Part shown: piece after piece, positions 1-64,000 of the stretch
Layout: each line of letters opens with the position of its first letter
How positions within the stretch are numbered: position 1 is the stretch's first letter
Sequence record: NZ_CP104306.1
Source: a plasmid
Strand: one strand, 5' to 3'
Length of the DNA stretch: 64,000 bases
Notes under the pieces: generated by a model
Databases searched by the model: none
The model's input: only the letters and a program-made list of their open reading frames with translations
Told to the model about the DNA's origin: nothing
Position numbers and translations under genes: made by a program

Positions 1-122
1 TTGACAAGTAAATTAGTTTTTCGATCTTAGACCATTAGGGCATACCCTATTGGCCGTTTTTATTTCTGCGCTATACTAGAAATTACAAATGTTCATTAGA
101 TTGTCCGAAAGGATAATTGGAA

Positions 123-191
123 ATGTCTAAAATCGGTTATGCGCGTGTGAGTTCCAAGGAGCAACATTTAGATCGACAGTTAGCGGCTTTA
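123..191 (+). pseudogene. Serine recombinase (resolvase) N-terminal remnant, truncated at the IS5-family left end
   Basis: MSKIGYARVSSKEQHLDRQLAAL matches the resolvase catalytic N-terminus (cf. the intact paralog at 48085, MAKIGYARVSTRDQNLARQ). Similarity is lost where the IS inverted repeat begins near 190. RBS AAAGGA precedes the ATG at 123. Confidence 0.5.
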
Positions 192-253
192 AGAACCTGT
201 CTAGTATCTGCTGAATCTGGTAGAATTGTGGAAAACCGACTGAGGAGTTTGTC

Positions 254-574
254 ATGCCAGATTATCCAAGCAATATTTCTCGAGCGCAATTTGCGTTAAT
301 ACAACCTGATTTAGAAAACTTCCGCAAGCATACAAGACCGCGTCGTTATGATCTTTATGACGTATTCAATGCCATTCTTTACTCGCTTACTACAGGGTGT
401 CAATGGCGTGAATTACCGCACGATTTCCCGGAATGGCACACTGTCTACCGCTATTACGATATGTGGCGAGATAAACCAGACCCGACAGCTGATTCGCTAT
501 TAGAAAGGCTTTTAAAAAAACTGTTGCTTCCTATCGCTTTGCATAGGGCCGATCGGCCCGAACGTCGTTTGTGA
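254..574 (+). CDS. IS5-family transposase OrfA (N-terminal DNA-binding part)
   Basis: The [24 protein letters not shown] motif is typical of the IS5 transposase N-terminus. Its TGA stop overlaps the orfB GTG start (GTGA). Confidence 0.7.
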
Positions 575-1041
575 TTGTTGATGCTCAAAGTGTTAAAACC
601 ACTGATTTAACGAAAAATAGTGGCTACGATGGCGGCAAAAAGATTTCAGGGATTAAGCGTCATATGGCGGTTGATATTAATGGTTTACCACAAGCCATTC
701 TCGTGACACGAGCTAATGTATCAGATCGTTCAGGTGCATTGGCTATGTTTAGTTTGGCTAGCCAAAATTTAGAGCTGGTTCAGTATGTCATGGTTGATGG
801 TGGCTACACTGGCAATGACTTTGCGGATCAGGTGAAGCTCATTTTGAATGCTAAGACGACGGTAGCTAAACGCAACGAGTTGCATATGTTCACGGTGTTA
901 CCGCAACGATGGATCGTTGAACGTTCATGGAGTTGGCTAGACAAATGTCGGCGACTTTGGAAAAACTGTGAACGCGCCCTTAACAGCAGTCTTCAAATGG
1001 TTGTATTGGCCTTCCTGAAGATAGTTCTTAAAAGATACTAG
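571..1041 (+). CDS. IS5-family transposase OrfB (DDE catalytic part)
   Basis: DDE-type motifs ([10 protein letters not shown] ... [10 protein letters not shown] ... [10 protein letters not shown]). GTG start overlaps the orfA stop. Confidence 0.75.
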
Positions 1042-1147
1042 ACAGGTTCTAAGATGCGGATGATAAACGATGGATCATCATTGGTTCTTTAATGTTAAGC
1101 CTGATCTTTTTGTGGTTGTGGGCTGTTCTTCCGTGAATATCCTAGTC

Positions 1148-1205
1148 ATTGATCCAGCGAATACAGTCAGCGTGATGTTCACCGCGAAAGTATACTTTAC
1201 CAGAA
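1148..1205 (+). repeat. 58-bp direct repeat copy A (54/58 identical to 4090..4147)
   Basis: attgatccagcgaatacagtcagcgtgatgttcaccgcgaaagtatactttaccagaa. On the minus strand it encodes SGKVYFRGEHHADCIRWIND*, a remnant of a paralog of the gene at 3991..4350. Weaker homology continues to about 1048. Confidence 0.7.
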
Positions 1206-1210
1206 GTCAA

Positions 1211-2425
1211 CTACCACAGCACATATTCGGATTGACGATCACGGACGAGTTCTACAAAGTCGCTAACCTTCATGATCTTTGCCTTGTATTCTGGCGGATA
1301 ACTCGCAAGGTATTCTTTTGGCACAATAAGTTGCACATTTTCTGATTCCATCTCTCGTAGCTGGTTCTTCGAGATACCCTGTTGCAGCGTTAATAAGTAC
1401 TTTGGGCTGTTTTTAAGTCGATCGGCTTCTGTGATGACTTGGCGCCACCGGTCCTTACATGTTGTCTTCACGGCCAGCGAGGTTAAACCTGCCACTGGAA
1501 ACGAGCTAAGCTTATATTTCTCGATAGATGGAAAGATGAAGTCAGGTTTCTTGTGCTCTTCAGTGATAGCCTGTGGTGTGTAGTGTACTTGGTTTCCGTC
1601 TAGGATCGCCGCCACATGCGATTCAAATCCTTTGCCGGCACGACTCTTACGGCGGTTTAGAATACTGTTAGCCACTGCAACAAAGTCCTCGACATTATTA
1701 AAACCTTTATTCATCACATCGCAATATCTGATTTGCTCCACGAACTTGAATAGCAAGTACTCCACGTTGGTCCAACTAACGATCTTACTGTCAGGATCCT
1801 TAGTGATGCGTTCTGTATGATCCAGCACGCGTTCTTCAATCTGCCTAGCCGTCTGCGACATCTGAGTGGTTGTTGGGAAATCACCAACGCTTTGCATCAA
1901 CTCCAGTGCGGCCTGCTGTAAGGCGTCTTGCAACTGTTCTTCCAGCGATTTGTTCTTGGTGATATGATCCGCTCCGATGATGCTGTTTGTCTGAGTTGAA
2001 TCAATACCGACGCCGGCCAAAAAATCCGTGATGGTGTCATCAGTATCGAAACGATAAACGGTCAGTTTATATGGTTGGTGCGCTACGAGTACAAAAAGTG
2101 AACCAGTATATTCGGGTAATATGAATTGATCGCCACGGCCCCAGCCAGTGATCCGCATCTCAGTCTTTGAGGGGTAGTAAATCACCGTCAGCTCGCGGAC
2201 ATCCTCTTGGTCTCCTTGTACAACTACTTCGACCTTACGCCGAATTGGCGCACCCGTCTTTGGGCGGTCGCCTTCAAAAAAAACACCAAACATGACGTTT
2301 CCTAGCAGAATGCCACTTTGGTGTGCCTTCGTCTCGCCACTATCATTGGCGGACATAAACTTGGTGTATGCGATCGGATGCGACTGTACGTCAACTACAG
2401 CTTGATTACAGAGTTCGGTTGCCAT
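1211..2425 (-). CDS. Type IIE restriction endonuclease, EcoRII family (404 aa)
   Basis: N-terminal FMSANDSGETKAHQSGILL resembles the EcoRII B3-like effector domain (RLSANDTGATGGHQVGLYI). C-terminal PD...(D/E)XK core is KPDFIFPSIEKYK. Length equals EcoRII. It lies 3 bp downstream of the C5-methyltransferase on the same strand. Confidence 0.8.
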   Translation of the reverse strand: MATELCNQAVVDVQSHPIAYTKFMSANDSGETKAHQSGILLGNVMFGVFFEGDRPKTGAPIRRKVEVVVQGDQEDVRELTVIYYPSKTEMRITGWGRGDQFILPEYTGSLFVLVAHQPYKLTVYRFDTDDTITDFLAGVGIDSTQTNSIIGADHITKNKSLEEQLQDALQQAALELMQSVGDFPTTTQMSQTARQIEERVLDHTERITKDPDSKIVSWTNVEYLLFKFVEQIRYCDVMNKGFNNVEDFVAVANSILNRRKSRAGKGFESHVAAILDGNQVHYTPQAITEEHKKPDFIFPSIEKYKLSSFPVAGLTSLAVKTTCKDRWRQVITEADRLKNSPKYLLTLQQGISKNQLREMESENVQLIVPKEYLASYPPEYKAKIMKVSDFVELVRDRQSEYVLW

Positions 2426-2428
2426 CGA

Positions 2429-3577
2429 CTACGCCTCTTTCATCAATAACTCAACGTCTTGTTGCTTACCCATATCCAGTTCGATTAACTTGCTCTGAAC
2501 CAACCGAGCTGCCTCAGTCATAATTGGCACTGCCACCGAGTTCCCGAATTGCTTATAGGCCTGCGTGTTGGAGACAGGAATTTTGAAGCTATCTGGGAAA
2601 CCCTGCAGCCGGGCGCATTCGCGCGGCGTTAAGCGGCGTGGGTTTTTTCCCGGTTGTGGAATAAGAATCTCACTGCCATCCTTGTAGTAGCGGGCAGACA
2701 GCGTCCGAGTGTGACTATCTAAGTCTGCCATACCATAGCCAAATCCGTTGCCGGCTTTACGGTGCTTTTCGGCATAGGCTTGGAGATAATTCCACAGCTT
2801 ATCACTTAGAGTGTACTTATCATCGACTTTGGGCTCAAGAATCTCGCGCAGCACCGGTTTGTGTACTGGCTTCTTCAAGTTGAACTCGAAGTCAACATAG
2901 CCGTAACGCCGGCGATCAAAGCCGACAATCACAATTCGTTCGCGATGTTGTGGTACGAAATCCTGTGCATCCAGAATGGCATAGTGCACATCGTAATCTA
3001 GTTCGTTGAGGCTTTCCATGATAATTTTGAATGTCCGGCCCTTGTCATGACTCTTAAGGTTTTTTACGTTCTCAAGAAAGATCGCTTTAGGCCGTTTTGC
3101 CTTGATGACCCGGCAAACATCAAAAAACAATGTGCCCTGCGTCTTATCTTGGAAGCCAGTGGCGCGGCCCATACTGTTTTTCTTTGATACGCCCGCAATG
3201 CTAAACGGCTGGCACGGGAAGCCAGCCACAAGAATATCGTGATCTGGAATCGACTTCTCATCAACTTTTGTGATATCGTCATCCGGCTGCACACCAAAAT
3301 TAGCGAGATACGTCTGCTGGCTATACTTGTTCCATTCATTCGAGTAAACAGATTGCGAGCCATTATTCTCAAATGCTAACCGTAGTCCACCGATCCCGGC
3401 GAACAGATCGATAAACGTGTAACCTGATTTGTTCTGTTTCATCGTATCGACCTTCCCGACGTACTTACACAACGCCATGGTCATGCTCTGCTGCAGCGTC
3501 TGCCCAGAGGCAACGGCTTTATCAACGAGCTTTTCATAGACGTCATCATCGACACGAAAATGCACTTGTTTAGTCAT
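2429..3577 (-). CDS. DNA cytosine-5 methyltransferase with an N-terminal ribbon-helix-helix-like extension
   Basis: Motifs FIDLFAGIGG (I), GFPCQPFS (IV), ENVKNL (VI) and QFGNSVAVP (X). The start is set at ATG 3575-3577, preceded by GGAGG. The six-frame ORF extends to 3646 without an RBS. The N-terminal VHFRVDDDVYEKLVDKAVASGQTLQQSMTMAL has a beta-strand, helix, helix (RHH) pattern. Confidence 0.85.
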   Translation of the reverse strand: MTKQVHFRVDDDVYEKLVDKAVASGQTLQQSMTMALCKYVGKVDTMKQNKSGYTFIDLFAGIGGLRLAFENNGSQSVYSNEWNKYSQQTYLANFGVQPDDDITKVDEKSIPDHDILVAGFPCQPFSIAGVSKKNSMGRATGFQDKTQGTLFFDVCRVIKAKRPKAIFLENVKNLKSHDKGRTFKIIMESLNELDYDVHYAILDAQDFVPQHRERIVIVGFDRRRYGYVDFEFNLKKPVHKPVLREILEPKVDDKYTLSDKLWNYLQAYAEKHRKAGNGFGYGMADLDSHTRTLSARYYKDGSEILIPQPGKNPRRLTPRECARLQGFPDSFKIPVSNTQAYKQFGNSVAVPIMTEAARLVQSKLIELDMGKQQDVELLMKEA

Positions 3578-3651
3578 TCTATACCTCCAGGGATTTCTTG
3601 GTACCTTATTATTCCCCATAATACGGCAATGACTAAAGAATGTCACGGTAA

Positions 3652-3960
3652 TTATTTCGCATACTGATTGATCTTATTCGGCCGAAAGCCAGACCAATAC
3701 TCAATCAAACGGCCTTCGTCATCGACGATCTTGACGAGTGGCAGTTGTTGAATGTGATATTTGGCCTTCAAACGCTCGACTTTATGCTGACTCCACTCAC
3801 GTTTACGCTGATCTTCTGCGCTTACATCAATGGAATTGCTTTTATCAGCATTGCCATAATAAGTATTCTGATACGGGTAACCCAGGCGATCAAACCACTT
3901 AGTTGTCATTTTACAAGCAGGGCAGTTCGGTTTGGTGTACAAAACAGCATGTGTTTTCAT
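3652..3960 (-). CDS. NrdH-like glutaredoxin-like redoxin (CPAC active site, with an internal insertion)
   Basis: N-terminal LYTKPNCPACK and C-terminal EYWSGFRPNKI match the NrdH signature WSGFRPD. Confidence 0.6.
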   Translation of the reverse strand: MKTHAVLYTKPNCPACKMTTKWFDRLGYPYQNTYYGNADKSNSIDVSAEDQRKREWSQHKVERLKAKYHIQQLPLVKIVDDEGRLIEYWSGFRPNKINQYAK

Positions 3961-3990
3961 TAATTTGATCTTCCTTTCCTTTTACCCTTG

Positions 3991-4350
3991 TTATGAGGGG
4001 GCAGGTAATCGCTGAATCAACATAGGTTCATCTATATCTAAATAAGTTTTTCGACTTGTGTGTAAGGTGTCACCAGTGCGTACCTGTGTATTGATCCAGC
4101 GAGTACAGTCCGCGTGATGTTCACCACGAAAGTAGACTTTACCAGAATTAAAGCCAACGACGGCGAATTTAGGCTGTACACAAGCAGCCGCCAATTTTTT
4201 AAGGTTAGAATCCGAAATGCTTTCCTCAGAGTTTAGCAAACGTCGCACAGTACGATCATTTATTTTAGATTGTCTGGCAAATTCTGGGTTGCTCAGATTG
4301 TTCTTATTGATGTAGTTCTGAACCATTTTACGAACAGAATCACGATCCAT
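3991..4350 (-). CDS. HTH (XRE-like) DNA-binding protein
   Basis: N-terminal LSNPEFARQSKINDRTVRRLLN is an HTH. The 3' half of the gene carries repeat copy B (4090..4147). Confidence 0.5.
   Translation of the reverse strand: MDRDSVRKMVQNYINKNNLSNPEFARQSKINDRTVRRLLNSEESISDSNLKKLAAACVQPKFAVVGFNSGKVYFRGEHHADCTRWINTQVRTGDTLHTSRKTYLDIDEPMLIQRLPAPS
4090..4147 (+). repeat. 58-bp direct repeat copy B (partner of 1148..1205)
   Basis: attgatccagcgagtacagtccgcgtgatgttcaccacgaaagtagactttaccagaa. Same orientation as copy A; together they bracket the restriction-modification cassette and the nrdH-like gene. Confidence 0.7.
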
Positions 4351-4823
4351 TAAATCAGACTCCTTCTATTGTAATAAACCATTGTTGCAGTTAATTGTAA
4401 CCCCGTACTTGCGTATTGATGGATGATGCATGAGACATATATGCCAAAAAGACTGTAGAGCTTAGTCCCATCAAGATAATCAAAGACAAAACCCAGCGTG
4501 TTCTTAATTTTATATGGAAGTCCTTTCTAATACATAGTGGTGGCCTTGCTGAGCAAATAACGCTCAGTAAGGCTTAGTTTGCGTAGGGACGGCGGGCCCT
4601 AGGCCGACCCGCACGCCCCGGCAACGCCTTGTCGTTTCCGGATAGGTAACTGTCAAGTCAAGTCTGTACCTAAACCCGATTGGTTGCCAGTTGTCGGCTA
4701 TCGTGCAGATCATGTAAGACTTGTGCATAAAGCTTGTGGCTACCGCCACGCGGGCAAGCCCGCAGGTGCCCTTTCTACTGCCAGTTTTTGCCTGGCTTTG
4801 ATTCCGCATTCAACCAGCAACAA

Positions 4824-4853
4824 AGCTGCTAAGGAACAAGTTCCTAAGCAGCT
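4824..4853. other. 30-bp near-perfect palindrome inside a GC-rich non-coding stretch (4560..4960)
   Basis: AGCTGCTAAGGAAC AAG TTCCTAAGCAGCT gives a 13-bp stem with one mismatch. No adjacent T-run on either strand, so it is not a canonical terminator. Another hairpin, GCGGGC AA GCCCGC, lies at 4750-4763. Confidence 0.4.
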
Positions 4854-5015
4854 CTAGCAGAAAAAACAAGGGCCGGGCAAAATTTTGTTCCGCAAAGAAC
4901 ACTCCACAAATTTTTGCCACTTTCGCTACGCTCACCCTTGCGTTTTCTGCCGTAGCTGGTGTGCCTGTTACATCAAAGGCGGCTTCAAAAACCGCCGGTA
5001 GAAAGGGTGTCAGCA

Positions 5016-5462
5016 ATGGAGAAATTACCATTTTACCTGCCAATGATTGAAGACGATGAGGAGAGTGTTTTTGCCAGTTGGCCAAATGGGCAAAGAACCC
5101 ACAATAAATTGAGTGAAGGGTTATACTCGTACATTCAAGAAATTGCTTTTAAAAGTCAAACGACCAGTCAAATTGAGAGAGACCGCTACGGTAACCAACG
5201 CCTAGCCTTTTATGCCAACGGTTGCGAAACACCTTATTACGTTACCGAAGACTTCCTATTTACGCCTAATCAAGCTCACGATGCAAAGAAGCTGTTAGTG
5301 ACAGCACTCATGCTAGGTGATAGCAAGCTGACAGCGGTTGTATCTGACCAGTTACTAGCTCAACTTTCTCCGAAGACACGAGCATTTGCAAAATATCAGC
5401 TCATCAACCAACCAGCGCAACAGTTTATGGATGAACACATCAGCATTCAGGTTATCAAATAG
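5016..5462 (+). CDS. Hypothetical protein (148 aa), first gene of a five-gene small-ORF operon
   Basis: ATG at 5016 is preceded by GAAAGGGTG. The ORF tracked from 4959 starts inside the GC-rich region without an RBS. Confidence 0.5.
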   Translation: MEKLPFYLPMIEDDEESVFASWPNGQRTHNKLSEGLYSYIQEIAFKSQTTSQIERDRYGNQRLAFYANGCETPYYVTEDFLFTPNQAHDAKKLLVTALMLGDSKLTAVVSDQLLAQLSPKTRAFAKYQLINQPAQQFMDEHISIQVIK

Positions 5463-5471
5463 GAGGCTACC

Positions 5472-5762
5472 ATGATTGATATTAGAAATACCTACAAACC
5501 TAATGTTCTGGAAGCTTGGATAAAGGAAACGAGAGAAGCCGGTAACTATGTGAGCGCCGAACTTATCCAGTTGCACGATGACCCACAACTAGGTAATGCC
5601 CTTGTGCTTGGCTTTCGCTTTGCTAAAACACCACGAGCACTTGTTGATGAAAACATAGTATTCAGCTTCACTCACGAAACTAGCGGCCCAGTTTTTTGGC
5701 AGTTGGTCGGTGTGGCGGAAGCGTACGCTAATGATTTCAATGAAGAACTAGCATTTGCATAA
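5472..5762 (+). CDS. Hypothetical protein (96 aa)
   Basis: RBS AGGAGG lies 6 nt upstream. Tightly spaced after the previous gene. Confidence 0.5.
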   Translation: MIDIRNTYKPNVLEAWIKETREAGNYVSAELIQLHDDPQLGNALVLGFRFAKTPRALVDENIVFSFTHETSGPVFWQLVGVAEAYANDFNEELAFA

Positions 5763-5775
5763 AGGAGTGTAAACA

Positions 5776-6225
5776 ATGACAAAAGGAAAGCTCTATCAAG
5801 TCAGCATTGACGAAATCGAATATCAACCGCACTTTATTATGGTTTACGCCAGTGAAGACGCTAAGGACAAAGACCTACAGCGGCTCGCAACAAACTTTAT
5901 TTTGAGTCAAAATCCAGAATTGCCAGAAAGTGCATTAGTCGATAGCGTCATTGTTGAACCACGTGACCCGAACGAGAAACCAGACGTTGTGGCCGAGGGA
6001 CTGCATGTCCCAACGCCTGCGTGGGGTGTCAAAATGGGCTTACTTTACGCACAGGCGGTTCACCATGCTACTTGCGATGACGATGAGTTTGATGAGGTGG
6101 CTTACGTTCGGGGCGAAACAAAGGCGAAACGATTTGAAACCGAGGCCGCCGCAAAAGAATTTGCTAAATGGCTCAACCCGAATTGTGAAGTTGTTCCACT
6201 GGAAGAAGGTGACGACCATGATTGA
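5776..6225 (+). CDS. Hypothetical acidic protein (149 aa, D/E-rich C-terminus EEGDDHD)
   Basis: RBS AAGGAG precedes the start. Net-acidic composition. Confidence 0.55.
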   Translation: MTKGKLYQVSIDEIEYQPHFIMVYASEDAKDKDLQRLATNFILSQNPELPESALVDSVIVEPRDPNEKPDVVAEGLHVPTPAWGVKMGLLYAQAVHHATCDDDEFDEVAYVRGETKAKRFETEAAAKEFAKWLNPNCEVVPLEEGDDHD

Positions 6226-6361
6226 CCACCAACAAGCACAAGTCGCATGGAGTGAAGTCATTGAGGAACTGGACAGCGATACCTTTAATCGCTTGCGTCA
6301 CGCGTTAGAACTCGTTGATGCTTATATTCGGCAAGGAACAGAAATCGAAAGAGGTCTTTAA
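6218..6361 (+). CDS. Hypothetical small protein (47 aa), translationally coupled (ATGATTGA overlap)
   Basis: ATG 6218 overlaps the upstream TGA stop. GAAGAAGG lies upstream. The tracked longer ORF from 5951 overlaps the previous gene and is rejected. Confidence 0.35.
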   Translation: MIDHQQAQVAWSEVIEELDSDTFNRLRHALELVDAYIRQGTEIERGL

Positions 6362-6363
6362 CC

Positions 6364-6753
6364 GTGAAAACTGCCTACGACGAAGTTGTGAAACAGCCAT
6401 GTGACAAACTCGCCCAGACCATGCAGGACATGACTTATTGTTACAACGAGACTGTGGTACCTAAGAAGCACTACAAGAAACTTCTGACGAAGCAACTTGA
6501 AGAGGTCGTGGCTGACAGCGTGGCTGTGAATATGGTCAATGCCTACTACAAAACACTTGCTGAATTCAACAAAGGTAATCGAGAGTGGTTCGTACTTGCT
6601 ATCTTGTGCATTGAATTAGGAGTTAAGCCTGACAAAGCCAGTGCGCAAGAATTAAGCGCCCTGCAGATGATTTCTAGCAACATTACTGGTAACCAAGCAC
6701 CGCTACTCAATCCAAACATCAAGAATGCCTTTGAAGGTGCTATCAAGGCTTAA
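6364..6753 (+). CDS. Hypothetical protein (129 aa), last gene of the operon
   Basis: GTG start with GAAAGAGG upstream. Followed by several hairpins. Confidence 0.5.
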   Translation: MKTAYDEVVKQPCDKLAQTMQDMTYCYNETVVPKKHYKKLLTKQLEEVVADSVAVNMVNAYYKTLAEFNKGNREWFVLAILCIELGVKPDKASAQELSALQMISSNITGNQAPLLNPNIKNAFEGAIKA

Positions 6754-6789
6754 AGAGTGCAAGCGCAATCTAGTCAGATTGTGCTTTTT

Positions 6790-6916
6790 CTGTTATAATG
6801 AGAATACAAACAGGGAGCACCCCCATAAGAGTGCTCCCCTAGCAGAGCCGTTTAAGACGGCGGTAACTATTAGGTTAAATAACCGTCAGCTAGCCAAAGC
6901 GAAGACGGTTATTTTT
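6790..6916 (+). ncRNA. Candidate small RNA: extended -10 promoter followed by three hairpins, the last with a T-run
   Basis: TGtTATAAT at 6790-6798. Hairpins GGGAGCAC..GTGCTCCC (6813-6838), GCCGT ttaag ACGGC, and AACCGTC..GACGGTT followed by ATTTTTC at about 6880-6916. The tracked 69-aa ORF here is unconvincing. Confidence 0.25.
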
Positions 6917-6955
6917 CTACCATTAGTCAAGTAAAACGTTGATTGCATAGGATTT

Positions 6956-6991
6956 CATATACAGGCTAAGCTTGTATATGAGGTCTTTTTT
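6956..6991 (+). terminator. Rho-independent terminator
   Basis: CATATACA ggctaagctt TGTATATG stem followed by a TCTTTTTT run. Confidence 0.5.
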
Positions 6992-7091
6992 CAGTTGATT
7001 TGTGGAAAGCAATGCTTTGAAGGTAAACTAAATAAACCTCTTGAAACGTTAATTTTCCAAGATGCTATACTGTCTTCATAGGCTGTATGAG

Positions 7092-8297
7092 TTACTGTCT
7101 TGGTTGAGACACAGTTGGCTCATAAACTTCATTGTGCAAAACTAGGTGGAAGATCATTCTATTTAGACGACTCATAACCGCGACCGCAATCTTCTTGGTT
7201 CCCTTAGACTGAGAGGATTGCTTTTTCATTTGGTAGAAGTCGTTAAAGCGTGTCGGTCGATATGAGGACGCACTGATAATATTAATGACTGTACGGTACA
7301 AGACCTTTCTTGCCAAAGGGTTCCCACGTTTTCGGATACGCTGTTCGGCCGTATAGTCCCCAGATTGGTAAGTGGTTAAATCAATACCAATATACGCGTT
7401 AATGGCATTGGCACTATGAAATCGCCGAATATCGCCTAATTCCGCGATAATACACAACGCTGATTTAAGCGCAATCCCAGGAATTGTCGTTAAAATTGCA
7501 ACCTCAGGCAAGTTTGTACCAATTTTAGCCATCTCCTCAATTAAAGATTTTTTTGAGCGGTCGAGACGTTCAACTTCATATGCTAACTCGGTAACTCGCT
7601 TAAGCGCGTATGAATCAATATCTACTGCTGGCCCTGAACTTTTGGCCAACTCCAGGAGATGTTCAGCTAAATGCTGAGCCCGTTTAGGGCCCATATTCTT
7701 TGAAGTAGCTTTCAATATAATTGACGTTAATTCGGTGGAACTATGTTGTAACACCAGATATGGGTGTGGAAATATCTGGACAATGTGCCAGTATAAGGCC
7801 CCCTCAGTCCTACTTAGAAAATGTTCTATTTCCGGGAAAGTAAGCTGTAATTCATGATGAAGGCGATTCTTATTACGCACGACGTCGTCGTTGTGCTCTT
7901 GATAGATTCGATGTAGATCACGTAATTCTGTGTATTCAGGCTTTTCTTGAAACGATGGTGCAAAATTGTTTCTGGACATCGCTTCTGCCAGACCAACAGC
8001 GTCAACCGAATCTGTTTTGACAATTCTAAAACTGTCCATTACTTTCTTAGCTTTTAGGGGATTTATCTCAGTATACAGCCAACCGTTACGATGAAAAAAT
8101 GCGCGCCACGGTCGTGAGTAGATTCCTGTTGATTCAAATATAATCTTTGGTTCCCTAAAGCTGTTTAACTCATCTTCGAGTCGCTCAAACCCTTCACGAT
8201 TGCTTGATAGCTTAAATTCTTTGATAACTTGTCTATCAATCAAAACGGCCACATTAGCTGTGTGTTTACTGATATCAATACCAAATATGCATTCCAT
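7092..8297 (-). CDS. IS110-family transposase (DEDD recombinase)
   Basis: N-terminal MECIFGIDISKHTANVAV (RuvC-like) and C-terminal HSANAINAYIGIDLTTYQSG are typical of IS110. The start is chosen at ATG 8295-8297, preceded by AAAGGTGG. The tracked ORF extends to 8351. Confidence 0.85.
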   Translation of the reverse strand: MECIFGIDISKHTANVAVLIDRQVIKEFKLSSNREGFERLEDELNSFREPKIIFESTGIYSRPWRAFFHRNGWLYTEINPLKAKKVMDSFRIVKTDSVDAVGLAEAMSRNNFAPSFQEKPEYTELRDLHRIYQEHNDDVVRNKNRLHHELQLTFPEIEHFLSRTEGALYWHIVQIFPHPYLVLQHSSTELTSIILKATSKNMGPKRAQHLAEHLLELAKSSGPAVDIDSYALKRVTELAYEVERLDRSKKSLIEEMAKIGTNLPEVAILTTIPGIALKSALCIIAELGDIRRFHSANAINAYIGIDLTTYQSGDYTAEQRIRKRGNPLARKVLYRTVINIISASSYRPTRFNDFYQMKKQSSQSKGTKKIAVAVMSRLNRMIFHLVLHNEVYEPTVSQPRQ

Positions 8298-8540
8298 TTG
8301 ATACACCACCTTTTGAAGTTGTTTCACCGACTCACTCATCTCAATTTTCAATACACGGCGTCAAGCGCCAACACTCTTCGATCGAGTTCATTGATGAATC
8401 TGCGAAGTTGCCAGTTTTTTTTGCGACGTCTTTGCGCCAAAATAACCTCCGACATGTCAACTCCGTTACCACTGTACCAAAAAAGCTTAGTGGTGAATCA
8501 CAACCCCGTCGGATCATGGTTCATCACTAAGCTTAGAATG
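8298..8540 (-). ncRNA. Candidate IS110 bridge/guide RNA region (non-coding left end upstream of the transposase)
   Basis: IS110 elements encode a structured bridge RNA in their non-coding end (established knowledge). Here a 15-bp inverted repeat AAGCTTAGTGGTGAA ... TTCATCACTAAGCTT lies at 8483-8534. Confidence 0.3.
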
Positions 8541-8807
8541 TTTTTTTGCTGATTTTTAATCAGCTCAACAACTAATGCTATCAGGGCTACGACAAACGTG
8601 CCGAACCCTAGCATAAGCTGTAAAGCGTCCGAAATGGACACAAGGCTTCTCCTTTCGTTGGTATCGTGGTACGTTGGTTTTTACACCATAAGCACCACCT
8701 CCAATCTACGGAAGTCGCCACCGTCTTTAACTTTTCTGCCACGTCTAGTATAGCATATAATTGGCTTCGTTCCTAGAGGCGCAAGGCATACAGCAGTCTT
8801 GCTACCG

Positions 8808-8840
8808 AAAAAAAGCCTCTTCGGCCAAGGCCGAGAAGCG
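8808..8840 (-). terminator. Rho-independent terminator downstream of the ArdC-like gene
   Basis: Minus-strand hairpin CGCTTCTCGGCC ttgg GGCCGAAGAGGC followed by TTTTTTT. Confidence 0.5.
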
Positions 8841-8980
8841 TGGGGCGCCTGCCCCGCCCACGCGCTTCGGGCATCTGCCTGCCGCGAGGATTAGATCCGA
8901 TCTCGGCAACATGATGCAACGGAACGGCAAAACCCAGCCGTTCTCGTCGCCAGCTCGACTGAAACCCAGCAGGTAGGGCA

Positions 8981-11527
8981 TTACATACTTTGCTCTAGTC
9001 CTGATGCACGTTGTTTTTTCTGCTGATGTTGTGGCTTAACCGGCTGAGTTTGTTGATACTTCTGCTCATCTTCCTTGTCAACGGCATTGTACCCGTACTG
9101 TTTAATGAGATAGGCGCACTGTTGAGGATCGTTGGCTTCAAAGTAGCCCACAACTTTATCAGGCTGTTTAGTATCCACTAGCGCAAATTCATCCTGACCC
9201 TTATCAACTAGTTGGGCCGTTTTTCCATCCTGACGACGATAGGTTTGTTCTAACTGCTGATCCATTGTTGCTGGATGTTGGGCCAACTTGGCTAACTCAT
9301 TCCAGTCTTTAGCAATTTTAGTCACTGGCAGAATGCCATTATCAGCTTGATAGCGCGTGTTGTAGTAAGAGGACTTAGCCGCTAAGTGTTCTCGGTCATG
9401 ATCCTCAATACCGGGGTTTAATTTCTTTGTAATGGTATCCCAATCAGGCTGCTGCTCACTAGTGCGGTTAGCTTTGATGAACTTTGCCGCGGTTAGTAAA
9501 GCCTCATCTGAATTAAAGTTAGTTTTTCCTGGGTTGGGATCGATGAGCACGCTGCTTTTGGCAATGGCTTGTGGCAGCGGAAAAGACTGCTGGAAGTTCG
9601 TTGAAAGGTTGGTTGTTGCTTTAACTGCTGCTGCCAACTCACGCCAATCAATGCCCGCCTGATTCGCTGCTTGTTTTAAGTCTTGGTAAGTCGCCTGGGT
9701 GATCGCATTATCCTGTGGGAAAAGCGGCTTAAAGGTAGTTGCCTCGGCTTCGGTATTCGCTAAGATGGAATCCTGCAGCTTGTCATAAAGCTGATGACCG
9801 GCAGGGTCATTGTCGGAGCCAACATAAATAGTGGCTGGCAGTTGCCCTTTTGTTTTATACATATTGACCGCCATATTCACGACACTTTCAACTTTGGTAC
9901 CATCAACTGAGGCAATCATGCAATTCGTTAGCTCTGGGTGTTGTGTCCAGTAACTCAACGCGTCAATCGGTGACTCAAAGACATACAAGTCTTGAGGTTT
10001 CCCCAAGCTAAAATTGAAACCAAAATCAGATTGTGAGTTTGCCGCGATCTTTTTTTGAGTCCCACGTTTACCGTATTGTTTAAAATCAATTTCAGTGCCT
10101 TGAATACTAGCGCCAACTGCCTTACCGTTGCGTGCCCATTGAAAGATCAGATTGTTTTGTGAGTCCTGAAAAATGAGTCCCTTTTGGTACAGGCGGTCCA
10201 CTAGATGAGGATTAATCCCTCTGGCGATGGTGAGGTAATCCCGCGCTCGATCAAAGCTATCAGCTCGTTTCAAGTAGTTATGATAGGCTGCCTTCGGCGC
10301 GGTTTGAATCTTTGTTTCATCGTAGTGACCAGCGTTGAGAAACTTGACAGCCTGATAGAAGCCTTTCTGATCTAAAAAGGTGGTGGCGAATTCAATCGCA
10401 CCACCACCTAAATTCTGGGAGTTCCATTTCCATAGGTTCTTTTTAGCATCAATGACTAAAGAGTCGTGATCGACACCGCGGTAGTAATCGCGAGAATCCT
10501 CGGTGAGATCAATGCCGGCGTTGCGCGCAATATCCACTAACGACAATTTCCGTGCCCGATCAATTTCAGATTGCGTCAAACGCTCACGTTTACCGCTATT
10601 GAGATTGGTTGTTTGTTCCGGAGCATCGTTAAGCGTTGCTTCTGCGGTCTGTGCTTGATCAAAGCCCAAAGTTTGAGCGGCTTGATCAGACATCTCGATG
10701 GTATGCACACTGGCCTCATTAATCTCTTTGAGGGCTTGTGCCATCACTTTAGGATCCTTCGCCCAAGTGGCCACATATCCTAATGAATAGTCACCAGTGT
10801 CGATGCCAATGTTTTGCATGGCAATATAAGCGACGGATTCGGCTTGCGCTTCTTTCCAAGCGCGTGGTCGATCAGCAAATGCCTGACCAATGCCATGTAA
10901 CTGACTGTGGCCGTACTCATGAAACAGCGTCTTGAGTTTCATAGCCGCATCTGTTTCTTGTGGACTAATCACAATTTCTTGGGTAGACGGCCGAAAGAAA
11001 CCACGAACCCCCGGTTCATCAATAGGCGCTTCACTGACCTTAACGTGACCTTCGGTATTGATGGCATCAACGACAGCGTGATATAAACGATCCACGTTTT
11101 GGTGATCACCCAACCGTTCCTTAATAAAATCGTTTGCGGATAGTAAAGCTTTGCCCTTGGTTTGACTGACATCGAATACTGAGCCGTAGCGATAACCAAC
11201 AATTGCTCGTTCAGCGGTCGTTTTGTATTTGACCTGTTCCTCTGGCGTCAGCTTCTTAACAATTGGCATGGTGATCTTGATGGCGTGTTCACCCTTGCGA
11301 ATGTGACGACCTAATTTGTCCCACTGCTTAAAACCGGCCACCCGGGTCGCATTAGGATGCTGCATATTAATCAAGAGCACGTTGCGGACGGAGTAGCCAT
11401 GGAAGGCAGCGTTTTGCCGAAGGTACTGCTTAAACTTTCGGGTATCGGCAAGTGCGCTCAATTGTTCTGTGGCTCGCTGCGCCATCTCATGTTCCCAGAC
11501 TTTGATCTCAGCTTTAGTCCTCGCCAT
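8981..11527 (-). CDS. ArdC-N (DUF1738) / zincin HExxH / Toprim multidomain protein (LtrC-like anti-restriction / primase-like), 848 aa
   Basis: YSVRNVLLI...ATRVAGFKQWDKLGRHIRKGEHAIKI is an ArdC-N ssDNA-binding motif. FHEYGHSQLH is an HExxH metalloprotease motif. C-terminal FESPIDALSY ... YVGSDNDPAGHQ is Toprim (E ... DxD). The start is at MARTKAEI, with GGAGGAGG 9 nt upstream. Confidence 0.75.
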   Translation of the reverse strand: MARTKAEIKVWEHEMAQRATEQLSALADTRKFKQYLRQNAAFHGYSVRNVLLINMQHPNATRVAGFKQWDKLGRHIRKGEHAIKITMPIVKKLTPEEQVKYKTTAERAIVGYRYGSVFDVSQTKGKALLSANDFIKERLGDHQNVDRLYHAVVDAINTEGHVKVSEAPIDEPGVRGFFRPSTQEIVISPQETDAAMKLKTLFHEYGHSQLHGIGQAFADRPRAWKEAQAESVAYIAMQNIGIDTGDYSLGYVATWAKDPKVMAQALKEINEASVHTIEMSDQAAQTLGFDQAQTAEATLNDAPEQTTNLNSGKRERLTQSEIDRARKLSLVDIARNAGIDLTEDSRDYYRGVDHDSLVIDAKKNLWKWNSQNLGGGAIEFATTFLDQKGFYQAVKFLNAGHYDETKIQTAPKAAYHNYLKRADSFDRARDYLTIARGINPHLVDRLYQKGLIFQDSQNNLIFQWARNGKAVGASIQGTEIDFKQYGKRGTQKKIAANSQSDFGFNFSLGKPQDLYVFESPIDALSYWTQHPELTNCMIASVDGTKVESVVNMAVNMYKTKGQLPATIYVGSDNDPAGHQLYDKLQDSILANTEAEATTFKPLFPQDNAITQATYQDLKQAANQAGIDWRELAAAVKATTNLSTNFQQSFPLPQAIAKSSVLIDPNPGKTNFNSDEALLTAAKFIKANRTSEQQPDWDTITKKLNPGIEDHDREHLAAKSSYYNTRYQADNGILPVTKIAKDWNELAKLAQHPATMDQQLEQTYRRQDGKTAQLVDKGQDEFALVDTKQPDKVVGYFEANDPQQCAYLIKQYGYNAVDKEDEQKYQQTQPVKPQHQQKKQRASGLEQSM

Positions 11528-11762
11528 CTTCACCATCCTCCTCCCATGTAACGTTGTTTTCTGCACCAGGAACTGGTTTGATGATCGGCTCCAAAGCGTA
11601 TAACGGTCGATACTGATTGTCGGTAATCCGCTGCCAAGCGACCTGTCTCATTTTGATGGACGTTGGTTGCAAGCTAATAGTTGGATACTCATCTAATCTA
11701 TCAATGACAGGCAGCTCACTACCGAGCACTTGCATTTCATCTGCATAAATAGCTGGCATCAT
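11514..11762 (-). CDS. Small protein (82 aa) with acidic tail WEEDGEDGED; its last codons form the RBS of the ArdC-like gene
   Basis: Start MMPAIY is preceded by AAAGGAA. There is a 14-nt overlap with the downstream gene start. Confidence 0.4.
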   Translation of the reverse strand: MMPAIYADEMQVLGSELPVIDRLDEYPTISLQPTSIKMRQVAWQRITDNQYRPLYALEPIIKPVPGAENNVTWEEDGEDGED

Positions 11763-11800
11763 TATTTTCCTTTCTATATAGAAGGCAAACAAAAAACGCC

Positions 11801-13045
11801 CTAGTAAAAGCGCGTCTGTTGTTCCTGTTTCTTCTTGTCTTTTTCGCGTTCGCGATCCTGATCAGCCTGGCGTCTTTGATATTCGCGTTTGGCTAACCGC
11901 TGTGCCTTGATATCGGCGCTGAAAATCTTTTGTAGGCCATTCAAGTGATTGGCTACTGATGGTTGATGCTGCGTTTTAGAGACTGCCTCCTGCTCAGAAC
12001 GATAAGCTGATATATCTTTTAAAATGCTGTTACCCATCCGGGCATACAGTTCATGTAATTTGTTATCGGTGTAGTCTTGCGCACGGTTAGCTTCTTTTGT
12101 GCCACTACCATACAAGGCTTCACGGAAACGTGTTTCTTGTGTGAGTAGTTGTTTAAATTCGCCCAACTCTTCTGGCTTACAACGCATCAAATAGTTTCGT
12201 GACATGGCATCTAACTGCTCACGATATGGCTGCATGGCATTGTTGTTGTACTTCCAAAGGCGGCGATCACGCGGCAAGCTTTTGACAAGCTCTTGATACC
12301 TAACGGCAAAGTCTAGGCTGCTCTGATGACGCCAAACAGAACGCTGATCGGGTTGCAGTCGTTGACGAATGAGGTCACTGATCCGTGCAAGTGAACGATC
12401 GCGATCAACCATTTCGTTAGCAAAGGCAGCTTTGAAATGGTTCAAGATCTTCTTGGGTACATAACCTTTGCGCTGCCATTCTTGATAGGTCTCACCGTGC
12501 CTACCTTCGACCGTAACTCGTTTCCATTCACGGGTAGGTTGCGGCTCCACAATGGCAACATGGATATGAATGTTGTCTGTGTTGCGGTGAATTGCAGCAG
12601 ACCAAATAGCTGAATGTGCCATACCCATCTTGCTGGTGAAGTCATGCATGGCGACCCGGGTAGCGTCCCGCAACTTGGCTTCATCTAATTGTTTGGTCTT
12701 CGGATTGTAGACATTGTTTTCAACTAGGAAGTCGTTACGGAAACTGAATACGGACTGCCACATGACTGACTGATGCTTTTGTGCCACGGTGAATTGTTTC
12801 TTTAACTGGACGCGTTGTGTTGGTGTCAGACGATCATATTGATCAGTGAAGATGCCGGAAGACTTTTTCGGATTTTCCATGTAGTGGTTGTAGCCGTCAA
12901 CTGATAGAATGTTTTGTTGGTCAAAGTGATCAATCCGAATCGCCTCGTCTCGATCAATGTAGTTGATGTAGCTGCCAAACTTTTTGGCATGGGCCGCGAC
13001 AAAATCAGTCACATTGACAATGCCAGGCGATACACGATTAGGCAT
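11801..13045 (-). CDS. Conjugative relaxase, MOBQ/MobA-MobL type (414 aa)
   Basis: Catalytic Tyr region FGSYINYIDRDEA near the N-terminus. Motif III is HRNTDNIHIHVAIV (HxDxD/NxHxH). Start MPNRVS has RBS GAGGTGGTGG. Confidence 0.8.
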   Translation of the reverse strand: MPNRVSPGIVNVTDFVAAHAKKFGSYINYIDRDEAIRIDHFDQQNILSVDGYNHYMENPKKSSGIFTDQYDRLTPTQRVQLKKQFTVAQKHQSVMWQSVFSFRNDFLVENNVYNPKTKQLDEAKLRDATRVAMHDFTSKMGMAHSAIWSAAIHRNTDNIHIHVAIVEPQPTREWKRVTVEGRHGETYQEWQRKGYVPKKILNHFKAAFANEMVDRDRSLARISDLIRQRLQPDQRSVWRHQSSLDFAVRYQELVKSLPRDRRLWKYNNNAMQPYREQLDAMSRNYLMRCKPEELGEFKQLLTQETRFREALYGSGTKEANRAQDYTDNKLHELYARMGNSILKDISAYRSEQEAVSKTQHQPSVANHLNGLQKIFSADIKAQRLAKREYQRRQADQDREREKDKKKQEQQTRFY

Positions 13046-13475
13046 CAGCACCACCACCTCGATGGTGTACTTGAGTCGTTTGGTGACGAATGTACTCCGT
13101 CTTAATTTGGTCACTGACAATCCTACGAGCAACCGTAGTTGGCTTCATTGTGTCATCGGGAATGGGTAAATTATCCCAGCCGTTTTGAACGACAACACCG
13201 TCAAACAGTTTCAACAAGACCAGCAAGTTACGGTCGATAAAGTTAATCTTTTTCTCAAGCGGGGCAAGTGCGTTCTGAACACTCTCGCTGACGTTAGAGG
13301 CACGTTCGTTAGCTTGGTCAAGTTGATTATTAAGCCGGTGCTCATCATCCAACAGTGACTTAATCGCTGCACTAAGGGTCTCAATTTGATGAGCCGCCAT
13401 ATAAGTTTTTAGCTCTTCATCTGAGGCTAACGCATCATCACTTGAGTCAACAAAAAATGTCTTCCTGGTTCGCAA
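13038..13475 (-). CDS. Relaxosome accessory protein candidate (about 145 aa)
   Basis: Overlaps the relaxase start by 8 nt. Coiled-coil-like. Start at TTG 13473-13475 after AGGAGGG. The tracked ORF extends to 13493. Confidence 0.45.
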   Translation of the reverse strand: MRTRKTFFVDSSDDALASDEELKTYMAAHQIETLSAAIKSLLDDEHRLNNQLDQANERASNVSESVQNALAPLEKKINFIDRNLLVLLKLFDGVVVQNGWDNLPIPDDTMKPTTVARRIVSDQIKTEYIRHQTTQVHHRGGGADA

Positions 13476-13513
13476 AGTAATCCCTCCTAACAAAGTTATT
13501 GAAGTTAATGAAG

Positions 13514-13771
13514 CTAATGAAGCTGTTCGACCTCTTTACTAAGGTCTCGAAAAGCAGCCGTGTTTTGTTCAATGATGACTGCCATTTGCTTCGTTAGCTC
13601 GCGCAAATCTGACACATCACCGCTGAGTAAGTGGTCGGTTGCGTCATGATGAATGAGCATTCGAAGATACTCTTCGCGTGACAAACGGCTGCGCTTTGCT
13701 GCATCATCCAAGGCAGCTAAATCTTGTTCAGAAAGATTTCTAATGATGGTTGTATGAGCCAAAAAAATCAA
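13514..13771 (-). CDS. Ribbon-helix-helix-like small protein (85 aa)
   Basis: TIIRNLSEQDLAALDDAAKRSRLSREEYLRMLI fits a beta-strand, helix, helix pattern. Confidence 0.45.
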   Translation of the reverse strand: MIFLAHTTIIRNLSEQDLAALDDAAKRSRLSREEYLRMLIHHDATDHLLSGDVSDLRELTKQMAVIIEQNTAAFRDLSKEVEQLH

Positions 13772-13968
13772 TCCTTTCTTTTTATTGTTCTATTTATAAA
13801 CAGCATGGCTTCCAAAATATTTGATTTGTTGACCTTAAGGTTGTACTTAGCAAGCTCCGGATTTTGATTTAGTTCCCGTTGCTTTTCAGCTACAAGGTGA
13901 TCCAACTTTGCGATTGCCTGATCGCTCAAGGTCATCATGACTCGACGTGTTTCGTTTTGTTTATCCAT
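13768..13968 (-). CDS. CopG/RHH-family DNA-binding protein (66 aa)
   Basis: Start MDKQNE has GAAGGAGG upstream. VMMTLSDQAIAKLDHLVAEKQ is a canonical RHH. Confidence 0.55.
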   Translation of the reverse strand: MDKQNETRRVMMTLSDQAIAKLDHLVAEKQRELNQNPELAKYNLKVNKSNILEAMLFINRTIKRKD

Positions 13969-14290
13969 CTCAAAGCCTCCTTCATAGTGATGACAAACTG
14001 TCGCCTGGCAAACCCACACAGCATTAAAATCGCGTCACGTTACCGGACGATTTTTGGTAAACCGTTACGACTACTCTGGTCAAAACGTGAACGTTTTTCA
14101 CCAGGCAAACGATCAGAAAAATCTGAGTTGCGAACCAACCGGCCTCAAAAATGGCCCGATCGAAACAAGCGCATTTTTAGGGTGATCTGACATGTCCCTA
14201 AATAAAGAAAGAGCATAAGGTAAAACTGCTATCAAAATTGATAGAAACCGCAGTGCGGTTTGTTTTATAGTGCTAGCAGGTAGATGCTTT

Positions 14291-14431
14291 TACGTGTAGT
14301 GATTCCAAACTTACTCCACGTGAAAAAAACTTGAACGTGTAGTAAAACGCGTTTTACTACACGTGGATTATGCTTGTTGTGACAAGGGATAGCGCCGTTT
14401 ACGTGTAGTAAATGACGTTTTACTCCACCTG
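14291..14431. promoter_or_regulatory. oriT-like / operator inverted-repeat array: a perfect 30-bp palindrome plus two imperfect flanking copies
   Basis: ACGTGTAGTAAAACGCGTTTTACTACACGT at 14335-14364 is a perfect palindrome. Related units ACGTGTAGTGA..TTACTCCACGTG (14292-14322) and ACGTGTAGTAAATGACGTTTTACTCCACCTG (14401-14431). The array sits between the mob/RHH operon start and the end of the T4SS operon. Confidence 0.5.
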
Positions 14432-14562
14432 AGCAAGAATATTCGCTTTTTGGTCATAAACGAGCACTTTTTGGTGTTGCAACGTTCACAACTAACTAGT
14501 GACTTGACGACAACATGAAGTGCACACGACAAGTTGCACTAACCGCAATCTCACATGTGCAC

Positions 14563-15396
14563 TCAATGATGAGCGTAATGTTGATAGCGCTTCTCGTAAC
14601 TTTGAAGATTACTTTGCGCCACCTTAATGGCACTTTGCGTGTCGCTGATGTCCTGTTTCTTGTCTTGTATATTCGTTTCTGTTTGCGTCATGCGTTGTTC
14701 AGTTGCTCGTTTTTGTTTGCCGACTTGCAAGTTGGCGGTGTCTTTTTGACGGGCTAAACTAGTCTTCAAAATTTGCAGATCATGATTGTATTGGACTAGC
14801 TTCTTTTCTAAGGAAGCGACTCGGTTGGTCGTGTTGCTGCGCAAAATCTTGAGGTAGTTTTTAAGATAAACGCCTTCGGTTAGGGACGTTACCTTGGTAG
14901 GATGGCGAAGGTCTAGGAGAACAAAATCAATGGCACTCGTGACCCCTGACAAGTCTTTTTTGGAACCTAGTTTGACAAACAAGCGGCCATTGCTGATCGC
15001 ACTTTTCTTAAGCTTGACCACGTAATAGTCATCGGCGATCTGTTTCAATTGGGTATGAAAGTCATTGCCGCTATGTGTCTTTTTGGTCACGACGACAGTC
15101 GTTAAAGGTGCCAGCGGGTCGATGGTGTTCTTGGTTACATAGAAGTACATGGCGGCGTTTTGTTTGTCTGTATCGACCCCGGCAAATTGAAACTGGTTGT
15201 TGCCTTGATCGAAAGTCTGGCCAAGACTGATTTGTTTGTTGTCGGTTTGGCGAGGCCATAAAACGATCGCAAAAATGAGCAAAGAAAAAGCTGCTAGGAG
15301 AATGCCAAGCAGTTTGACGTAGCGAAGACTGTACTTGTTTTTGTCTTGAAAGTGAATACCTTGATTCATCATTTTAATGTTCACCTGCCTTGCCAC
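14563..15396 (-). CDS. T4SS-associated membrane-anchored protein with a coiled-coil C-terminus (277 aa)
   Basis: Single N-terminal transmembrane helix (LLGILLAAFSLLIFAIVLW). Last gene of the tra operon. Confidence 0.5.
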   Translation of the reverse strand: MARQVNIKMMNQGIHFQDKNKYSLRYVKLLGILLAAFSLLIFAIVLWPRQTDNKQISLGQTFDQGNNQFQFAGVDTDKQNAAMYFYVTKNTIDPLAPLTTVVVTKKTHSGNDFHTQLKQIADDYYVVKLKKSAISNGRLFVKLGSKKDLSGVTSAIDFVLLDLRHPTKVTSLTEGVYLKNYLKILRSNTTNRVASLEKKLVQYNHDLQILKTSLARQKDTANLQVGKQKRATEQRMTQTETNIQDKKQDISDTQSAIKVAQSNLQSYEKRYQHYAHH

Positions 15397-15781
15397 CAGC
15401 CAGCACTTTGTCGATTTGCTGCTCTTGATGACCCGTGTACTGCGTCACCACTTTGCCCTTTTTATAATGAACTAGGGTCGGTACCTTCGTGATGCCTAAC
15501 GCTGCTGCCGCTTCCTTGTTTTGCTCATTAGCAACGCTGGCAAACTTGAGTTGTCCGGTCACTGAACGCCAGAAGTAAGTGCGATAAACTTGCTGGCAAA
15601 CTGAACACGTAGGACTGTAGTAAAGAATATATTGATCCTTCTTTTGTGCATTGATGGTGATCGGTGTTGCCACATTGATCATTGCTTTCGGTGCGTAAAC
15701 ATAGAGTGCTGATAGAGAAAATGTAGCGATGGCAATGCCTATCACCGTATTGATGAGGAAATGTCTAAATGGATGCTTCAC
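15374..15781 (-). CDS. Membrane-anchored thioredoxin-fold protein (CxxC)
   Basis: N-terminal transmembrane helix. YYSPTCSVCQQV is a CxxC motif. C-terminal thioredoxin-like region. Confidence 0.6.
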   Translation of the reverse strand: MKHPFRHFLINTVIGIAIATFSLSALYVYAPKAMINVATPITINAQKKDQYILYYSPTCSVCQQVYRTYFWRSVTGQLKFASVANEQNKEAAAALGITKVPTLVHYKKGKVVTQYTGHQEQQIDKVLAGGKAGEH

Positions 15782-16422
15782 GGTGTCACCCCCGATAGTG
15801 CGCGATTAGAATCAAAGGCGGCTAGCTTATAGTCGTTGCTGACCTTCCTGACCGTCCCTTGAAAAACCATCGTGGTTTTCTTATTTGTGTTGGACTTGTT
15901 GTTACCAAGTTCGTAACGTGCCATTAACAAGTAGTCATCACCCTGTGGCGTGACAAAAATACGCAGGTCGTTAATAGTCGATTCTTGGAACCCATTCGCG
16001 CTAATGGGTGTGTCACGATCAGGCATGAAAGTCTGGATCGCCTCACCCGTTAGATAAGGTTTCATGGCTTCATACTGACCCATTGTGGTGGCCGTTTTAG
16101 GCGAGTACATGCCTTGCAACAGACCATTCATCATTACTGTGATCTTCTGTGTTGTGTCTGTTAGATTGTCTGATTGAGATGATGTCGTGTTTGCTTTTTT
16201 ACTCGCGCTGTCAGAGTTGCTTGACGCATGATTGACTTGATTAGAAATTTTTAGCGCCTCTAATTGCGTCTCTAATGATTCATTTTTAGACGCCATGATA
16301 CGGAGTTCTTGTTTCTGCTGACTGATGTTTTTGTTGGCTGTATTGGCTGACGCCCAGTCATAGGCACCGGCACCAAGTGCGAGGATCATCATGACACTGA
16401 CCAGCATTATTTTACGATTCAT
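15778..16422 (-). CDS. T4SS-associated secreted/anchored protein (214 aa)
   Basis: N-terminal signal/transmembrane segment. Tight 4-nt overlaps with neighbours. Confidence 0.5.
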   Translation of the reverse strand: MNRKIMLVSVMMILALGAGAYDWASANTANKNISQQKQELRIMASKNESLETQLEALKISNQVNHASSNSDSASKKANTTSSQSDNLTDTTQKITVMMNGLLQGMYSPKTATTMGQYEAMKPYLTGEAIQTFMPDRDTPISANGFQESTINDLRIFVTPQGDDYLLMARYELGNNKSNTNKKTTMVFQGTVRKVSNDYKLAAFDSNRALSGVTP

Positions 16423-16437
16423 GTTTACCTCCTTGTT

Positions 16438-17475
16438 CTATGGTCTGACTGCAAAGTCTGGTTCATAGTCTTTATAGGGACGAATGTGACAGACGTCATT
16501 GGGTTCAGGTTCCTCGATCACTTGACCATCACCAGCGTAAAAAGCAATGTGATGTGACGCGCCATGATCACCATAAAAGATCATGTCACCTGGTTGTAGT
16601 TCACTCATGACAGGTTTGCCACCATTGAATAGCATCGTGCCTTTACTCTCCAAAGACACCGTGTATTGTGGGTAAGATTTATGCGTGACTTGCATTAAGA
16701 CGTAACCAACAAAGCCGGAACAGTCCATGCCAGTCGCTGGGGATTTGCCACCCCAAACATAGGGAACGCCAAGATATTTCTTCGCTTCGGTAATGATGGC
16801 ACTACCGTTACCCACACTTCCAGCGCCAGAGTTGCACGTCGTTGCCAATGTGGCACTGGCATCTGCTCCAAATTCAAGCATTGTTTTTTTGACGGATGGT
16901 ACCCAGCTGGCATTTAGTCCCGTGGGATCGTTAGCCGCACCCACAGGACAGTAGACCGAACCAAGCTTCTCAACCGTTGATAACTGTCGCTCGACAACCA
17001 GATTATGCAAGGTGGCCGCGGTTGCGTCGATGCCTGCTTCAATAGTCGGATATGAAATGATGGTGCTACCTGACATCTGGCCTGACGGATTGTTTTGATT
17101 ACGCACGGCCGAACTTTTTCCCCACCCACTTTCGTGTCCCATGATGGACGCAAAAAGAGCAGGTGAAACGCCTGCCTTGTTTGCTGCTTTGATAGTGTAG
17201 TCAGCTTCATCTTTGAGCACGCCACTCGTAAAATATTTGGCCCATGCTTGCTGATAGGTGTCTTTGTTGAAATTACCCGTGGCCGAAATGCTACCGGTAA
17301 TATCGCAGTCGCTACCGCCGCCTTTCTTATCGTTCAACCCTGCAAACATGGCTGCGATGAGGACCATGAACAAAACAAAAAACAGTACGAAACTGCTTAA
17401 GCTGCCAAAGATCAAACGCAACAACCAACGTTTGCTATGAGTTTTCACATTAGGCACCACCCTTAAAGACGGCAA
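16438..17475 (-). CDS. T4SS peptidoglycan hydrolase (glucosaminidase/lysozyme-like plus NlpC/P60 domains; PrgK/TraG-like)
   Basis: N-terminal transmembrane helix. SIMGHESGWG glycosidase motif. NlpC/P60 Cys region KYLGVPYVWGGKSPATGMDCSGFVGYV. The His region is near the C-terminus. Confidence 0.8.
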   Translation of the reverse strand: MPSLRVVPNVKTHSKRWLLRLIFGSLSSFVLFFVLFMVLIAAMFAGLNDKKGGGSDCDITGSISATGNFNKDTYQQAWAKYFTSGVLKDEADYTIKAANKAGVSPALFASIMGHESGWGKSSAVRNQNNPSGQMSGSTIISYPTIEAGIDATAATLHNLVVERQLSTVEKLGSVYCPVGAANDPTGLNASWVPSVKKTMLEFGADASATLATTCNSGAGSVGNGSAIITEAKKYLGVPYVWGGKSPATGMDCSGFVGYVLMQVTHKSYPQYTVSLESKGTMLFNGGKPVMSELQPGDMIFYGDHGASHHIAFYAGDGQVIEEPEPNDVCHIRPYKDYEPDFAVRP

Positions 17476-19384
17476 GTTCTTGCTTCGTCACCTGGAAGTG
17501 CATATGCAGTTTTTCAGATCCTAGCAGGAACATGGCTTCACCTTTATCAAACTTAGGAATCTGTAAAAATTCGCTAGGTGACAAAATATCACCTAACAAC
17601 TGGCGCAAAATACGTGGATTTTTTTCTGTTCCAATGGTTGTCGCATCATGCTTTAAAACAATCTTGTATTGGCATAAGGTATAAATTTGTCTGAGCGCAT
17701 TAATGGCACTGACCGTATCACGATCTTGCGCATTGTCACCACTAGGAAACATCCGCTCCAACCGCTGTGTTGCTAAACAAATGGCACCAAAGGCTTTACG
17801 ATCTTCTGACATGATTCGGACAAACAAATCGGCAACATATGCCTTGTTGGTGTTCAACAAGGTGTGACATTCATCAACGACCAATAAGAAGTGGTGAATA
17901 TCCTCAAGCGATCGCTCACCGTCATCAAACGCCTTCTTTTCAATGCGTCCTTGTTTCATACAAACGTTGTAGCTTGAAATCAACGCATTATAAATCTGTA
18001 AGTCCTGTACTTCTTCTGGGTAAGAATCCGCAAGCGCTGAAAGGTCATAGGAAACCACCAACTCACCGTCATAATCAGGCAAGGTAGAATGCACATCAAA
18101 CAATTCGCCATAAGTCTTCCGCAAATTGTTAAGGGTGACATAGATCTGATCTAGCAGTTTCTTTTCCATATCGTCCGTGCGGTTTTGCCGTTTTTGATCA
18201 ACGAAGTCAATGAGTTGACTGAGCGTGGGATAATCATTGGCGTCTCGCTCCGTAATAAAAGGCTTCTGAGTTAAGCCAATGCTGTCCCCTAGAAGCCCTA
18301 GTTGACGATACAAGCCGTCGCATTGGGTTGCGAAGTATTGTGCTTCCTGACCGCTGGCATCGTGATTAAACAAGCGATATTTCACACTCAAGTCCTTGAG
18401 ATGAGCTTTGTAGCTGCCAACTGGATCAACTTCGTTGCTATCACCCACGGTCACACTTGGATAAACCTGCAACAGGTTAATTGTACCGTCACGACCATCT
18501 AAACTAACGACCTTCCCACCTAGCGCGTGTACCGTGTCTCTAAATTCACCAGACCGATCAAAGATACGCACTAGGTCACTCCGAATCGCACGCTCCCAAA
18601 TAATCTTTTTGAGTTGCGTTGATTTACCTGATCCCAGGTCACCACTCAAAAACAGATTATAGTAAGTTCGCTGCTTATCGACTAAAAACTGATCCCAATA
18701 GACGGTTCCGCCAGTCTGTGTGTAGCCAAAATAAGACCCAAACGGGTCATTCAAAGAGGTTTGATTATGCGCAAAACTCAAGCCTAACACTTCACCGCTC
18801 AACGGAATTCCTTCGCGCGCATTCTTCAAGTACCGCTGTTCGCCAGCAGGTAGAAACATTGCCTGGTACTCTTCCATACCTTCACCGAGGAAGACTGAGG
18901 CCTTGAAGCTCATTTTGCGAATCTGCTTCACGACTTCGTTTACTTTACGTTCCAATTGATCACGAGTTGCTGCATAACAATATACTCGAATGTAGGTTTG
19001 TCTGATGACCTCACCGTCTTTACGTAGTGCTAAGCTCAATGATCGCAGCGGGTCAATTTCATTTTGAATCTCATCAGAATCGGCAATATTCTTCGCATGA
19101 TCTAATTGCACCGTCAGTTCTGTAATAGCTTCCGCAATGTTGTCAACGAAGTCCGCCTTGGTATTGTTGACCGTATCTACCGTTGTTGTCACGCCGGGGA
19201 TCTCAGTAATACCTGTGAGCCAAAAGTCGCTGAACTCCTCCGGAATATCAAAAATATGGATCGTCGTCATATAGTGATCACCCATATTCAGATAAAGTTC
19301 GTTTCGCGTATCAATACCGCCTGCAGGCTGTGTTTTGAAAACAAAGTGCTGATCTAAATCAAACTTCTTCAGTTTCACTAACAC
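17450..19384 (-). CDS. VirB4-family conjugation ATPase (PrgJ/TraE-like)
   Basis: Walker A FLSGDLGSGKST. 644 aa. Embedded in the T4SS operon. Confidence 0.85.
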   Translation of the reverse strand: MLVKLKKFDLDQHFVFKTQPAGGIDTRNELYLNMGDHYMTTIHIFDIPEEFSDFWLTGITEIPGVTTTVDTVNNTKADFVDNIAEAITELTVQLDHAKNIADSDEIQNEIDPLRSLSLALRKDGEVIRQTYIRVYCYAATRDQLERKVNEVVKQIRKMSFKASVFLGEGMEEYQAMFLPAGEQRYLKNAREGIPLSGEVLGLSFAHNQTSLNDPFGSYFGYTQTGGTVYWDQFLVDKQRTYYNLFLSGDLGSGKSTQLKKIIWERAIRSDLVRIFDRSGEFRDTVHALGGKVVSLDGRDGTINLLQVYPSVTVGDSNEVDPVGSYKAHLKDLSVKYRLFNHDASGQEAQYFATQCDGLYRQLGLLGDSIGLTQKPFITERDANDYPTLSQLIDFVDQKRQNRTDDMEKKLLDQIYVTLNNLRKTYGELFDVHSTLPDYDGELVVSYDLSALADSYPEEVQDLQIYNALISSYNVCMKQGRIEKKAFDDGERSLEDIHHFLLVVDECHTLLNTNKAYVADLFVRIMSEDRKAFGAICLATQRLERMFPSGDNAQDRDTVSAINALRQIYTLCQYKIVLKHDATTIGTEKNPRILRQLLGDILSPSEFLQIPKFDKGEAMFLLGSEKLHMHFQVTKQELAVFKGGA

Positions 19385-20006
19385 TCACCTCCGGATTATT
19401 CATCATCTGTAACATCTTCTCCTTTTCAGCAAGTCCAGCACGCTCAAAGGTATAAAGCGTTGAAGCATGCCTAGCTAATTCGAGATTTCTTTCTAGCTCC
19501 GGCACACTGTCGCCAAAGAACCAGATCCAACTGCTTAGCTTGCGATAGGTTTTTTCTAGCTGCTTAAGAACAGCTAGGTCGTGTTGCAACAGCTCAAGAT
19601 AAATGGGATTACGTGTTTGCTCAATTTTCCGCCGGAAATAAGTCTGTTGCCGTTGGTTGGTCTCTGGAAAATTCATGTATAGTTCCTTGATCGAACCAGG
19701 GTATTGTTGATGTAACCCCCAAAGCTCACTCTCAATCTGATCGGCGTCATCAACAGACAGTTCAAACAAATCAAAGCTTTTGGGCTTGAACACGTCCGCA
19801 TAGAACAAGAGGCCATTGTGAGCCAGCTTAATGTAGCCAGAATTTGTGATACCGACTACCGGGTAAATACGACCAACGCCATCCTTGCGTTCCTTTTTCT
19901 TGGCTGCCTCTTTTTGGCGTTTACGTGCTTCAACAGCGTCAAACTTCGTTGCCACGATGCTCACCTCGCTTGAATAGTAGTTGTCTAATTGGGTCGTCAA
20001 TTGCAT
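19359..20006 (-). CDS. T4SS-associated cytoplasmic protein (about 200-215 aa); the start may be GTG at 19955
   Basis: The first ATG lacks an RBS and overlaps the upstream gene by 68 nt. An internal GTG follows GAGGTGA. Confidence 0.5.
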   Translation of the reverse strand: MQLTTQLDNYYSSEVSIVATKFDAVEARKRQKEAAKKKERKDGVGRIYPVVGITNSGYIKLAHNGLLFYADVFKPKSFDLFELSVDDADQIESELWGLHQQYPGSIKELYMNFPETNQRQQTYFRRKIEQTRNPIYLELLQHDLAVLKQLEKTYRKLSSWIWFFGDSVPELERNLELARHASTLYTFERAGLAEKEKMLQMMNNPEVSVSETEEV

Positions 20007-20274
20007 GGTAAATAGCCCGCTTGCGCAGCAACAATTGTTTCATGACCTGCAAGTTGTTCTTTTGTGGTACACCGGATTGGATTCGTAATGCCGCAGTTAG
20101 CACAAACATTAAGATCAATCCAAACAGCGCGACAGCCATGGGCGTTGTGACTATTAGCACAACGAAAGTGACCCCAGAAACAGCGCCCGCAATGAAGACA
20201 TCGCGAATGGTCAAGAGCTTGTTGTATTGTCCTTTGACAATGAGACGGCGCGAATAAATCACCTTATGAGCCAT
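19939..20274 (-). CDS. VirB3-like small membrane protein (PrgI-like)
   Basis: 111 aa with two hydrophobic helices. Located immediately upstream of VirB4 as in Gram-positive T4SS. Confidence 0.45.
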   Translation of the reverse strand: MAHKVIYSRRLIVKGQYNKLLTIRDVFIAGAVSGVTFVVLIVTTPMAVALFGLILMFVLTAALRIQSGVPQKNNLQVMKQLLLRKRAIYHAIDDPIRQLLFKRGEHRGNEV

Positions 20275-20279
20275 TTAAG

Positions 20280-22352
20280 TCACCTCCTAAAGGTAGGCTG
20301 TTCATTATGATTTTGATATGAGTTCTTTGCACTTTGGATTACTTTGCGTGTATTGCTTGGAATGGCGGCCCCACGATTATAAGAGCGCTGTGCCAACCGA
20401 ACAGTTTGCGAATGTTTGGCAAGTGCTGGGACAATTCTGCCACCCCACATTTGACCAAGCGTTCGTGTCTCAGCTGGAATTTGTTTTGGTTGTGCGCCAT
20501 TATCAATGGACTGCGCCCCTGACGCTACTGCTGATCCTGAAACTGCTTGTGTGCTGCCGTCTGATCCCGCTCCAATAGAGGCGTGTGCACCAGCATGACC
20601 ACCAATATTACCGGTCTGTGGCTGCTCCTGAGTATGAGTCCCGGTCGCAAAGCTTGCCCCTTTAGGCGCCGCTTGTCCCATCGTACGTTGAGCTGTTTTA
20701 GGTTTTGAAAGCTCGCCTTGTTCTCCTTGCATTGGTTCACTCCCACTAAGTGAGGCCATGTCCGGCCCAGCTGCTGCTGGTGTTTCACTTGCCGGTTCAG
20801 TGCCACTCAACGAAGCCATATCTGGCCCTACTGCTGCCGGCATCTCGCTTGCCGGTTCAGTGCCACTCAGTGAAGCCATATCTGGTCCATTGACCGCTGG
20901 TGCCTCACTGGCTGGCTCTGTACCGCTCAACGAAGCCATATCTGGCCCAGCAACGCTCGATGAGGTTGGATTAGCGTCTGTGCCACTTTGTTTGCCAAGC
21001 TCTGGATCTGTTGTCGCTGGTGTTTCCAGATCAGGAGTCGCTGCGTCTTGCTTGGCTGCTTCTGCGCCAATGCCATCAATGGATGGTTTGCTACCGCTAG
21101 AGCGATTACTCTTATTGCTCCTAAAGGCATTTGCAAAACCAGCACCATATCCCGCCGCACGAGCAGCGCCATGCGCCGTTGCGTGTGCCGCATTGTTGAC
21201 ACCCCGTGCCATACCACGACCTAGGCCACCAGCGGCACGAAGACCCATCGCACCACCAACAAGGGTTGCCCCAATACCACGTGCACCGCCATCCATGCCA
21301 AACAAACTTGTCACAATGTTTGGACCATTAATCAAAAACATGGCTCCAGCAATAATTCCGAAACACTGTGCTACTGGGCTTTGTTGATTTGCTGGATTCG
21401 CAAGGGCACTTGTCCAGAAGGTGAATAGTTGTAACATGACCGAGGTTAAAAACAACACGATAAAGGTATCGCGCAGCTTTTGTATCAAGGCTAAATTACG
21501 TTTGCCTGAATCAATATCAGACAAGGCCATTCCTTGCGCCAGCATGGTAATAAAGCCGATTTCCATAATGGATACGAAAACCTTGATAATGACCAAGATG
21601 ATCGCAATGGTAAACGCAAATAACTCGAAAAACGTCAGATACGGATGGAATGAGTAACGGTAGTAAGCAATATCGTGGAAGAATGCCTTCATATCGCGTA
21701 ATTGATACTTACCGTCACCGCCCATTGTCAGCTGATGCGACATGATTTCATTCCCAGTCGCATTTAGTTTGGAGCCAGCATGATTCAATAGCGTATTCCC
21801 AGTATCCAGTGTCTCATTAATATCTAGGTTATTGACGTCGTCAATTGTTTTGATGCTCGTGCTTGGATTGGGTGATAGGGATTTCCAACCATCATTGTTG
21901 ACCCGCATTAGATCAGTCATATTGTTGGAGACGATTGAGACCGCCGGACGAGCTTTTTGTAGTGATGTTCCGACGCCAGCAACGACCAATCCAGACAGGG
22001 TTGACGTCAAGGTACCAAGGCCAATGAAGATAAACAACGCCACCATGAGATTGTTGATCTTCTGGTGAAAGTCAGTCTTGGTACGATGAATCATCATGAA
22101 ACCGACCCAGGCAATCCCAAGCGTACAAAGAACCCAAAAGATGGGTTGATACGCGGCAACAAAGCCACTGACATCTTTTGAGTTCCAAAAGTCGATGAGT
22201 TTAAACGCTTGACTGTACATACTGGTCAAACCATCAGCCAAATTCGCTAACATGCGAATGATTTGCCAGCCAATCCAGCGTAGGCCATCGTTGATCCATG
22301 TTGCTTTGTGCAACACTGGCTGAAACTTTTCCAAATATTCAATGGTACTCAA
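20280..22352 (-). CDS. VirB6-like polytopic membrane channel protein with a C-terminal tandem-repeat tail (690 aa)
   Basis: Multiple transmembrane helices over about 380 aa. The tail carries GPDMASLSGTEPASE-xPAA repeated four times. Overlaps the VirD4 gene by 4 nt. Confidence 0.6.
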   Translation of the reverse strand: MSTIEYLEKFQPVLHKATWINDGLRWIGWQIIRMLANLADGLTSMYSQAFKLIDFWNSKDVSGFVAAYQPIFWVLCTLGIAWVGFMMIHRTKTDFHQKINNLMVALFIFIGLGTLTSTLSGLVVAGVGTSLQKARPAVSIVSNNMTDLMRVNNDGWKSLSPNPSTSIKTIDDVNNLDINETLDTGNTLLNHAGSKLNATGNEIMSHQLTMGGDGKYQLRDMKAFFHDIAYYRYSFHPYLTFFELFAFTIAIILVIIKVFVSIMEIGFITMLAQGMALSDIDSGKRNLALIQKLRDTFIVLFLTSVMLQLFTFWTSALANPANQQSPVAQCFGIIAGAMFLINGPNIVTSLFGMDGGARGIGATLVGGAMGLRAAGGLGRGMARGVNNAAHATAHGAARAAGYGAGFANAFRSNKSNRSSGSKPSIDGIGAEAAKQDAATPDLETPATTDPELGKQSGTDANPTSSSVAGPDMASLSGTEPASEAPAVNGPDMASLSGTEPASEMPAAVGPDMASLSGTEPASETPAAAGPDMASLSGSEPMQGEQGELSKPKTAQRTMGQAAPKGASFATGTHTQEQPQTGNIGGHAGAHASIGAGSDGSTQAVSGSAVASGAQSIDNGAQPKQIPAETRTLGQMWGGRIVPALAKHSQTVRLAQRSYNRGAAIPSNTRKVIQSAKNSYQNHNEQPTFRR
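20737..20957. repeat. Tandem 54-bp repeat (about 3.7 copies) within the VirB6-like gene
   Basis: Unit GAAGCCATATCTGGCCC..CTGCTGC.GG....TC.CTTGCCGGTTCAGTGCCACTCA.. seen at 20752, 20812, 20866 and 20920. Confidence 0.8.
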
Positions 22353-24805
22353 GCATTGTCACCTTCTTTCTTCTTGAATGCGTCTAACTTTTGATAGGCA
22401 AAATCCAGTTGCGCAGCAAAGTTTTTCATGGCTCGCCGAGCATTTAGCCAATGAGCCATCGCTTCAACAGAATCTAGCGATTGATATTCAGCGTAGTCAT
22501 CTTGTGTGAGCAGCTCCTGAACGCCCTTTTCAATCATTTGAAGTTGCGATTTACTAAACAAAGTCGATAGCGGCGTCGCTTGTTGATCAATCTCTGTAGT
22601 GATTTGTTTCTTAGGGTCTTTAGGTTCCGGTTCCTCTGAGCGGTTAATATTGTCCTGATCTGATTTTGAATCCTCTGTCGATTTTTTTAAGTCCAATGCT
22701 GGTGTGTTTTCTGTATTTTGATCTGAATTTTCGTCAGTTGCTGCTTGTTCAGACGCATTTTGCTCTACCTGCGGCTCATCGTTTTCGGTATTGAGTGAAT
22801 GACCATTCACTTTAACTGTGATTTCAGGATCATCATTTTCATTCTGCGGTTCAATCGTTGTCACGGTAATATCCAGCAACATTTTTTTGAGATCAATATC
22901 GTTATGCGCTGGCTTCTTGTCGCCATACAACTCGGCAAAGGTTGCCTGGTGATTAAACCGCGTCAGATATTCAAACGAGAATGGTAACTCCGTGCCCTCA
23001 TCCGGATTAGCATGAATCGGCCAAGCCGTAATTGAACGATTCTCAAGATCAGACCGTTGCTTACTACGAATTAGCACCACCTCGCCTTTTCTGAGTCGAA
23101 GCAACTCATCGGGCATCATCAGTCTTCTCGTCTCTTGAGACTCACCAAACGACTTGTCCGTGTCCATTGGTGCCCCGTGACGCGATGGTGCAATCACTGT
23201 TGTTTGCCCAATTTGCTTGGAGAAGTATTCTGCATCATCGTAGTTGTCAGCCAAAATGTCATACTTGTTGCCACAGGCACCCATGATTTCGGCAGCGCCT
23301 TCCTTGCCATAATTGGCCTCCAACTGTGCAATTGACTGCAAAATCAGGTAATAGACCAGACCACGTCCACGACCAACGTTGAGGTAATGTGGTAGTCCTT
23401 CAATACGTGGCAAGTTACCTAGTTCCTCATACAGATTAATCACCCGCCGCTTGAGCTTTGAGTCAGCTGCGAGCGTCGCCATCTTAGCCAACACGTAGCC
23501 CACCTGCGATAGAAAGGTCGCCACTAGTGAGTAGTTCGAGTTGTCGTAATCTGGGTAGATGATAAAGAAAGCCACTGGTTTGTCACCAGTGGCTAAGTCG
23601 GCAATATTAAAGTCATTTGTGGCCGTTAAGCGGCCAATATTACTAAAGGCGTAGTTCTTAATGCCTGCCATCGTACCAGTAAAGATACCGCTACGGGTAA
23701 TCCCTTGCGAAAATTGAATTGTGCCATACTGCAATTTGGCTGGATCACCAGAGGGCAACTTGGAGAAGAACTTGTCCAGTTTGGTCATGCCATTCTCATC
23801 TGGATTAGCCCCTAGTTCACTCAACATAGTGGTGACAGTATACATCGTGATTTTCTCAGGTGTGTGTTGATCAAAGCAGACCTTACATACCGCTAGAATG
23901 AGGGCATTCAGTAGTGAAATCGAAGACTGTTCCCACATTGGTTCCTTTGCATTCGGATTGTGGAAAATACTGTAGGAAAAGGTATTGCACAACATCTGCG
24001 CATTATCAAAGTCTCCAGCAGCGTACGCTTGTTTCACTAGCTCAAGGGGGTTATAGGCAATCGAGTAAGTCGGATCAACTAGGTTTAAAGCCGCAACTCG
24101 ATAACCACGTGCCTCAAATTCTGCTTTGGTGCTACGAAGCATTTCACCTTTAACATCGGTGATAATGACAGAATCATGGACGGACGCCCGCATAATGAAA
24201 TCCAGCACTGGCAGAGAGAACAGCGTTGTCTTCCCACCACCTGGCCCAGCCACAGCAACTGTATTGGTGCCACTAGTATCCACTAGATCAACGCCATGAT
24301 GCTGGTCGGCACCGCGATACTGCTGCACAACAGTCTTCAATTCATATTTGTCCATTTGATCCTTTTTAATATGGAGCTGAGGTACCCCTGACTTACCGAC
24401 ATATGGATAGTCATTTAATGGAATGGCGATACTTGCGGCCGCCACCTCTGCCACCCGTGCAAAGCGTCCGGTGCCTTTTTGTCCAGTATTAATCGACTGA
24501 AAGGCTTTGCGCCAGCGATAGGTGCGTATGAGTACATAAATGACCAGCGCAACTAGGCCAACCAAGTACAACAGCACTACCAGCAGATAGGTGAAATCAG
24601 GCCATAAAAAATTAGCCGGATGTAGTACCGTTGCGACAATTGTTTGTAAACTAGGTGCCTGTTTCATCAGTTTTAGGAACATTGATGGAATATGTGTCAA
24701 CCAATTAAGAATCAGTAGACCACCTATCAACCACAGACCTGCAATTGCGATTAGAAATCGTTTGTTGCCAAGTGCTTCACGCCACTGCCTTTTTTCGTGG
24801 TTCAT
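22349..24805 (-). CDS. VirD4/TraG-family type IV coupling protein (818 aa)
   Basis: N-terminal transmembrane helices. Walker A VAVAGPGGGKTT. Acidic C-terminal tail. Confidence 0.85.
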   Translation of the reverse strand: MNHEKRQWREALGNKRFLIAIAGLWLIGGLLILNWLTHIPSMFLKLMKQAPSLQTIVATVLHPANFLWPDFTYLLVVLLYLVGLVALVIYVLIRTYRWRKAFQSINTGQKGTGRFARVAEVAAASIAIPLNDYPYVGKSGVPQLHIKKDQMDKYELKTVVQQYRGADQHHGVDLVDTSGTNTVAVAGPGGGKTTLFSLPVLDFIMRASVHDSVIITDVKGEMLRSTKAEFEARGYRVAALNLVDPTYSIAYNPLELVKQAYAAGDFDNAQMLCNTFSYSIFHNPNAKEPMWEQSSISLLNALILAVCKVCFDQHTPEKITMYTVTTMLSELGANPDENGMTKLDKFFSKLPSGDPAKLQYGTIQFSQGITRSGIFTGTMAGIKNYAFSNIGRLTATNDFNIADLATGDKPVAFFIIYPDYDNSNYSLVATFLSQVGYVLAKMATLAADSKLKRRVINLYEELGNLPRIEGLPHYLNVGRGRGLVYYLILQSIAQLEANYGKEGAAEIMGACGNKYDILADNYDDAEYFSKQIGQTTVIAPSRHGAPMDTDKSFGESQETRRLMMPDELLRLRKGEVVLIRSKQRSDLENRSITAWPIHANPDEGTELPFSFEYLTRFNHQATFAELYGDKKPAHNDIDLKKMLLDITVTTIEPQNENDDPEITVKVNGHSLNTENDEPQVEQNASEQAATDENSDQNTENTPALDLKKSTEDSKSDQDNINRSEEPEPKDPKKQITTEIDQQATPLSTLFSKSQLQMIEKGVQELLTQDDYAEYQSLDSVEAMAHWLNARRAMKNFAAQLDFAYQKLDAFKKKEGDNA

Positions 24806-24831
24806 GCTGACCTCCTTTCTGCTGTCACTCG

Positions 24832-25410
24832 TTATTCACGGCGGCTCGCCATCCACTCCACTAATCGCCAATATACCTTTCTAAACCTTCGATAAGCGAT
24901 TTTAAGCACGTAGAGTGCTAATGCCACGATGATCGTCATGACAATTAACATCAGTGGATGCTCTTTAATCCCATATATGTCTTGTTCGAGAACATGTGCG
25001 TAGGCCGCCAAAACGAGCAGTCCAATCATGATGCCCCATCGAGGGAATATGACGCGCAAGCTTTGCACAAAAAAGACCGCACATACTAGCGCAGCTGCTG
25101 TAAGAACAAATTGATATAACTGGGATTGCGTCAATAAAGCAGCGGGCAGTGCATGATACAGTAACACCAGTGCCAACAGGCTTACAATTAGCCCAAGCGC
25201 ACGCTCACTGTGCTGCCGCAACGTGATTGGCTTCATTTGGTCGACTGAAACACCCGTCTCATAGATAATCGTTGCTGTTTTACACCACTCTCCTGCAACC
25301 GATATGCCAATCACCTGATAACCGGCCGCGATCAGGTATCGGGTGGTTTCATTAACACGATCATCGAGGCCATCGCTGGTAAAACTGGAAATTGTTTTTA
25401 TCGCTCGCAT
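24832..25410 (-). CDS. T4SS-associated integral membrane protein (192 aa)
   Basis: Four predicted transmembrane helices in the C-terminal half. Confidence 0.5.
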   Translation of the reverse strand: MRAIKTISSFTSDGLDDRVNETTRYLIAAGYQVIGISVAGEWCKTATIIYETGVSVDQMKPITLRQHSERALGLIVSLLALVLLYHALPAALLTQSQLYQFVLTAAALVCAVFFVQSLRVIFPRWGIMIGLLVLAAYAHVLEQDIYGIKEHPLMLIVMTIIVALALYVLKIAYRRFRKVYWRLVEWMASRRE

Positions 25411-25418
25411 TTTTCCTC

Positions 25419-25838
25419 CTAGTTGAAGCCTCCTGGTAATACATTGCTGTAGTTCGATGAATCTATGGGTGTGTCATTTGCCACCTTTGGTGGGTTAGTT
25501 AGTTGATCATCAACCACTGGCGCGGCCTCTTTGACGATTTTGACGAAACTGGCGGCCATAATGAAGTATCTGGTCGTTGATTGCCCTGGTGCCTCACTGA
25601 ACACACTGGCGGCAAAGCGACCAGTGATCAAAACACGATCACCCAGCTTAACGTTCTTAACGAAGTCTGCGGCAGTTTCGTTATAAAGTTTAACGGGAAC
25701 ATTGACCTTCTTAGTACGATCTTGATGATCTCGAATACATTCCAAATAGGCAGAAGCAGTTAGGAAATCCTGATTTTGACGGTGTTTCACATCGGTTATG
25801 ACGGTTCCTGATAATTGAACACTATTGATGTCTTCCAT
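25419..25838 (-). CDS. ssb: Single-stranded DNA-binding protein (plasmid SSB)
   Basis: OB-fold pattern VQLSGTVITDVK...VPVKLYNETAADFVKNVKLGDRVLITGRF. Disordered C-terminal tail. Confidence 0.75.
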   Translation of the reverse strand: MEDINSVQLSGTVITDVKHRQNQDFLTASAYLECIRDHQDRTKKVNVPVKLYNETAADFVKNVKLGDRVLITGRFAASVFSEAPGQSTTRYFIMAASFVKIVKEAAPVVDDQLTNPPKVANDTPIDSSNYSNVLPGGFN

Positions 25839-25847
25839 GATGTCCTC

Positions 25848-27407
25848 CTATTCCACTGTGACCACAATGGTCTGTTGCGTCTGTTGTCCATTCTGATCAG
25901 TTGCCGTGTAAATCAGCGTATAACGACCTGCCTTTTGCGTATTAACCTCACCCTCATAGGAAATTGTTACTGGGCCGTTAGTTGACGTTGCACTCACACC
26001 GGCCATGGGATCAAAGTGATTCCCCAGTTTAATGGTCCGATCTTGTAACCCTTTGAAAACTGGCTTTTCAGCAATCACATTAATGACACGATCCTGGGTC
26101 GTCACATGGCCCCACTTATCAACATACGAGTACGTAACCGACTTTTGTCCTGGTGTTTTGGTATCGCATGTTGTCACCGTGAAATCACTAGGAGTCGCAC
26201 TATATGGATCACTAACGGAGACCCCTTTGCGTAAATCCGGCGTTGATCCTTGTTGAACCGTCAACGCATCAAGTCCTGAAAAACTGGCATCTTTGGCATA
26301 AACCGTAATGTTAATGGTCTTAGTTGTTTGTCCACCATCATGATCTGACACGCTATAGGTCAGTTGAGACGTCCCTAACTTAGTTGTATCAACGTTGCCT
26401 GTAACCTTAACATCCTTCGTCAAATCACCATCTTGCACATCACTTGCCGTGACATTGGCCATGGGATCAAATGAGGTTCCCACTTCGACTGTTTGATCAT
26501 TCGCACTGATAACTGGCAAATCATTGGCTACCGTGATCACGCGCTTCGCGCTGGTCGTTTGACCGGCACTGTCGGTTACCGAATAGGTCAGGGTGTACGT
26601 TCCCTCTTTGCTTAGATCAACATTGCCCGTCACCTTAATGGCCTTAGTAAGATCGCCATCCTCTTTATCCGAAGCCGTAATGCCATTTAGCACATCAAAA
26701 GTACCATTATGTGACAGCGAAACCGTTTGATTCTCCGGAACATTTAAAACAGGGGCAGTGTTTTGATCCGGTTGAACAGGATTAACTGGATTTACGGGAT
26801 TAACCGGGTCAACTGGGTTATCTGGGTTGTCCGGGTTGACTGGTGTAATTGGATTGACAGGTTTGTCTGGGTCAACCGGCTCTACGGGATTAACTGGTGT
26901 CGGCGTTTTGCCATCATCGTTAGTTTTACTTTGATCAGTTTGTGACGTGTCTGTTGTGTCATTGGTCAGTGGCTTTACGCTAGCCGTATCATCGCTATTG
27001 TCATTTAAAGCCTTTGGTGGCTCAACTGCCGCCGTTGCTGCCGCCAGTGATGCTTTTGCTGTTGGCGTATCTAAGGCTTTCGCAATAGTCGCAATTGGAT
27101 CACTATCCAAGATATTGTTGGTTGCCGATTTGAAAGCATGATCTTCATTTGAAGTTGAGGTACTACTCTCTTCTAGGGCCTGGTCAATAATATCGTTGAC
27201 TGTATTCTTGCCCTTCTCCTTCTTAGCTTGGCTACCTTTGGATGCTTTAGGCTTCTGCATCTTTTTCTGGTAAGACGAGGTGTGAGTGGCCTGTTGATCA
27301 CTATGTGCTTGTGTGGCAGCCCAAAGGCCACCAGCTCCTAGTAGCGCAACGGCTGTTGTTGTGATGATGATATGACGTTTCTTATTATTCGTTTGTTGAT
27401 TCTTCAT
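25848..27407 (-). CDS. Surface protein with a Pro-rich PxNPV linker and bacterial Ig-like domains (519 aa)
   Basis: N-terminal anchor/signal. [25 protein letters not shown] linker. Three repeated GDLTKxxKVTGNVD..[10 protein letters not shown] Ig-like modules. Confidence 0.6.
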
Positions 27408-28626
27408 AGGGACTCTTCCCTCCTAATGATTTTCTGAGTGCTAACCAGTTGTGCTGATCTTTGAGTGCTTGTTTCCGATCTGTTTCAGAGAGTTTTGGAT
27501 TATTTGCGTCCGCTTTAGCCTTCTCATAGGCAGCCTGATAGGTCTTACCAACTTCAAGCACTTTGTCGGCATCTTTATTGTTCATGGATTTCGCAAGTGT
27601 CGCCGCTTGATCCAACTTTCCCTCATGAATCAACGCGAGAAAGATCAGCTGTTGCAGCTGTTGACTCTTAATTTCTGAATTGATGGTCAAAGCATTCTCT
27701 GGTTGATTCTGGTAAATATAGCTGATAGCCAGTTTTACCTTTCTAACTGCCGTTAGATCTGCATCTTGGCTTACCGAAATGACCGTTGAGAACTTCTTCT
27801 GCATATAGGCCAAATCAAAACGGCCATTATTTGATGGGTACTTTTGAACAAACGCAGCTAGCGATTTTTCATCATTATCCTTGACTAACCTAGCTTCAAT
27901 ATCACGATGCTTACTGGGATAGAGCTTGGCGGCTTGAACGTAAGAAGCATTCTGAATGAGTGTTTGATAACTCGGCACAGGTTTTGGCCTCATCAAAAAG
28001 AGCATAAAAATAGCAACGACTAGAATCGTTGCTGCTGCTAACAAAGAACGCTTTATGATTTGTGCAGATGTCCCTATTTGGGGCCGCTTTAAATGTGGAA
28101 GCCGCCACATTGGCTCCTTCCTTACCCGCCGCCTTAACGATCCTTTCCTTGATTCTTGTGGCTTTTGCTTTGTAGTGGCTGGCGCTGAGCTTCCCGCTTT
28201 ACGTACTGCTTCTTCCTCTTTGGAGACAATTGGCTTGAGATGATGAGCCTTTTCTTGACGAGCAACTACTGGCAAGGTTTCTTGGACTGCTTTTGGCTGT
28301 TCCTCAATCGTTAGTTCCTGTCTAACTCGGTCGGAAAATGCTTTAAATGCTTCAGGCGATTGATCACTCAAGACGGTTTGGTAGGCATGATCTAGAATCA
28401 AGAGAAGGTTATGCAGCCAGCCTTGTCCTGTGCCAATTGGAAGATTATCTTCATACTCAATGCCGTCCTGACCAACAATTTTGAAGTTCACATCTTCCTT
28501 GAAGTGATGTTGAATCGCATAATCGTCAGCCGCACTAATCATCTTTTCGGCTTCGGATAAAGACAGTTGTCTCTTTTTCTTTAGAAATTGACGCAACTTT
28601 CTTGAACATTCAAATTTAGCGTACAC
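27385..28626 (-). CDS. Bitopic T4SS-associated membrane protein (413 aa)
   Basis: Central transmembrane helix LLAAATILVVAIFMLFLM. Cytoplasmic N-terminus and extracellular C-terminus. Confidence 0.5.
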   Translation of the reverse strand: MYAKFECSRKLRQFLKKKRQLSLSEAEKMISAADDYAIQHHFKEDVNFKIVGQDGIEYEDNLPIGTGQGWLHNLLLILDHAYQTVLSDQSPEAFKAFSDRVRQELTIEEQPKAVQETLPVVARQEKAHHLKPIVSKEEEAVRKAGSSAPATTKQKPQESRKGSLRRRVRKEPMWRLPHLKRPQIGTSAQIIKRSLLAAATILVVAIFMLFLMRPKPVPSYQTLIQNASYVQAAKLYPSKHRDIEARLVKDNDEKSLAAFVQKYPSNNGRFDLAYMQKKFSTVISVSQDADLTAVRKVKLAISYIYQNQPENALTINSEIKSQQLQQLIFLALIHEGKLDQAATLAKSMNNKDADKVLEVGKTYQAAYEKAKADANNPKLSETDRKQALKDQHNWLALRKSLGGKSPYEESTNE

Positions 28627-28668
28627 TGCCTTCTCCCTTCTTTTAGAGTGAGGCTTGGTCAGACCGGA

Positions 28669-28896
28669 TTAACCTGCCAAGCCTTGTAACCAAGCAACTG
28701 CGGCAGAAGCGAAAATAACTACAATCAGCCCAATAGCAACATTGGTCATACCATCACGCGCCTCGCGGATTTTCTGTTGATCCTTGGTCATGTGAGCAAT
28801 ACCCATTAAGCCAAACTTGACTGCCGCATAGCCGCCGGCAATGGCAATAATAAAACCTAAAATAGCGCTCAATAAAGCGATGACTTTTCCTTGCAT
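28669..28896 (-). CDS. Small two-transmembrane protein, possible VirB2/TrbC-like pilin analogue (75 aa)
   Basis: Two hydrophobic helices separated by a charged loop. Position and size fit; sequence evidence is weak. Confidence 0.35.
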   Translation of the reverse strand: MQGKVIALLSAILGFIIAIAGGYAAVKFGLMGIAHMTKDQQKIREARDGMTNVAIGLIVVIFASAAVAWLQGLAG

Positions 28897-28897
28897 A

Positions 28898-29074
28898 TTA
28901 ATGTCCTTCTTTCATATTGAGATTCTTGAGTGCCTGTAGAATCAGTTTTCGATGGCTCTCAATCTCATCAGTCATTCTTTGGTAAAGCCAGTCTTCATAT
29001 GCGAGATTTTGTTGTTTCAAAATCTCCGTTAGCATTTGTTTCTGATTGTTCATTTGTGCCTTACTAATTGCCAT
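28898..29074 (-). CDS. Unlisted small ORF (58 aa), MAISKAQMNNQKQMLTEILKQQ...
   Basis: ATG at 29072-29074 is preceded by AAGGAGATG. It is below the 60-aa ORF-track cutoff. Confidence 0.35.
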   Translation of the reverse strand: MAISKAQMNNQKQMLTEILKQQNLAYEDWLYQRMTDEIESHRKLILQALKNLNMKEGH

Positions 29075-29092
29075 AACGACATCTCCTTATTT

Positions 29093-29359
29093 TTAATGCG
29101 ACTCAACAAATCGCTGAAAACCGTTTTGCGGGCGAACATAAGCCACGATCACGCGCTCTTTGCTTGGTAACACCCGCACGATCTCACCAATACAAGTTGT
29201 ATCTGGCAGAATAGGCCAACCAGTCTCGATGCTTAGCACCGCATGACGCAACTTCAACATCAATGCCTTCTCCTTTGGGGGTGGGAATCTGATTTCAAGA
29301 AGATCATTGTGCCGCTTAGCTTCCTTGATGTCTTTTGTTTGAAGAACCAAATTGAACAT
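29093..29359 (-). CDS. Hypothetical protein (88 aa), early gene of the tra operon
   Basis: ORF with upstream purine-rich RBS. No recognisable motif. Confidence 0.45.
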   Translation of the reverse strand: MFNLVLQTKDIKEAKRHNDLLEIRFPPPKEKALMLKLRHAVLSIETGWPILPDTTCIGEIVRVLPSKERVIVAYVRPQNGFQRFVESH

Positions 29360-29370
29360 ATGATCACCTC

Positions 29371-29649
29371 TTATATCAAGTTTTTTGGGACGGACTTAAT
29401 GCGTTCTCCGCTAATCACTAGACTGCCGTCTTTTTTTAATTCAGCTGACACCACCTTTAGAACCAAAACATTTTTCAGCTGGTTAGGCGGCTTAATATTG
29501 CCAATCACCACCGTCATACCAGGCTTAATTGGATAATCAGCATGATCCTTAACCCATGAAGCTCGGACTCGATAAGAAAGAGCATCATGATCTTTCGAAA
29601 TCAACTTCAAATTGCGATCATGTAACCAAATACCTACAGGTTCAGCCAT
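29371..29649 (-). CDS. Hypothetical protein (92 aa); start at MAEPVG
   Basis: RBS AAAGAAAGGAGA precedes ATG 29647-29649. The tracked extension to 29769 overlaps a structured leader element. Confidence 0.45.
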   Translation of the reverse strand: MAEPVGIWLHDRNLKLISKDHDALSYRVRASWVKDHADYPIKPGMTVVIGNIKPPNQLKNVLVLKVVSAELKKDGSLVISGERIKSVPKNLI

Positions 29650-29728
29650 GTTCAGTCTCCTTTCTTTAACGCAAAAAACACCTGCAATTAGCTGGCATTT
29701 GGCGTTCATTATTTTGGCATTAGCCAAG

Positions 29729-29767
29729 GCCGCTTTGTGGAATCGAACCACGTTTCCCAGTAGCGGC
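29729..29767 (-). other. Structured leader element with a tRNA T-arm-like hairpin (GGTTCGATTCC) nested in an outer GCCGCT/AGCGGC stem
   Basis: Minus strand reads GCCGCUACUGGGAAACGUGGUUCGAUUCCACAAAGCGGC. It is too short to be a tRNA. A related hairpin lies at 31485..31501. Confidence 0.3.
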
Positions 29768-29795
29768 ATCTGTTGTCCAGCGACACACCACTAAA

Positions 29796-29825
29796 TTGCG
29801 CAACAGAGCACAACTTTGGTATAAT
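29796..29825 (+). promoter_or_regulatory. Strong sigma-70-type promoter (TTGCGC, 18 bp spacer, TGgTATAAT extended -10)
   Basis: -35 at 29796-29801. Extended -10 TGG TATAAT at 29817-29825. It points into a terminator about 25 nt downstream. Confidence 0.5.
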
Positions 29826-29846
29826 GGAGTCACGTTAATACCTAAG

Positions 29847-29873
29847 AAAAGCGCGCCCTAGGGCGCGCTTTTT
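29847..29873. terminator. Bidirectional intrinsic terminator
   Basis: AAAAGCGCGCCC TA GGGCGCGCTTTTT has a perfect 8-bp GC stem with A-run and T-run flanks. It overlaps the stop of the minus-strand gene 29858..30076. Confidence 0.6.
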
Positions 29874-30076
29874 GCTTGTTGACGATGTTTTTTAAGAGCT
29901 TCCTGTCGTTCCTCTTTACGAGAACACAATCCGCTAATCCGAATAGATGCAAGTTCACACAAAAGGATGAAGCCTAGTAATACCCAGAAACTGCATTTAA
30001 GAATCAACCACAGCATGTCATTCGCTCCTTTATTTTTTGACTTTTGAATTGTAGGACGGTAGAAAACCTGAATCAT
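29858..30076 (-). CDS. Small membrane protein (72 aa)
   Basis: One hydrophobic helix LWLILKCSFWVLLGFILL. Basic C-terminus. Confidence 0.4.
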   Translation of the reverse strand: MIQVFYRPTIQKSKNKGANDMLWLILKCSFWVLLGFILLCELASIRISGLCSRKEERQEALKKHRQQAKSAP

Positions 30077-30231
30077 AAAGCCGCTTTTCTGTGCATATCA
30101 AGCGCCGTATCAAGGTTGATGGACGTTCTTTGGTAGCCTGGCAAAGTACGCGAAGCTACGCTTTCTCCTCTGTTGTTATGGTGATTTGGTAACGTTGATT
30201 ATCTTTGCTGACTGTCATCTTTCCTCCATTC

Positions 30232-30280
30232 AAAAAGTGCCATCACTTCTCCTGACTAAGTCAAGAAAGTGATGGCACTT
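30232..30280 (-). terminator. Rho-independent terminator after the 84-aa membrane-protein gene
   Basis: 14-bp stem AAGTGCCATCACTT / AAGTGATGGCACTT followed on the minus strand by TTTTTG. Confidence 0.45.
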
Positions 30281-30292
30281 TCTGGTTATAGA

Positions 30293-30547
30293 TTAGCGCA
30301 TTTTAAAACCAAGCAACATACTTATCAGTAGTACGATGCTACAAGTGAATGAGGCTGCTTGCAGCGAAAGCGAGCGTCTAGTAACCAGCATTCCCGCAAT
30401 GATCAGAATGATTTGGATCACCGCAACAATGATCATAAAAGCTCGATTATACCGTCCCGCTTGCGTGGTGATTTTTTCCTTGCGAGTTAACCAAATGATG
30501 ACCAATATCAAAATGATCGTTAGTAAATTCCAAACTGCTACAAGCAT
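30293..30547 (-). CDS. Small three-transmembrane membrane protein (84 aa) with a 440-nt leader
   Basis: RBS AAAAGGAGG precedes the start. Three hydrophobic helices. Confidence 0.45.
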   Translation of the reverse strand: MLVAVWNLLTIILILVIIWLTRKEKITTQAGRYNRAFMIIVAVIQIILIIAGMLVTRRSLSLQAASFTCSIVLLISMLLGFKMR

Positions 30548-30991
30548 GGTACACGCCTCCTTTTACTCATATTAAAGCCGTTTGTGCCTTTACAGCAACA
30601 TAAAAACCCCGACTAGCAGTAAAGGACTAGTCGAGGAATGAGCCTGAAAAACAAATGATATAAGGATGACACAGCGCATAACCTATTTTCCGCTAGGTCT
30701 CTGGTGCCCGTTTACAACATTGGAGTCTTAAGAAAGGGAACGTTCGTCACTTGATAGTCGATCGAAATCACAATACAGCTCTCCAATATCTGCGCACCCT
30801 TAGCATAACAAAAATGACTTTTATAGCCAAGGCGGTTGCGTTATTTCTTGCTGTCTAATGTTCCAGTCTGCAACAAAGAAGCCAACTCATGAAGTTGTCC
30901 TTTGAAGATGAAGCATTCATAGTGTTGAAACACATTTATACTTAGTAGACACTCCCATAACTACCGAAGAATGGTTTCCCTAGAACTAATG

Positions 30992-31381
30992 CTATTTCTT
31001 ACCCCTTTTAACACGTTTTTCCGGTTTCTTAGCCTTAACGCTGGTTTTCAGTTTTAAGGCTGGCGTGAACTTAACATTCTTAGTTGCTTCAATTTGGATT
31101 GGTTCCCCTGTTCGGGGATTGCGTCCTATTCTCGCAGCTCGGTCCGTCACTCTAAAACTACCAAACTCGATAATTTGCACCTTTTCACCAGCAACTAGGG
31201 CATCAGTGATGACTTGATTGTAGAGATTAATAAACTTGCGCAGCTCCTCGCCATTGCTGTACATGCCTTCTTTATCAGCGGCTGTCTGCATTCGTTTAAT
31301 CAGCATCGCCTTATTCACGGTCAGCGGTGTCGTTGCTGCTTTGGTTACGGCCTTTTTTGGTGTTGTCTTTTTCTTTGCCAT
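30992..31381 (-). CDS. HU/IHF-family DNA-binding protein with Lys-rich N- and C-terminal tails
   Basis: Core FGSFRVTDRAARIGRNPRTGEPIQIEA has the HU arm motif (R-N-P-x-T-G). Confidence 0.8.
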   Translation of the reverse strand: MAKKKTTPKKAVTKAATTPLTVNKAMLIKRMQTAADKEGMYSNGEELRKFINLYNQVITDALVAGEKVQIIEFGSFRVTDRAARIGRNPRTGEPIQIEATKNVKFTPALKLKTSVKAKKPEKRVKRGKK

Positions 31382-31522
31382 GTTCTTGACCTCATTTCTT
31401 ACAGAAGTATTTTCTGCTGACCCCTATATCATAAGATAATGCTAGTCATGATGCCATCTTTAACCTTTGCATATAGCGCTGCTTGTAGGAATCGAACCTA
31501 CCTAAAACATTAGCAACATCAT

Positions 31523-31546
31523 AAAAAGCAGTCGATTAGACTGCTT
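31523..31546 (-). terminator. Rho-independent terminator after the adhesin gene
   Basis: AAGCAGTC taatc GACTGCTT followed by a TTTTT run, immediately 3' of the stop at 31556. Confidence 0.6.
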
Positions 31547-31555
31547 CTAAGAATC

Positions 31556-33796
31556 TTAACGACTTTGACGCTTGTGGTAGTAAGCAAACCCACCAAAACC
31601 TAAGCCAATGACCAGCAATAGAATACCAAGCCAAAAGGCGACGTGGTTATTGCTATCACCTGTTTGTGGCATGGTGCCTGTCTTCTGTGCGACCGGTGCT
31701 GCTGGTGTTGTAGAAGATGGTATCGTTGGTTTAACTGGTTTAACCACATTTTTTTGGTTCTTGTTGTTTTTGGCAGAAATCTCAATGACTTGACCGTCAT
31801 TTGTAAGTGTGATGCCATCTTGCTCAAAGCTGCCTGTATACCCTTCTGGGGTTTTGGTTTCTTTCAAGCTGTACTTACGGTTAGCAACAATCGCAAATTC
31901 AGCATAGCCGTTCTTATCAGTTGTTGCCTTTTGTTGATTGCCAAGATCGTCCGTCAACGTAAATTCCGCGCCAGCAACAGGGTTTCCGAACTGATCGACT
32001 TTGTGGATTTTGATTCTGCCAGTATTGATTTCATTCTTGGACGTGTATTCCAAAACTTGATCATCGTTGGCAAGCGTAATGCCTGCTTGCTTGTAGGTGC
32101 CATGATAGCCATGTGGGTTCTTGGTTTCTTCAAGAGTGTATGAACGGTTAGCAACAATCGCAAATTCAGCATAGCCGTTCTTATCCGTGGTTGCCTTTTG
32201 TTGATTGCCAAGATCGTCCGTCAACGTAAATTCGGCACCAGCTAAAGGTTTGCCATTCTGATCAACTTTATGGACTTTCACAACGCCCTTATTCAACGTG
32301 TTCTTAGCCGTATAACTTAAAACCTGACCGTCATTAGCAAGTGTGATGCCAGCCTGCTTAAAGTTGCCGGTGTACCCTGCTGGGGTCTTGGTTTCTTCAA
32401 GTGTGTACGTGCGGTTAGCAACGATGTTGAATGAAGCAAGACCATCTTTGTCGGTCGTTGCCTTTTGTTGATTGCCTTGATCGTCAGTCAATGTAAATGC
32501 AGCACCTGCTAAAGATTTGTCATTCTGATCGACTTTATGGACTTTCACAACACCCTTATTCAACGTGTTCTTGGCCGTGTAACTAAAGACCTGACCGTCA
32601 TTAGCAAGCGTGATACCAGCCTGCTTGAAGCTACCTGTGTACCCTGCTGGGGTCTTGGTTTCTTCCAGCGAATACGTCGCGCCTTCGGCAATCGTAAAGG
32701 TAGCCAGGCCATCTTTACCAGTGACTGCTTTTGTGGCCGTGCCGTTGTTATCTGTCAAAGTAAATTCAGCACCAGCAAGCGACTTACCGTCCTGATCCAC
32801 CTTGTGAACCTGCACCTTACCGGTTGCTCGCGTCCAGTTAGCCTGATTATTAGCAAGCAGCGGCTTAACGAGTCCGGCAATGAGTACCAGGCTGTCTTGA
32901 TAGGTTTGCGCAGCGTCTGTATAAACAACCGGCACAATCGCGGACACATTGCCGTTGACATCAAAAGTGATATTGCCAGTTGGTGTTGATGTTGGCACTA
33001 GGATTGAAAATGGTTGACCAACGGTCACCGTATTGTTGGTAATGGCGTTGCCTTTTGCATCGACAAGTTTCATACCAGGCACTTGGTTCTTGAAGTTCAG
33101 TGTCGCTGTGCCCTGCTGGTTACTGTTGACCGTGTAAGTGTACTTGTGATACCCATTTTCCTTTGTTTGACCATCTGCACTGATGGTAAAGGACGTGTTC
33201 GCCGTGTCCTTTTGGTTCATCACATTGTTATAAACCAACGTTGCGGCTGCTTTTACACGATTAACAGCGTCTTGACCATATGGCGCATAGATACCGTCCT
33301 TGAAGGCGCCAGGACGTGATGCCTGCCAAACAAGTTGATCCCACGATAAATTGCCGCTGATAACCCACGAAACCAGCTGAGAAGCATACCAGGCTTCCTG
33401 GTTCGTCAGTCCAGCAATATTCCAGTACGCTGTATCGCTTGCTGGGTGCGCCGTAAAGCCATATTTGAACAGCCGATATTGTGCATCAGTTCCGAGCTGT
33501 CCCTTCTCGTGTGTTTGACCGATTGGAGATTCTCGTTGTGCTTCCAAACAGTAGGCGTAGTTACCATTGCTGTCTTTGTACGACTGGGAAATCAAGTAAT
33601 TTAGCGACCCCGTTGGGGTTTTCACCATGGCGTAGCCTGCCCCGTCTGTATTCGCGGCATAGTCGCCTTTACTGAATGTCATGGACGCAGGCACGTCAGT
33701 ATCTGCCGCCGCAGATACATGGTTGAGTTGACCGCCAATAAGTCCCAGTGCGACTGCACCAGTAAAAAAGGCGGCCTTTAGCCATTTATGTTGCAT
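31556..33796 (-). CDS. Sortase-anchored surface adhesin with four tandem CnaB-type (isopeptide) repeats; MPQTG sorting signal
   Basis: Signal peptide. Four repeats of about 90 aa, VKVHKVDQ..GK.LAGAEFTLTDD..YTLEETKTPAGY. C-terminal MPQTG followed by a hydrophobic segment and KRQSR. Confidence 0.8.
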   Translation of the reverse strand: MQHKWLKAAFFTGAVALGLIGGQLNHVSAAADTDVPASMTFSKGDYAANTDGAGYAMVKTPTGSLNYLISQSYKDSNGNYAYCLEAQRESPIGQTHEKGQLGTDAQYRLFKYGFTAHPASDTAYWNIAGLTNQEAWYASQLVSWVISGNLSWDQLVWQASRPGAFKDGIYAPYGQDAVNRVKAAATLVYNNVMNQKDTANTSFTISADGQTKENGYHKYTYTVNSNQQGTATLNFKNQVPGMKLVDAKGNAITNNTVTVGQPFSILVPTSTPTGNITFDVNGNVSAIVPVVYTDAAQTYQDSLVLIAGLVKPLLANNQANWTRATGKVQVHKVDQDGKSLAGAEFTLTDNNGTATKAVTGKDGLATFTIAEGATYSLEETKTPAGYTGSFKQAGITLANDGQVFSYTAKNTLNKGVVKVHKVDQNDKSLAGAAFTLTDDQGNQQKATTDKDGLASFNIVANRTYTLEETKTPAGYTGNFKQAGITLANDGQVLSYTAKNTLNKGVVKVHKVDQNGKPLAGAEFTLTDDLGNQQKATTDKNGYAEFAIVANRSYTLEETKNPHGYHGTYKQAGITLANDDQVLEYTSKNEINTGRIKIHKVDQFGNPVAGAEFTLTDDLGNQQKATTDKNGYAEFAIVANRKYSLKETKTPEGYTGSFEQDGITLTNDGQVIEISAKNNKNQKNVVKPVKPTIPSSTTPAAPVAQKTGTMPQTGDSNNHVAFWLGILLLVIGLGFGGFAYYHKRQSR
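31741..32821. repeat. Four tandem repeats of about 270 bp (CnaB modules), high nucleotide identity
   Basis: Near-identical DNA blocks, e.g. 32290-32400 versus 32560-32670. Positions derive from the protein repeat coordinates. Confidence 0.7.
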
Positions 33797-33944
33797 TATT
33801 TCTCCTTCTTTCTGTTACTTCTTTGTTTGAATCAGTAACTTCCTTCACTACCAACTCACATCGGCACCACCTCCCGAAAGGTACAAAAAAACAGCCAATC
33901 TAGTCGATTGACTGTTCTAAAGTCATTTAAATTTAGCGAAACCT

Positions 33945-34960
33945 TACCGGACAGCTACTGCCATACCAGTCACATTAAAGGCGTTCTCAAAAGTGCCAGC
34001 ATTGATCCAACGGGCGCCGAAGACTGGATCAACAACGTGATAGGCACCATCTTTGAAGCCATCAACGCTGACAACATGACCGTTCCAAACAGCACGTCCC
34101 CAGGACATTTGCTGGAACTTGGTTGTGCATTACTACTGCCACTATTACTAGAAACACCATTGCCACTAGTTTGACCCTGAGGTGCGTTTGTCTTGGTAGT
34201 GTTGCTAGCTGTCATTGTTGCTGCGGATTGACTACTTGCGGTTTGGCTAGAGGAAGTTGCTGTCTGTGCCGCAGCTAATTGCGAGTCACCTGCAGCTGCC
34301 TGCTTCTTAGCCTGCTCAGCTTGCTGATCTTTAGGCAGATTCTTGATGGCATCGTCTAATTTTGGTAAGTATTTATCCTTGAATGCTTTGACATTGACCG
34401 CATTGATAGCATCACGAGCCTGATTGATTTTCGTCTGATCTGGATCGCCGGTCGTAGCCGCTTTAACAAGTGCCACTGCTTTGACTTCACGATCAAGCAA
34501 TGTTGCCTTGTCCTTAATAGTCGCCGCAAACTTAGCTTTATGTGCTTGTAGATAAGTAAAATCATTGTTGAAGACTTGAATCTTAAAGTCCTCGTCTTTC
34601 AACACCTGATCCTTATCAAGCTCAGTATTCAAAGTATCTTGGACGAAGAAGATTTTCTTGGCCGCCTGCAACTGTTGTTGATCGACTTTGAACGTCTTCT
34701 GTTGTGCTTTCGACAAATCGCCCCGCAGCTTATACACTTTATCCTTTTGCGTGTTGGCCTTAGTCAATGCCGCTTCGCTGAGCTGCTTAGCAGGTATCTC
34801 ATACCTGCTGTCAGCGTAAAGGCTTTTAACCTGCTTGGTTAAGCGCGTCAATTGCGGTTGTCCCGATGTTTTGGGCGTTGATGCTTTAGCCTGATTACCA
34901 CATCCGGCTAAAAGTACCTAGACACTAAATGATCCCACCCGTTTTTACCATCATTTTCAT
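33945..34960 (-). pseudogene. Lipoprotein gene (lipobox LLAGCG) with apparent frameshifts in the signal peptide and near the C-terminus
   Basis: ATG 34958-34960 follows AGGAGGC and encodes MKMMVKTGGII*. The LLAGCGNQAK lipobox continues in another frame. Near 34110 a more protein-like C-terminus (WGRAVWNGHVVSVDGFKDGAYHVVDP...) continues in a third frame. Confidence 0.4.
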
Positions 34961-35001
34961 TTGTTTCAGCCTCCTGTTCAGAATCTTCTTATGCATGATG
35001 C

Positions 35002-35277
35002 TTATAGCAAATTGCTATCAATGACGATCGTCCTTGCATCGTCCTCACCCTTCAAGACTAACTTTTCCTTTTCAACTAATTCATCATGGAAATCAGCCAA
35101 GTCATCTGCTTCTAGCAGAATTTCAGCGGCTTGATCAAGTGATACCTCATGTGGCATCAAATCATCTATCGCATCATCAATCTCATTTTGATAGATGCGC
35201 TTAGCCTCTTCTGAAGTGTCTGCTGCAATCAACGCATAATAATCATGATGATCAGTGTCAAATTCATAGAATCGCAT
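35002..35277 (-). CDS. Very acidic small protein (91 aa)
   Basis: D/E-rich (EADDLADFHDELVEKE). Start overlaps the upstream gene by 14 nt. Confidence 0.45.
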   Translation of the reverse strand: MRFYEFDTDHHDYYALIAADTSEEAKRIYQNEIDDAIDDLMPHEVSLDQAAEILLEADDLADFHDELVEKEKLVLKGEDDARTIVIDSNLL

Positions 35278-35494
35278 GATGATTGCCTCCTATCCGCCAT
35301 TCCTTAATTGGATGGTGTCGTCGATATTCCCATTCCTGTTCTGGCAACTCTGGCTTAATCTCCTCAGTCTCCCCTGGTCTTAAAGCCGTCATGTAATACC
35401 CATGATCAACAAAAGTATAACGCACGCCCTTTTCCAAATGTGGTAGAGTCTTCCCCACACCATTAACAAAAGGGACTTTTGTCTGTTTAAGCAC
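35264..35494 (-). CDS. Hypothetical small protein (76 aa)
   Basis: Overlapping, coupled ORF in the four-gene cluster. Confidence 0.45.
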   Translation of the reverse strand: MLKQTKVPFVNGVGKTLPHLEKGVRYTFVDHGYYMTALRPGETEEIKPELPEQEWEYRRHHPIKEWRIGGNHHAIL

Positions 35495-35705
35495 CCAAAC
35501 TCACCGCCTTCACACTTGATCCTAATACCCCATGTCGTATGACGATTCGTTGATCCGTCTTGCTTTCTGCTAAGATCTCAATCCATTCACGTTGTCGTAC
35601 CGGATCGTGGTCATATAACCGTCGCGCCCGATCATAAGTTGCGTAATCAATACTCGTCAGCCGATGTTGTTGCATAAACACAAGTAGCTTGTCGATTGCT
35701 TTCAT
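35487..35705 (-). CDS. Hypothetical small protein (72 aa)
   Basis: Overlapping, coupled ORF in the four-gene cluster. Confidence 0.45.
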   Translation of the reverse strand: MKAIDKLLVFMQQHRLTSIDYATYDRARRLYDHDPVRQREWIEILAESKTDQRIVIRHGVLGSSVKAVSLGA

Positions 35706-35712
35706 CTCTAGA

Positions 35713-35949
35713 TTACCTCATTTCAATTTCTGAATGAATCGTTTCCTTGTGCCGTTTTCCTCTTAGCCTGACGGCCTCACTACGATTGAGCCAGGCCATT
35801 AGTAAGTGTCTCTCTCGCAGACTCAAGTCATGCATATGAGCACGGCGATATTTAAAATAGTCTTCAACCGTCGTGATCTTGCCAAGTTTAGTCATGTTGA
35901 CAAACTCAGTCACAACTTCACGTTGATGTAACCTTTTTTGCTGTTGCAT
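35713..35949 (-). CDS. Basic small protein (78 aa), possible DNA-binding regulator; first gene of the four-gene cluster
   Basis: RBS AAAAGGAGCAGG precedes the start. Arg/Lys-rich. A palindromic operator lies upstream. Confidence 0.45.
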   Translation of the reverse strand: MQQQKRLHQREVVTEFVNMTKLGKITTVEDYFKYRRAHMHDLSLRERHLLMAWLNRSEAVRLRGKRHKETIHSEIEMR

Positions 35950-36005
35950 GGCACCTGCTCCTTTTGATTCAACTCACAAAATGATGCCTACGCATGAAGC
36001 ATAGG

Positions 36006-36020
36006 TGAGGTCTGACCTCA
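36006..36020. promoter_or_regulatory. Perfect 15-bp palindrome (candidate operator) in the promoter region of the four-gene cluster
   Basis: TGAGGTC T GACCTCA, about 55 bp upstream of the start at 35949. Confidence 0.4.
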
Positions 36021-36470
36021 TGGTTTCTTAAAAAGCTAATAAACGTTTTTTTCGTGAAATTCTCGAGTTTTCTAGGCATGAAACTCGCTAAACCTTAGCG
36101 TCTATGACGCTCGATTGACAGCTCTAGGCATATGCTGACGACCTTTCCAGCCATTCACTACCACCCAAGCAAAAACTTGCTGACACTCACCGTCGAGTGA
36201 TTCACGGTCTGGTTCTAAGCCGCAGCAAAGAACGGTCAAACACATTATGTCTCGCCCGCTTTGATGGTGACACGGACTACTGGTGGCGGCACGGAATACC
36301 GAGGCGTTCCTCACCCACTTGATTTCGCGGGCAACCATCTCCCCTTCACATACCGGCTGTGAGGAACACCGTCGAAAAAGGCCGGAGGGAGTTTAAGGCT
36401 ATTCAGATTTCAAAGAGCTAAAGGTGTGCGTTCACACGCACGCATCATATTGTGAGTTGAACTGGCGTGA

Positions 36471-36707
36471 TTATGACAGCTTGTATAAAGCCGCCTGTGG
36501 GTGTTTGCGCTTAGCAATCATCGTATGGTCACTGTTGTAAACACTACGAATCTTGGGATAAAGCTGTTCAATCGCCTCAAGCGAAGCAAGATCGCGATCG
36601 TAAAAAGTACCGTCAGCGTGATTAATGAGCACCCGTCGATCAAAAGTCCGAACGCAAAATGCCTGTCTTACAACTCCTGAACGTGCTAGAATAGCCATTG
36701 TAACCAC
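36471..36707 (-). CDS. Hypothetical protein (78 aa)
   Basis: ORF only. Adjacent to a GC-rich region of unclear coding status. Confidence 0.35.
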   Translation of the reverse strand: MVTMAILARSGVVRQAFCVRTFDRRVLINHADGTFYDRDLASLEAIEQLYPKIRSVYNSDHTMIAKRKHPQAALYKLS

Positions 36708-36742
36708 TCCTTTCTTAGGATTAGCAGCACCAAGAGAAACAC

Positions 36743-36780
36743 AAAAATAAGGGGCGCGCTGCCTGCTGGCAACGCGCCCC
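36743..36780 (-). terminator. Rho-independent terminator
   Basis: GGGGCGCG(14 nt)CGCGCCCC stem followed on the minus strand by TTATTTTTGTG. Confidence 0.5.
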
Positions 36781-37191
36781 TCACTTCGTCTTGTTTGGCT
36801 GCTATTTTGACGTCTCTTACTTTCGCTCTAAGACTTCTCTAAGAGAAGTTCCACAGCGGTCACAAGGTCTGTTAAAATAAACTTGCCGCGCTTAACGCGG
36901 TGAAGACGGCAGTTGCTAGGCTAGCGGTGACTAGTTCTAGTAACAGTCACAGTGCGCTTATCCTGGATTGGTAGTCTAGGTCAGTGCTGTGATGCTGTCT
37001 TATTTTTTTGTGTTCCCCTTGCTACTGTTGATTCTGAATTCAAGATAACACTTGAATTTTTTGAATGCAAGCATTAGTGTGTAGAGGAACAAATTAAGTA
37101 AGGCAAACATGTGTTGAATTGAGCAGGTAGACAAACAAATGTTCGCCTATATTTATTATAGGACCTGGTTCCTTTTTAGACAAGAATTTTT

Positions 37192-37929
37192 CTAATTCTT
37201 GTCTTTCTTTTTGCTCTTCTCTAGGTTGGCTAACTCTTCACGAACCCTATGATGGCGGCGAATCACTTTACGAACTCGGTTATGTTTTTGTTGTGCAGAA
37301 TCAAATGGCCCCCGGTAATCTTTCTGTCGTTGTCGCTCAGTTCTTTGTCCTTGTTTGACTTGAACAGACGAGGCATATTGGCTTGTGAACTCAATCATAA
37401 ATTGATCTGGTACAACCCGGCCATCTTGTAATTGCCGCTGCTTTTGTTTGGTAACATAAAGCACCATCACATCATGTAGCTGGCCATCTTTGCCACGAAC
37501 ATGCGCAACTCGCCCTAATGGCCGATCCGGAATGACCAAATCATCAGGGACTAGCCAGTAGTATTTAGTCGGTCGAATGCGCTTTGGCGTCATGAAGTAA
37601 CCTGCCATCATAGTAACTTTTCCAAGTACCTTGACGTGACGATTACGATGCTGCGTAAAGGCTTTTAACTCCGTATCAGTCTCTGTTTTCTCCTGGATCA
37701 AGCGTTCTTTGACGGCGGCATAGCTGTGCTTTCTAGCTTCTTCCGCTCGTTGATTAGCAGTTTTTTGTGCCTCTGCCAGAATATCCTCTCGTTCATCAGG
37801 ATCACTCGTTTGAATCATGAGTAAGTGCAGACCGGCACGTTCTGCCTCAGTTAGCTCTTTGAGGTTTTTGAGCGCTACCTCTTCCGGAAAGGCTTCACGT
37901 TTCCGTTGATTAAACTCTTTAGAATTCAT
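37192..37929 (-). CDS. Replication-associated hypothetical protein downstream of repA (245 aa)
   Basis: Start MNSKEF has GGAGG (inside the repA 3' end) 8 nt upstream. Charged and helical. Confidence 0.5.
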   Translation of the reverse strand: MNSKEFNQRKREAFPEEVALKNLKELTEAERAGLHLLMIQTSDPDEREDILAEAQKTANQRAEEARKHSYAAVKERLIQEKTETDTELKAFTQHRNRHVKVLGKVTMMAGYFMTPKRIRPTKYYWLVPDDLVIPDRPLGRVAHVRGKDGQLHDVMVLYVTKQKQRQLQDGRVVPDQFMIEFTSQYASSVQVKQGQRTERQRQKDYRGPFDSAQQKHNRVRKVIRRHHRVREELANLEKSKKKDKN

Positions 37930-38989
37930 CAGGGTCGCCTCCATTAGCTGTCATGAGTGATTTATTCCAGTATGCCACCAAGGTCTCTTTCATAGCACCA
38001 AACAAGTAATTTTCGACGTTGTTAATTTTTTTACTGTCAGAACGTAAAACGTTAAAAAACCGGCGCATAGTCTTGTTTATCATTTCTTGGCATAGCGGAT
38101 CGTCAAGTACAATCGCCGTTCCTTCATGTTCCCTTTCTACAGCCTTTTTGGCATTTAGGATAATGCCGAGGAACCGATGCAATTGTTTAGGTGAGCGGCA
38201 CCAAAGGCCTAGCAGTTCAACGCCTTCTTTGTTGAGAAAGAGGCCACCTGTTGTTGATTCAGGCAGATAGTTTCTGGCATTTTTTACGAGATCTTGATTT
38301 TGCTTTTTAATGATCTCAGGTGAATATCGATTTGTGGAAAAGTCCAGTTTTTCTGTCTCTTTATTGTCTCTAGTATTTGTATCTAAAGTCTTATATAGAT
38401 TGTGACCGATTTTCGGTTTCCCGCTATTTTCAAGGGGTCCGGCTTCACTTGAGTTCTTATGTCGCGGGCGACCGATTTTCGGTTTCCCGCTGTTTTCGGT
38501 GGCTTGGACGGTCTCTTGCGGGCGACCGATTTTCGGTTTCCCGTACTGTGTATGGGTTTTTACGTCTTCATTAGGTTCAAAAGCCTTGAGATAAACATCA
38601 GTTGCACTAACATCCAGTTCGGATAAATATAGCCGATTTGGCTCATTTTTTCCCGTTTTAGGATTAAACCCGACTACTTCTTGATAAAGTAAATTTGCAT
38701 TTATGAGATCTGATTTAACCTTACGAAGTTTATCGTTTGACCAATGCATTAGCGATTTCAGCTCTTGGTTTGTAAAAATGAAATACACATGATTTGATTC
38801 ATCAATCCAATTGTTTTTTAACGAGTAGTCGAGCCTGCTTTGAAGAACCATATAGGCAATTTTGGCACTATCGCTAAGGGACTTATATTTTTCTCCGTAT
38901 AGCAAAACTTGTGGAAATTGGAAGTATTTTTTTTGATACGCAGAAGATTTTTCAATAAAAGTGAATTTGTGCTTTGAATGTGTCATCAT
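37919..38989 (-). CDS. repA: RepA_N-family theta-replication initiator
   Basis: N-terminal FQFPQVLLYGEKYKSLSDSAKIAYMVLQSRLDYSLKNNWIDESNHVYFIFTNQELKSLMHWS is a RepA_N domain. The central region encodes SGKPKIGRP three times, corresponding to DNA iterons. Confidence 0.85.
   Translation of the reverse strand: MMTHSKHKFTFIEKSSAYQKKYFQFPQVLLYGEKYKSLSDSAKIAYMVLQSRLDYSLKNNWIDESNHVYFIFTNQELKSLMHWSNDKLRKVKSDLINANLLYQEVVGFNPKTGKNEPNRLYLSELDVSATDVYLKAFEPNEDVKTHTQYGKPKIGRPQETVQATENSGKPKIGRPRHKNSSEAGPLENSGKPKIGHNLYKTLDTNTRDNKETEKLDFSTNRYSPEIIKKQNQDLVKNARNYLPESTTGGLFLNKEGVELLGLWCRSPKQLHRFLGIILNAKKAVEREHEGTAIVLDDPLCQEMINKTMRRFFNVLRSDSKKINNVENYLFGAMKETLVAYWNKSLMTANGGDPDEF
38404..38545. repeat. Three 22-bp direct repeats (iterons) inside repA; candidate origin
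   Basis: GACCGATTTTCGGTTTCCCGCT at 38404, 38470 and 38524 (the third ends in GTA). Each unit contains the ACCGA ttt TCGGT hairpin. Confidence 0.7.
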
Positions 38990-39099
38990 GGATTCTCCTT
39001 ATACAAAAAAAGAACGTGGCTACACGCCAAATTCTAAGTGTTTTTTTCGTCGAAGTAAACAATAAAATTATGCTGATGCCTTAATGTGGGCAATTGATA

Positions 39100-39385
39100 G
39101 CGACGTCAAAGTGTCTTAGTCCTTTAGTACTTTGAAGTCATAGTATCTAGATAGCAAAGTGGCAAAGTACTTTGACGCCTGCGGTACTTAAATACTTTGA
39201 CACTGTGCGTGCGTGTGTACCGTGTGATTAAAGTACCTTAGTGTCTTTTTCTGATGGAGACCGGCTGATTAACTGAGTTTAAATCTAAAGGCGAGACAAA
39301 AGCATTAAAGTACTTTGCAGTCCTTAGTACCTTGACGTCATAGTACCAAAGTGTCATAATGCCAATAGTACTTAGGTACTTAGAA
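39100..39385. promoter_or_regulatory. Centromere-like (parS/parC) repeat array upstream of parA
   Basis: At least eight copies of AGTAC(T/C)TTGA(C/A) or its inverse GTCAAAGTG in direct and inverted orientation. Confidence 0.55.
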
Positions 39386-39403
39386 CGCAAAGGAGGAAAT
39401 GCA

Positions 39404-40171
39404 ATGCCTTGCTTAACAATTGCAATTGCAAATCAAAAGGGTGGTGTAGCGAAAACTACAACCGTTAGTGAGTTAGGAGAACTGCTATCGCAGCAATATC
39501 ATAAAAAGGTATTGATGATTGACATTGATCCTCAGGCAAGTTTGACTTCCATTAAAGGTGATATGAATGACATAATTATCAACAATCGAAAAACTATGTC
39601 GAACGTTATGCTCAGGCAATCTTCGATTGACGAAATTGTTATTCCCATCAAGACAAACTTGTACTTAGCTCCTGCAACTTTAGTTCTATCGGATGTAGAG
39701 CTTAACATCATTAATGCAACACTTCGGGAATTAATTTTAAAGGCTGCGTTGAATTCGATGTTGGGAAGTTATGATTTTGTTCTGATTGATTGTCCACCGA
39801 GTAGGGGACTACTTACAGTTAATGCACTTAGCGCTAGTGATTATGTTTTAATTCCGATACAAGCCGAATACCAAGCATTACTTGGACTTCAATTATTGAA
39901 AAATACTGTGGCCAATGTTCAATCGCAAATCAATAAGGAATTGAAGGTATGGGGATACGTGGTTACCATGACAACGCGAACCAATCAATCATCAGATACA
40001 TTGAACGAAATTAAAAAGGATCACTACCCAATTTTAAGTACGATTCCACGATCCACCAAGGTTTCAGATGCAGGAGTAGCTAACATGTCTACCTATGAAT
40101 TTGACACGAATAATCCAGCTGGATCAGCGTATTTAAAACTTTCTGAAAAGTTACTCGGTTTAGAAATGTAG
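39404..40171 (+). CDS. parA: ParA/Soj-family partition ATPase
   Basis: Deviant Walker A IANQKGGVAKTTT. Start has AAAGGAGG 8 nt upstream. The tracked ORF from 39359 lacks an RBS. Confidence 0.85.
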   Translation: MPCLTIAIANQKGGVAKTTTVSELGELLSQQYHKKVLMIDIDPQASLTSIKGDMNDIIINNRKTMSNVMLRQSSIDEIVIPIKTNLYLAPATLVLSDVELNIINATLRELILKAALNSMLGSYDFVLIDCPPSRGLLTVNALSASDYVLIPIQAEYQALLGLQLLKNTVANVQSQINKELKVWGYVVTMTTRTNQSSDTLNEIKKDHYPILSTIPRSTKVSDAGVANMSTYEFDTNNPAGSAYLKLSEKLLGLEM

Positions 40172-40181
40172 GTGTAGTTAA

Positions 40182-40565
40182 ATGGCAAATCGCAAACGAG
40201 TATCAATATCTGAAAAGAATATCCCGAACCCTGCTACTTACGATTCTTTATTCAAAAATGAGGGCAGTACGCAAAGAATAGAAAATGCTGATAAGAAAGA
40301 AGAACGCGAGAGCAGTAAAGACGTTCAAAAAAAGTTGCACAGATTTGAGGATATAAAAGCTTATTATTTAAATTTCGACAGAAAAAAGCAGATTTCAACA
40401 TATATGCCTAGAGCATTACAAATAAAATTGAAGTCAAAGGCCGCTGCTGAAAATATGACCTTGTCGCAATTCTTGCTGAATTTAATCTTGAGCCAAGGTT
40501 TAACTGACCAAGAAATTAAAGAAGCTTATCAATATGAAATTGACCATCCAGAAATTAATAAGTAA
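40182..40565 (+). CDS. Small ParB analogue with a C-terminal ribbon-helix-helix (ParG-like)
   Basis: Immediately downstream of parA. C-terminal ISTYMPRALQIKLKSKAAAENMTLSQFLLNLI is RHH-like. Confidence 0.55.
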   Translation: MANRKRVSISEKNIPNPATYDSLFKNEGSTQRIENADKKEERESSKDVQKKLHRFEDIKAYYLNFDRKKQISTYMPRALQIKLKSKAAAENMTLSQFLLNLILSQGLTDQEIKEAYQYEIDHPEINK

Positions 40566-40639
40566 AGGGTGAGTTATCAAAATAAACGCTTAATTTCTCA
40601 GAATGCCTAAGCAATTAAAAAAGCCAACAAATTGAACTG

Positions 40640-40999
40640 TTAGTGTATCTTGGGAAAAGCCTTTAGATTGCTATGTCCATGTATTAAGTCTTGTTGCACC
40701 TCTGTGTCTGGAAGAATCAAATGATTGGTATCACGGTATTCAATGCTTAGGTTAGAATGCTGCTTCAAAGAAGAAAGAAAATGCTCATACTGGTCTTTAT
40801 TACGTTTGAAGCAGGCGATCTCATAGCTTTTGGTCAACTTTGCTTTGAACCGTTGCATGTAGATGAAGAATGAGTAGCAGTCTTCAAAGTGGTTATCGAC
40901 CACCACCAACCAATAACGAGTGTGCGGCGCACGGGTGAAGTAATGATCGTACTGTGACAGCATCAATTTAATGCCAAGCCTTAGTTCGGTTTCCTTATC
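40640..40999 (-). CDS. Hypothetical protein downstream of umuC (about 120 aa if the start is MDKETEL)
   Basis: The tracked ORF (to 41107) overlaps umuC by 112 nt. The internal Met gives a 5-nt overlap. Confidence 0.4.
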   Translation of the reverse strand, partial: DKETELRLGIKLMLSQYDHYFTRAPHTRYWLVVVDNHFEDCYSFFIYMQRFKAKLTKSYEIACFKRNKDQYEHFLSSLKQHSNLSIEYRDTNHLILPDTEVQQDLIHGHSNLKAFPKIH

Positions 41000-42302
41000 C
41001 ATGATGCCCACCAACCAATCCGGCGCGATCAATTGCGGTCGCGCCTTTTTCTTTGGAGTAGCCCCGAACAATTGCTTTGTAGCCATATAGCTGACGAATC
41101 TTGTCAATTGTTTGATCTAACAAAACGTTTGCTTCCTCCTTCTCTGCTGATTCAAATAGACTAAGTTGCATCGAGCTTGCAAGACTGATGCGATTAACAC
41201 GAACTGAAACATTTCTGACGGCATGGCCGTTCCACTTACTATGGAAGAGATAGCGAGCGGCGCGAATCAAATCGTCAGTGCGGTTTGTGGGATCAATCTT
41301 CATTTGCGCACCGAAACCGGAGGTGCCCGCTTCTTCTGCATCAGCATAACCAATTCCAACGCTAACCACTTCACCTTGTACTTGATGGTGACGAAGTCGG
41401 CCCGCCACTTGATCAGCAATCTCGCTAAGCACGACTTCAATCTCCCTTGCCTGCGTGTAATCACGCATGAGTACCTGACTATTGCCATAGCCTTTGTTCT
41501 CAGCGCGTGGCAAATAGCGACGAGTCAAATCCGAGTAATCAATACCCCACGAATGGAAATACAAGGCATCGCCGAGAACGCCGAAGCGTTGATGTAATAA
41601 AAGCCGATCGGTGTGTGCAAGATCATAGAGGCTGTGAATGCCTATTGCATTAAGCTTTTTTGCGGTACGGCTGCCGATTGACCAGAAATCGGCCAAGTCA
41701 TGTAGTTGCCATATGGTTTCGGGTACCCGGTCGTAAGTCCAAGTGGCTTGCCACGGAGCGGCTTTCTTGGCTTCGTTATCGAGAGCCAGTTTTGCCAGTA
41801 GAGGATTCTGACTAATACCAACGGTCGTGATAATGCCAAACTGATCGAACACCTTTTTTTGAATTTGCGTTGCGATTTCTTGATTAGAGCCGAAGAGATT
41901 ATGTGAGTGGGTGACGTCAATAAAGGATTCATCAATAGAATAAGGGTACCAATGAGCATCGTCAGTAAACTGGCGATAAATACGATTAATCCCGTAGTTC
42001 TTGCGAATATAATCCGCCATCCGTGGTTCGGCCAGTTCAATCTGCATGTCGTCCCGCAATTGAAAGCGGCGCGTGCTCAAGCCAACATGGTAACGTTTCT
42101 TGCAGTTGGGACTAGCAGCTAACACCAGGCCGCCAGGAGAATCGCCTTTGCTAAGCACGGCAATATCAGCTGCCAGCGGGTGAATGCCGCGTCGAATGGC
42201 CTCAACTGATGCGTAAAAGGACTTGCAGTCAATACACATGATGTCGTGTACCGGTAGTCTCGTTGGATCATCTAGTGGCGTGGTCATGCTAACGCCCACC
42301 AC
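40995..42302 (-). CDS. umuC: Y-family translesion DNA polymerase (UmuC/RumB-like)
   Basis: N-terminal IMCIDCKSFYASVE catalytic region. Little-finger region. 435 aa. Confidence 0.85.
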   Translation of the reverse strand: MVGVSMTTPLDDPTRLPVHDIMCIDCKSFYASVEAIRRGIHPLAADIAVLSKGDSPGGLVLAASPNCKKRYHVGLSTRRFQLRDDMQIELAEPRMADYIRKNYGINRIYRQFTDDAHWYPYSIDESFIDVTHSHNLFGSNQEIATQIQKKVFDQFGIITTVGISQNPLLAKLALDNEAKKAAPWQATWTYDRVPETIWQLHDLADFWSIGSRTAKKLNAIGIHSLYDLAHTDRLLLHQRFGVLGDALYFHSWGIDYSDLTRRYLPRAENKGYGNSQVLMRDYTQAREIEVVLSEIADQVAGRLRHHQVQGEVVSVGIGYADAEEAGTSGFGAQMKIDPTNRTDDLIRAARYLFHSKWNGHAVRNVSVRVNRISLASSMQLSLFESAEKEEANVLLDQTIDKIRQLYGYKAIVRGYSKEKGATAIDRAGLVGGHHG

Positions 42303-42669
42303 CGGTCAGGATTGAGCAAAGCTACGTTACGAATATCAGCGGCATTGACTGATTGGGTGTCGCCGTTCTTGAGTTGTAAATAAACCTGATCGTCCCAATG
42401 ACCAATAACGGCGCCCTCAATATCTGGTAGCAACCGATCATCGTAGGGTGTGCCAATTTGAACGGCTACGATTTTTGCATTTTGCCAGGCATCTTCAAGG
42501 ATGTCGCTAATGGTTTCTTGAGACTGTTCTGGCTTTGGTTCGACAGGACGTTCAGAAATGGAAGCTTTCTCCATATAGGCAGAATGATCACTGAGAATCC
42601 AACCGAGCCATTTCTTCATGCCGCGATCAGGATAAAGCCACTGTTCTCTAGGTACATTGTTTTCCATCA
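42284..42669 (-). CDS. yolD: YolD-like protein (UmuD analogue), upstream of umuC
   Basis: Start MMENN has GGAGGTG upstream. YolD-like C-terminal region. Overlaps umuC by 19 nt. Confidence 0.6.
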
Positions 42670-42771
42670 TGAACACCTCCACATCATAATTATACGAACA
42701 CATGTTCGATTAGTCAATGAGAGCTACTTGCTTATATCCCAAATGAGATATATAATTTAGAGGAAGCAAAA

Positions 42772-42981
42772 TTGTCAAATAGGAGGCAGATATTGAAGCT
42801 GAGAGACAAAGTACAAGCGTTGCTTGACAGTGATGCTACGTCCTATGCAATTGCTAAGGAAACCGGGATCAGCAATTCAACAATCGTGGAGCTACGGCAT
42901 GGCAAAAGAAAACTCAGCAACATCACATTGAAGGTTGCTGAGCGATTAGGGGAATATTATGACACGCACCAGGCAAAATAG
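42772..42981 (+). CDS. Small HTH regulator, divergent from yolD-umuC
   Basis: TTG start with AGAGGAAG upstream. TSYAIAKETGISNSTIVELRHGKRKL is an HTH. A -10 TATAAT lies at about 42760. Confidence 0.45.
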   Translation: MSNRRQILKLRDKVQALLDSDATSYAIAKETGISNSTIVELRHGKRKLSNITLKVAERLGEYYDTHQAK

Positions 42982-43002
42982 AAGCTGTCGTATTCGTTAA
43001 GA

Positions 43003-43425
43003 CTATGGATTCTTCACTAGCGAATGATCTACTTTAACCATCGTGAAAGATGCCTGTGTTGTGCCACTCTGAACGGAACCTGAAATTGTATTACCGTCAG
43101 ACTTTGAAATGGTAAATACTGTGTTTGGGTTATTGGAATCTGAGCTAATAAGCTCGAATTGAGAATTGCTCAGATATTTGACGGAGCCAAGTTTGTCTTT
43201 GGAAACAGTGTATTGTCCATCGTTTTGTTCAACATTGTAGACGTTTGTGTCTGTAAACTTAAGCGGAGTAACTTGATCGTAATTGCTCATTTTTACATTC
43301 CAAACATTGTTTGCCAACGTTTGTTGTATACTTTTTGGCCATAAGAAGACTGCCAATATAATAATGGCAAACAGAGCAACTAAAATGGTTATAATACCAT
43401 TGCGTGATTTGATTTTGTTGATCAA
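43003..43425 (-). CDS. Membrane-anchored hypothetical protein (140 aa)
   Basis: N-terminal transmembrane helix. Beta-rich extracellular part. Confidence 0.45.
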   Translation of the reverse strand: MINKIKSRNGIITILVALFAIIILAVFLWPKSIQQTLANNVWNVKMSNYDQVTPLKFTDTNVYNVEQNDGQYTVSKDKLGSVKYLSNSQFELISSDSNNPNTVFTISKSDGNTISGSVQSGTTQASFTMVKVDHSLVKNP

Positions 43426-43671
43426 ATGACATCACCTATCTTTCATAGTTTTAAAATCATTCATAGACTAAGCATAACATTATTCACAAAGAGATAATTT
43501 ACAACCAGATATCCAGAGGCATTAGACGAGCATCATTAAGGCACACTAAATCAAACTCGGAGAAGAATGATGCATTGAGATGTACTGTCAGAACTTCAAT
43601 AGCGGTGATTTCATTTTCTGGATTTCAAAGAGTAGCTTGCTAACTATAAGTAACGCAAGGAGGAAGGAAAT

Positions 43672-44232
43672 ATGAAAGCTGTGGAAGGAGTTGCGATTTA
43701 CTTAAGCGGTGTTTTTTCTCAAGTAATAGTAACCTTGTTTCAAAATTGGATCAAACGTCGACAACAGCGTAGCGAACGCATAGGGGAAGCATTTGAAAAT
43801 ATTTATGGTGATTGGCAGGAAGTGTTAAGCTTCCTAGGAAAAGTGAACGACAATTTCAAAAACTGGCAGAAATGGAACGATGAAAACTTGGCAAATCCTA
43901 ATTATTATGATGACAATCAAATTTATGAACCCAAACCAGTGATGGAGCAGAAAAGTTTTCAAGAAAAGTTTGAAGATGCTGCAAAATCATTTAACAAAAT
44001 TAGTAAGGTAATAAATGAGTTTCAACTTTTTCTTACCGACAAACAACGCAGCAAGGTTATATTGGCAATGGATACCATTGATAGCATGCTTCGTGATATA
44101 GATCAGTTATGTTTTGTATATGGAGAAGAAAACTACGTTGATGATGAAGATCTACCTTACAATGCTGACAAAGCCAAGATTTTGAGAGATGCAGATCGTG
44201 TGATTAAGAATAAGGCTAAAAGGGGAGTGTAG
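43672..44232 (+). CDS. Hypothetical protein (186 aa)
   Basis: RBS AAGGAGG precedes the start. No recognised motif. Confidence 0.45.
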   Translation: MKAVEGVAIYLSGVFSQVIVTLFQNWIKRRQQRSERIGEAFENIYGDWQEVLSFLGKVNDNFKNWQKWNDENLANPNYYDDNQIYEPKPVMEQKSFQEKFEDAAKSFNKISKVINEFQLFLTDKQRSKVILAMDTIDSMLRDIDQLCFVYGEENYVDDEDLPYNADKAKILRDADRVIKNKAKRGV

Positions 44233-44671
44233 AGTATCATCAGTTGAACCTTTAAGCAGTTATATTTTTAGACGAATGAGGAACAACCTCAAAGTAGCCA
44301 AAATTAAAAAAGAAGAGATTGCGTGTTGCACTCTCCAATTATGCTAGTGTGTCCTTTCGGGCAGGTTTTGTTATCCGAAAAGTCCCTAACTTGCGTGGCT
44401 CATTTTTTAGTGTGTCTAGCTCTAAATGCTGTAATTTAATTAGTGGCCGGTGAAAGCTTATGCATTTCCCGATAGATCAACACTTAAGCAAGCAAACACA
44501 GGAGTTTTGATGTATGGCTATTCGCCAGTTTAGTATACTTGTTCGCACTTTATCCCTTTGAACATGAATAAGTTCAAACTGGGAACGCAACATCTCAAAT
44601 TTCACATTTATTTTGTATGATCACAAGTACTGATCCATCAACGATCTCTTGTTGGATCTGCCTTTACTTCC

Positions 44672-45718
44672 TAGATTGCAATAATAAAGTTACCACCTAG
44701 AAAGAGGCTTGCTCACTGCTTGAACTGGGGTTTGCCAACGGAGACATTTTCTAGGTTTGTTATTGATAAGCGCTGTGGCTTGTTGAATATCGGTCTCTGA
44801 AACCTGATCAAACTGTGTTCCCTTCGGGAAATAGTAGCGAAGTTCTCGATTGAACCGTTCATTTGTGCCCCGTTCATTCGGGTGATAGGCGTGGCAAAAG
44901 TAAACCGGTATCCGATAGCGCTTTGTAAGCGCCTGATCGCAGGAAAACTCTTTACCGTGATCAACCGTCACTGATCGAACCGGACCCGGAAAGTCCACCA
45001 TCAGTCTTGCAAATCCCTTGAGAACAGCATTTTGTGATAAGTTTTCAAGCTTAGTTGTCGCCATTAAACGTGTCACCCGATCGACAATGGTCAAAACAGC
45101 AGCCTTTGACCCGCGACCACCGCGAACTGTATCCATCTCTAAATGTCCTTTTTCGGTTCGCCGGTTAGCTGACTCACTGCGAATCTCAATTGAGGTGCCT
45201 ACTGCTTGGTTATAGCGCGACCGAAGGTCTTGTCTACTTTTATGACGTTTACCGTGATCAAAGAGTTGGCTTGGCTGAAAATCGACTTGTCTTTGATAAA
45301 TCCAGTGGTAAATCGTGTGTGGCGCACAGTGAACGGCATAACCGACCATTTCAGGGGACCAACCTAGGTTTAGCTTCTCAGTTACCATCCGCTTCAACTT
45401 AGGCGTTAAAATCGAGTGCCGACCACAACGATGCCGACAAGTATCGGCATGATCCTGAGCTATAATGGCGCAGTAATCACCTTCAGGGCAACGGTGAAGC
45501 TCATGCCTAATAGAAATACGAGAGCGGCCTAAGGTCGCGGCGATGTATTGAATCGTGTGATGTTGCATCAGTTCTATCTGAGATCGTTCAATTAAGGTTA
45601 TAATGGCCATGGGACCTGTCCTTCTCTCTAGATGGTATGTTATGCAAACACCATTTTAGCAAGAACGGACAGGTCTTTTTTCACATTTTCTGGGTGGTAA
45701 CTTTAATTATGCAATCTA
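44672..45718 (-). mobile_element. IS30-family insertion sequence, copy 1 (1047 bp)
   Basis: Terminal inverted repeats TAGATTGCAATAATAAAGTTACCACC (outer) and GGTGGTAACTTTAATTATGCAATCTA (inner). Near-identical to the copy at 50729..51775 in inverted orientation. Confidence 0.8.
44690..45610 (-). CDS. IS30-family transposase (306 aa)
   Basis: N-terminal HTH. DDE region ...MDTVRG... typical of IS30. One substitution (S versus R) relative to the second copy. Confidence 0.9.
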   Translation of the reverse strand: MAIITLIERSQIELMQHHTIQYIAATLGRSRISIRHELHRCPEGDYCAIIAQDHADTCRHRCGRHSILTPKLKRMVTEKLNLGWSPEMVGYAVHCAPHTIYHWIYQRQVDFQPSQLFDHGKRHKSRQDLRSRYNQAVGTSIEIRSESANRRTEKGHLEMDTVRGGRGSKAAVLTIVDRVTRLMATTKLENLSQNAVLKGFARLMVDFPGPVRSVTVDHGKEFSCDQALTKRYRIPVYFCHAYHPNERGTNERFNRELRYYFPKGTQFDQVSETDIQQATALINNKPRKCLRWQTPVQAVSKPLSRW

Positions 45719-46008
45719 GGACTTCAACTGTTTATAAGCGTTTTGTATCAATATCCAGAAAAAAATATAAAGCTTTCACCAGCCACTAATAAGTTTTGAA
45801 TCAGGCAAGCCACAGAAGGGATTTATTCGGCCTTGATCAACATTCGTCATTCAGATAGTTTCACGGCACATGAAAAACGAGATTGAAATTACAAAGTCAT
45901 CGTTCCCTTATGAGAAATCGTTGAAAAAGAAATATAAAGCAGGCGCCGTATGCTGAAGTTGCAAAGTGTCACCGTGCACCGCTGGCAAAGCATTAAAAAT
46001 TATTAGGG

Positions 46009-47892
46009 GTGATCCTCATGTCAATAGAGAATAAGGAACGTCTTTGGTTGCTATCATTTATGGCTGCCTTTTTGGTTACGGTTGTTGTTGGTATTGTGAT
46101 CACTAACTACCAATATGGCGGGAAAGCGTATTACATGACGATTGATAACACGCCGACTATCACACGCGTCGCCGTCCCTGTCGGAATCACTGTACGAGGC
46201 TATACATATCAGGGAACGGCAAGAGACGCACAAGGACAGACAAAGAAGCTTAAGTTCAGCACGAATGAGCGTGACACTGGCCCATTTAGAAAAAATCAGC
46301 AAGTAAAAATCACGGTGAACAAGAACTTTGGCGTTGTGGGTTATCAGAGAGTACAAGGGCAGGGAGAGCCCGGTGTAGGTGATGTATACAGGTCATTAAA
46401 TCTAACCGTAGGAAAGGTGCTACCTCTTTCAGCTCTGACTGCAATCACGGCCACCCTTTTGAGCTTGCTTATTCCTCTCGCCATTTTTCTACAAAAAACG
46501 CCAGACTCGGATGCCGTTGAAACAGCAACAATTCAAATTAGAATAATCAACGTTAAAGTCTTGGTATATGCCTTTACTTTTATCTGTTTTGCCTTTCTTT
46601 TGTGGGGAATAGACTCAATCAAAATTATACTTTTACTACCATATAGCGTAGGTGTAATTCTCATACTTTCAACCCTTGTTAAGTCAGTAAGATGGATAAC
46701 AGACTGGAGCTGGGAACCTGAAACAGGATTTCGCAGCATACAAGAGAACAAAGTAATCAAAGAGTCCAAGTTAACTACTAACCAACGTAAGTTAGTTTGG
46801 GAAAGGATGCTAAATTCTGATAATAGGATTAAAGTAAACCAGGCGGGTAAACTTGTAGAACTATTTGACATAAACTATCAGTATTTTGATACTGAAGGGC
46901 AAGTTTGGATGATTGAAACAACATTCAGATACATTAACGAAGATTACTCAAAGGGCGGTTGGTGGAATTCAGATTTTTTTAAATATTCATTTGAAAAGTT
47001 ATTGGCATCAGTTCAAAAACAAACTGAAGCTAATACCACAAATAAAAATGTATCGACTACAGCATATGAGTATTCCCAAGAAGAAATTGTATGGATAGAA
47101 TATTTAAACAAAACATGCAAACTGATTGAAGAAAATGGAAGCCAACAGGACCTAATCCCGGAAGCTATTAAATCAAATATGAAATATGTTGACAACAATA
47201 AAGCAAAAGAATTTATTTCTAATTGTATTTTCGACTATTGTCGAAATTCAATCGGCTTGGTTTACCAAGACTTTGGAAATGAATGGGAAATTAGTTATCA
47301 AGAATTAATTAAGGACGAAAAACAAAATAATACACAGTGGGTATTGCTAGATACCTTCCTAAATCACATGAGAAATGAGATGATGAACGACTATAACACA
47401 AATTCACATAGGCAGTATGCAAACAGTAATGATGCAATTTTTGAGAACCTTTTTAAGGATGCGGATTCTATTTTATTTGGTAGGCTTGAAACACTCTTTT
47501 TCACGCTCGATGTAGATGGAGAAAACGGCACAGATTATATTGCATATGTGCGTCAAATCCTCTTAAAAAGGCAAGCTTTTGGATATTGGCAAAGAATATG
47601 GGATCGTGCTGGAATATTGACCGAAGTACAAAAACAGTCAGCCATTGAGGCATCGAGAACTAAAAGGCAATTGGAAACCTTAAAAATTGGAACATTAATT
47701 TATCCTCAACTTACAAGTGAAGAAGCATATAGAAAGTACACGATTAAAATTCAGAGTTGTTTTGATATATTAATTCGGGAAGAGAAAAATCAAGAAGACA
47801 GAGCAAGTCAGGTCCTTAAGTCAAAAATAGAATCATTAAAATCAACGATTGATAGAATATCAATACTGCAAAGGCAAATACCAAATTCATAG
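46009..47892 (+). CDS. Uncharacterized 627-aa membrane protein in AT-rich DNA (candidate phage-defence / Abi-like, unproven)
   Basis: Layout is transmembrane helix, about 100-aa extracellular beta-rich loop, three transmembrane helices, then an about 400-aa cytoplasmic domain. Markedly lower GC than its flanks. Two 17-18-bp direct repeats lie upstream (45758, 45925). Confidence 0.55.
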   Translation: MILMSIENKERLWLLSFMAAFLVTVVVGIVITNYQYGGKAYYMTIDNTPTITRVAVPVGITVRGYTYQGTARDAQGQTKKLKFSTNERDTGPFRKNQQVKITVNKNFGVVGYQRVQGQGEPGVGDVYRSLNLTVGKVLPLSALTAITATLLSLLIPLAIFLQKTPDSDAVETATIQIRIINVKVLVYAFTFICFAFLLWGIDSIKIILLLPYSVGVILILSTLVKSVRWITDWSWEPETGFRSIQENKVIKESKLTTNQRKLVWERMLNSDNRIKVNQAGKLVELFDINYQYFDTEGQVWMIETTFRYINEDYSKGGWWNSDFFKYSFEKLLASVQKQTEANTTNKNVSTTAYEYSQEEIVWIEYLNKTCKLIEENGSQQDLIPEAIKSNMKYVDNNKAKEFISNCIFDYCRNSIGLVYQDFGNEWEISYQELIKDEKQNNTQWVLLDTFLNHMRNEMMNDYNTNSHRQYANSNDAIFENLFKDADSILFGRLETLFFTLDVDGENGTDYIAYVRQILLKRQAFGYWQRIWDRAGILTEVQKQSAIEASRTKRQLETLKIGTLIYPQLTSEEAYRKYTIKIQSCFDILIREEKNQEDRASQVLKSKIESLKSTIDRISILQRQIPNS

Positions 47893-48084
47893 ATTGCAAT
47901 AATAGAGATACTACTTTGCAAGAGGCTTGTTCACAGTTTCTGATGAAGATTTGAGGAAGCTAGAAAATGCAATGGATAATGTGAACAAAAAATGAATTGG
48001 CAACATTAAGGTGTACCCTATTGTAACTAAAGTGAGAAGGGAGTATTATTAGTTACATATAAGTGACCCGGAGGCGACCTAGAA

Positions 48085-48735
48085 TTGGCTAAAATCGGTT
48101 ATGCGCGTGTTAGTACGCGTGATCAAAATCTTGCACGTCAAATTGAACAGCTACATGATGCCGGTGTTAATAAAATCTTTCAAGAGAAGCTTTCAGGTAA
48201 AAATGCCGATCGTCCTCAACTAAAAGCAATGTTAGACTATATTCGTGATGATGATGAAGTAGTGGTATTGAGCCTTGATCGACTTGGTCGCAATTCTCAT
48301 GATTTGACTGACATCATCGAAACCATTCGCCATCGTGGAGCTCAATTGAATGTTCTAAATCTGCCTAGCTTTGCAAGTATTGAAGATCCTAACCTTCGTA
48401 ACTTGATTACGACAATTATTGTCGAACTATATAAGTATATTGCTCAAGAAGAGCGCGAAACTATTAAGATACGGCAACAACAAGGCATAGAAATTGCCAA
48501 ACGCCAGGGCAAATATAAGGGCAAAATTCGCGAATATGGTCCTCATTCACCTAATCGTCAAAAACGCTATATTTATAAAGAAGCCTGTCGCCTTTTAAAT
48601 AGGAAGAAAGACGGAGATGAAACTCTGACCAAGCGACAAATTGCTCGCATGTTAGGTATTGCACCAGTAACCTTATATCGCATCGAAAAGTACCAGGCAG
48701 AAGATCTAGCAAACGTTCCCCCTAGTGAGAGGTAA
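48085..48735 (+). CDS. Serine recombinase (resolvase/invertase family) with a C-terminal HTH
   Basis: MAKIGYARVSTRDQNLARQ catalytic Ser region. DRLGRN motif. C-terminal HTH RQIARMLGIAPVTLYR. Confidence 0.85.
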   Translation: MAKIGYARVSTRDQNLARQIEQLHDAGVNKIFQEKLSGKNADRPQLKAMLDYIRDDDEVVVLSLDRLGRNSHDLTDIIETIRHRGAQLNVLNLPSFASIEDPNLRNLITTIIVELYKYIAQEERETIKIRQQQGIEIAKRQGKYKGKIREYGPHSPNRQKRYIYKEACRLLNRKKDGDETLTKRQIARMLGIAPVTLYRIEKYQAEDLANVPPSER

Positions 48736-48740
48736 ACATC

Positions 48741-49025
48741 ATGATAGATTTAAGGGGCAAACGAATTCTCTTTACCGGCCGTTTGCGATCTTTTCGTCGT
48801 TTCCAGGCACAACAGTTAGCAACTATTCTAGGAGCAAAACCTGTCAACGGGATTGACAAAAATGTCGATATCCTTGTGGTTGGTATTATTAGCAAACCCT
48901 ATGATCAACTACTTACTACTCAAAAGTTAACGTATGCTAGAACCTATGGCATTCCAAAGATTGACGAATTAGCCTTTATTTCATGGTGCCAATGGCGATT
49001 AGATCAATTGAAAACAACTCTTTAA
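48741..49025 (+). CDS. BRCT-domain small protein
   Basis: ILFTGRL...AQQLATILGAKPVNGIDKNVDILVVG resembles the C-terminal BRCT of NAD-ligase. Confidence 0.45.
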   Translation: MIDLRGKRILFTGRLRSFRRFQAQQLATILGAKPVNGIDKNVDILVVGIISKPYDQLLTTQKLTYARTYGIPKIDELAFISWCQWRLDQLKTTL

Positions 49026-49054
49026 GTACCTTCTTATCAAACGGGGAGATTAGT

Positions 49055-49387
49055 ATGCAAAAGCGTATCGATTTGGCCAATCAAACGTTTGGACGACTCA
49101 CAGTCATTAGTTTTTTGGGAAGCAGTTCTAATGGAAACGCGCTTTGGCTCTGTCAATGTCAATGTGGAAATAAATGTATTGTTGACAGTCAACGACTTCA
49201 AAAAGGATTCACTCGCAGTTGTGGGTGTTTGCGATCAGAAATAAGCAGATCAAACATAAAAGCTAATAACCAGACTAAAAAATACATGGGCAATCCTAAG
49301 AATTTTCAACTAATTAATCGAACAAATTTAGTTGCTTCTACACTTAAACGATCCAATAACAAATTCGGCATGATAGGTATTAGTTAG
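49055..49387 (+). CDS. Zinc-ribbon protein (110 aa)
   Basis: Start has GGGGAGA upstream. FGRLTVI...LWLCQCQCGNKCIV...SCGC gives a Cys4 pattern. Confidence 0.45.
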   Translation: MQKRIDLANQTFGRLTVISFLGSSSNGNALWLCQCQCGNKCIVDSQRLQKGFTRSCGCLRSEISRSNIKANNQTKKYMGNPKNFQLINRTNLVASTLKRSNNKFGMIGIS

Positions 49388-49705
49388 GCTAAAACGACTC
49401 AAAATTAGGTAGCACAACTTCACTTTCAAAGCCATCTTAATAAACCGTGTATATGTTCATGCGGAGGGTGCAATCGCTGCTCCAAAGACAGCAAAAAAGG
49501 ATATCATTCCTTTGCAAGAGCAATATAATCAATCACACCAACAAAATTAAACAAATTGATCAGACAATCCGAGTAGGCGCAAATCCCATTGCTTATACTG
49601 CCGATGAACCTATAGAAAAGGCGCTTCGTCATAAAATGGTTCAGTACTGTAATCCTCCAAATGGCATAAATATTAAGACTAGTTTTCAAGAAAGGAAGCC
49701 GTAAC

Positions 49706-50077
49706 GTGCGTTTATGGCATCAAGATTTAATTCAGCAACTCCCAAGACAACAATTATTGGGACAGCATCGTGAAATCGCGGCGCTTCGCGGTAATGGATG
49801 GGGACGGAAACACGCTACCGTTAATTACGTATTTGCACATTCCCCATATAAATTATTTCAATTTCACTGTATTGTGTTACGTGAAATGGAAAAACGAGGT
49901 TATCATCCAGATCAGAAATGGTATGATCCTCTGTATCGAGGTCAACATTGCCCAGCATACAAACAACTCAATCCGGTTGCACTCACAATACCCATCTATC
50001 CTGAGCATGACCAACGATATAAACATGTTTGCTTAACCAATTTACAAAACAAGGGAATCTTTTTAAACCTTCCGTGA
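49706..50077 (+). CDS. Pyrimidine-dimer DNA glycosylase-like protein (T4 endonuclease V / TIGR02328-like)
   Basis: GTG start after GAAAGGAAG. N-terminal MRLWHQDLIQQLPRQQLLGQHREIAALRG matches the bacterial DenV-like family signature (from memory). Confidence 0.5.
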   Translation: MRLWHQDLIQQLPRQQLLGQHREIAALRGNGWGRKHATVNYVFAHSPYKLFQFHCIVLREMEKRGYHPDQKWYDPLYRGQHCPAYKQLNPVALTIPIYPEHDQRYKHVCLTNLQNKGIFLNLP

Positions 50078-50171
50078 TCCTAGTCTGCGATGTTCATCTT
50101 GGGACATAGGATTGACAAAATAGTATCTCAACAATATATTTACTAAAAGTAAATAAATAGCCAGTATTACG

Positions 50172-50588
50172 TTGATAGGAGAAAATCAAATGGTAAACCT
50201 TACAGAAGAAATGAAAAATATGTTAAAGAATCAGCTCCCCTTTCTAGCAACAACAGGAAAAGATGGCAAACCTCAAGTTGGTCCCAAGGGTTCACTACAT
50301 GTCTTAGATGACTCACATTTAATCTACTTTGAGCATACCTTCAGGCAAGCCTATGATAATCTCTCGAGCAACCATTTGGCGGCGGTTGCGGTTGCTGATA
50401 GAGGCGCTCAAAAGGGATTTCGCTTTGAGGGAACGGCTCATATTCATGAAGCAGATGACTTTGCTAATCAGATTCTAGATAAAACTAACATCTTTGATCG
50501 TTTCCCACGCGCTGGCGTGGTGGTCATTGATGTTGAACGAATCTATAAATTGGATAATACCTTAGAAGCTGGTATTCAAATCGCCTAG
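50172..50588 (+). CDS. Pyridoxamine 5'-phosphate oxidase-like FMN-binding split-barrel protein
   Basis: LPFLATTGKDGKPQVGPKG...FRFEGTA pattern typical of the PNPOx-like / general stress protein 26 family. Confidence 0.6.
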   Translation: MIGENQMVNLTEEMKNMLKNQLPFLATTGKDGKPQVGPKGSLHVLDDSHLIYFEHTFRQAYDNLSSNHLAAVAVADRGAQKGFRFEGTAHIHEADDFANQILDKTNIFDRFPRAGVVVIDVERIYKLDNTLEAGIQIA

Positions 50589-50728
50589 GGTTTTTAAAAC
50601 AAATTCAACCGAGTAAGTCGAAGAACTTTTTAGTGTCCAAACTCATACAGTGTTTATTTCATGTCATTAAGTATTCATTAGCAAGCAGTTTTGTTATACT
50701 TTGGTTAGAAGTGATAGAAGTACGTCCC

Positions 50729-51775
50729 TAGATTGCATAATTAAAGTTACCACCCAGAAAATGTGAAAAAAGACCTGTCCGTTCTTGCTAAAATGGTGTT
50801 TGCATAACATACCATCTAGAGAGAAGGACAGGTCCCATGGCCATTATAACCTTAATTGAACGATCTCAGATAGAACTGATGCAACACCACACGATTCAAT
50901 ACATCGCCGCGACCTTAGGCCGCTCTCGTATTTCTATTAGGCATGAGCTTCACCGTTGCCCTGAAGGTGATTACTGCGCCATTATAGCTCAGGATCATGC
51001 CGATACTTGTCGGCATCGTTGTGGTCGGCACTCGATTTTAACGCCTAAGTTGAAGCGGATGGTAACTGAGAAGCTAAACCTAGGTTGGTCCCCTGAAATG
51101 GTCGGTTATGCCGTTCACTGTGCGCCACACACGATTTACCACTGGATTTATCAAAGACAAGTCGATTTTCAGCCAAGCCAACTCTTTGATCACGGTAAAC
51201 GTCATAAAAGAAGACAAGACCTTCGATCGCGCTATAACCAAGCAGTAGGCACCTCAATTGAGATTCGCAGTGAGTCAGCTAATCGGCGAACCGAAAAAGG
51301 ACATTTAGAGATGGATACAGTTCGCGGTGGTCGCGGGTCAAAGGCTGCTGTTTTGACCATTGTCGATCGGGTGACACGTTTAATGGCGACAACTAAGCTT
51401 GAAAACTTATCACAAAATGCTGTTCTCAAGGGATTTGCAAGACTGATGGTGGACTTTCCGGGTCCGGTTCGATCAGTGACGGTTGATCACGGTAAAGAGT
51501 TTTCCTGCGATCAGGCGCTTACAAAGCGCTATCGGATACCGGTTTACTTTTGCCATGCCTATCACCCGAATGAACGGGGCACAAATGAACGGTTCAATCG
51601 AGAACTTCGCTACTATTTCCCGAAGGGAACACAGTTTGATCAGGTTTCAGAGACCGATATTCAACAAGCCACAGCGCTTATCAATAACAAACCTAGAAAA
51701 TGTCTCCGTTGGCAAACCCCAGTTCAAGCAGTGAGCAAGCCTCTTTCTAGGTGGTAACTTTATTATTGCAATCTA
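50729..51775 (+). mobile_element. IS30-family insertion sequence, copy 2 (1047 bp), inverted relative to copy 1
   Basis: Same inverted repeats as copy 1. The two copies bracket 45719..50728. Confidence 0.8.
50837..51757 (+). CDS. IS30-family transposase (306 aa)
   Basis: Identical to the copy-1 protein except for one residue. Confidence 0.9.
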   Translation: MAIITLIERSQIELMQHHTIQYIAATLGRSRISIRHELHRCPEGDYCAIIAQDHADTCRHRCGRHSILTPKLKRMVTEKLNLGWSPEMVGYAVHCAPHTIYHWIYQRQVDFQPSQLFDHGKRHKRRQDLRSRYNQAVGTSIEIRSESANRRTEKGHLEMDTVRGGRGSKAAVLTIVDRVTRLMATTKLENLSQNAVLKGFARLMVDFPGPVRSVTVDHGKEFSCDQALTKRYRIPVYFCHAYHPNERGTNERFNRELRYYFPKGTQFDQVSETDIQQATALINNKPRKCLRWQTPVQAVSKPLSRW

Positions 51776-51895
51776 GGCGTCTAATTCTTAAGAAACCCGT
51801 AGCTTACTGTTAACGCCATTACTTCGAGCGTGTCGATTTTCGATACGCCTTTTTTTGTGTTATTGGATAAAAATCATCCAATAAAAATGAAATAT

Positions 51896-51929
51896 CAAAA
51901 AAGACGACTTCTACTATGGAAAGTCGTCT
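51896..51929 (-). terminator. Rho-independent terminator downstream of srtC
   Basis: AGACGACTT(10 nt)AAGTCGTCT stem followed on the minus strand by TTTTTTGATATTT. Confidence 0.55.
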
Positions 51930-52116
51930 CTGATGAACCCGTTTTTCTAATACTCATTCATGTTGCATCGTCTTGCTTCAAATGCTTGAAATATACAGAC
52001 ATAGTGTTTAAATAAGTTGGCCGGTTTCAGTTTATTAAACTCAATATCAGTCTTAAAATATTGATTCTTTCCTAATTTAAAGTAACCCAAAAAGATATTA
52101 GACAAATTTTGAGATC

Positions 52117-53196
52117 CTAATGATCTTCTTTTAATTGAAAGCTTTTATCCCGAACTTTTTTGACATAAGCCTTATACTTAGTCTGGCCAAGTGGCGTGAC
52201 AATTACGACTCGATAATGATTACCAGGCAGGCTGATGTCAGTCACCCCAGTTTGATCTGATTTAAAAGAATGTATATGTCGACCTCGTTTCACCACGACC
52301 TGTGTGGCTTCAGCCGGTACTTCCAGCAAATAATGCTTTCGGCCAAGCATCAAACTGCGCATTACGAAACCGATCACGCCTAAAATGATCACCGCGCCTA
52401 AAAGTGCGACTATTAGCTTTAATTTGTTCCACCAAACCGCCCAACTTGAGGCCTCGTCATCTGCCTTAACGTAAGGAATTCGGCGACCCGTTATCAACAA
52501 TCGATGAGAATTAATCATATAAGGCGTGCAGGTCATTAAGGTCACAAGATCCTGTCCCGGCACAATTCTTAGCTGACGGGTATCACTTGGCTCAATAACC
52601 TGGCGCTTAAAGACTTGGTAAGCCAATTTATGATTGCCTATGCTAATAAAAAACTTGTCGCCTTTTTTTAACGCTGGTACTCGGGTAAAAAGTTCAGCGT
52701 TTGGCACACCACGATGCGCTGAAATGACAGCATGGGTATTTTTACCACCAGTTGGATAACTTGTACCATCCAATAAACAGGCGCCAAATTGTAGAAGCCA
52801 ATCGCTTGTATGATCAAAAACCGGCAGACTAAGGCCAATTTTGGGAATCGTCAACTGAGCAACTGTCTGACGAGTCAAGATTTGTTGATTGCGTTTGGCC
52901 GCTGTTTTTGCGGTTCCTTGATCATTAACGGCATGATTAAAACTGGCAACGCCGGGCACTTGCTGACTTGCTGCCAACTGTTTATTTTTTTGCTGATAGT
53001 CGTTATATTCCCGCCGCAACACGATCTGATTCTTCCGCGCTTCTTGTTGTCGATACCTGTCGATGACTTGCTGATTTTGGTAAGAAACGTAAGCATCACT
53101 TGCAAATGGATAGCATAAAACACCAAAACCCGCTAAAAGAAGGCATCCAATCACAATATCAATCAAGCCTAAAGGTCGACGTGTTCGTTTTGTCAC
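52117..53196 (-). CDS. srtC: Class C (pilus-specific) sortase
   Basis: N- and C-terminal transmembrane segments. TLMTCTP active-site motif. Last gene of the pilus operon. Confidence 0.85.
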   Translation of the reverse strand: MTKRTRRPLGLIDIVIGCLLLAGFGVLCYPFASDAYVSYQNQQVIDRYRQQEARKNQIVLRREYNDYQQKNKQLAASQQVPGVASFNHAVNDQGTAKTAAKRNQQILTRQTVAQLTIPKIGLSLPVFDHTSDWLLQFGACLLDGTSYPTGGKNTHAVISAHRGVPNAELFTRVPALKKGDKFFISIGNHKLAYQVFKRQVIEPSDTRQLRIVPGQDLVTLMTCTPYMINSHRLLITGRRIPYVKADDEASSWAVWWNKLKLIVALLGAVIILGVIGFVMRSLMLGRKHYLLEVPAEATQVVVKRGRHIHSFKSDQTGVTDISLPGNHYRVVIVTPLGQTKYKAYVKKVRDKSFQLKEDH

Positions 53197-53269
53197 TCTG
53201 ATTACCTCGCCATATCAAAACAAGAGCGCCATCGACGCTCTTGCTTGACTCATTTATCTTATTAACTTT

Positions 53270-54274
53270 TTAGAAACCATTGCGGCGCTTGCGATAGGCA
53301 ACTGCTCCAAATGCAATTAAGGCAACGCCCAAAATCGCAAAAATGACTGTGCCAGTACCACCAGTGTGTGGCAGAATACCGCTTGGTGCATCTAGAATGT
53401 CGCTAGACGAATTATCAGCTTTAAAGTCTGTATTGGCAGCAGCATCATAACCATCCGGCACTTTTGTTTCAACTGCCGTGTAAGTTGTGGTGTTATCAGC
53501 AAATCCATTTAAGCCAAACTTACCGCTCTTATCAGACGTGAAAACAGTAGCATCGCTTTCAGCAACCCACGTCAATCGATAGTTATTGGCCAATACATCG
53601 ATAAATCCTTCGCCGATGCTGACGCTTTGACCATCTTTATCTGTCAACTTCAAAAACTTGCCATCACTATTGCTAATCTTAAAGCCGGCTCCTTCAAGCA
53701 CTTCTTTAGTCTCAGCATCTTTCTTAACAAAAGTGCGCTCATAGGTGGTCTTTTGAACATTCTTTGGGTAGACATAGACATTCCCGTCGGCTGCTGCCTT
53801 GGCTGGTAAGGTTAACCAGAAATCGGCAGACGTGTTATAACCAGCTCGCGGATTGGTTTCATGGAAAAGATAGACAGCAGCACGAGTCTTACCACTGGCA
53901 TCTTTTGATTGGGTAGGTAATGCTTGGGTTAGTTGCCCCTTGTCATTAGTCGTACCGGTTGCGGCAACCGGAGCACTATCAAAACTGCCTTTATAATCCT
54001 TAGGCGATGCCCAATAATTGGCTGTCACGTTGTAAATGGTGAAATCAACGCCTTGTAAAGGCTTAGCACCATCGCCGGTCCAAATTTGATCAGTCGCACG
54101 ATCAATGGCAGTAACATCTTTGTCAAACCCGTATTTAGTAAGGACAACGTTTTGTGTTGTCGTATCATTCGTATCTGCTTGAACCCGAGTGCCATTAAAC
54201 CCGAGAACCATCAGTAATGTCATTAGGATCGTGCTGGTTAATGTCAGCACTTTCTTGGCAATTGTCTTTTTCAT
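53270..54274 (-). CDS. spaA: Major pilin SpaA (334 aa)
   Basis: Start MKKTIAKK has GGGAGAG upstream. YPKN pilin motif (VYVYPKNVQ). E-box YTAVETKVPDGY. LPHTG sorting signal. Confidence 0.8.
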   Translation of the reverse strand: MKKTIAKKVLTLTSTILMTLLMVLGFNGTRVQADTNDTTTQNVVLTKYGFDKDVTAIDRATDQIWTGDGAKPLQGVDFTIYNVTANYWASPKDYKGSFDSAPVAATGTTNDKGQLTQALPTQSKDASGKTRAAVYLFHETNPRAGYNTSADFWLTLPAKAAADGNVYVYPKNVQKTTYERTFVKKDAETKEVLEGAGFKISNSDGKFLKLTDKDGQSVSIGEGFIDVLANNYRLTWVAESDATVFTSDKSGKFGLNGFADNTTTYTAVETKVPDGYDAAANTDFKADNSSSDILDAPSGILPHTGGTGTVIFAILGVALIAFGAVAYRKRRNGF

Positions 54275-54276
54275 TC

Positions 54277-55002
54277 TTATCTCTCCCACTTATTAATTTT
54301 TTGGTTTTTTATGTTAAAAGCAAGTACTGTCGCGAAGATTATCAACCCGAGCATTGAAAGCCAAGCTGCAACTGTATCACCCGTTTGTGGCAACAATTGA
54401 CGTATTTTCTTTGGAACTTTTTTGGGGGCATCGGTGTGACGACTTACCATTTTGTTCTTAGGAAATAAATCAATGCGTGATTGATTCCCATGTTGAAGGT
54501 TGCTTGACATGACAACCACAAGATTCTGACTGGCTTCAATATTTTTAGGTGCTGCCGTTTCTTTAAAAAGATAAACCGCAGCATGCTGCCCCTGTCGGAG
54601 TGGTAAATCGCCAAAGTACGCTTCTCCCTGACCAGCCGTCACAACCTGTGCGATAAGGCTGGAGCTAGCAGGCTGATAGCTATCTTGACTCAACGTCGTT
54701 TGTGCTGCTTCAATCGCACCGCCATTTTTGGAGACAAGCTGCCAAAAGTCAGCGGTCACGTCATAAACTGTGAACGTCACACCGTTTAACGGCACATCTG
54801 CCTGCGAAAAGTCGGGTTTTGTTGTCCCGTTATTTGCTTGTTGAGTTGGCAAGGTATCTTTAAACAACAGCTTATGCAACACAACATCAACAGTGGTCGG
54901 CACAGTTGCCGCCTGTGTCTGCTGCAACGTTGTCGTTGCCAAACTGACTAGTAGTGCCAAGCAAAAGGTCAAAATCACTAACGGACGGAAGGATTTAGTC
55001 AT
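54277..55002 (-). CDS. spaB: Minor/basal pilin SpaB (241 aa)
   Basis: Signal peptide. LPQTG followed by a hydrophobic segment and a basic tail. Confidence 0.75.
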   Translation of the reverse strand: MTKSFRPLVILTFCLALLVSLATTTLQQTQAATVPTTVDVVLHKLLFKDTLPTQQANNGTTKPDFSQADVPLNGVTFTVYDVTADFWQLVSKNGGAIEAAQTTLSQDSYQPASSSLIAQVVTAGQGEAYFGDLPLRQGQHAAVYLFKETAAPKNIEASQNLVVVMSSNLQHGNQSRIDLFPKNKMVSRHTDAPKKVPKKIRQLLPQTGDTVAAWLSMLGLIIFATVLAFNIKNQKINKWER

Positions 55003-57682
55003 GTTGCTTCACCACCCGTCGCTTTATCAAAACAACCAGTAATAAAAGGAACGCTGCGCTGATCAATCCCAGTGCGATACCAAGCAATCGCTGATAGCCC
55101 TGACCACCTGTATGTGGCAAAATTGCAAGTGGCTGATTAATCGCCTGCAAAGTGATCGTGCTGCCATCAATCGCTAATGTGTATCCGTTCTTACTTTCGC
55201 CCGGCTTCAATGCCTCACCGTCAATCGTGACGGTTGCCTCTTTACCAGTCGTAGCTACCTGAATGGCAATCTTGGCAGGATTGCTTTGATAGCCATCTGG
55301 TGCTTTTGTTTCTGACATCGTATAGGTACCATCTGCAATTAACTTTGTTGCAAACGCTTGTCCCTCAGATGTCGCCGATGATGTTATTGTCTCAGCTTCC
55401 CCAGCACTTGGTTGCAGGGTGAACGCTGCACCTGCAAGATATTGGCTTTGATTATCCTGTTTGATGACCCGCAAAGTCATGGATGGCTTTGGTTCATCGT
55501 ATTTCGTTAGCGTCAGAATTTGCTGGTGATCCCCGGTCACCGTAAAATCATCTGACTTATCACCAACAGGATTCAAAGTCTGCTGGCCATTAATAACACT
55601 CCCTGATGTCACATTGTCCTTTGTGCCATGGTATTGCCATTGCCCATCAGACGTTAGCTGAAAAAGATACGTTGTCCCATCAAGTTGATAACCTGTAGGT
55701 GCTGCAGCTTCCTGAATACCGTAATACCCCGGCGCTAGTGCCTGCAGATCCGTTGACGTGATGGCGTTGGTTTTGGATACCTGCTGAAAACTGTTATCGC
55801 TGTACTGGGTTAAGTTAAACTGCATGGCCTTCAACTGATCTGTTGATAAATCAGTACCATCGGTTGTTTTTTTCTGAAATTGAAAACCATACTGCTGATT
55901 TGTCAAAGTCAACGTTGCTGTTTGCTGATCCATATTTTGAGAACTGATAAACGAACTCAAATCAATTCCCGAGGCATCTTCACTCTTAACGACATATGAA
56001 AAACTTTGACCCTGATTGTTATACGCAGGTGCCGTAAAGCTAGCTTTCCAGTTATCAGCTTTTTTAAGGACTAAGGTCTGTTGCCAATTTGGATCAAGCG
56101 AACCGTCAGCCACTTTTCGCTGCACCGTGACGTTGAGCGTATCCGGTAACGATTGATTGCTTAACTGGCGCCATTGCTTCTGCACATAAACTGTAGTTGC
56201 TGGTGCCCTGCCTGAAGGAATCCCAAAGTCAACAGCGGCAGCGCCCGCTTTTGGTGTCAACAATGTTTCACCATTCATTTGGTACCAAAAATCAGGCTTG
56301 AAGCCACCATCCTCTGTTTTGATCCGGACTTGATAATGGATTTGAACTTCCTGATCCTGACCCAAGTTCATGTGATTCACCGTCAATTGACCATCTTGGA
56401 TCGCCGCACTTGGCAACTCACTTGCTGGCACAGTTTGCTTGCCGACACTCGTAACGGTCGCCTGGTTGTTCGCATATTGAAATTGCGTACCAATCGGGTC
56501 TGTGATCGTGCCGTCGGTGACAGTATTAAAGTTTTTGATAATGTCCTTTGCCTGATTGTGCAAATAAGCCTCAACAGCATCGGCACTATCAGCATCTTCG
56601 TATAAATCCGGTGAATTGGTAATAAGCTGCATGTTTTGGCGTATTTTTTCTTTCGTCATGTAGTGGTCGTCGTCAGCCAGTTGGATGCCTAACGCGTGCA
56701 CCTCATTACCACTATCCTTTGCTATCTTGGCCTCACCCAATGTTGCTGGCCAAGTATCATATATATAATGACCTGAACGATCGGTGTATGGCCATCGAAG
56801 TCGTGCGGTGTTCTCTGGTTCATCTCTGCTGGATCCAAAATTAGTGCCATACAATGTGCCATTTATCCACTCTGAATTCATCACCTCGTTAGAAAAAGTC
56901 GGCACGCCATCAGTTAACAAAATCATCATTTTTTTATTGCCACTGGTGTCCGCATTCAGCATGGCTGATCCTTGCCGCAAACCAATCTGCGTATACGTAG
57001 CCCCTTGAAACCTTGGACTCAATGCACCATTAATCGCTTGTTGCTGGCTGGCATTACCTGCTTTGCCTAATTTGACACTAATATAACCCGAGTTGCCACC
57101 GATATAACCAGGACTAGAAAACCCAATTAAACCAACATTGACGTAATTACCCAGACCGGCGTTTTGAATAGAAGTCAAGAAATTCTTAACGCCAGTACGA
57201 ACAGCACCAGCTCGATTCGTGCCCCATCTGTTTGACTCCATTGACCCAGACATATCAACAACTAAGACAATATCTACAGGCTTCACATTTTGCTGTGTAT
57301 TGCCTTTGACGTTCAAATAAACGTCGTACAATCCGGGGGTATTCGTCTCTTTAGCATATTTTCGAATCTGATAATCCGGATTATTGGGGTCACCAAATTT
57401 CAGGTAAGAATTCGTGGTATCAGTCGCATCACCATTCCATATTGTATTGTTATCCCACCCTGAAACTTGATCACCGCCACGTTGATTGATTACATTTTGT
57501 TGTCCCGTGACCTGCCACGAATTTGTCGGATAGGTACCATTAGCATCGGTTTGATAGGTTGGGCGAATGTTAGCAGTGGCTGTCACAACTGAACTGCCAC
57601 TTGTCACTAAGCCTGTTAACATACTCATCAAAATCAATAAGACCGCGAACAAATGCCCAGTTCTCGCCACTTTAGCTGTCAT
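54995..57682 (-). CDS. spaC: Pilus tip adhesin SpaC with a von Willebrand factor A domain (895 aa)
   Basis: MIDAS motif VVDMSGSM. C-terminal CnaB-like region. LPHTG sorting signal. Confidence 0.8.
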   Translation of the reverse strand: MTAKVARTGHLFAVLLILMSMLTGLVTSGSSVVTATANIRPTYQTDANGTYPTNSWQVTGQQNVINQRGGDQVSGWDNNTIWNGDATDTTNSYLKFGDPNNPDYQIRKYAKETNTPGLYDVYLNVKGNTQQNVKPVDIVLVVDMSGSMESNRWGTNRAGAVRTGVKNFLTSIQNAGLGNYVNVGLIGFSSPGYIGGNSGYISVKLGKAGNASQQQAINGALSPRFQGATYTQIGLRQGSAMLNADTSGNKKMMILLTDGVPTFSNEVMNSEWINGTLYGTNFGSSRDEPENTARLRWPYTDRSGHYIYDTWPATLGEAKIAKDSGNEVHALGIQLADDDHYMTKEKIRQNMQLITNSPDLYEDADSADAVEAYLHNQAKDIIKNFNTVTDGTITDPIGTQFQYANNQATVTSVGKQTVPASELPSAAIQDGQLTVNHMNLGQDQEVQIHYQVRIKTEDGGFKPDFWYQMNGETLLTPKAGAAAVDFGIPSGRAPATTVYVQKQWRQLSNQSLPDTLNVTVQRKVADGSLDPNWQQTLVLKKADNWKASFTAPAYNNQGQSFSYVVKSEDASGIDLSSFISSQNMDQQTATLTLTNQQYGFQFQKKTTDGTDLSTDQLKAMQFNLTQYSDNSFQQVSKTNAITSTDLQALAPGYYGIQEAAAPTGYQLDGTTYLFQLTSDGQWQYHGTKDNVTSGSVINGQQTLNPVGDKSDDFTVTGDHQQILTLTKYDEPKPSMTLRVIKQDNQSQYLAGAAFTLQPSAGEAETITSSATSEGQAFATKLIADGTYTMSETKAPDGYQSNPAKIAIQVATTGKEATVTIDGEALKPGESKNGYTLAIDGSTITLQAINQPLAILPHTGGQGYQRLLGIALGLISAAFLLLLVVLIKRRVVKQHD

Positions 57683-57752
57683 CTTCGTAAATTTTTACCC
57701 TCCTCTCAAGTAAAATTTTAAACACTGACAGTGCAATCATTCATGCGCTTAC

Positions 57753-57911
57753 AACTCGAAAGTTTTGAGCTATAGACTGCACAAACAAAATATACATCAA
57801 TTAAATTATAATTGATAGTCAATATAACAAATTTTCTTCCATTTTTAGTTTTTGCCTTTGTTATCCACATCACTTTAAAAAAAAAGTAAAAGAGCTCAAA
57901 ACTTTCGAGTT
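57753..57911. repeat. Perfect 19-bp inverted repeats flanking a 121-bp AT-rich segment upstream of spaC (candidate invertible or MITE-like element)
   Basis: AACTCGAAAGTTTTGAGCT (57753-57771) and its exact reverse complement AGCTCAAAACTTTCGAGTT (57893-57911). The enclosed segment carries a TATAAT oriented toward spaC. Confidence 0.7.
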
Positions 57912-58327
57912 ACGATCACTTGTTAATCCACTTTTTACCCAATAATTCTTAAAAATTCAGATTTTACGCTACAATTAATTAATTCAATCAACACTGTCTG
58001 ATTTTTAGTTCCTAACTAGTGGCTGCTTTCACCAGCCACTTCTTAGGCATCTGTGCGCCTCCTTCCATTGTTTCCGGCGTCTCTCTTCTTCCAACACCAG
58101 CTTAACAAGTTGACCCCGCGCAAAGGAATGATAATGTTCGTTATTTAACAAGATATTTTTAAAAGTGCATACTTATTGACATTATAGGTATTAATCTGTA
58201 CATATAATGTAAAAAGCTCTATTTATAGGTAAATAAGGTCTTCAAACCCAAAAGTAGCCTTGAAACATCCGGCGTATTGCCAGTAAGCCCCAAGACTACT
58301 TATAGGTTATTTATTCAACTAATTAGT

Positions 58328-58885
58328 TTAAGCTTTGATGATTTTCCCAACTGCAATTGGTAAAGTAACGTGGGCATCGTAGTTCATGACAGTTCCTTGA
58401 ACAGTAGCCGGTAGCTTCAAGGTATCCGGCACACCATGAATATAAATGACCCTTTTATCGAGCTGCAAATCGTCACTGCCAAAAGCGGCTTTAAACGCTG
58501 TCTGCAATTCCTTCAGATCAACGAGTTTGTCATAAGCATAGTGACCTTCTGCATCAGCCACTGGGTAACTGTCATTTGGCACATGCATCTTGGCCGGTTC
58601 AGCGTCAAATGGCACCATCGTTGTACCGGAAACCGGTTCTGTTTCTGGCAGATCCACGAAACCGTCACCATTAGCATCTTGTGCCGCTGTGGCGATTTCT
58701 GCTGGCTTACCATCCGGGAATCCGTGGAAATGTTCCCAATGCTGCACATTAGAAGGTGTATCAAACATATCGATATGAATCTTCATTTGCGTACCATCAA
58801 TCGTGAACGTCGCGGCACCGTGCGCTGCGCTGCCAATCTTCTCAGCGTTCAATGGCACAATTTCTGCTTTATACTTTTCAGCCAT
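58328..58885 (-). CDS. Hypothetical protein (185 aa)
   Basis: Start MAEKYK has AAAGGAGTG upstream. No recognised motif. Confidence 0.45.
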   Translation of the reverse strand: MAEKYKAEIVPLNAEKIGSAAHGAATFTIDGTQMKIHIDMFDTPSNVQHWEHFHGFPDGKPAEIATAAQDANGDGFVDLPETEPVSGTTMVPFDAEPAKMHVPNDSYPVADAEGHYAYDKLVDLKELQTAFKAAFGSDDLQLDKRVIYIHGVPDTLKLPATVQGTVMNYDAHVTLPIAVGKIIKA

Positions 58886-58979
58886 GCAAAGCACTCCTTT
58901 TAGATTTAGACTCAGTTTCAGTATAGTGCTAACTGGAACGACTCACAATCTATTGCATTTCAAAAGTGAGGTTGCAAGA

Positions 58980-59791
58980 TTATTTGGCCAATTGCAATAA
59001 CCGTTGGCGCAAAGCAGGATCAGCTGCGTAAAGATAAAGCCCGTGCTTCGCCCTCTTCAGCAGAATATTAATGGCATTCATGATAATCGCGGCTTTAGCG
59101 TCGGTGGTGTCGGCCAAATCCGGGCGCTTTTTGAATGCTTCCTTGTCTTGGTACTGCGCCAGATCAACCGTAAGTCGGTCTTTTGAGGGATCATAGCCTA
59201 GACTCGGCCCTAGAATCACACCTGCGTAATTCAAGTCAAAGCCTTGAATCGTATAAATGGAACCAACTTCATGCAATGTCTCAGGACGTTGTGCCCACGG
59301 GCGATCGGTGAAGTTGATCTTGTCCCAAGGCAACCGCAGAGAGCCAGCTTGGACATACCAGGTTTTACCATCGAGCACTGTGAATGGATGTCAGCTGTAG
59401 CAATCATGCGCGAAAGGCCGGTTTCGGCATTGCGCCGCTGAATGAGGTCATACATCGGCTGACCATCAGAAAAAACTTGAAAATCAAAATGTTGCGGATG
59501 TGGCAAAGGCAACATTTTTCCACGAACAAAATGATCAATCCAATCATTCACCGCCGTATCGCCTCCCCGCATCTATTCGGTCAGATGATAATGTGTCACT
59601 GCGTAATCGCGCGTCACTCTTTTCAATAAAGCAGGTGTCCAAAAACTCTTTAGCTTGACTAGCTGGTGGAAATCGAACACGAGCACCACCACTCGAGCCA
59701 ACTGAAGAATATCAGCAAGCTGATTATGCCCACGGAATTTATTATACGGATCAGGCGTCGTCAGTAGTAAATGGCCTTCATCGATCAGCAC
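58980..59791 (-). pseudogene. Degenerate DUF2075-like P-loop ATPase remnant (N-terminally truncated, in-frame TAG plus frameshift)
   Basis: Walker-B-like MLIDEGHLL in ORF 59573..59791. In-frame TAG at 59573 is followed by ORF 59231..59572. A frame change near 59385 leads into ORF 58980..59378, which contains TIQGFDLNYAGVILGPSLGYD. The Walker A part is absent. Confidence 0.5.
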
Positions 59792-59875
59792 GACATCTGC
59801 CCGCTTACCGGCTTTGCGGTACGCGTTAATAAATGGTGTTGGTTACAATCTACCATTTACTATGATTATTAGTAA

Positions 59876-61663
59876 CTATTTTGCCTCTACCCAACCGTGT
59901 GTCAATAAGCTCGTTTTTTTTTCATCAGCAAGATCTTGACTGGGAATTGCAACTGCTAATAAGTACTTTGGACGACTTAATGCTACATATGCTAGTTTAA
60001 GACAATCCCGCTGTAACTGTTCTATTTCTGGATCCGATGAAAAATCTGGTCGGTCTCCTAGTAAATAAGGAAAGATAGTTTTGAAGAACTTATTGATTTT
60101 GTCTTCTTCATTAAATTTCATGTGTACACATGAAGTTAGTAAAAGCAGTGTCGATCGATGTGTTTCACCTTTAACTCCGTGAATTGTTGCAAATTCTCGG
60201 TGGACTGTCGATAAATTCATTCTTTCAGGTTCACCTTCTAGGTTGCTAACGTCTTGAAGCAGATGCTTGCATTCTCTTTGCAAATAAGCTTCTGAAATAG
60301 TTTCTGAACCAATTAGACTGTACAAATGATATTGTACCTCGTTCAATGAAATATTTTGTTTTGCGAGTTTCTGGATGACATCTGCTAATTCAAGGTTGCT
60401 ATCATGATTATTACGGATTAGTACTGATTCTTCCATAAAAGAAACGCCATTCGCATTGGCCAATAATTTGATAACCAATGCATAAATTTCACTGACACTT
60501 CTTTCATGAGCTCGTTGCTCTGAACCCTCTTTGGAATATTTGGGTTCAACTTTTATAATGTCGCTGTGCATTATTCCGACAATAGCATCTGGTTTCTGCA
60601 ATATACGAAAATTTGGATTTGAACTGGCAGCGTCTTCGATCAGCCGAGTATGCTTTTCCTTGAGTTCGTCTCCAGTTTCATATGTCATAAAATACTTCGG
60701 AAAGAAATTTAGTTCTTGATTCGAATGGAATTGTTCATATTCCTGAACACAAACATGTTTAACTACAGCAGCAATTAAACTGCCAAACCTTGTAGTTTCA
60801 GAGATTTCTTTAGTCTGGTAGAATTCGTTATCGGGTCTCGGGTTCCAAGAGTCCTCTGTCTCGGATCCATAGATAGTATATAATGCTTGATACGGATCTC
60901 CAAATCTTTGTACATTCAACTGTTTGCCATTAGCCAGACCATTTATAATGGCAAACTGAATCCAATCGGTATCTTGAGCTTCATCGATCATTAAGTATGA
61001 AAATCGTTTCTCAAATGCCACGCTCAACTCGTCTCTATGTTTACTTAGATACCAATAAGACAATGATTTGAGATCAGAATATGAAACATAGCCATCCCTT
61101 AACAGCCATTCGCATGCACGATTAATGGCATATTGACAACGCTGATTCTGGTGTCTGTTAGTGTAATAAAATGATCCGTCATCTAAAATTACTAGCTTGC
61201 ACCCATTTTTGGACGGCTTAGGTACGTTCCAATCTGAACGATAGTCCTTAACAATTCTCCTAAAATTTTTATCATACTTTTCATAGAACTTTTCATCATC
61301 TAAAAGCTTAAGCGTCACACCGGGTAGGACCGTGGCAAATGCAGTTTTACCTAAAAATTTATCCATGAAACTTTGAATAGTTCCTACAAAATTTGGATAT
61401 TCAATTTCATCCACACCAGCAAGCTTCAACCGTGCTAAAATCTCTTTTACAGCAACATTGGTATGTGTAATACAGCAGATGCCTTTATCTTCGTAGTTGC
61501 GAGTGGTCAATAACCTTAACACCTTCGCTGCTAATACGGTTGTTTTACCTGATCCAGGTCCAGCTACGACGTCAATTCGTCCTATTGCTTGAATAACTTC
61601 TCGCTGTTCCGCTGTAAAATGCGCACCGTGCAACAATATGCTTTCAATTTGCATCAAGTTCAA
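59876..61663 (-). CDS. gajB: UvrD/PcrA-like SF1 helicase, GajB-like partner of the OLD-family nuclease
   Basis: Walker A VVAGPGSGKTTVLAAKV. Helicase motifs. TTG start overlaps the gajA stop (TTGA), with AGGAGG 10 nt upstream. Confidence 0.7.
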   Translation of the reverse strand: MNLMQIESILLHGAHFTAEQREVIQAIGRIDVVAGPGSGKTTVLAAKVLRLLTTRNYEDKGICCITHTNVAVKEILARLKLAGVDEIEYPNFVGTIQSFMDKFLGKTAFATVLPGVTLKLLDDEKFYEKYDKNFRRIVKDYRSDWNVPKPSKNGCKLVILDDGSFYYTNRHQNQRCQYAINRACEWLLRDGYVSYSDLKSLSYWYLSKHRDELSVAFEKRFSYLMIDEAQDTDWIQFAIINGLANGKQLNVQRFGDPYQALYTIYGSETEDSWNPRPDNEFYQTKEISETTRFGSLIAAVVKHVCVQEYEQFHSNQELNFFPKYFMTYETGDELKEKHTRLIEDAASSNPNFRILQKPDAIVGIMHSDIIKVEPKYSKEGSEQRAHERSVSEIYALVIKLLANANGVSFMEESVLIRNNHDSNLELADVIQKLAKQNISLNEVQYHLYSLIGSETISEAYLQRECKHLLQDVSNLEGEPERMNLSTVHREFATIHGVKGETHRSTLLLLTSCVHMKFNEEDKINKFFKTIFPYLLGDRPDFSSDPEIEQLQRDCLKLAYVALSRPKYLLAVAIPSQDLADEKKTSLLTHGWVEAK

Positions 61664-63750
61664 TCTTGTTCAACCTCCTGCCCACTTGCAAACTTAATCG
61701 CATTAATTAAATACTTGCATTCTTCATTTTGTGAATGTGTTGTATCGCCAATAATTTTATTTTTCAGCTCTTCCTTTTCATCTTGACTAAGACCCATAAT
61801 TAGTTTTGCTAATTGTTCACTAACCTGTGTTTTTGAAACCGAGCCTTTGTTCAAGGCTGCATACGCATTGTATGCAGCCATATTCGGACTTGTTTTATAA
61901 TCTTCTTCAAATTTTTTAATAAATTTTTCCCGATGATTTTCTCTAACGAATTGTGTTTCAGCTATCGCTTGAATCGTAAGATGACGCAAAGAGCTACGCA
62001 AAAGACTGTACTCCAAAGTCCATAATGGCGACATGAATATTTTACTATTGGAACTAAATTCTTCGTATTTTTGATTGAGACACTCTTGCCTTTCTGCTGT
62101 CTTACTGGCCCAGTCAGAATCAGATCGGAATTTTTTTACCTGAATAATTAAATTCTTAATTTTAGTATTTTCAAATCTTAGTTTAAAAGCAGCTACTAAT
62201 TCAGCAAAAGTCGCATACTCCTCTCCGAACAAGTCAACATTCAAATCGCTAGGGCCACTAATCAACTCCTGGATTTTTTCAGCGCTCTCTGAATCGATAC
62301 CATACACAGTCGGATTAATATCTGAATCTGTAATTATAGAGATAGGGATACCAATTTTTTCTGATTTTTCTTTTTGAGAAAACAGTTTAATATATTGATT
62401 AAAGCTTGTCCCGCCAACGTTTACAATTGAGATACCAGAACGATGTAACGGTAAATTTATTAAATCTGCCAGGGCTGGTAATAAAATATTTTCCGCATAT
62501 CCCTCCACCAAAATAATTCCTTTTGCAAAGAATAGGTTACTCTTTGTTGCATCTAAAAATCGATTCAAAAAATCATAATCAGCTTCCTCAAGCATGGTGT
62601 CCTCAGGTGCCATCGAATAGGCTTTATTAGCGTTCATATATATCAGCGATCTTTGATCTATCGATGCGGTCAGTGCAACACTATGTGAAGTCAATATAAA
62701 CTGCTGAGATGAATTATCCTCTGTGCTAAGAATATAGCGCTCGATGTATTTAATTAGTCGTATCTGAGCCTGCACGTGCAAGTGCGCCTCTAATTCCTCT
62801 ATAAGCATAATGTTTGGACCATAAACCACTGAACTTGAATGATCCTTTAGCAGCGCTAACTCGGTCGAAATGTACAACAGGTTCAAGTTCCCCAATCCCA
62901 AATTGACGCTTTCTGAACTTAAACTTAGCTGTTTGAATATTTGATCAAGTGTAACTTGTGTTAGTTGAAAGCGCGTGTCACTTTTATCCTGATCTTGACT
63001 ATCAAATAACTGCCTCAATACCGAATGAAGTTCTTTATTAATTGATTGTTTTTCCAAATTATTATCAGAAAGATGATCGTTATCTTTAGGTGGATTCGAT
63101 TCACTTGGAAAGCCATCTGAGAGATATCCCTCTATTATTGCGTTGGCTTCCTCCAACGCTTGGACAAGTTTTAATTTATGTTCTGGGTGATTTCGAAACT
63201 CCGAGTGTGCTGCAAGTAATTGTGGCAGATGTGAGCGAAAGCCAGGAGTTAATTCATCTGTTGCATTTCTCAGAGCTTTTAAGTATGTAACACGTAAGTA
63301 TACTCGTGCCCCACTTGCTAACGAAGATTCTGCACCTTCATCTCCTGCAACTAGATTTCGATCTAAATATTGACGTCCAGCTTCACTCGTTTTGCGCTCA
63401 ACTGTTAGTTTTACATGTAACTCATATTCATTATTATCGTCAAACGACAGCCACTCTAGAAAAGTTCCAGCCTCGTACTTGTTGAGACTACAAAATACAG
63501 CCTCAATCTTAAAATCATTTGAAAACTCGGTCCCGTCAAAATAGAAATCCTCGTCTTGAATACTGGTTCGATCATCGCTAACTGTTCCAAGCAACATTTT
63601 AATTGCATCGATAACTGCAGTTTTCCCTGAATCATTTTCACCGACAATGATATTCAAGCCCGGATGAAATTTTACTATCAATCCAGGTTCCCCATTCACC
63701 TGAGAAACAAATTTTCGAAAATCATACAGTTTAACAGTTTTTAGAAACAC
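61660..63750 (-). CDS. gajA: OLD-family ABC-ATPase plus Toprim nuclease, GajA-like (696 aa)
   Basis: P-loop VGENDSGKTAV. ABC signature/D-loop-like IEELEAHLH. Toprim ILVEGYAE ... ISIITDSD. GTG start after GGGAGG. Confidence 0.75.
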   Translation of the reverse strand: MFLKTVKLYDFRKFVSQVNGEPGLIVKFHPGLNIIVGENDSGKTAVIDAIKMLLGTVSDDRTSIQDEDFYFDGTEFSNDFKIEAVFCSLNKYEAGTFLEWLSFDDNNEYELHVKLTVERKTSEAGRQYLDRNLVAGDEGAESSLASGARVYLRVTYLKALRNATDELTPGFRSHLPQLLAAHSEFRNHPEHKLKLVQALEEANAIIEGYLSDGFPSESNPPKDNDHLSDNNLEKQSINKELHSVLRQLFDSQDQDKSDTRFQLTQVTLDQIFKQLSLSSESVNLGLGNLNLLYISTELALLKDHSSSVVYGPNIMLIEELEAHLHVQAQIRLIKYIERYILSTEDNSSQQFILTSHSVALTASIDQRSLIYMNANKAYSMAPEDTMLEEADYDFLNRFLDATKSNLFFAKGIILVEGYAENILLPALADLINLPLHRSGISIVNVGGTSFNQYIKLFSQKEKSEKIGIPISIITDSDINPTVYGIDSESAEKIQELISGPSDLNVDLFGEEYATFAELVAAFKLRFENTKIKNLIIQVKKFRSDSDWASKTAERQECLNQKYEEFSSNSKIFMSPLWTLEYSLLRSSLRHLTIQAIAETQFVRENHREKFIKKFEEDYKTSPNMAAYNAYAALNKGSVSKTQVSEQLAKLIMGLSQDEKEELKNKIIGDTTHSQNEECKYLINAIKFASGQEVEQD

Positions 63751-64000
63751 TATACATTCCTCCCTAGGGACATTCTACTATCCCACTCATTATGCAAAAA
63801 TACGACTAGATGCTCGAAAAATTCGCTTATAACCAGATGACCTACACACTAAGTATACAACTAGCGTATGTTGACACATGTATAAAGTGATTCCAAATTC
63901 AAACAAATCAACAAATTGGTACGTTGAACAATTAATCAATAATTGGGTATTGGGTTCTCTACATGATTAGACCATTAAAGAGCAATTCCATATTACTTTA

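What the first reader, a model, noticed from the sequence alone, without database searches (positions are those of the whole stretch)
5016..6753. Compact operon of five small unknown proteins, candidate anti-defence / establishment genes
Five tightly packed or overlapping genes (148, 96, 149, 47 and 129 aa) with good RBSs and no recognisable domains. One is strongly acidic, a possible DNA mimic. The operon lies in a block bounded by the R-M cassette and IS110, roughly 8 kb from the oriT-like palindromes (14291..14431). Leading-region islands of conjugative plasmids typically carry anti-restriction or anti-CRISPR genes of this kind; transfer polarity here is not established.
Basis: inference. 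Interest (0 to 1): 0.65.

Follow-up and report, generated by a model that had tools for sequence, protein, structure and literature searches.

The report
Hairpin-gated small-gene operon on lactobacillus plasmid
Five real but function-unknown small genes on a Lacticaseibacillus conjugative plasmid sit behind a highly conserved 470-base hairpin-forming leader that looks like the "establishment gene" control regions of Bacillus plasmid pLS20. They are therefore plausible helpers for plasmid establishment after transfer, but they are not in the part of the plasmid that enters the new cell first.

Summary
Five co-oriented genes lie at exactly 5016-6753: g1 148 aa, g2 96, g3 149, g4 47, g5 129. They have Shine-Dalgarno sites, 2-13 nt spacers or an ATGA overlap, and a terminator. 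dN/dS is 0.05-0.15 for g1, g2, g3 and g5. No Pfam, PHROG, NCBIfam, PADLOC or PDB match exists, and the AlphaFold models were poor.

It is GC-rich, has no sigma-70 promoter, and folds at -105 kcal/mol as DNA (z -7). Its 3' half is a roughly 240-nt nested hairpin that pairs an anti-SD with the g1 SD. It matches the published description of pLS20 EGeRS1 elements in every feature except sequence.

The relaxase is MobL, the pLS20 family. By homology the transferred strand is the + strand, so the operon enters late and as its sense strand. That argues against a leading-region or ssDNA-promoter reading.

Support for an establishment or anti-defence role is contextual only:
- Cassette mosaicism, with an orphan SPPY methyltransferase replacing g4-g5 in sister plasmids.
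- Constant position at the end of the transfer operon.
- g5 homologues beside ssb, ArdC and AbiE on about 500 Enterococcus plasmids.

Function remains untested.

The parts
3991..4350 (-). Divergent XRE-type HTH gene (119 aa), first gene of the opposite operon. It is a candidate repressor of the locus.
   Evidence: Pfam HTH_3, E = 4e-4. It is conserved next to the leader, either directly or behind a lipoprotein nuclease gene, in relatives.
4540..4771 (+). 5' half of the leader ('el5'): a GC-rich stretch with several short stem-loops.
   Evidence: GC is 0.52-0.56 per 100 nt against 0.435 for the window. It occurs separately from the 3' half in some plasmids.
4769..5007 (+). 3' half of the leader ('el3'): a roughly 240-nt nested hairpin. 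The base pairs anti-SD CCCTTTC (4769-4775) with the g1 SD GAAAGGG (5001-5007).
   Evidence: Nested inverted repeats I1, I2, I3 and I5. DNA fold z is -5.1 (+ strand) and -5.65 (- strand). Across 20 variants there are 82 pairs, 98.5% of cells are paired, and 3 pairs show compensatory changes. It is more conserved than the genes it precedes.
5016..5462 (+). g1, 148 aa, pI 5.3. An orphan family found in Lacticaseibacillus.
   Evidence: Its C-terminal tail is shared with an alternative 191-aa first gene in other plasmids.
5472..5762 (+). g2, 96 aa, pI 4.6. An optional cassette, absent or frameshifted in some plasmids.
5776..6225 (+). g3, 149 aa, pI 4.5, net charge -17. It is the constant core gene of the operon.
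   Evidence: It is present in every intact variant. Only 13 cluster representatives match among 1.84 billion proteins. The PGAP name 'nitroreductase' is unsupported.
6218..6361 (+). g4, 47 aa, acidic and helical, translationally coupled to g3 through an ATGA overlap.
   Evidence: It is annotated in RefSeq relatives. The coding evidence is weak, with dN/dS 0.5.
6364..6753 (+). g5, 129 aa, all-helical, pI 7.6. It has the widest family of the five.
   Evidence: Homologues at 45-51% identity on 513 Enterococcus plasmids. dN/dS is 0.05. The AlphaFold model has pLDDT 62 and no Foldseek match.
6761..6792 (+). Intrinsic terminator of the operon.
   Evidence: 11-bp stem followed by a T-run.
6796..6881 (+). 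RatA-like antitoxin RNA of a type I toxin-antitoxin pair, which marks the 3' border of the module.
   Evidence: Rfam RF01776, 55.4 bits against a gathering score of 49. Its promoter is TAGTCA-17-TATAAT at 6771-6799.
8540..8641 (-). Holin-like type I toxin ORF, separated from its antitoxin RNA by the IS110 insertion.
   Evidence: tblastn with the annotated toxin of pE1-1, E = 2e-6. It overlaps the Rfam rli28 hit at 8572-8762.

Best explanation
The locus is a plasmid accessory module of the 'establishment operon' type. It consists of a roughly 470-bp GC-rich, strongly folding leader (4540-5015) placed directly before the ribosome-binding site of a cassette array of small, mostly acidic proteins (g1-g5). 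The module sits at the far end of a pLS20-like (MobL relaxase) transfer operon and converges on it.

**Shown**
- The genes are real and under purifying selection.
- The gene set is swapped between plasmids, while the leader and g3 stay.
- The leader is the most conserved segment. Its giant hairpin is maintained, with a few compensatory changes, and it pairs an anti-SD with the g1 SD.
- No sigma-70-like promoter is present in the leader.

**Inferred**
- In an established plasmid the leader keeps the operon silent, by blocking read-through as shown for pLS20 EGeRS1-B and by masking the SD. The divergent XRE repressor may contribute.
- After transfer and second-strand synthesis, in a cell that lacks the repressor or an unknown factor, the operon is expressed briefly.
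- Its products then act on recipient barriers such as restriction, or on early DNA processing.
- Transcription from incoming single-stranded DNA is unlikely, because the transferred strand is inferred to be the sense strand.
For: **Gene reality.** ORFs, SD sites and coupling; dN/dS 0.05-0.15.

**Leader properties.**
- GC 0.52-0.56 against 0.435 for the window.
- A 491-nt stretch folds at -105.4 kcal/mol as DNA (z -7.2) and -194.8 as RNA (z -6.3).
- pLS20 EGeRS1-B at the same length folds at -108.3 kcal/mol (z -7.0).
- In both predicted folds the big hairpin is closed by CCCTTT...TTTTTG pairing with CAAAAA...AAAGG, adjoining or overlapping the RBS.
- No promoter scores 8/12 or better inside the hairpin on either strand.
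- Structure across 20 variants: 82 pairs, 98.5% of cells paired against 41-51% in slid controls, and 16 compensatory cells reached by 0 of 500 shuffles.
- Leader nucleotide identity is 99%, 96% and 90% in plasmids where g1 is 94%, 77% or absent and g3 is 98%, 83% or 69%.

**Published EGeRS1 description (PMC8708921).**
- 420-750 bp, 51% against 38% GC, many inverted repeats.
- Directly upstream of an RBS, with no sigma-A promoter.
- Blocks read-through only in its native orientation.
- Operons are variable, opposite in orientation to the conjugation operon, and include methylases, ArdC and nucleases.

**Relaxase.** Pfam MobL, 1e-112.

**Synteny.** The module converges on the ArdcN-DUF3991-Toprim and relaxase genes, with a type I toxin-antitoxin pair between them, in plasmids with different relaxase clades.

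**Cassette swaps.** An SPPY methyltransferase is coupled to g3 in two genera. There is an alternative 191-aa first gene.

**g5 homologues.** They lie beside ssb, ArdC-like, toprim, topB, AbiEi/Eii and Y-family polymerase genes in Enterococcus, again behind a strongly folding, GC-elevated leader with z -11 to -12. One also lies beside LexA-like, UmuC and YolD genes.
Against: - No protein shows similarity to any known anti-restriction, anti-CRISPR or other anti-defence family.
- The two structure models are low confidence, pLDDT 41 and 62. The one Foldseek search found nothing at E <= 0.001; the best hit was E = 2.
- The leader has no detectable sequence homology to pLS20 EGeRS1. blastn and nhmmer found nothing. 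In the Smith-Waterman test, 83 of 500 shuffles scored as well. The shared 23-mer is at chance level. The likeness is therefore of design, not demonstrated descent.
- The function of EGeRS1 itself is unknown, and the 'establishment' role of its operons is largely inferred.
- g2 and g5 are frameshifted or missing in several plasmids, so they are dispensable.
- The module's neighbours here include a complete R-M system, so a defence or cargo role is not excluded.
- T-strand polarity rests on one experimentally studied homologue.
- In the Enterococcus plasmids the g5 operon is co-directional with the ArdC/toprim genes, not convergent.
Confidence: 0.45

Rival explanations
1. The operon would be a leading-region anti-defence island transcribed early from the incoming single strand, with the upstream hairpin acting as an Frpo-like ssDNA promoter.
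For: There is a long imperfect hairpin directly upstream and no double-stranded promoter. If the - strand were the transferred strand, it would be the template for these + strand genes and would leave oriT towards them. The - strand carries a TAGCGA motif in an unpaired bulge, read by eye from the fold.
Against: The relaxase is a MobL homologue. [quoted passage not shown] The pLS20 authors rejected ssDNA promoters for EGeRS1 on the same grounds (PMC8708921). No -35/-10 pair is found in either hairpin arm. G·T against A·C positions show no strand bias, 8 against 8 by hand count on the table. The operon is on the relaxase side of oriT.
Confidence: 0.1
2. The leader is mainly a single-strand DNA signal, a single-strand origin or priming site for complementary-strand synthesis on the transferred strand. 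Under this reading the five proteins assist early DNA processing rather than counteracting defence.
For: The fold is as stable in DNA as in RNA terms. The element is conserved at the nucleotide level beyond what its stems require. It lies near the inferred 3' end of the T-strand, where a priming site is most useful. The hairpin base is a repeated IS110 target. The neighbouring genes are a primase fusion here and ssb/toprim genes in Enterococcus.
Against: No match to known sso consensus elements was established. The SD/anti-SD pairing and the position flush against the RBS point to control of the downstream genes. In pLS20 the element blocks transcription in an orientation-dependent way in double-stranded chromosomal context. 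In pLC1-type plasmids the inner hairpin is inverted while the operon is retained.
Confidence: 0.15
3. The operon is cargo unrelated to transfer. It could be a small defence or abortive-infection system, or a regulatory or maintenance module of the plasmid, that merely occupies a recombination-prone spot next to the transfer genes.
For: It is flanked by mobile and defence-type genes: an EcoRII-type R-M system, IS110, IS5 and a type I toxin-antitoxin pair. The content is mosaic and some members decay. The families are narrow and host-restricted.
Against: There is no PADLOC hit. The position relative to the relaxase/primase operon is constant across relaxase clades and across genera. Of 60 plasmids carrying the region, 55 are typed mobilizable or conjugative. 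The leader is conserved and elaborate. Variants carry an orphan methyltransferase rather than a restriction enzyme.
Confidence: 0.2

Closest known systems
EGeRS1-preceded establishment operons of pLS20-family plasmids (Val-Calvo et al. 2021, PMC8708921)
   Same: - The leader is long (about 470 bp against 420-750 bp), GC-enriched, full of inverted repeats, flush against the first RBS and without a sigma-A/sigma-70 promoter.
- Folding energy at 491 nt is nearly identical, -105 against -108 kcal/mol as DNA.
- In both predicted folds the giant hairpin is closed by CCCTTT.../...AAAGG, adjoining or overlapping the RBS.
- Both are followed by short operons of small, mostly unknown proteins that vary between related plasmids and include methyltransferases.
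- The operons run opposite to, and lie beyond the end of, a conjugation operon with a MobL relaxase.
- By inference, the transferred strand is the sense strand in both.
   Different: - No detectable sequence similarity of leader or proteins.
- One copy per plasmid here against four or five in pLS20.
- The host family is Lactobacillaceae, not Bacillus.
- A divergent XRE gene adjoins the leader here.
- No ardC gene lies inside the operon. Instead an ArdC N-domain is fused to the primase in the transfer operon.
Frpo/ssi single-strand promoters and leading-region anti-defence islands of F-like and IncI plasmids (Masai and Arai 1997, from my own knowledge; Samuel et al. 2024, PMC11541004)
   Same: A hairpin-forming non-coding element lies upstream of small accessory genes associated with conjugation. 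Methyltransferase, ssb and toxin-antitoxin genes occur in the wider neighbourhood or in variants.
   Different: The inferred polarity puts the operon at the trailing end, with the sense strand transferred. No promoter hexamers are present in the stem. The element is longer and GC-rich. MOBP2 elements showed no leading-region enrichment in that survey.
Repressor-gated establishment genes of p576 (EGeRS2/Reg576, PMC6294495) and Aca-controlled anti-CRISPR operons
   Same: A small DNA-binding protein is encoded next to the operon, which could give a burst of expression in a naive cell followed by shut-off.
   Different: Those systems have strong canonical promoters with defined operators. None is seen here. 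The regulator here is XRE-type and divergent, not RHH-type and inside the regulon.

Membership tests
EGeRS1-type establishment regulon (pLS20 family) | A conserved non-coding region of 400-750 bp immediately upstream of the RBS of the first gene. | tested here: met
   The conserved block is 4540-5015 and the SD lies at 5001-5007 inside its last stem.
EGeRS1-type establishment regulon (pLS20 family) | GC content clearly above the plasmid mean, with multiple inverted repeats giving a very stable predicted fold. | tested here: met
   GC is 0.52-0.56 against 0.435. There are eight inverted-repeat pairs. The fold is -105.4 kcal/mol as DNA and -194.8 as RNA, with z -7.2 and -6.3. EGeRS1-B gives -108.3, z -7.0.
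EGeRS1-type establishment regulon (pLS20 family) | Sequence identity above 60% to pLS20 EGeRS1, the criterion the authors used. | tested here: not met
   blastn E is at least 0.8. nhmmer finds no hit in the element. In the local-alignment test, 83 of 500 shuffles scored as well.
EGeRS1-type establishment regulon (pLS20 family) | No constitutive sigma-A promoter, and orientation-dependent blocking of read-through. | tested here: inconclusive
   No promoter-like site scores 8/12 or better in the hairpin, and only a weak 9/12 site occurs in the 5' half. Terminator-like stems are present. Blocking of read-through needs a reporter assay.
EGeRS1-type establishment regulon (pLS20 family) | Multiple copies, each heading an operon, clustered on a plasmid with a pLS20-type conjugation operon. 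| tested here: not met
   There is a single copy in the 64-kb window. The conjugation operon is of the pLS20 kind, with a MobL relaxase and pLS20_p028-family and VirD4/VirB4 genes.
Leading-region anti-defence island (Samuel et al. 2024) | Located on the side of oriT opposite the relaxase, among the first genes to enter. | tested here: not met
   The operon lies beyond the 3' end of the relaxase-primase operon, on the relaxase side of the oriT-like region. Polarity is inferred from pLS20 (PMC5313138).
Leading-region anti-defence island (Samuel et al. 2024) | Genes oriented so that the T-strand is their template. | not testable with these tools
   The nic strand of this plasmid is unknown. By homology to RelLS20 the T-strand would be the sense strand, in which case the feature is not met.
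Leading-region anti-defence island (Samuel et al. 2024) | Contains recognisable anti-defence, SSB, methyltransferase or SOS-inhibitor genes. | tested here: not met
   None is recognisable in this window's operon. A methyltransferase is present only in variant plasmids.
ArdA/Ocr-type DNA-mimic anti-restriction proteins | Sequence or fold similarity to ArdA or Ocr, with an elongated acidic surface. | tested here: inconclusive
   g3 is acidic, with net charge -17. It has no profile or PDB hit, and the model is unusable at pLDDT 41.5.
Nitroreductase (the RefSeq name for g3) | A nitroreductase or FMN-binding domain. | tested here: not met
   No Pfam or NCBIfam hit at E <= 1.

The most novel reading that the evidence does not exclude
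The giant GC-rich hairpin leader that closes over the first ribosome-binding site may be a general and so far unrecognised control device of conjugative plasmids across Firmicutes. Examples would be Bacillus EGeRS1, this Lacticaseibacillus element, and a third version on hundreds of Enterococcus faecium plasmids. It would gate a fast-evolving pool of establishment or anti-defence cassettes. g1, g2, g3 and g5 would then be four new anti-defence or establishment protein families. The leader would sense the newly arrived state of the plasmid, through single-strandedness, absence of a plasmid factor, or an RNA switch, and not work as a classical promoter.
Probability: 0.3. Interest if true: 0.75.

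Novelty: new variant of a known kind. Interest (0 to 1): 0.5.

Why it matters
How Gram-positive conjugative plasmids time their establishment genes is largely unknown. The EGeRS1 mechanism of pLS20 has not been explained in the literature I could search.

This work finds the same design, without sequence similarity, in dairy and probiotic Lacticaseibacillus plasmids and in clinical Enterococcus faecium plasmids. That points to a common solution that can be dissected in several hosts. It also marks the downstream orphan genes, including a g3-methyltransferase pair, as candidates for new anti-restriction or establishment functions.

It shows as well that the 'leading region' rule should not be applied to MobL/MOBP2 plasmids without mapping the nick.

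Tried and rejected
- **Profile searches.** Pfam, PHROGs, NCBIfam and PADLOC on all five proteins gave only noise, with the best hit BrxE at E = 0.0055.
- **PDB sequence search.** g1, g3 and g5 returned nothing.
- **Exhaustive HMM search with a g3 alignment.** It found 13 proteins. The two long hits are repeat proteins with summed scores. One carries a weak G2P_X_C signal and was not considered meaningful.
- **AlphaFold.** g3 gave pLDDT 41.5 and g5 gave 62.2. Foldseek of g5 against the PDB had its best hit at E = 2.
- **Comparison with pLS20 establishment proteins.** tblastn found nothing.
- **Homology of the leader to EGeRS1.** blastn, nhmmer and a shuffle-controlled local alignment were all negative. 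A shared 23-mer, ACAAGGGCCG...TTTTGT, looked promising. A scan of 185,579 genomes returned 14 stretches of DNA against about 9 expected by chance, and only the Bacillus and Lacticaseibacillus loci were real. I treat it as chance.
- **Rfam.** No family matches the leader.
- **Promoter search.** Neither strand nor either hairpin arm holds a promoter.
- **Strand bias of wobble against A·C positions.** There is none.
- **Invertible promoter switch.** I rejected this reading of the inner hairpin. The inverted form is seen only in the pLC1 lineage, which has an adjacent IS110, and no promoter lies inside.
- **Inhibitor of the neighbouring nuclease.** I rejected this role for g3. The nuclease has a lipoprotein signal peptide and is absent from this window.
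Full report
**What the window is**

The region 4300-7100 matches 60 plasmids at 89-96% nucleotide identity: 57 from Lacticaseibacillus and 3 from Lactiplantibacillus. Of these, 55 are typed mobilizable or conjugative. The first 25 kb is collinear with L. paracasei plasmids that carry a pLS20-like transfer operon with VirD4, VirB4 and pLS20_p028-family genes.

In the window that operon runs on the - strand from about 34.8 kb down to 8981. It ends with three small genes, a relaxase (11801-13132) and an 861-aa ArdC-N/DUF3991/Toprim fusion (8981-11566).

**The observation**

All five ORFs are as described: 5016-5462, 5472-5762, 5776-6225, 6218-6361 and 6364-6753, on the + strand. Each has a purine-rich SD. 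Spacers are 9, 13 and 2 nt, and g3 and g4 overlap by ATGA. A terminator hairpin follows at 6761-6792.

Comparison with relatives gives dN/dS of 0.15 (g1), 0.11-0.12 (g2), 0.10-0.13 (g3) and 0.05 (g5, at dS 1.46). These four are genuine genes under purifying selection. g4 has too few informative sites, with dN/dS 0.5.

g3 is strongly acidic, with pI 4.5 and net charge -17. g2 and g4 are also acidic, and g5 is neutral.

**What the proteins are**

- Nothing scores below E = 0.005 in Pfam, PHROGs, NCBIfam or PADLOC, and nothing in PDB sequences for g1, g3 and g5.
- The RefSeq name 'nitroreductase' for g3 has no profile support.
- g1, g2 and g3 are very narrow families. g3 has 13 cluster representatives among 1.84 billion proteins. 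g1 is found essentially only in Lacticaseibacillus.
- g5 is wider. Homologues at 45-51% identity occur on 513 Enterococcus plasmids and in one Listeria record.
- AlphaFold models were poor, with pLDDT 41.5 for g3 and 62.2 for g5. Foldseek of g5 against the PDB gave no match better than E = 2.

**The operon is a cassette array**

Across annotated plasmids and metagenome contigs the gene content changes while the frame stays.
- g1-g2-g3-g4-g5 occurs here and in pN1115.
- g1-g3-methyltransferase occurs in pE1-1.
- 191aa-g3-g4'-g5 occurs in pBO44 and L1 p2.
- g2-g2'-g3-methyltransferase occurs in a Lactiplantibacillus argentoratensis plasmid.
- g5 occurs alone in pFAM18149.23.
- Several copies have a frameshifted g2 or g5.

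The 292-aa replacement protein has motif I (FSGGGTG) and motif IV (SHPPY), and it hits a Thermus modification methylase in the PDB at E = 7e-5. It is coupled to g3 by the same ATGA overlap. No restriction gene was seen in the operon or among its annotated neighbours in those two plasmids, so I call it an orphan.

g3 is the constant member of the array.

In every contiguous example the module converges on the end of the relaxase/primase operon, with a type I toxin-antitoxin pair between them. This holds in plasmids whose relaxase belongs to another clade (MobC plus a 736-aa relaxase) and in pLC1.

**The leader**

- It is GC-rich, 0.52-0.56 per 100 nt against 0.435 for the window.
- It contains eight inverted-repeat pairs.
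- It has no sigma-70-like promoter in its 3' half on either strand. The only site is a weak 9/12 match in the 5' half.
- A 491-nt stretch folds at -105.4 kcal/mol as DNA (z -7.2) and -194.8 as RNA (z -6.3).
- The 3' half (4769-5007) is one nested hairpin of about 240 nt. Its base pairs CCCTTTC (4769-4775) with the g1 SD GAAAGGG (5001-5007).

On 20 distinct variants, the consensus fold has 82 pairs and 98.5% of cells are paired. Slid controls give 41-51%. Three pairs show compensatory double changes, covering 16 cells, a count reached by 0 of 500 shuffles. Most pairs are invariant, so the support from covariation is modest.

The element is more conserved than the genes it precedes. Its nucleotide identity is 99%, 96% and 90% in plasmids where g1 is 94%, 77% or replaced and g3 is 98%, 83% or 69%.

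**Comparison with pLS20**

Val-Calvo et al. (PMC8708921) described EGeRS1 elements in pLS20-family plasmids. Their features are:
- 420-750 bp, 51% against 38% GC, with multiple inverted repeats.
- Predicted energies of -71 to -110 kcal/mol (DNA) and -152 to -220 kcal/mol (RNA).
- Located immediately upstream of an RBS.
- No sigma-A promoter.
- Blocking of read-through only in the native orientation.
- Heading clustered, highly variable operons of small unknown proteins, plus ArdC, methylases and nucleases, that run opposite to the conjugation operon.

Folding EGeRS1-B at the same length as the window element gives -108.3 kcal/mol, z -7.0. In that predicted fold its large hairpin is closed by CCCTTTTTTT...TTTTTG pairing with CAAAAAC...AAAAAAAGG, just upstream of the RBS, which mirrors the window's CCCTTTCTAC...TTTTTG / CAAAAAC...GTAGAAAGGG.

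The window's relaxase is a MobL-family protein (Pfam 1e-112), the family founded by the pLS20 relaxase. Sequence homology of the leader to EGeRS1 could not be shown, and only one copy is present in the window. I therefore describe it as working like EGeRS1 but do not file it as a member.

A third instance of the design appears in E. faecium conjugative plasmids. The operon holding the g5 homologue is preceded by a 450-bp GC-elevated region with a DNA fold of -100 kcal/mol, z -11 to -12. That operon lies next to ArdC-like, toprim, topB, AbiEi/Eii, ssb, a holin-like toxin and Y-family polymerase genes.

**Polarity**

[quoted passage not shown] Transferred to this window by homology, which is an inference and not a measurement, the T-strand is the + strand and leaves the oriT region rightwards.

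The operon would then enter after at least 54 kb of DNA, about 7.5-9 kb before the end of transfer, and as its sense strand. This is the same argument the pLS20 authors used against ssDNA promoters.

It also agrees with the survey of Samuel et al., in which MOBP2 elements showed no anti-defence enrichment on the side of oriT opposite the relaxase (PMC11541004). The leading-region framing is therefore not supported. An establishment role does not depend on it.

**Most likely mechanism**

Shown:
- A conserved structured leader that masks the first SD in its predicted fold.
- No recognisable promoter.
- A swap-prone set of small genes under selection.
- A fixed place at the end of the transfer operon.

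Inferred:
- The leader, possibly with the XRE protein, keeps the operon off in resident plasmids.
- Expression is released briefly in a new host after second-strand synthesis.
- The products then blunt restriction or other barriers, or help early DNA processing.

I put this at 0.45. The rivals are:
- A priming or sso role for the leader (0.15).
- Unrelated cargo or defence (0.2).
- The original leading-region ssDNA-promoter model (0.1).

**Verdict**

This is a real operon with a well-supported but untested link to plasmid establishment. The most informative feature is the leader, not the proteins. It is a new variant of a known but poorly understood kind. I score interest at 0.5.

Noticed in passing
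window 6796-6881 (+), 7092-8351 (-), 8540-8641 (-), 8572-8762 (-): An IS110-family element sits exactly between a RatA-like antitoxin RNA and its holin-like type I toxin ORF. The toxin ORF lies under an Rfam rli28 hit. The insertion splits a convergent toxin-antitoxin pair that is contiguous in the IS-free plasmid pN1115. Whether the toxin is still controlled is unknown.
   Followed up: partly
window about 4772 (base of the leader hairpin); L055 (pLC1) about 12080-12320; contigs L028, L030, L033, L039, L041, L046: The same IS110 end (...TTTAAGCTTAGTGGA) abuts the hairpin base (|TTTCTAC) in pLC1 and at least six metagenome contigs. In this window the IS110 copy sits instead at the terminator between the toxin-antitoxin genes. 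Hairpin bases appear to be preferred IS110 targets in these plasmids.
   Followed up: partly
L055 (NC_013200.1 pLC1) 11841-12077; contigs L029 and L032: The inner roughly 195 bp of the leader hairpin is inverted between its 22-nt arms, relative to g1, and the arms have become perfect repeats. The inverted form is seen only in the lineage with IS110 inserted next to it, so it probably reflects a single event and not a switch.
   Followed up: partly
L026 8339-8790 and L027 8069-8525 (E. faecium plasmids): A 450-bp GC-elevated, extremely structured region (DNA MFE about -100 kcal/mol, z -11 to -12) precedes the small-gene operon that contains the g5 homologue. That operon lies next to ssb, AbiE, ArdC-like, toprim and topB genes. 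The g5 homologue itself occurs on about 500 Enterococcus plasmids. Only these two were folded.
   Followed up: partly
window 5776-6225: g3 is named 'nitroreductase' in many RefSeq records. No nitroreductase domain is detectable, so the name is a propagated misannotation.
   Followed up: yes
window 8981-11566 (-): The last gene of the transfer operon encodes an 861-aa fusion of an ArdC N-terminal (ssDNA-binding, anti-restriction-type) domain with DUF3991 and Toprim primase domains. The plasmid's recognisable anti-restriction-like module is therefore inside the transfer operon.
   Followed up: no
window 1211-4350 (-): An XRE HTH gene, a glutaredoxin-like gene, a C5 cytosine methyltransferase and an EcoRII-type endonuclease are packed on the - strand, divergent from the operon. 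In sister plasmids the R-M genes are absent, or a secreted lipoprotein DNA/RNA non-specific endonuclease lies between the HTH gene and the leader.
   Followed up: partly
protein P0052 (L. paracasei, contig of 3.1 Mb): This is an in-frame fusion of the N-terminal 50 residues of g1 with the C-terminal 37 residues of g3. It is apparently a deletion derivative of the operon carried on a chromosome-sized contig.
   Followed up: no
protein P0057 against g3 residues 75-137: An 809-aa repeat protein from the representative library matches the middle of g3 seven times (P..WG.KLG motif). It carries a weak Pfam G2P_X_C signal from summed scores. I judged it too weak to interpret.
   Followed up: partly

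What the first reader, a model, noticed from the sequence alone, without database searches (positions are those of the whole stretch)
14291..14431. oriT-like array: a perfect 30-bp palindrome and two degenerate copies between the mob and tra operons
ACGTGTAGTAAAACGCGTTTTACTACACGT is a perfect palindrome, flanked by two related inverted-repeat units sharing the ACGTGTAGT half-site. The array lies directly upstream of the RHH-gene / accessory / MOBQ-relaxase operon and downstream of the T4SS operon. It is a strong candidate for the relaxosome assembly site and RHH operator. No canonical MOBQ nic core (AAGTGCGCCCT) was found, so the nic site may be novel.
Basis: seen in the sequence. Interest (0 to 1): 0.6.

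Follow-up and report, generated by a model that had tools for sequence, protein, structure and literature searches.

The report
Accessory-protein sites in a pLS20-type oriT
The three palindromic repeats are real and lie in the transfer origin of a Lacticaseibacillus plasmid of the pLS20 (MOBL) type, where they are most likely docking sites for an accessory DNA-binding protein rather than the place where the DNA is cut, so this is a new variant of a known kind of element.

Summary
A perfect 30-bp palindrome lies at 14335-14364, with two degenerate units at 14292-14321 and 14401-14430.

The array does lie in an oriT. The relaxase, however, is MobL/MobP2 (pLS20 family), not MOBQ. The operon is an extra RHH gene, an Aux1 homolog, an Aux2 homolog and then MobL.

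Just left of the array (14211-14279) is a core: GAGCATAAGG, a covarying hairpin, AAACCGCAGTGCGGTTT and a TGnnnnCA box. The same core occurs in the experimentally defined oriT of pLS20. It also occurs upstream of MobL genes in Enterococcus, Lactococcus, Vagococcus and Sporolactobacillus.

The array occupies the slot where pLS20 has its three Aux2 sites (TGTGCAT). Each lineage has its own repeats in that slot.

Sister Lacticaseibacillus plasmids carry an alternative array (TGTTGrAT-N11-ATyCAACA x3). The only other diverged segment in them is the N-terminal half of the Aux2 homolog. The two match in 37 of 41 PLSDB loci.

Best model: the units are binding sites of the Aux2 (TraM-analog) protein and act as a specificity cassette. 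The nic site is not in the array.

Small Rep_3 plasmids without a relaxase carry this oriT, and some carry both array types.

The parts
14292..14321 (.). Array unit 1: ACGTGTAGT-N12-ACTCCACGT (degenerate inverted repeat)
   Evidence: In 10 related type-A sequences the half-sites are conserved and the 12-nt interior varies freely. It is not a stable hairpin as ssDNA (z -1.5).
14335..14364 (.). Array unit 2: perfect 30-bp palindrome ACGTGTAGTAAAACG|CGTTTTACTACACGT
   Evidence: Conserved throughout in type-A loci. pMA3 (L004) has the symmetric double change GTGTCGT...ACGACAC. Stable ssDNA hairpin, -12 kcal/mol, z -6.25.
14401..14430 (.). Array unit 3: ACGTGTAGT-N12-ACTCCACCT
   Evidence: In six of the 10 type-A sequences (five small-plasmid copies and large plasmid L024) the left half-site is flipped to ACTACACGT, which turns the unit into a direct repeat. 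Not a stable hairpin (z -1.15).
14280..14467 (.). Type-A array cassette: the whole segment that is replaced in type-B plasmids. It holds the three units plus conserved inter-unit blocks such as GTGACAAGGGATAGCGCC.
   Evidence: Identity scan of window against L026: 33-67% here and 88-100% on both sides. Alignments of A and B arrays.
14211..14220 (+). Conserved box GAGCATAAGG of the oriT core
   Evidence: Invariant in 13 aligned cores, including pLS20. Found upstream of MobL genes in many genera.
14226..14244 (+). Hairpin 1: L arm CTGCTATCA, loop, R1 arm TGATAG
   Evidence: Covaries between lineages: 91% of cells paired, 4 of 6 pairs with changes on both sides, 0 of 500 shuffles reach the covariation score.
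14245..14261 (+). Hairpin 2: AAACCGCAgTGCGGTTT, nearly invariant
   Evidence: 99% of cells paired, with two compensatory changes at the stem base. Present in oriT of pLS20.
14271..14279 (+). R2 box TGCTAGCAG. It is a second copy of the R1 arm and is complementary to the L arm. It corresponds in position to TGGTACCA, the mapped Aux1 site of pLS20.
   Evidence: L-R2 88% of cells paired, 4 of 9 pairs with changes on both sides. Aux1 site from PMC5675868.
14139..14164 (+). CCGGCC...GGCCCGATCGAA: weak resemblance to the pLS20 sequence at the published nic (AAAAAG^CCGGCCCCCGATTCCGAA). One of two candidate nic regions.
   Evidence: Read by eye, with the nic position from PMC5313138. Left flanks are not conserved between lineages, so this is only a lead.
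13768..13968 (-). 66-aa RHH-like protein, an extra first gene of the mob operon. PGAP labels relatives 'plasmid replication protein'.
   Evidence: Carried together with the oriT on small relaxase-less plasmids. Its sequence does not track array type.
13514..13771 (-). 85-aa RHH protein, homolog of Aux1 of pLS20
   Evidence: FitA-like RHH. BLASTP against Aux1 of pLS20: 34% identity over 68 aa, E 1e-11.
13038..13475 (-). 145-aa homolog of Aux2 of pLS20 (TraM analog) and proposed binder of the array. The N-terminal ~95 aa is the variable specificity part. The C-terminal ~60 aa is constant.
   Evidence: A profile of 11 syntenic homologs hits PDB 7NUV/7QNQ (Aux2pLS20) at E 1.5e-33 over the full length. 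The N-terminal type tracks the array type.
11801..13045 (-). MobL / MobP2 relaxase (pLS20 RelLS20 family)
   Evidence: Pfam PF18555 1.1e-112; NCBIfam NF041498 2e-103.

Best explanation
The three ~30-bp units are the distal, plasmid-specific half of a pLS20-type (MOBL) origin of transfer.

Each unit offers two 9-bp half-sites (ACGTGTAGT / ACTMCACGT) whose starts are 21 bp apart, about two helical turns. The most likely binder is the N-terminal ribbon-helix-helix domain of the Aux2-family protein encoded 0.8 kb away (13038-13475). In pLS20 this protein is a tetrameric analog of F-plasmid TraM.

Several tetramers loaded on the three units would build the accessory platform next to the universal core (14211-14279), where the Aux1 homolog and the MobL relaxase act. 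The array plus the Aux2 N-domain would then form an exchangeable specificity pair that decides which relaxosome recognises which oriT.

Shown here: the repeats, their conservation pattern, homology of the whole module and core to pLS20, the positional equivalence to the Aux2 sites, and the statistical coupling of array type to Aux2 N-domain type.

Inferred: actual binding, stoichiometry, and the link to the coupling protein. The nic site is outside the array.
For: - The operon is an RHH66 gene, an Aux1 homolog (E 1e-11), an Aux2 homolog (profile against PDB 7NUV, E 1.5e-33) and MobL. A pLS20_p028-family T4SS gene lies nearby.
- The oriT of pLS20, read in the same orientation, has the same core: GAGCATAAGG, hairpin, AAACCGCAGTGCGGTTT, then TGGTACCA. 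Its three TGTGCAT Aux2 motifs sit exactly where the window has its array. Aux1 and Aux2 binding and the requirement for that half of oriT are experimental (PMC5675868). Two of the pLS20 motifs are also 21 bp apart.
- In Enterococcus, Lactococcus, Vagococcus, Sporolactobacillus and other Lacticaseibacillus loci the core is conserved, but the same slot holds a different lineage-specific repeat set.
- Window against L026: everything is 88-100% identical except two islands, the array and the Aux2 N-terminal half with the adjoining Aux1 tail. RHH66 is 96% identical and the Aux1 RHH part is nearly identical across the two array types.
- In PLSDB, 17 loci pair array A with Aux2-A, about 20 pair array B with Aux2-B, and 4 are discordant. 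Two of the discordant plasmids are a reciprocal pair in one strain, and one of those has a frameshifted Aux2 gene.
- Half-sites are conserved while the interior of unit 1 varies. There is a symmetric double substitution in pMA3 and a flipped half-site in unit 3. Only unit 2 can fold as a hairpin. These point to protein half-sites, not to DNA secondary structure.
- Type B has the same geometry: three units with similar half-site spacing at similar distances from the core.
Against: - There is no binding experiment.
- The coupling is not absolute. Two L. rhamnosus plasmids (L032, L033) have an intact Aux2-A with a B array, and L034 has Aux2-B with an A array.
- The 41 loci are related plasmids, not independent events, so part of the association could be linkage by descent.
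- The Aux2 motif assignment in pLS20 (TGTGCAT) is itself an inference from EMSA with overlapping fragments.
- The window protein alone gives no PDB hit. Its family membership rests on the profile and on synteny.
- The diverged protein island also includes the C-terminal tail of the Aux1 homolog, so that tail cannot be separated from the Aux2 N-domain as the covarying partner.
Confidence: 0.6

Rival explanations
1. The array is chiefly a transcriptional operator. One of the RHH proteins binds it to repress or autoregulate the mob operon, as F TraM does at its own promoter, with no essential role in DNA processing.
For: RHH proteins are classic repressors. The array lies upstream of the mob operon on the same strand. 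The small plasmids keep the first RHH gene together with the region.
Against: - The array is 320-460 bp from the first start codon.
- No promoter-like site was found on the minus strand in 13700-14800.
- RHH66 and the RHH part of the Aux1 homolog do not change when the array changes.
- In pLS20 the equivalent DNA is needed for mobilisation in cis.
- This reading is not exclusive of the main model.
Confidence: 0.15
2. The perfect palindrome is an intrinsic terminator, or a single-strand signal (priming site or ssDNA promoter) used on the transferred strand. The flanking units are decayed copies.
For: The scan flags unit 2 on the minus strand as terminator-like, with a 13-bp stem followed by TCAAGTTTTT. 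It lies just after the T4SS-side operon. As ssDNA it folds at -12 kcal/mol. The array would be in the leading region if nic lies to its left on the + strand.
Against: - The T-run starts 5-6 nt after the stem, and the RNA fold prefers another structure.
- Units 1 and 3 do not fold, yet their half-sites are conserved.
- Type-B arrays have no such T-run.
- pLS20 has direct repeats, not hairpins, in this slot.
Confidence: 0.1
3. The array belongs to a replication or partition module (iterons or a centromere with the 66-aa RHH protein) that was inherited from small Rep_3 plasmids and sits beside the mob operon by accident.
For: The whole intergenic region plus the RHH66 gene is 75-78% identical in many 3-14 kb Rep_3 plasmids. 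PGAP calls RHH66 a 'plasmid replication protein' and annotates a 33-aa 'replication protein' in the flank.
Against: - The theta origin of those plasmids is a separate set of 22-bp tandem iterons next to rep (PMC4766160).
- There are no tandem repeats here, and no partition ATPase is annotated next to the module in pLA103, pRCEID3.2, pMA3, pYIT356 or p0562-2.
- The same core-plus-array layout sits upstream of MobL in five other genera and in pLS20.
- RHH66 is the same with both array types.
Confidence: 0.05

Closest known systems
oriT of Bacillus subtilis plasmid pLS20 (oriTLS20) with Aux1, Aux2 and relaxase RelLS20 (MOBL family). Sources: PMC5313138, PMC5675868, PMC8829557.
   Same: - Same gene order: oriT, Aux1, Aux2, MobL.
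- Same sequence core: GAGCATAAGG, covarying hairpin, AAACCGCAGTGCGGTTT, TGnnnnCA box.
- A set of three repeated motifs lies on the T4SS side of the core, in the slot where Aux2 binds in pLS20.
- A 21-bp spacing recurs.
   Different: - The motifs here are inverted 9-bp half-sites arranged in three ~30-bp units, one a perfect palindrome. pLS20 has three direct 7-bp TGTGCAT repeats.
- An extra 66-aa RHH gene precedes the Aux1 homolog.
- The sequence left of the core, where the pLS20 nic was mapped, is not conserved.
- Function is not tested here.
F-plasmid TraM and its sbmA/B/C sites in oriT (from my own knowledge, plus what PMC8829557 says of TraM)
   Same: A tetrameric RHH protein binds several sites in oriT next to the nic region. 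Aux2 is described as its structural analog. There are three binding regions.
   Different: No sequence homology was shown to TraM. There are no GANTC motifs. The host, relaxase family and site geometry all differ. The link to the coupling protein is unproven even for pLS20 Aux2.
oriT-only small plasmids and RHH-determined oriT specificity in Staphylococcus (the pWBG749 family and SmpO; from my own knowledge, not checked here)
   Same: Small plasmids lack a relaxase but carry an oriT copy matching a co-resident conjugative plasmid. Specificity is set by an RHH accessory protein and its repeats rather than by the nic core.
   Different: Different relaxase family and sequences. Here some small plasmids carry two convergent oriT copies of different specificity, plus an RHH gene of their own.

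Membership tests
pLS20-type (MOBL) oriT | Lies upstream of an operon encoding Aux1-like and Aux2-like RHH proteins and a MobL relaxase | tested here: met
   MobL PF18555 1e-112 and MobP2 2e-103. Aux1 BLASTP E 1e-11. Aux2 profile against PDB 7NUV E 1.5e-33.
pLS20-type (MOBL) oriT | Sequence similarity to the experimentally delimited 362-bp oriTLS20 | tested here: met
   The core at 14211-14279 aligns with pLS20 (L031 3753-3683, minus strand). 32 columns are invariant across 13 cores. The array itself has no sequence similarity to pLS20.
pLS20-type (MOBL) oriT | Repeated Aux2-binding motifs in the half of oriT distal to the aux genes | tested here: inconclusive
   Position and number (three) match, and the array type covaries with the Aux2 N-domain in 37 of 41 loci. 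Binding was not tested.
pLS20-type (MOBL) oriT | Confers mobilisation in cis and is nicked by the relaxase at a defined site | not testable with these tools
   Needs a mobilisation assay and nic mapping.
   The relaxase is MobL/MobP2 and no MOBQ family is among the hits returned.
   No match with up to 2 mismatches in 14000-14600. The only 1-mismatch matches in the window are in a terminator-like palindrome at 29849-29870.
Iterons of a Rep_3 theta origin | Tandem direct repeats (about 22 bp) immediately upstream of a Rep_3 gene | tested here: not met
   No tandem repeats in 13900-14700. The 22-bp x3.7 iterons of pLA103 are elsewhere. No rep gene adjoins the array in the window.
Intrinsic terminator | G+C-rich stem followed at once by a U-tract, conserved in relatives | tested here: not met
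   The stem has 4 G-C pairs in 13, the T-run starts 5-6 nt after the stem, and there is no equivalent in type-B arrays.

The most novel reading that the evidence does not exclude
MOBL origins of transfer are modular.

A universal core is shared from Bacillus pLS20 to Lactobacillales plasmids. It may be the real relaxase recognition or nic region, which would put the published pLS20 nic position in question.

Joined to it is an exchangeable specificity cassette: a repeat array and the matching N-terminal domain of Aux2, which are swapped as a pair although they lie 0.7 kb apart.

Small relaxase-less plasmids exploit this by carrying one or both cassette types, so that they can be moved by either kind of helper.
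Probability: 0.4. Interest if true: 0.55.

Novelty: new variant of a known kind. Interest (0 to 1): 0.4.

Why it matters
Large plasmids of L. paracasei, L. casei and L. rhamnosus, species used as starters and probiotics, carry pLS20-type transfer modules whose oriT has not been described in the papers I could search.

If the array and the Aux2 N-domain form a specificity pair, sequence alone could predict two things. One is which small 'non-mobilizable' plasmids can in fact be mobilised. 23 of the 41 PLSDB records with this array are typed non-mobilizable. The other is which helper moves them.

The conserved core would also give a simple marker for MOBL-type oriTs across Bacillota. For the pLS20 field, it raises a testable question about where these relaxases really recognise and cut.

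Tried and rejected
- Rfam scan of 13700-14800 found nothing meaningful.
- The idea that the region is a rolling-circle or theta replication origin was dropped. The small plasmids have Rep_3 initiators with their own 22-bp iterons elsewhere.
- I first thought the Aux1 homolog's RHH part covaried with the hairpin-1/R2 type. More loci refuted this: L024, L032, L033 and L035 combine the ACCCCA-type core with the window-type Aux1.
- I first read some cores as recombinant mosaics that would pinpoint nic between hairpin 2 and R2. The small plasmids turned out to carry two R2-like boxes in tandem, so that inference was withdrawn.
- I first saw a perfect array/Aux2 association in 9 loci. Enlarging the sample revealed 4 discordant plasmids.
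- Literature searches for pLA103, pYIT356, pRCEID3.2, and for paracasei with oriT, found no description of this element.

Full report
**Observation**

The sequence at 14291-14431 is as described. ACGTGTAGTAAAACG|CGTTTTACTACACGT (14335-14364) is a perfect 30-nt palindrome. Related units lie at 14292-14321 and 14401-14430, with start-to-start spacing of 43 and 66 bp. It is the longest perfect palindrome in the window, and 50 shuffles of the window gave at most 22 nt. All four exact copies of ACGTGTAGT in the 64 kb lie here.

**Gene context**

All genes around the array are on the minus strand.

- To the right, an operon with a VirB4-like ATPase and a pLS20_p028-family protein ends at 14563.
- To the left, the mob operon starts at 13968. 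It encodes:
  - a 66-aa RHH-like protein (13768-13968);
  - an 85-aa RHH protein (13514-13771);
  - a 145-aa protein (13038-13475);
  - a 414-aa relaxase (11801-13045);
  - a small ORF;
  - an ArdC-N/DUF3991/Toprim protein.

The relaxase is Pfam MobL (1.1e-112) and NCBIfam MobP2 (2e-103), not MOBQ. The 85-aa protein is 34% identical to Aux1 of pLS20 (E 1e-11). A profile of the 145-aa protein and ten syntenic homologs hits the solved Aux2 of pLS20 (7NUV/7QNQ) at E 1.5e-33 over the full length. The single protein alone gives no hit.

The module is therefore a pLS20-type relaxosome cassette with one extra RHH gene. The window is about 99% identical here to L. paracasei plasmid pL11434-1.

**A conserved core beside the array**

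BLAST of the intergenic region showed a 57-70-nt stretch (window 14209-14278) that is 85-91% identical in Enterococcus faecalis and Lactococcus petauri plasmids. It sits in the same slot there, between the T4SS operon and the RHH/RHH/MobL genes.

Loci fetched through the relaxase show the same core about 0.9-1.1 kb upstream of MobL genes that are only 42-46% identical. These come from Vagococcus, Sporolactobacillus and other Lacticaseibacillus species.

The core reads, on the window + strand:

- GAGCATAAGG (14211-14220);
- an L arm CTGCTATCA and an R1 arm TGATAG, forming hairpin 1;
- the nearly invariant AAACCGCAgTGCGGTTT, hairpin 2 (14245-14261);
- a second copy of the arm, R2, TGCTAGCAG (14271-14279).

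Hairpin 1 and the L-R2 pairing both covary between lineages. L-R1 is 91% paired, with 4 of 6 pairs changed on both sides. L-R2 is 88% paired, with 4 of 9 pairs changed on both sides. No shuffle of 500 reached either covariation score.

**Direct comparison with pLS20**

I fetched the pLS20 region. Read in the window's orientation, the experimentally delimited oriT of pLS20 contains, in order:

- the same core: GAGCATAAGG, GCACCA..TGGTG, AAACCGCAGTGCGGTTT;
- TGGTACCA, which is the mapped Aux1 site;
- the three TGTGCAT motifs proposed as Aux2 sites.

Two of those three motifs are 21 bp apart. Binding data are from PMC5675868. The Aux2 motifs occupy exactly the position of the window's array. In pLS20, removing that part of oriT abolished mobilisation.

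The published pLS20 nic (PMC5313138) lies about 45 nt on the other side of the core, at the end of an inverted repeat next to a G+C-rich stretch. It is on the strand equivalent to the window's + strand.

The window has only a weak look-alike there (CCGGCC...GGCCCGATCGAA, 14139-14164). That flank is not conserved between lineages. I therefore cannot place nic. It is either near 14139-14164 or within the conserved core. In both cases it is outside the array.

**What the array is**

In every lineage the slot to the right of the core holds its own repeat set:

| Lineage | Repeat set |
|---|---|
| E. faecalis | TAGCCGAC-type palindromes |
| L. petauri | CGTCAnnnTGACG |
| Vagococcus | TAGCGGGTC x4 |
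| L. suibinensis | CCCACG x6 |
| Sporolactobacillus, L. porcinae, L. manihotivorans, L. jixiensis | GTGCC/GGCAC motifs |

Within Lacticaseibacillus there are two array types.

- Type A is the one in this window.
- Type B is TGTTGrAT-N11-ATyCAACA, again in three ~30-bp units. Half-site spacing and the distances of the units from the core are similar to type A.

In type-A alignments the half-sites are conserved while the 12-nt interior of unit 1 varies freely. pMA3 has the symmetric double change GTGTCGT...ACGACAC. In six of the ten type-A sequences (five small-plasmid copies and the large plasmid L024) the left half-site of unit 3 is flipped. Only unit 2 folds as a stable hairpin. This is the signature of protein half-sites, not of a structural DNA element.

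**Which protein**

I compared the window with L026, a type-B plasmid whose relaxase is 95% identical. The whole 2.9 kb is 88-100% identical except for two islands.

- One island is the array (about 14262-14470).
- The other is 13200-13570. It encodes the N-terminal ~95 aa of the Aux2 homolog plus the C-terminal tail of the Aux1 homolog.

The 700 bp between the islands are 88-100% identical. That stretch includes the RHH66 gene, the RHH part of the Aux1 homolog and the core. RHH66 is 96% identical between the two, and the Aux1 RHH part is almost unchanged.

The C-terminal ~60 aa of the Aux2 homolog are identical in both types. This fits a constant part that interacts with other proteins and a variable DNA-binding part.

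Across PLSDB, adjacent combinations are as follows:

| Aux2 N-domain type | Array type | Loci |
|---|---|---|
| A | A | 17 |
| B | B | about 20 (two with altered spacing) |
| discordant | | 4 |

The discordant ones are real. L034 and L036 are a reciprocal pair in one strain, L. paracasei L1, and the Aux2 gene of L036 is frameshifted. L032 and L033 (L. rhamnosus) have an intact Aux2-A with a B array and remain unexplained.

The loci are related plasmids, so 37 of 41 is not a probability. Even so, it is hard to explain without functional coupling, because the intervening markers are shuffled.

**Small plasmids**

The left flank, the core, the array and a 64-70% identical RHH66 gene also occur on many 3-14 kb Rep_3 plasmids with no relaxase, including pLA103, pMA3 and p0562-2.

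- Their theta origin is a separate set of 22-bp iterons next to rep (PMC4766160).
- pRCEID3.2 and pYIT356 carry two convergent copies, one with array A and one with array B.
- 23 of the 41 PLSDB records with array A are typed non-mobilizable.
- A parallel case is E. faecalis pMP5-8. It has the enterococcal version of the core and part of its array beside a mobV gene.

These look like oriT-only hitchhikers. That reading is an inference.

**Rivals**

- An operator role is possible and is not exclusive of the main model. No promoter-like site was found on the gene strand, and the array is more than 320 bp from the first gene.
- The terminator reading of unit 2 is weak. The T-run is displaced, the RNA fold prefers another structure, and type B lacks the T-run.
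- A replication or partition role is contradicted by the separate iterons, by the absence of tandem repeats, and by the conserved MobL synteny in six genera.

**Verdict**

The repeats are real and non-random. They belong to a MOBL (pLS20-type) oriT, most likely as the binding array of the Aux2-family accessory protein.

The functional centre of the oriT lies just outside the reported coordinates.

It is a new variant of a known kind. The modular core-plus-cassette picture and the dual-oriT small plasmids are the parts worth testing.

Noticed in passing
window 29847-29872: Perfect 26-nt palindrome AAAAGCGCGCCCTAGGGCGCGCTTTT between convergent small ORFs. It looks like a bidirectional intrinsic terminator.
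   Followed up: partly
window 14024-14122 (minus strand): PGAP annotates a 33-aa 'replication protein' here in near-identical plasmids. It lies in the conserved non-coding flank between the RHH66 gene and the oriT core and is probably not a real gene.
   Followed up: no
window 13768-13968; L002 6688-6867; L004 3012-3191; L006 1-180: The 66-aa RHH-like first gene of the mob operon has no Pfam or NCBIfam hit. PGAP names it 'plasmid replication protein'. It travels with the oriT on small plasmids that lack a relaxase, and it stays the same whichever array type is present. Its role is unknown.
   Followed up: partly
L003 (pRCEID3.2) 2103-2330 and 2500-2864; L005 (pYIT356) 3826-4060 and about 4250-4590: Two convergent copies of the oriT core on one small plasmid, one followed by a type-A array and the other by a type-B array.
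   Followed up: partly
L008 (E. faecalis pMP5-8) 1970-2080: A MOBL-type oriT core and part of the enterococcal repeat array sit directly upstream of a mobV relaxase gene on a 7-kb plasmid. The plasmid may thus have two mobilisation routes.
   Followed up: no
L034 (CP080337, p1) and L036 (CP080339, p3), L. paracasei strain L1: The two plasmids of one strain carry reciprocal mismatched combinations of array type and Aux2 type. The Aux2 gene on p3 is frameshifted after residue 23.
   Followed up: yes
L031 (pLS20) 3683-3753, minus strand: The published 362-bp oriT of pLS20 contains the core shared by MobL loci of many genera. The published nic lies about 45 nt outside it, in a flank that is not conserved elsewhere.
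   Followed up: partly
window 7092-8351 (minus strand): An IS110-family transposase gene lies just downstream of the ArdC/DUF3991/Toprim gene.
   Followed up: no

What the first reader, a model, noticed from the sequence alone, without database searches (positions are those of the whole stretch)
44672..51775. Inverted IS30 pair forming a composite-transposon-like unit
Two 1047-bp IS30 copies (one amino-acid difference) face each other with transposase-proximal ends inward. They enclose a large membrane protein, a recombinase, BRCT and zinc-ribbon proteins, a glycosylase-like gene and a PNPOx-like gene. The unit could move as a block. Homologous recombination between the copies would invert the cargo, and the right-hand copy abuts the spaCBA pilus island.
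Basis: seen in the sequence. Interest (0 to 1): 0.55.

Follow-up and report, generated by a model that had tools for sequence, protein, structure and literature searches.

The report
Two independent IS30 insertions, not a transposon
Two near-identical copies of a common lactic-acid-bacteria jumping gene sit in opposite orientation on a pilus-encoding Lacticaseibacillus plasmid, but each landed separately, so the 5 kb between them is ordinary plasmid DNA and not a unit that has moved as a block.

Summary
Two 1051-bp IS30-family elements lie at 44670-45720 (transposase on the minus strand) and 50727-51777 (plus strand). They differ at 5 nucleotides and 1 amino acid. The transposase genes diverge, and 5006 bp separate the copies.

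Each copy has its own 4-bp target duplication: ACTT|IS|ACTT on the left and CGTC|IS|CGTC on the right. The outer flanks, ACTT and CGTC, do not match.

Nine related plasmids, pLOCK919 among them, carry the right-hand target uninterrupted with a single CGTC. In those plasmids recombinase-BRCT-TIGR02328-PNPOx runs straight into srtC-spaABC. The right copy is therefore a secondary insertion that splits a conserved block.

Four base pairs is this element's usual duplication length. The two copies are no closer to each other (5 differences) than to copies on other plasmids (4-8).

The intact duplications also argue against a net inversion by recombination and against intramolecular replicative transposition. 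Future block movement or inversion is possible but has no evidence behind it. No empty site was found for the left copy. This is ordinary insertion-sequence biology and of low interest.

The parts
44670..45720 (-). Left IS30-family element, 1051 bp. The IRR end is at 44670 (outer) and the IRL end at 45720 (inner). It has 34-nt imperfect terminal inverted repeats (30/34).
44690..45610 (-). Transposase of the left copy, 306 aa (Ser125)
   Evidence: NCBIfam NF033563 transpos_IS30, 226.5 bits against a cut-off of 80. Pfam rve..
44666..44669 (.). Left copy target duplication, outer half (ACTT)
45721..45724 (.). Left copy target duplication, inner half (ACTT)
46009..47892 (+). 627-aa YxeA/DUF1093-domain membrane protein. 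It is full length and rare.
47888..47939 (.). Relic, about 52 bp, of the IRR end of a diverged IS30-family element (81-84% identical to the intact IS). It lies in direct orientation with the left copy and supplies the stop codon of the 627-aa ORF.
48003..50726 (+). Left part of a conserved Lacticaseibacillus plasmid block: serine recombinase 48085-48735, BRCT 48741-49025, Cys-rich ORF 48983-49387, TIGR02328 49706-50077, PNPOx 50172-50588. It is 92-99% identical in the nine plasmids compared, and the block continues into srtC-spaABC.
50723..50726 (.). Right copy target duplication, inner half (CGTC)
50727..51777 (+). Right IS30-family element, 1051 bp. The IRL end is at 50727 (inner) and the IRR end at 51777 (outer).
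50837..51757 (+). Transposase of the right copy, 306 aa (Arg125)
51778..51781 (.). Right copy target duplication, outer half (CGTC)
   Evidence: a single CGTC at this site in nine plasmids.
51828..51931 (.). Convergent terminator-like hairpins: plus strand 51828-51848 for the PNPOx transcript and minus strand 51931-51900 for the srtC-spaCBA operon. Both lie outside the right IS, so the pilus operon is untouched.
   Evidence: consensus scan only
52117..57682 (-). srtC-spaA-spaB-spaC pilus cluster. In related plasmids it is the continuation of the block split by the right IS.

Best explanation
These are two separate simple insertions of an active, widely shared IS30-family insertion sequence into a conjugative, spaCBA-carrying Lacticaseibacillus plasmid. 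The element is 1051 bp and ISLpl1-like in size and host range, but that name was not verified.

The right copy inserted at a CGTC. That site lies 138 bp downstream of the PNPOx gene, upstream of that gene's terminator, in the spacer between the convergent PNPOx and srtC genes. It split a conserved block: recombinase-BRCT-(AP2)/TIGR02328-PNPOx-srtC-spaABC.

The left copy inserted at an ACTT, 288 bp upstream of a rare YxeA-domain membrane-protein gene. This lies in the variable region that these plasmids carry to the left of the recombinase.

Each insertion duplicated 4 bp, as expected for copy-out/paste-in insertion of a single IS (mechanism inferred from the family, not shown here). Because both duplications are intact, several things follow. 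The 7.1-kb unit has not transposed as a block. The 5-kb segment has not undergone a net inversion between the copies. The second copy did not arise by intramolecular replicative transposition. No gene is disrupted.

The pair is a coincidental bracket. It could act later as a substrate for inversion or, less certainly, for composite transposition.
For: 1. Each IS has its own flanking direct repeat: AAGT/AAGT and CGTC/CGTC in IS orientation. The chance of two 4-bp matches is about (1/256)^2.

2. Nine plasmids carry the uninterrupted right-hand target with one CGTC. Their flanks are 95-100% identical (ungapped) to the window's, and the flank alignments overlap by exactly 4 bp. The plasmids are NZ_CP118051, NZ_CP050503, NZ_CP104305, NZ_CP029537, NZ_CP102717, NZ_CP022956, NZ_CP101832, pLOCK919 NC_021722 and N1115 NZ_CP007125.

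3. Four base pairs is this IS's duplication length. Of 14 distinct complete copies in metagenome contigs, 4 have exactly 4-bp repeats (about 0.05 expected by chance) and none has 3 bp.

4. In the closest backbone plasmid (NZ_CP029537; 95.8% over window 20000-43486), the same gene order from the backbone through the recombinase module to spaCBA has no IS at either position.

5. The block p20-p17 plus srtC-spaCBA is described as conserved between pLOCK0919 and the L. rhamnosus GG chromosome (PMC4758243).

6. The two window copies differ at 5 sites, and each differs from copies on other plasmids at 4-8 sites. The pattern is star-like, with private substitutions in each copy. Neither is a fresh copy of the other.

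7. No plasmid in PLSDB shares either inner junction, so these are strain-level insertions.

8. The transposase meets the NCBIfam IS30 equivalog cut-off.
Against: - No empty site could be found for the left copy. Searches of plasmids, genome contigs and metagenome contigs found nothing. Its status as a simple insertion therefore rests only on its 4-bp direct repeat.
- An even number of inversions would also leave the duplications intact.
- The only independent confirmation of the left junctions comes from Logan contigs of a single run, which is probably the same strain.
- Nothing here measures the transposition or recombination activity of these particular copies.
Confidence: 0.9

Rival explanations
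1. This is a composite transposon. The two IS30 copies and the 5 kb between them arrived in this plasmid, or have moved, as one 7.1-kb block using the two outer (IRR) ends.
For: Two intact, near-identical IS copies bracket a segment. Their outer ends are in the inverted geometry that any transposon needs. IS30-family composite transposons exist, for example Tn6330 (PMC5821093).
Against: - The outer flanks are ACTT and CGTC, so there is no shared duplication.
- Each IS keeps both halves of its own duplication. Block transposition would have replaced the outer halves (logic as set out for Tn6330 in PMC5821093).
- The right boundary cuts a block that is contiguous in nine plasmids, with the target site intact.
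- Tn6330, the composite in this family that I checked, has directly repeated copies using one IRL and one IRR end. Here both outer ends are IRR.
Confidence: 0.03
2. The second, inverted copy arose by intramolecular replicative transposition in trans. This would have duplicated the IS and inverted the intervening DNA in a single step.
For: That pathway yields two inverted IS copies bracketing a segment. It is documented for IS26 and Tn4401 (PMC4471558).
Against: - That pathway leaves the target duplication in inverted orientation, with one half next to each IS copy. Here each copy has a direct 4-bp repeat on both of its own sides.
- The segment from 48003 to 50726 has the same orientation relative to srtC as in the nine IS-free plasmids.
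- The copies differ at 5 positions.
- The copy-out/paste-in pathway described for IS30-family elements (PMC5821093) is not this replicative pathway.
Confidence: 0.02
3. The segment is an actively flipping invertible region, driven by homologous recombination between the two 1051-bp inverted copies. The assembled sequence shows only one isoform.
For: 1051 bp at 99.5% identity in inverted orientation, 5 kb apart, is an adequate substrate for RecA-dependent recombination (general knowledge). Nothing here excludes a minority isoform.
Against: - The assembled state is the parental one. Each IS has matched flanks, and the cargo is oriented as in the IS-free plasmids.
- Five differences persist between the copies, with no sign of homogenisation by gene conversion.
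- Neither orientation would give an obvious regulatory benefit, because both ISs lie in intergenic DNA.
Confidence: 0.1

Closest known systems
ISLpl1 / ISPp1-type IS30-family insertion sequences of lactic acid bacteria
   Same: - An IS30-family DDE transposase of 306 aa.
- Length of about 1.04-1.05 kb, with terminal inverted repeats of about 30 nt.
- Copies 99% or more identical on plasmids of Lacticaseibacillus and Liquorilactobacillus, with further matches in Lactiplantibacillus, Pediococcus, Levilactobacillus and other genera.
- ISLpl1 (1043 bp) and ISPp1 (1039 bp) are the IS30-family elements reported in L. paracasei genomes (PMC9818903 and PMC10815930).
   Different: - This element is 1051 bp. 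A 1042-bp variant at 97% identity occurs in L006-L008.
- I could not compare it with the ISfinder reference sequences, so the name is unverified.
- It makes 4-bp target duplications. Two base pairs is called typical of the family in PMC5821093, and 2-3 bp is my recollection of ISfinder.
IS-rich surroundings of plasmid and chromosomal spaCBA-srtC clusters (pLOCK 0919, L. rhamnosus GG)
   Same: The block srtC-spaCBA plus PNPOx, AP2/TIGR02328, BRCT and recombinase is the same, and IS30-family elements lie nearby (PMC4758243).
   Different: In pLOCK919 the IS30 copy lies directly upstream of spaC, at window-equivalent 57729, where it has been discussed as a promoter source. Here there is no IS upstream of spaC. 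Instead one copy lies downstream of srtC, beyond its terminator, and a second lies 5 kb further on.
Tn6330 (ISApl1-mcr-1-pap2-ISApl1), the IS30-family composite transposon checked here
   Same: Two copies of an IS30-family element bracket a few kb of passenger DNA. The window resembles the pre-mobilisation stage proposed for Tn6330, in which each IS still has its own duplication (PMC5821093).
   Different: - Tn6330 has direct, not inverted, IS copies.
- It has a shared outer 2-bp duplication at each new site.
- It has been seen at many independent locations.
- None of these holds here.

Membership tests
IS30 family insertion sequence | DDE transposase of the IS30 type (N-terminal HTH plus rve catalytic core) | tested here: met
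   NCBIfam NF033563 transpos_IS30 equivalog at 226.5 bits against a cut-off of 80. Pfam rve at 37.6 bits against a cut-off of 32.6.
IS30 family insertion sequence | Single-ORF element of about 1.0-1.3 kb, bounded by imperfect terminal inverted repeats of about 20-30 bp | tested here: met
   The element is 1051 bp with one 306-aa ORF. The termini match at 30 of 34 positions (CCTAGATTGCA...).
IS30 family insertion sequence | Short target-site duplication. Two base pairs is called typical in PMC5821093. The figure of 2-3 bp is my recollection of ISfinder. | tested here: inconclusive
   A short duplication is present but is 4 bp. This is shown by nine empty sites for the right copy and by 4 of 14 other copies. 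That is one base longer than the quoted range.
Composite (compound) transposon | Two IS copies bracketing passenger DNA | tested here: met
Composite (compound) transposon | A single target duplication flanking the outer ends of the whole unit | tested here: not met
   The outer flanks are ACTT and CGTC. Each IS has its own duplication instead.
Composite (compound) transposon | The same unit found in different sites, with the passenger DNA not otherwise contiguous with the flanks | tested here: not met
   No other record has either inner junction. The passenger DNA from 48003 to 50726 is contiguous with the right flank in nine plasmids.
Composite (compound) transposon | Demonstrated mobility of the whole unit | not testable with these tools
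   This needs a mating-out or transposon-trap experiment.
Invertible DNA segment (recombination between inverted repeats) | Both orientations observed in a population or among related genomes | tested here: not met
   Only the parental orientation is seen. The cargo is oriented as in the IS-free plasmids and the duplications are matched. Minority isoforms cannot be assessed without reads.

The most novel reading that the evidence does not exclude
The pair could be a nascent mobile or invertible module caught before its first move, like the pre-Tn6330 stage. In this reading, two freshly inserted IS copies can now mobilise a serine-recombinase module plus a very rare YxeA-domain membrane protein, using two IRR ends. 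Alternatively they could flip the segment next to the pilus operon. Relatives of that protein sit beside AbiH or AAA_15 ATPase genes, which hints at a defence role. Separately, this IS would be an IS30-family member with a consistent 4-bp target duplication.
Probability: 0.08. Interest if true: 0.3.

Novelty: already known. Interest (0 to 1): 0.1.

Why it matters
It matters little beyond correct annotation. The result shows that the DNA between the two IS copies is not a transposon cargo. It is partly the left half of the conserved recombinase-to-spaCBA block of Lacticaseibacillus pilus plasmids and partly a variable-region gene.

The pilus operon and its terminator are untouched. For people tracking spaCBA mobility or the stability of probiotic strains, the practical point is this: inverted IS copies cannot delete the segment by homologous recombination, only invert it. 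This arrangement therefore does not by itself threaten pilus-gene retention.

The 4-bp duplication length is a small, useful fact for annotating this IS.

Tried and rejected
- Left-copy empty site: a reconstructed 1.6-kb empty site found nothing in PLSDB. Exact flank patterns found nothing in GTDB genome contigs or JGI metagenome contigs.
- Exact-protein look-ups for the two genes flanking the left copy returned only short Logan contigs from run SRR21285516. These end inside the IS and are probably the same strain.
- L010 carries a 53%-identical homologue of the 627-aa gene. Its DNA similarity to the window begins only at window 45787, so it gives no precise empty site.
- I considered that the 627-aa ORF was truncated by the old IS relic at its stop codon. 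I rejected this because three homologues end at the same column.
- I looked for palindromic target sites, as reported for IS30 (from memory). Symmetry is 12/28 on the right and 6/28 on the left, which is not convincing.
- The promoter scan found 24 sites against 21 ± 5 expected, so it is uninformative.
- PADLOC found no convincing defence-family match for any cargo protein.
- The original ISLpl1 paper (AEM 2003) is not held, so the published duplication length for ISLpl1 could not be checked.
- The ISApl1 mechanism paper did not say whether two IRR ends can be used together.
Full report
**What is in the sequence**

A repeat search finds one long inverted repeat in 40000-56000. Its arms are 44670-45720 and 50727-51777, 1051 nt each, 5006 nt apart. 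Base-by-base comparison gives 5 mismatches. The two 306-aa ORFs (44690..45610 minus, 50837..51757 plus) differ at one residue, S125R.

Each arm ends in 34-nt imperfect terminal inverted repeats, CCTAGATTGCA..., matching at 30 of 34 positions. A 28-nt pattern of that terminus hits only these four ends in the 64-kb window, against 0 expected. The ORF scores 226.5 bits on NCBIfam's IS30 transposase equivalog, whose cut-off is 80.

The length is 1051 bp, not 1047 bp. The bounds are 2 bp wider at each end. The transposase genes diverge, with start codons on the inner side, rather than facing each other.

**Context**

The window is a Lacticaseibacillus conjugative plasmid. Window 20000-43486 matches L. 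paracasei LC355 plasmid NZ_CP029537 at 95.8%, including its VirD4/pLS20-type transfer genes. Window 52117-57682 encodes srtC, spaA, spaB and spaC.

**Test 1: target duplications**

Read in IS orientation, the left copy is flanked by AAGT on both sides and the right copy by CGTC on both sides. On the plus strand these are ACTT at 44666-44669 and 45721-45724, and CGTC at 50723-50726 and 51778-51781. The outer flanks of the pair, ACTT and CGTC, do not match.

Is 4 bp a real duplication length for this element? Nine related plasmids carry the right-hand target uninterrupted, with flanks 95-100% identical (ungapped) to the window's. Their alignments to the two flanks overlap by exactly four bases, a single CGTC.

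In metagenome contigs, 4 of 14 distinct complete copies of the same IS have exactly 4-bp direct repeats and none has 3 bp. About 0.05 such matches would be expected by chance. By contrast, none of six copies on the related plasmids I fetched has any repeat longer than 1 bp. Matched flanks are therefore not a default property of copies of this IS.

Two copies, each with its own intact duplication, are the signature of two simple insertions.

**Test 2: is the cargo a unit?**

It is a mosaic.

Window 48003-50726 holds the serine recombinase, BRCT protein, Cys-rich ORF, TIGR02328 protein and PNPOx. This stretch is 92-99% identical in the nine plasmids compared, and more than 100 Lacticaseibacillus plasmids match the ~100 bp at its left edge. 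In all nine plasmids that I examined it runs, without any IS, straight into srtC-spaABC or into the first 77 bp beyond the target (N1115).

The pLOCK 0919 paper describes exactly this block (p20-p17 plus srtC-spaCBA) as shared with the L. rhamnosus GG chromosome (PMC4758243). The right IS copy has thus split a conserved block. It does not delimit a cargo.

The insertion lies 138 bp after the PNPOx stop codon. It is upstream of terminator-like hairpins for both convergent transcription units (consensus scan only), so the pilus operon is intact.

The other half of the cargo, 45721-48002, has no close match in PLSDB. It encodes a 627-aa protein with an N-terminal YxeA/DUF1093 domain, several hydrophobic helices and an unannotated C-terminal part of about 400 aa. 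Only four relatives exist among 5.8 billion proteins, and they end at the same residue, so the gene is full length.

A 97%-identical copy sits on another L. paracasei contig. There, similarity to the window starts only 16 bp upstream of the gene, and the gene is followed by an AbiH gene.

A 52-bp relic of a diverged IS30-type IRR end (47888-47939) supplies the gene's stop codon. The relic travels with the gene in that other contig.

**Test 3: relationship of the two copies**

The two window copies differ at 5 positions. Each differs from copies on five other plasmids at 4-8 positions, and each carries private substitutions. They are independent descendants of a common, recently spreading master element. 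Neither is a fresh copy of the other, and there is no sign of homogenisation by gene conversion.

Copies 99% or more identical occur on Lacticaseibacillus and Liquorilactobacillus plasmids, and further matches occur in Pediococcus, Lactiplantibacillus and other genera. No PLSDB record shares either inner junction of the window, so both insertions are strain-level events.

**What this excludes**

- *Block transposition.* It would have replaced the outer halves of the two duplications with one new shared duplication, as set out for Tn6330 (PMC5821093). That has not happened.
- *Intramolecular replicative transposition in trans.* It creates an inverted second copy and inverts the intervening DNA. 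It leaves the duplication in inverted orientation with one half at each IS (PMC4471558). That is not the pattern here, and the cargo keeps the orientation seen in the IS-free plasmids.
- *A net inversion by homologous recombination.* It would mismatch the flanks of both copies. They are matched, so the assembled state is the parental one. An even number of flips cannot be excluded.

**Mechanism and likelihood**

The best explanation, at about 0.9 confidence, is two independent copy-out/paste-in insertions of an active ISLpl1-like IS30-family element into intergenic DNA, giving a coincidental bracket. The insertions and the 4-bp duplications are shown directly. The copy-out/paste-in chemistry is inferred from the family. 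The name ISLpl1 or ISPp1 is suggested only by size and host range and was not verified.

Future inversion of the 5-kb segment is plausible on general grounds. Composite transposition would need two IRR ends to be used together. Tn6330, the composite in this family that I checked, uses directly repeated copies, and I found no data on the IRR-IRR configuration.

**Limits**

No empty site was found for the left copy. Its simple-insertion status rests on its 4-bp repeat alone. The only independent sequences covering the left junctions are short Logan contigs from one run, which is probably the same strain.

**Verdict**

Novelty: already known. Interest: low.

Noticed in passing
window 46009-47892 (+); L009 122-3429; L010 1450-6152: The 627-aa protein has a YxeA/DUF1093 domain, then transmembrane helices, then an unannotated C-terminal region of about 400 aa. 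It is extremely rare: 4 relatives in 5.8 billion proteins. Its relatives sit next to AbiH (L009) or AAA_15/AAA_23 ATPase genes (L010), which hints at a phage-defence neighbourhood. It has no PADLOC hit.
   Followed up: partly
window 47888-47939; L009 1990-2038; L010 3788-3908: A relic of about 52 bp from a diverged IS30-type IRR end provides the TAG stop codon of the 627-aa ORF. The same relic accompanies the gene in another L. paracasei contig. In a more distant relative a related relic lies upstream of the gene instead.
   Followed up: partly
window 50723-50726 / 51778-51781 and 44666-44669 / 45721-45724; metagenome loci L016, L040, L104, L114: This IS30-family element makes 4-bp target duplications. 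Two base pairs is called typical of the family in PMC5821093, and 2-3 bp is my recollection of ISfinder. About half of the surveyed copies have no duplication at all, which suggests frequent IS-mediated rearrangement.
   Followed up: yes
window 48003-48084: Similarity to more than 100 Lacticaseibacillus plasmids begins abruptly at 48003-48007, about 80 bp upstream of the serine recombinase gene. A perfect 9-bp inverted repeat, TGTAACTAA / TTAGTTACA (48022-48030 and 48049-48057), lies there and is a candidate res/crossover site. To the left of this point, different plasmids carry different cargo: toxin-antitoxin, GH3, nrdEFI, type I R-M, methyltransferase and IS30.
   Followed up: no
window 59876-63750 (-): This looks like a Gabija defence pair: a 696-aa AAA_15 ATPase with an OLD-type TOPRIM domain, followed by a 595-aa UvrD-type helicase.
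   Followed up: no
window 58980-59378 (-): A 132-aa ORF matches only the C-terminal end (positions 236-354 of 354) of the Schlafen group 3 helicase domain. It is probably a gene fragment upstream of spaC.
   Followed up: no
window 48983-49387 (+) and 49447-49704 (+): The Cys-rich 134-aa ORF (CQCQCGNKC...SCGC) occupies the position of the 170-aa 'AP2 domain-containing protein' (p18) of pLOCK919. It is probably a truncated allele of that gene. The 85-aa ORF after it has no family match.
   Followed up: partly
L013 (NZ_CP007125, N1115) 4539-6193; L012 (pLOCK919) 11582-12632: Other plasmids carry the same IS at other positions around this block. In N1115 a copy replaces everything beyond 77 bp past the target site, so there is no spaCBA. 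In pLOCK919 a copy lies directly upstream of spaC. Neither copy has a target duplication, which is consistent with IS-mediated deletion or rearrangement around the pilus genes.
   Followed up: partly
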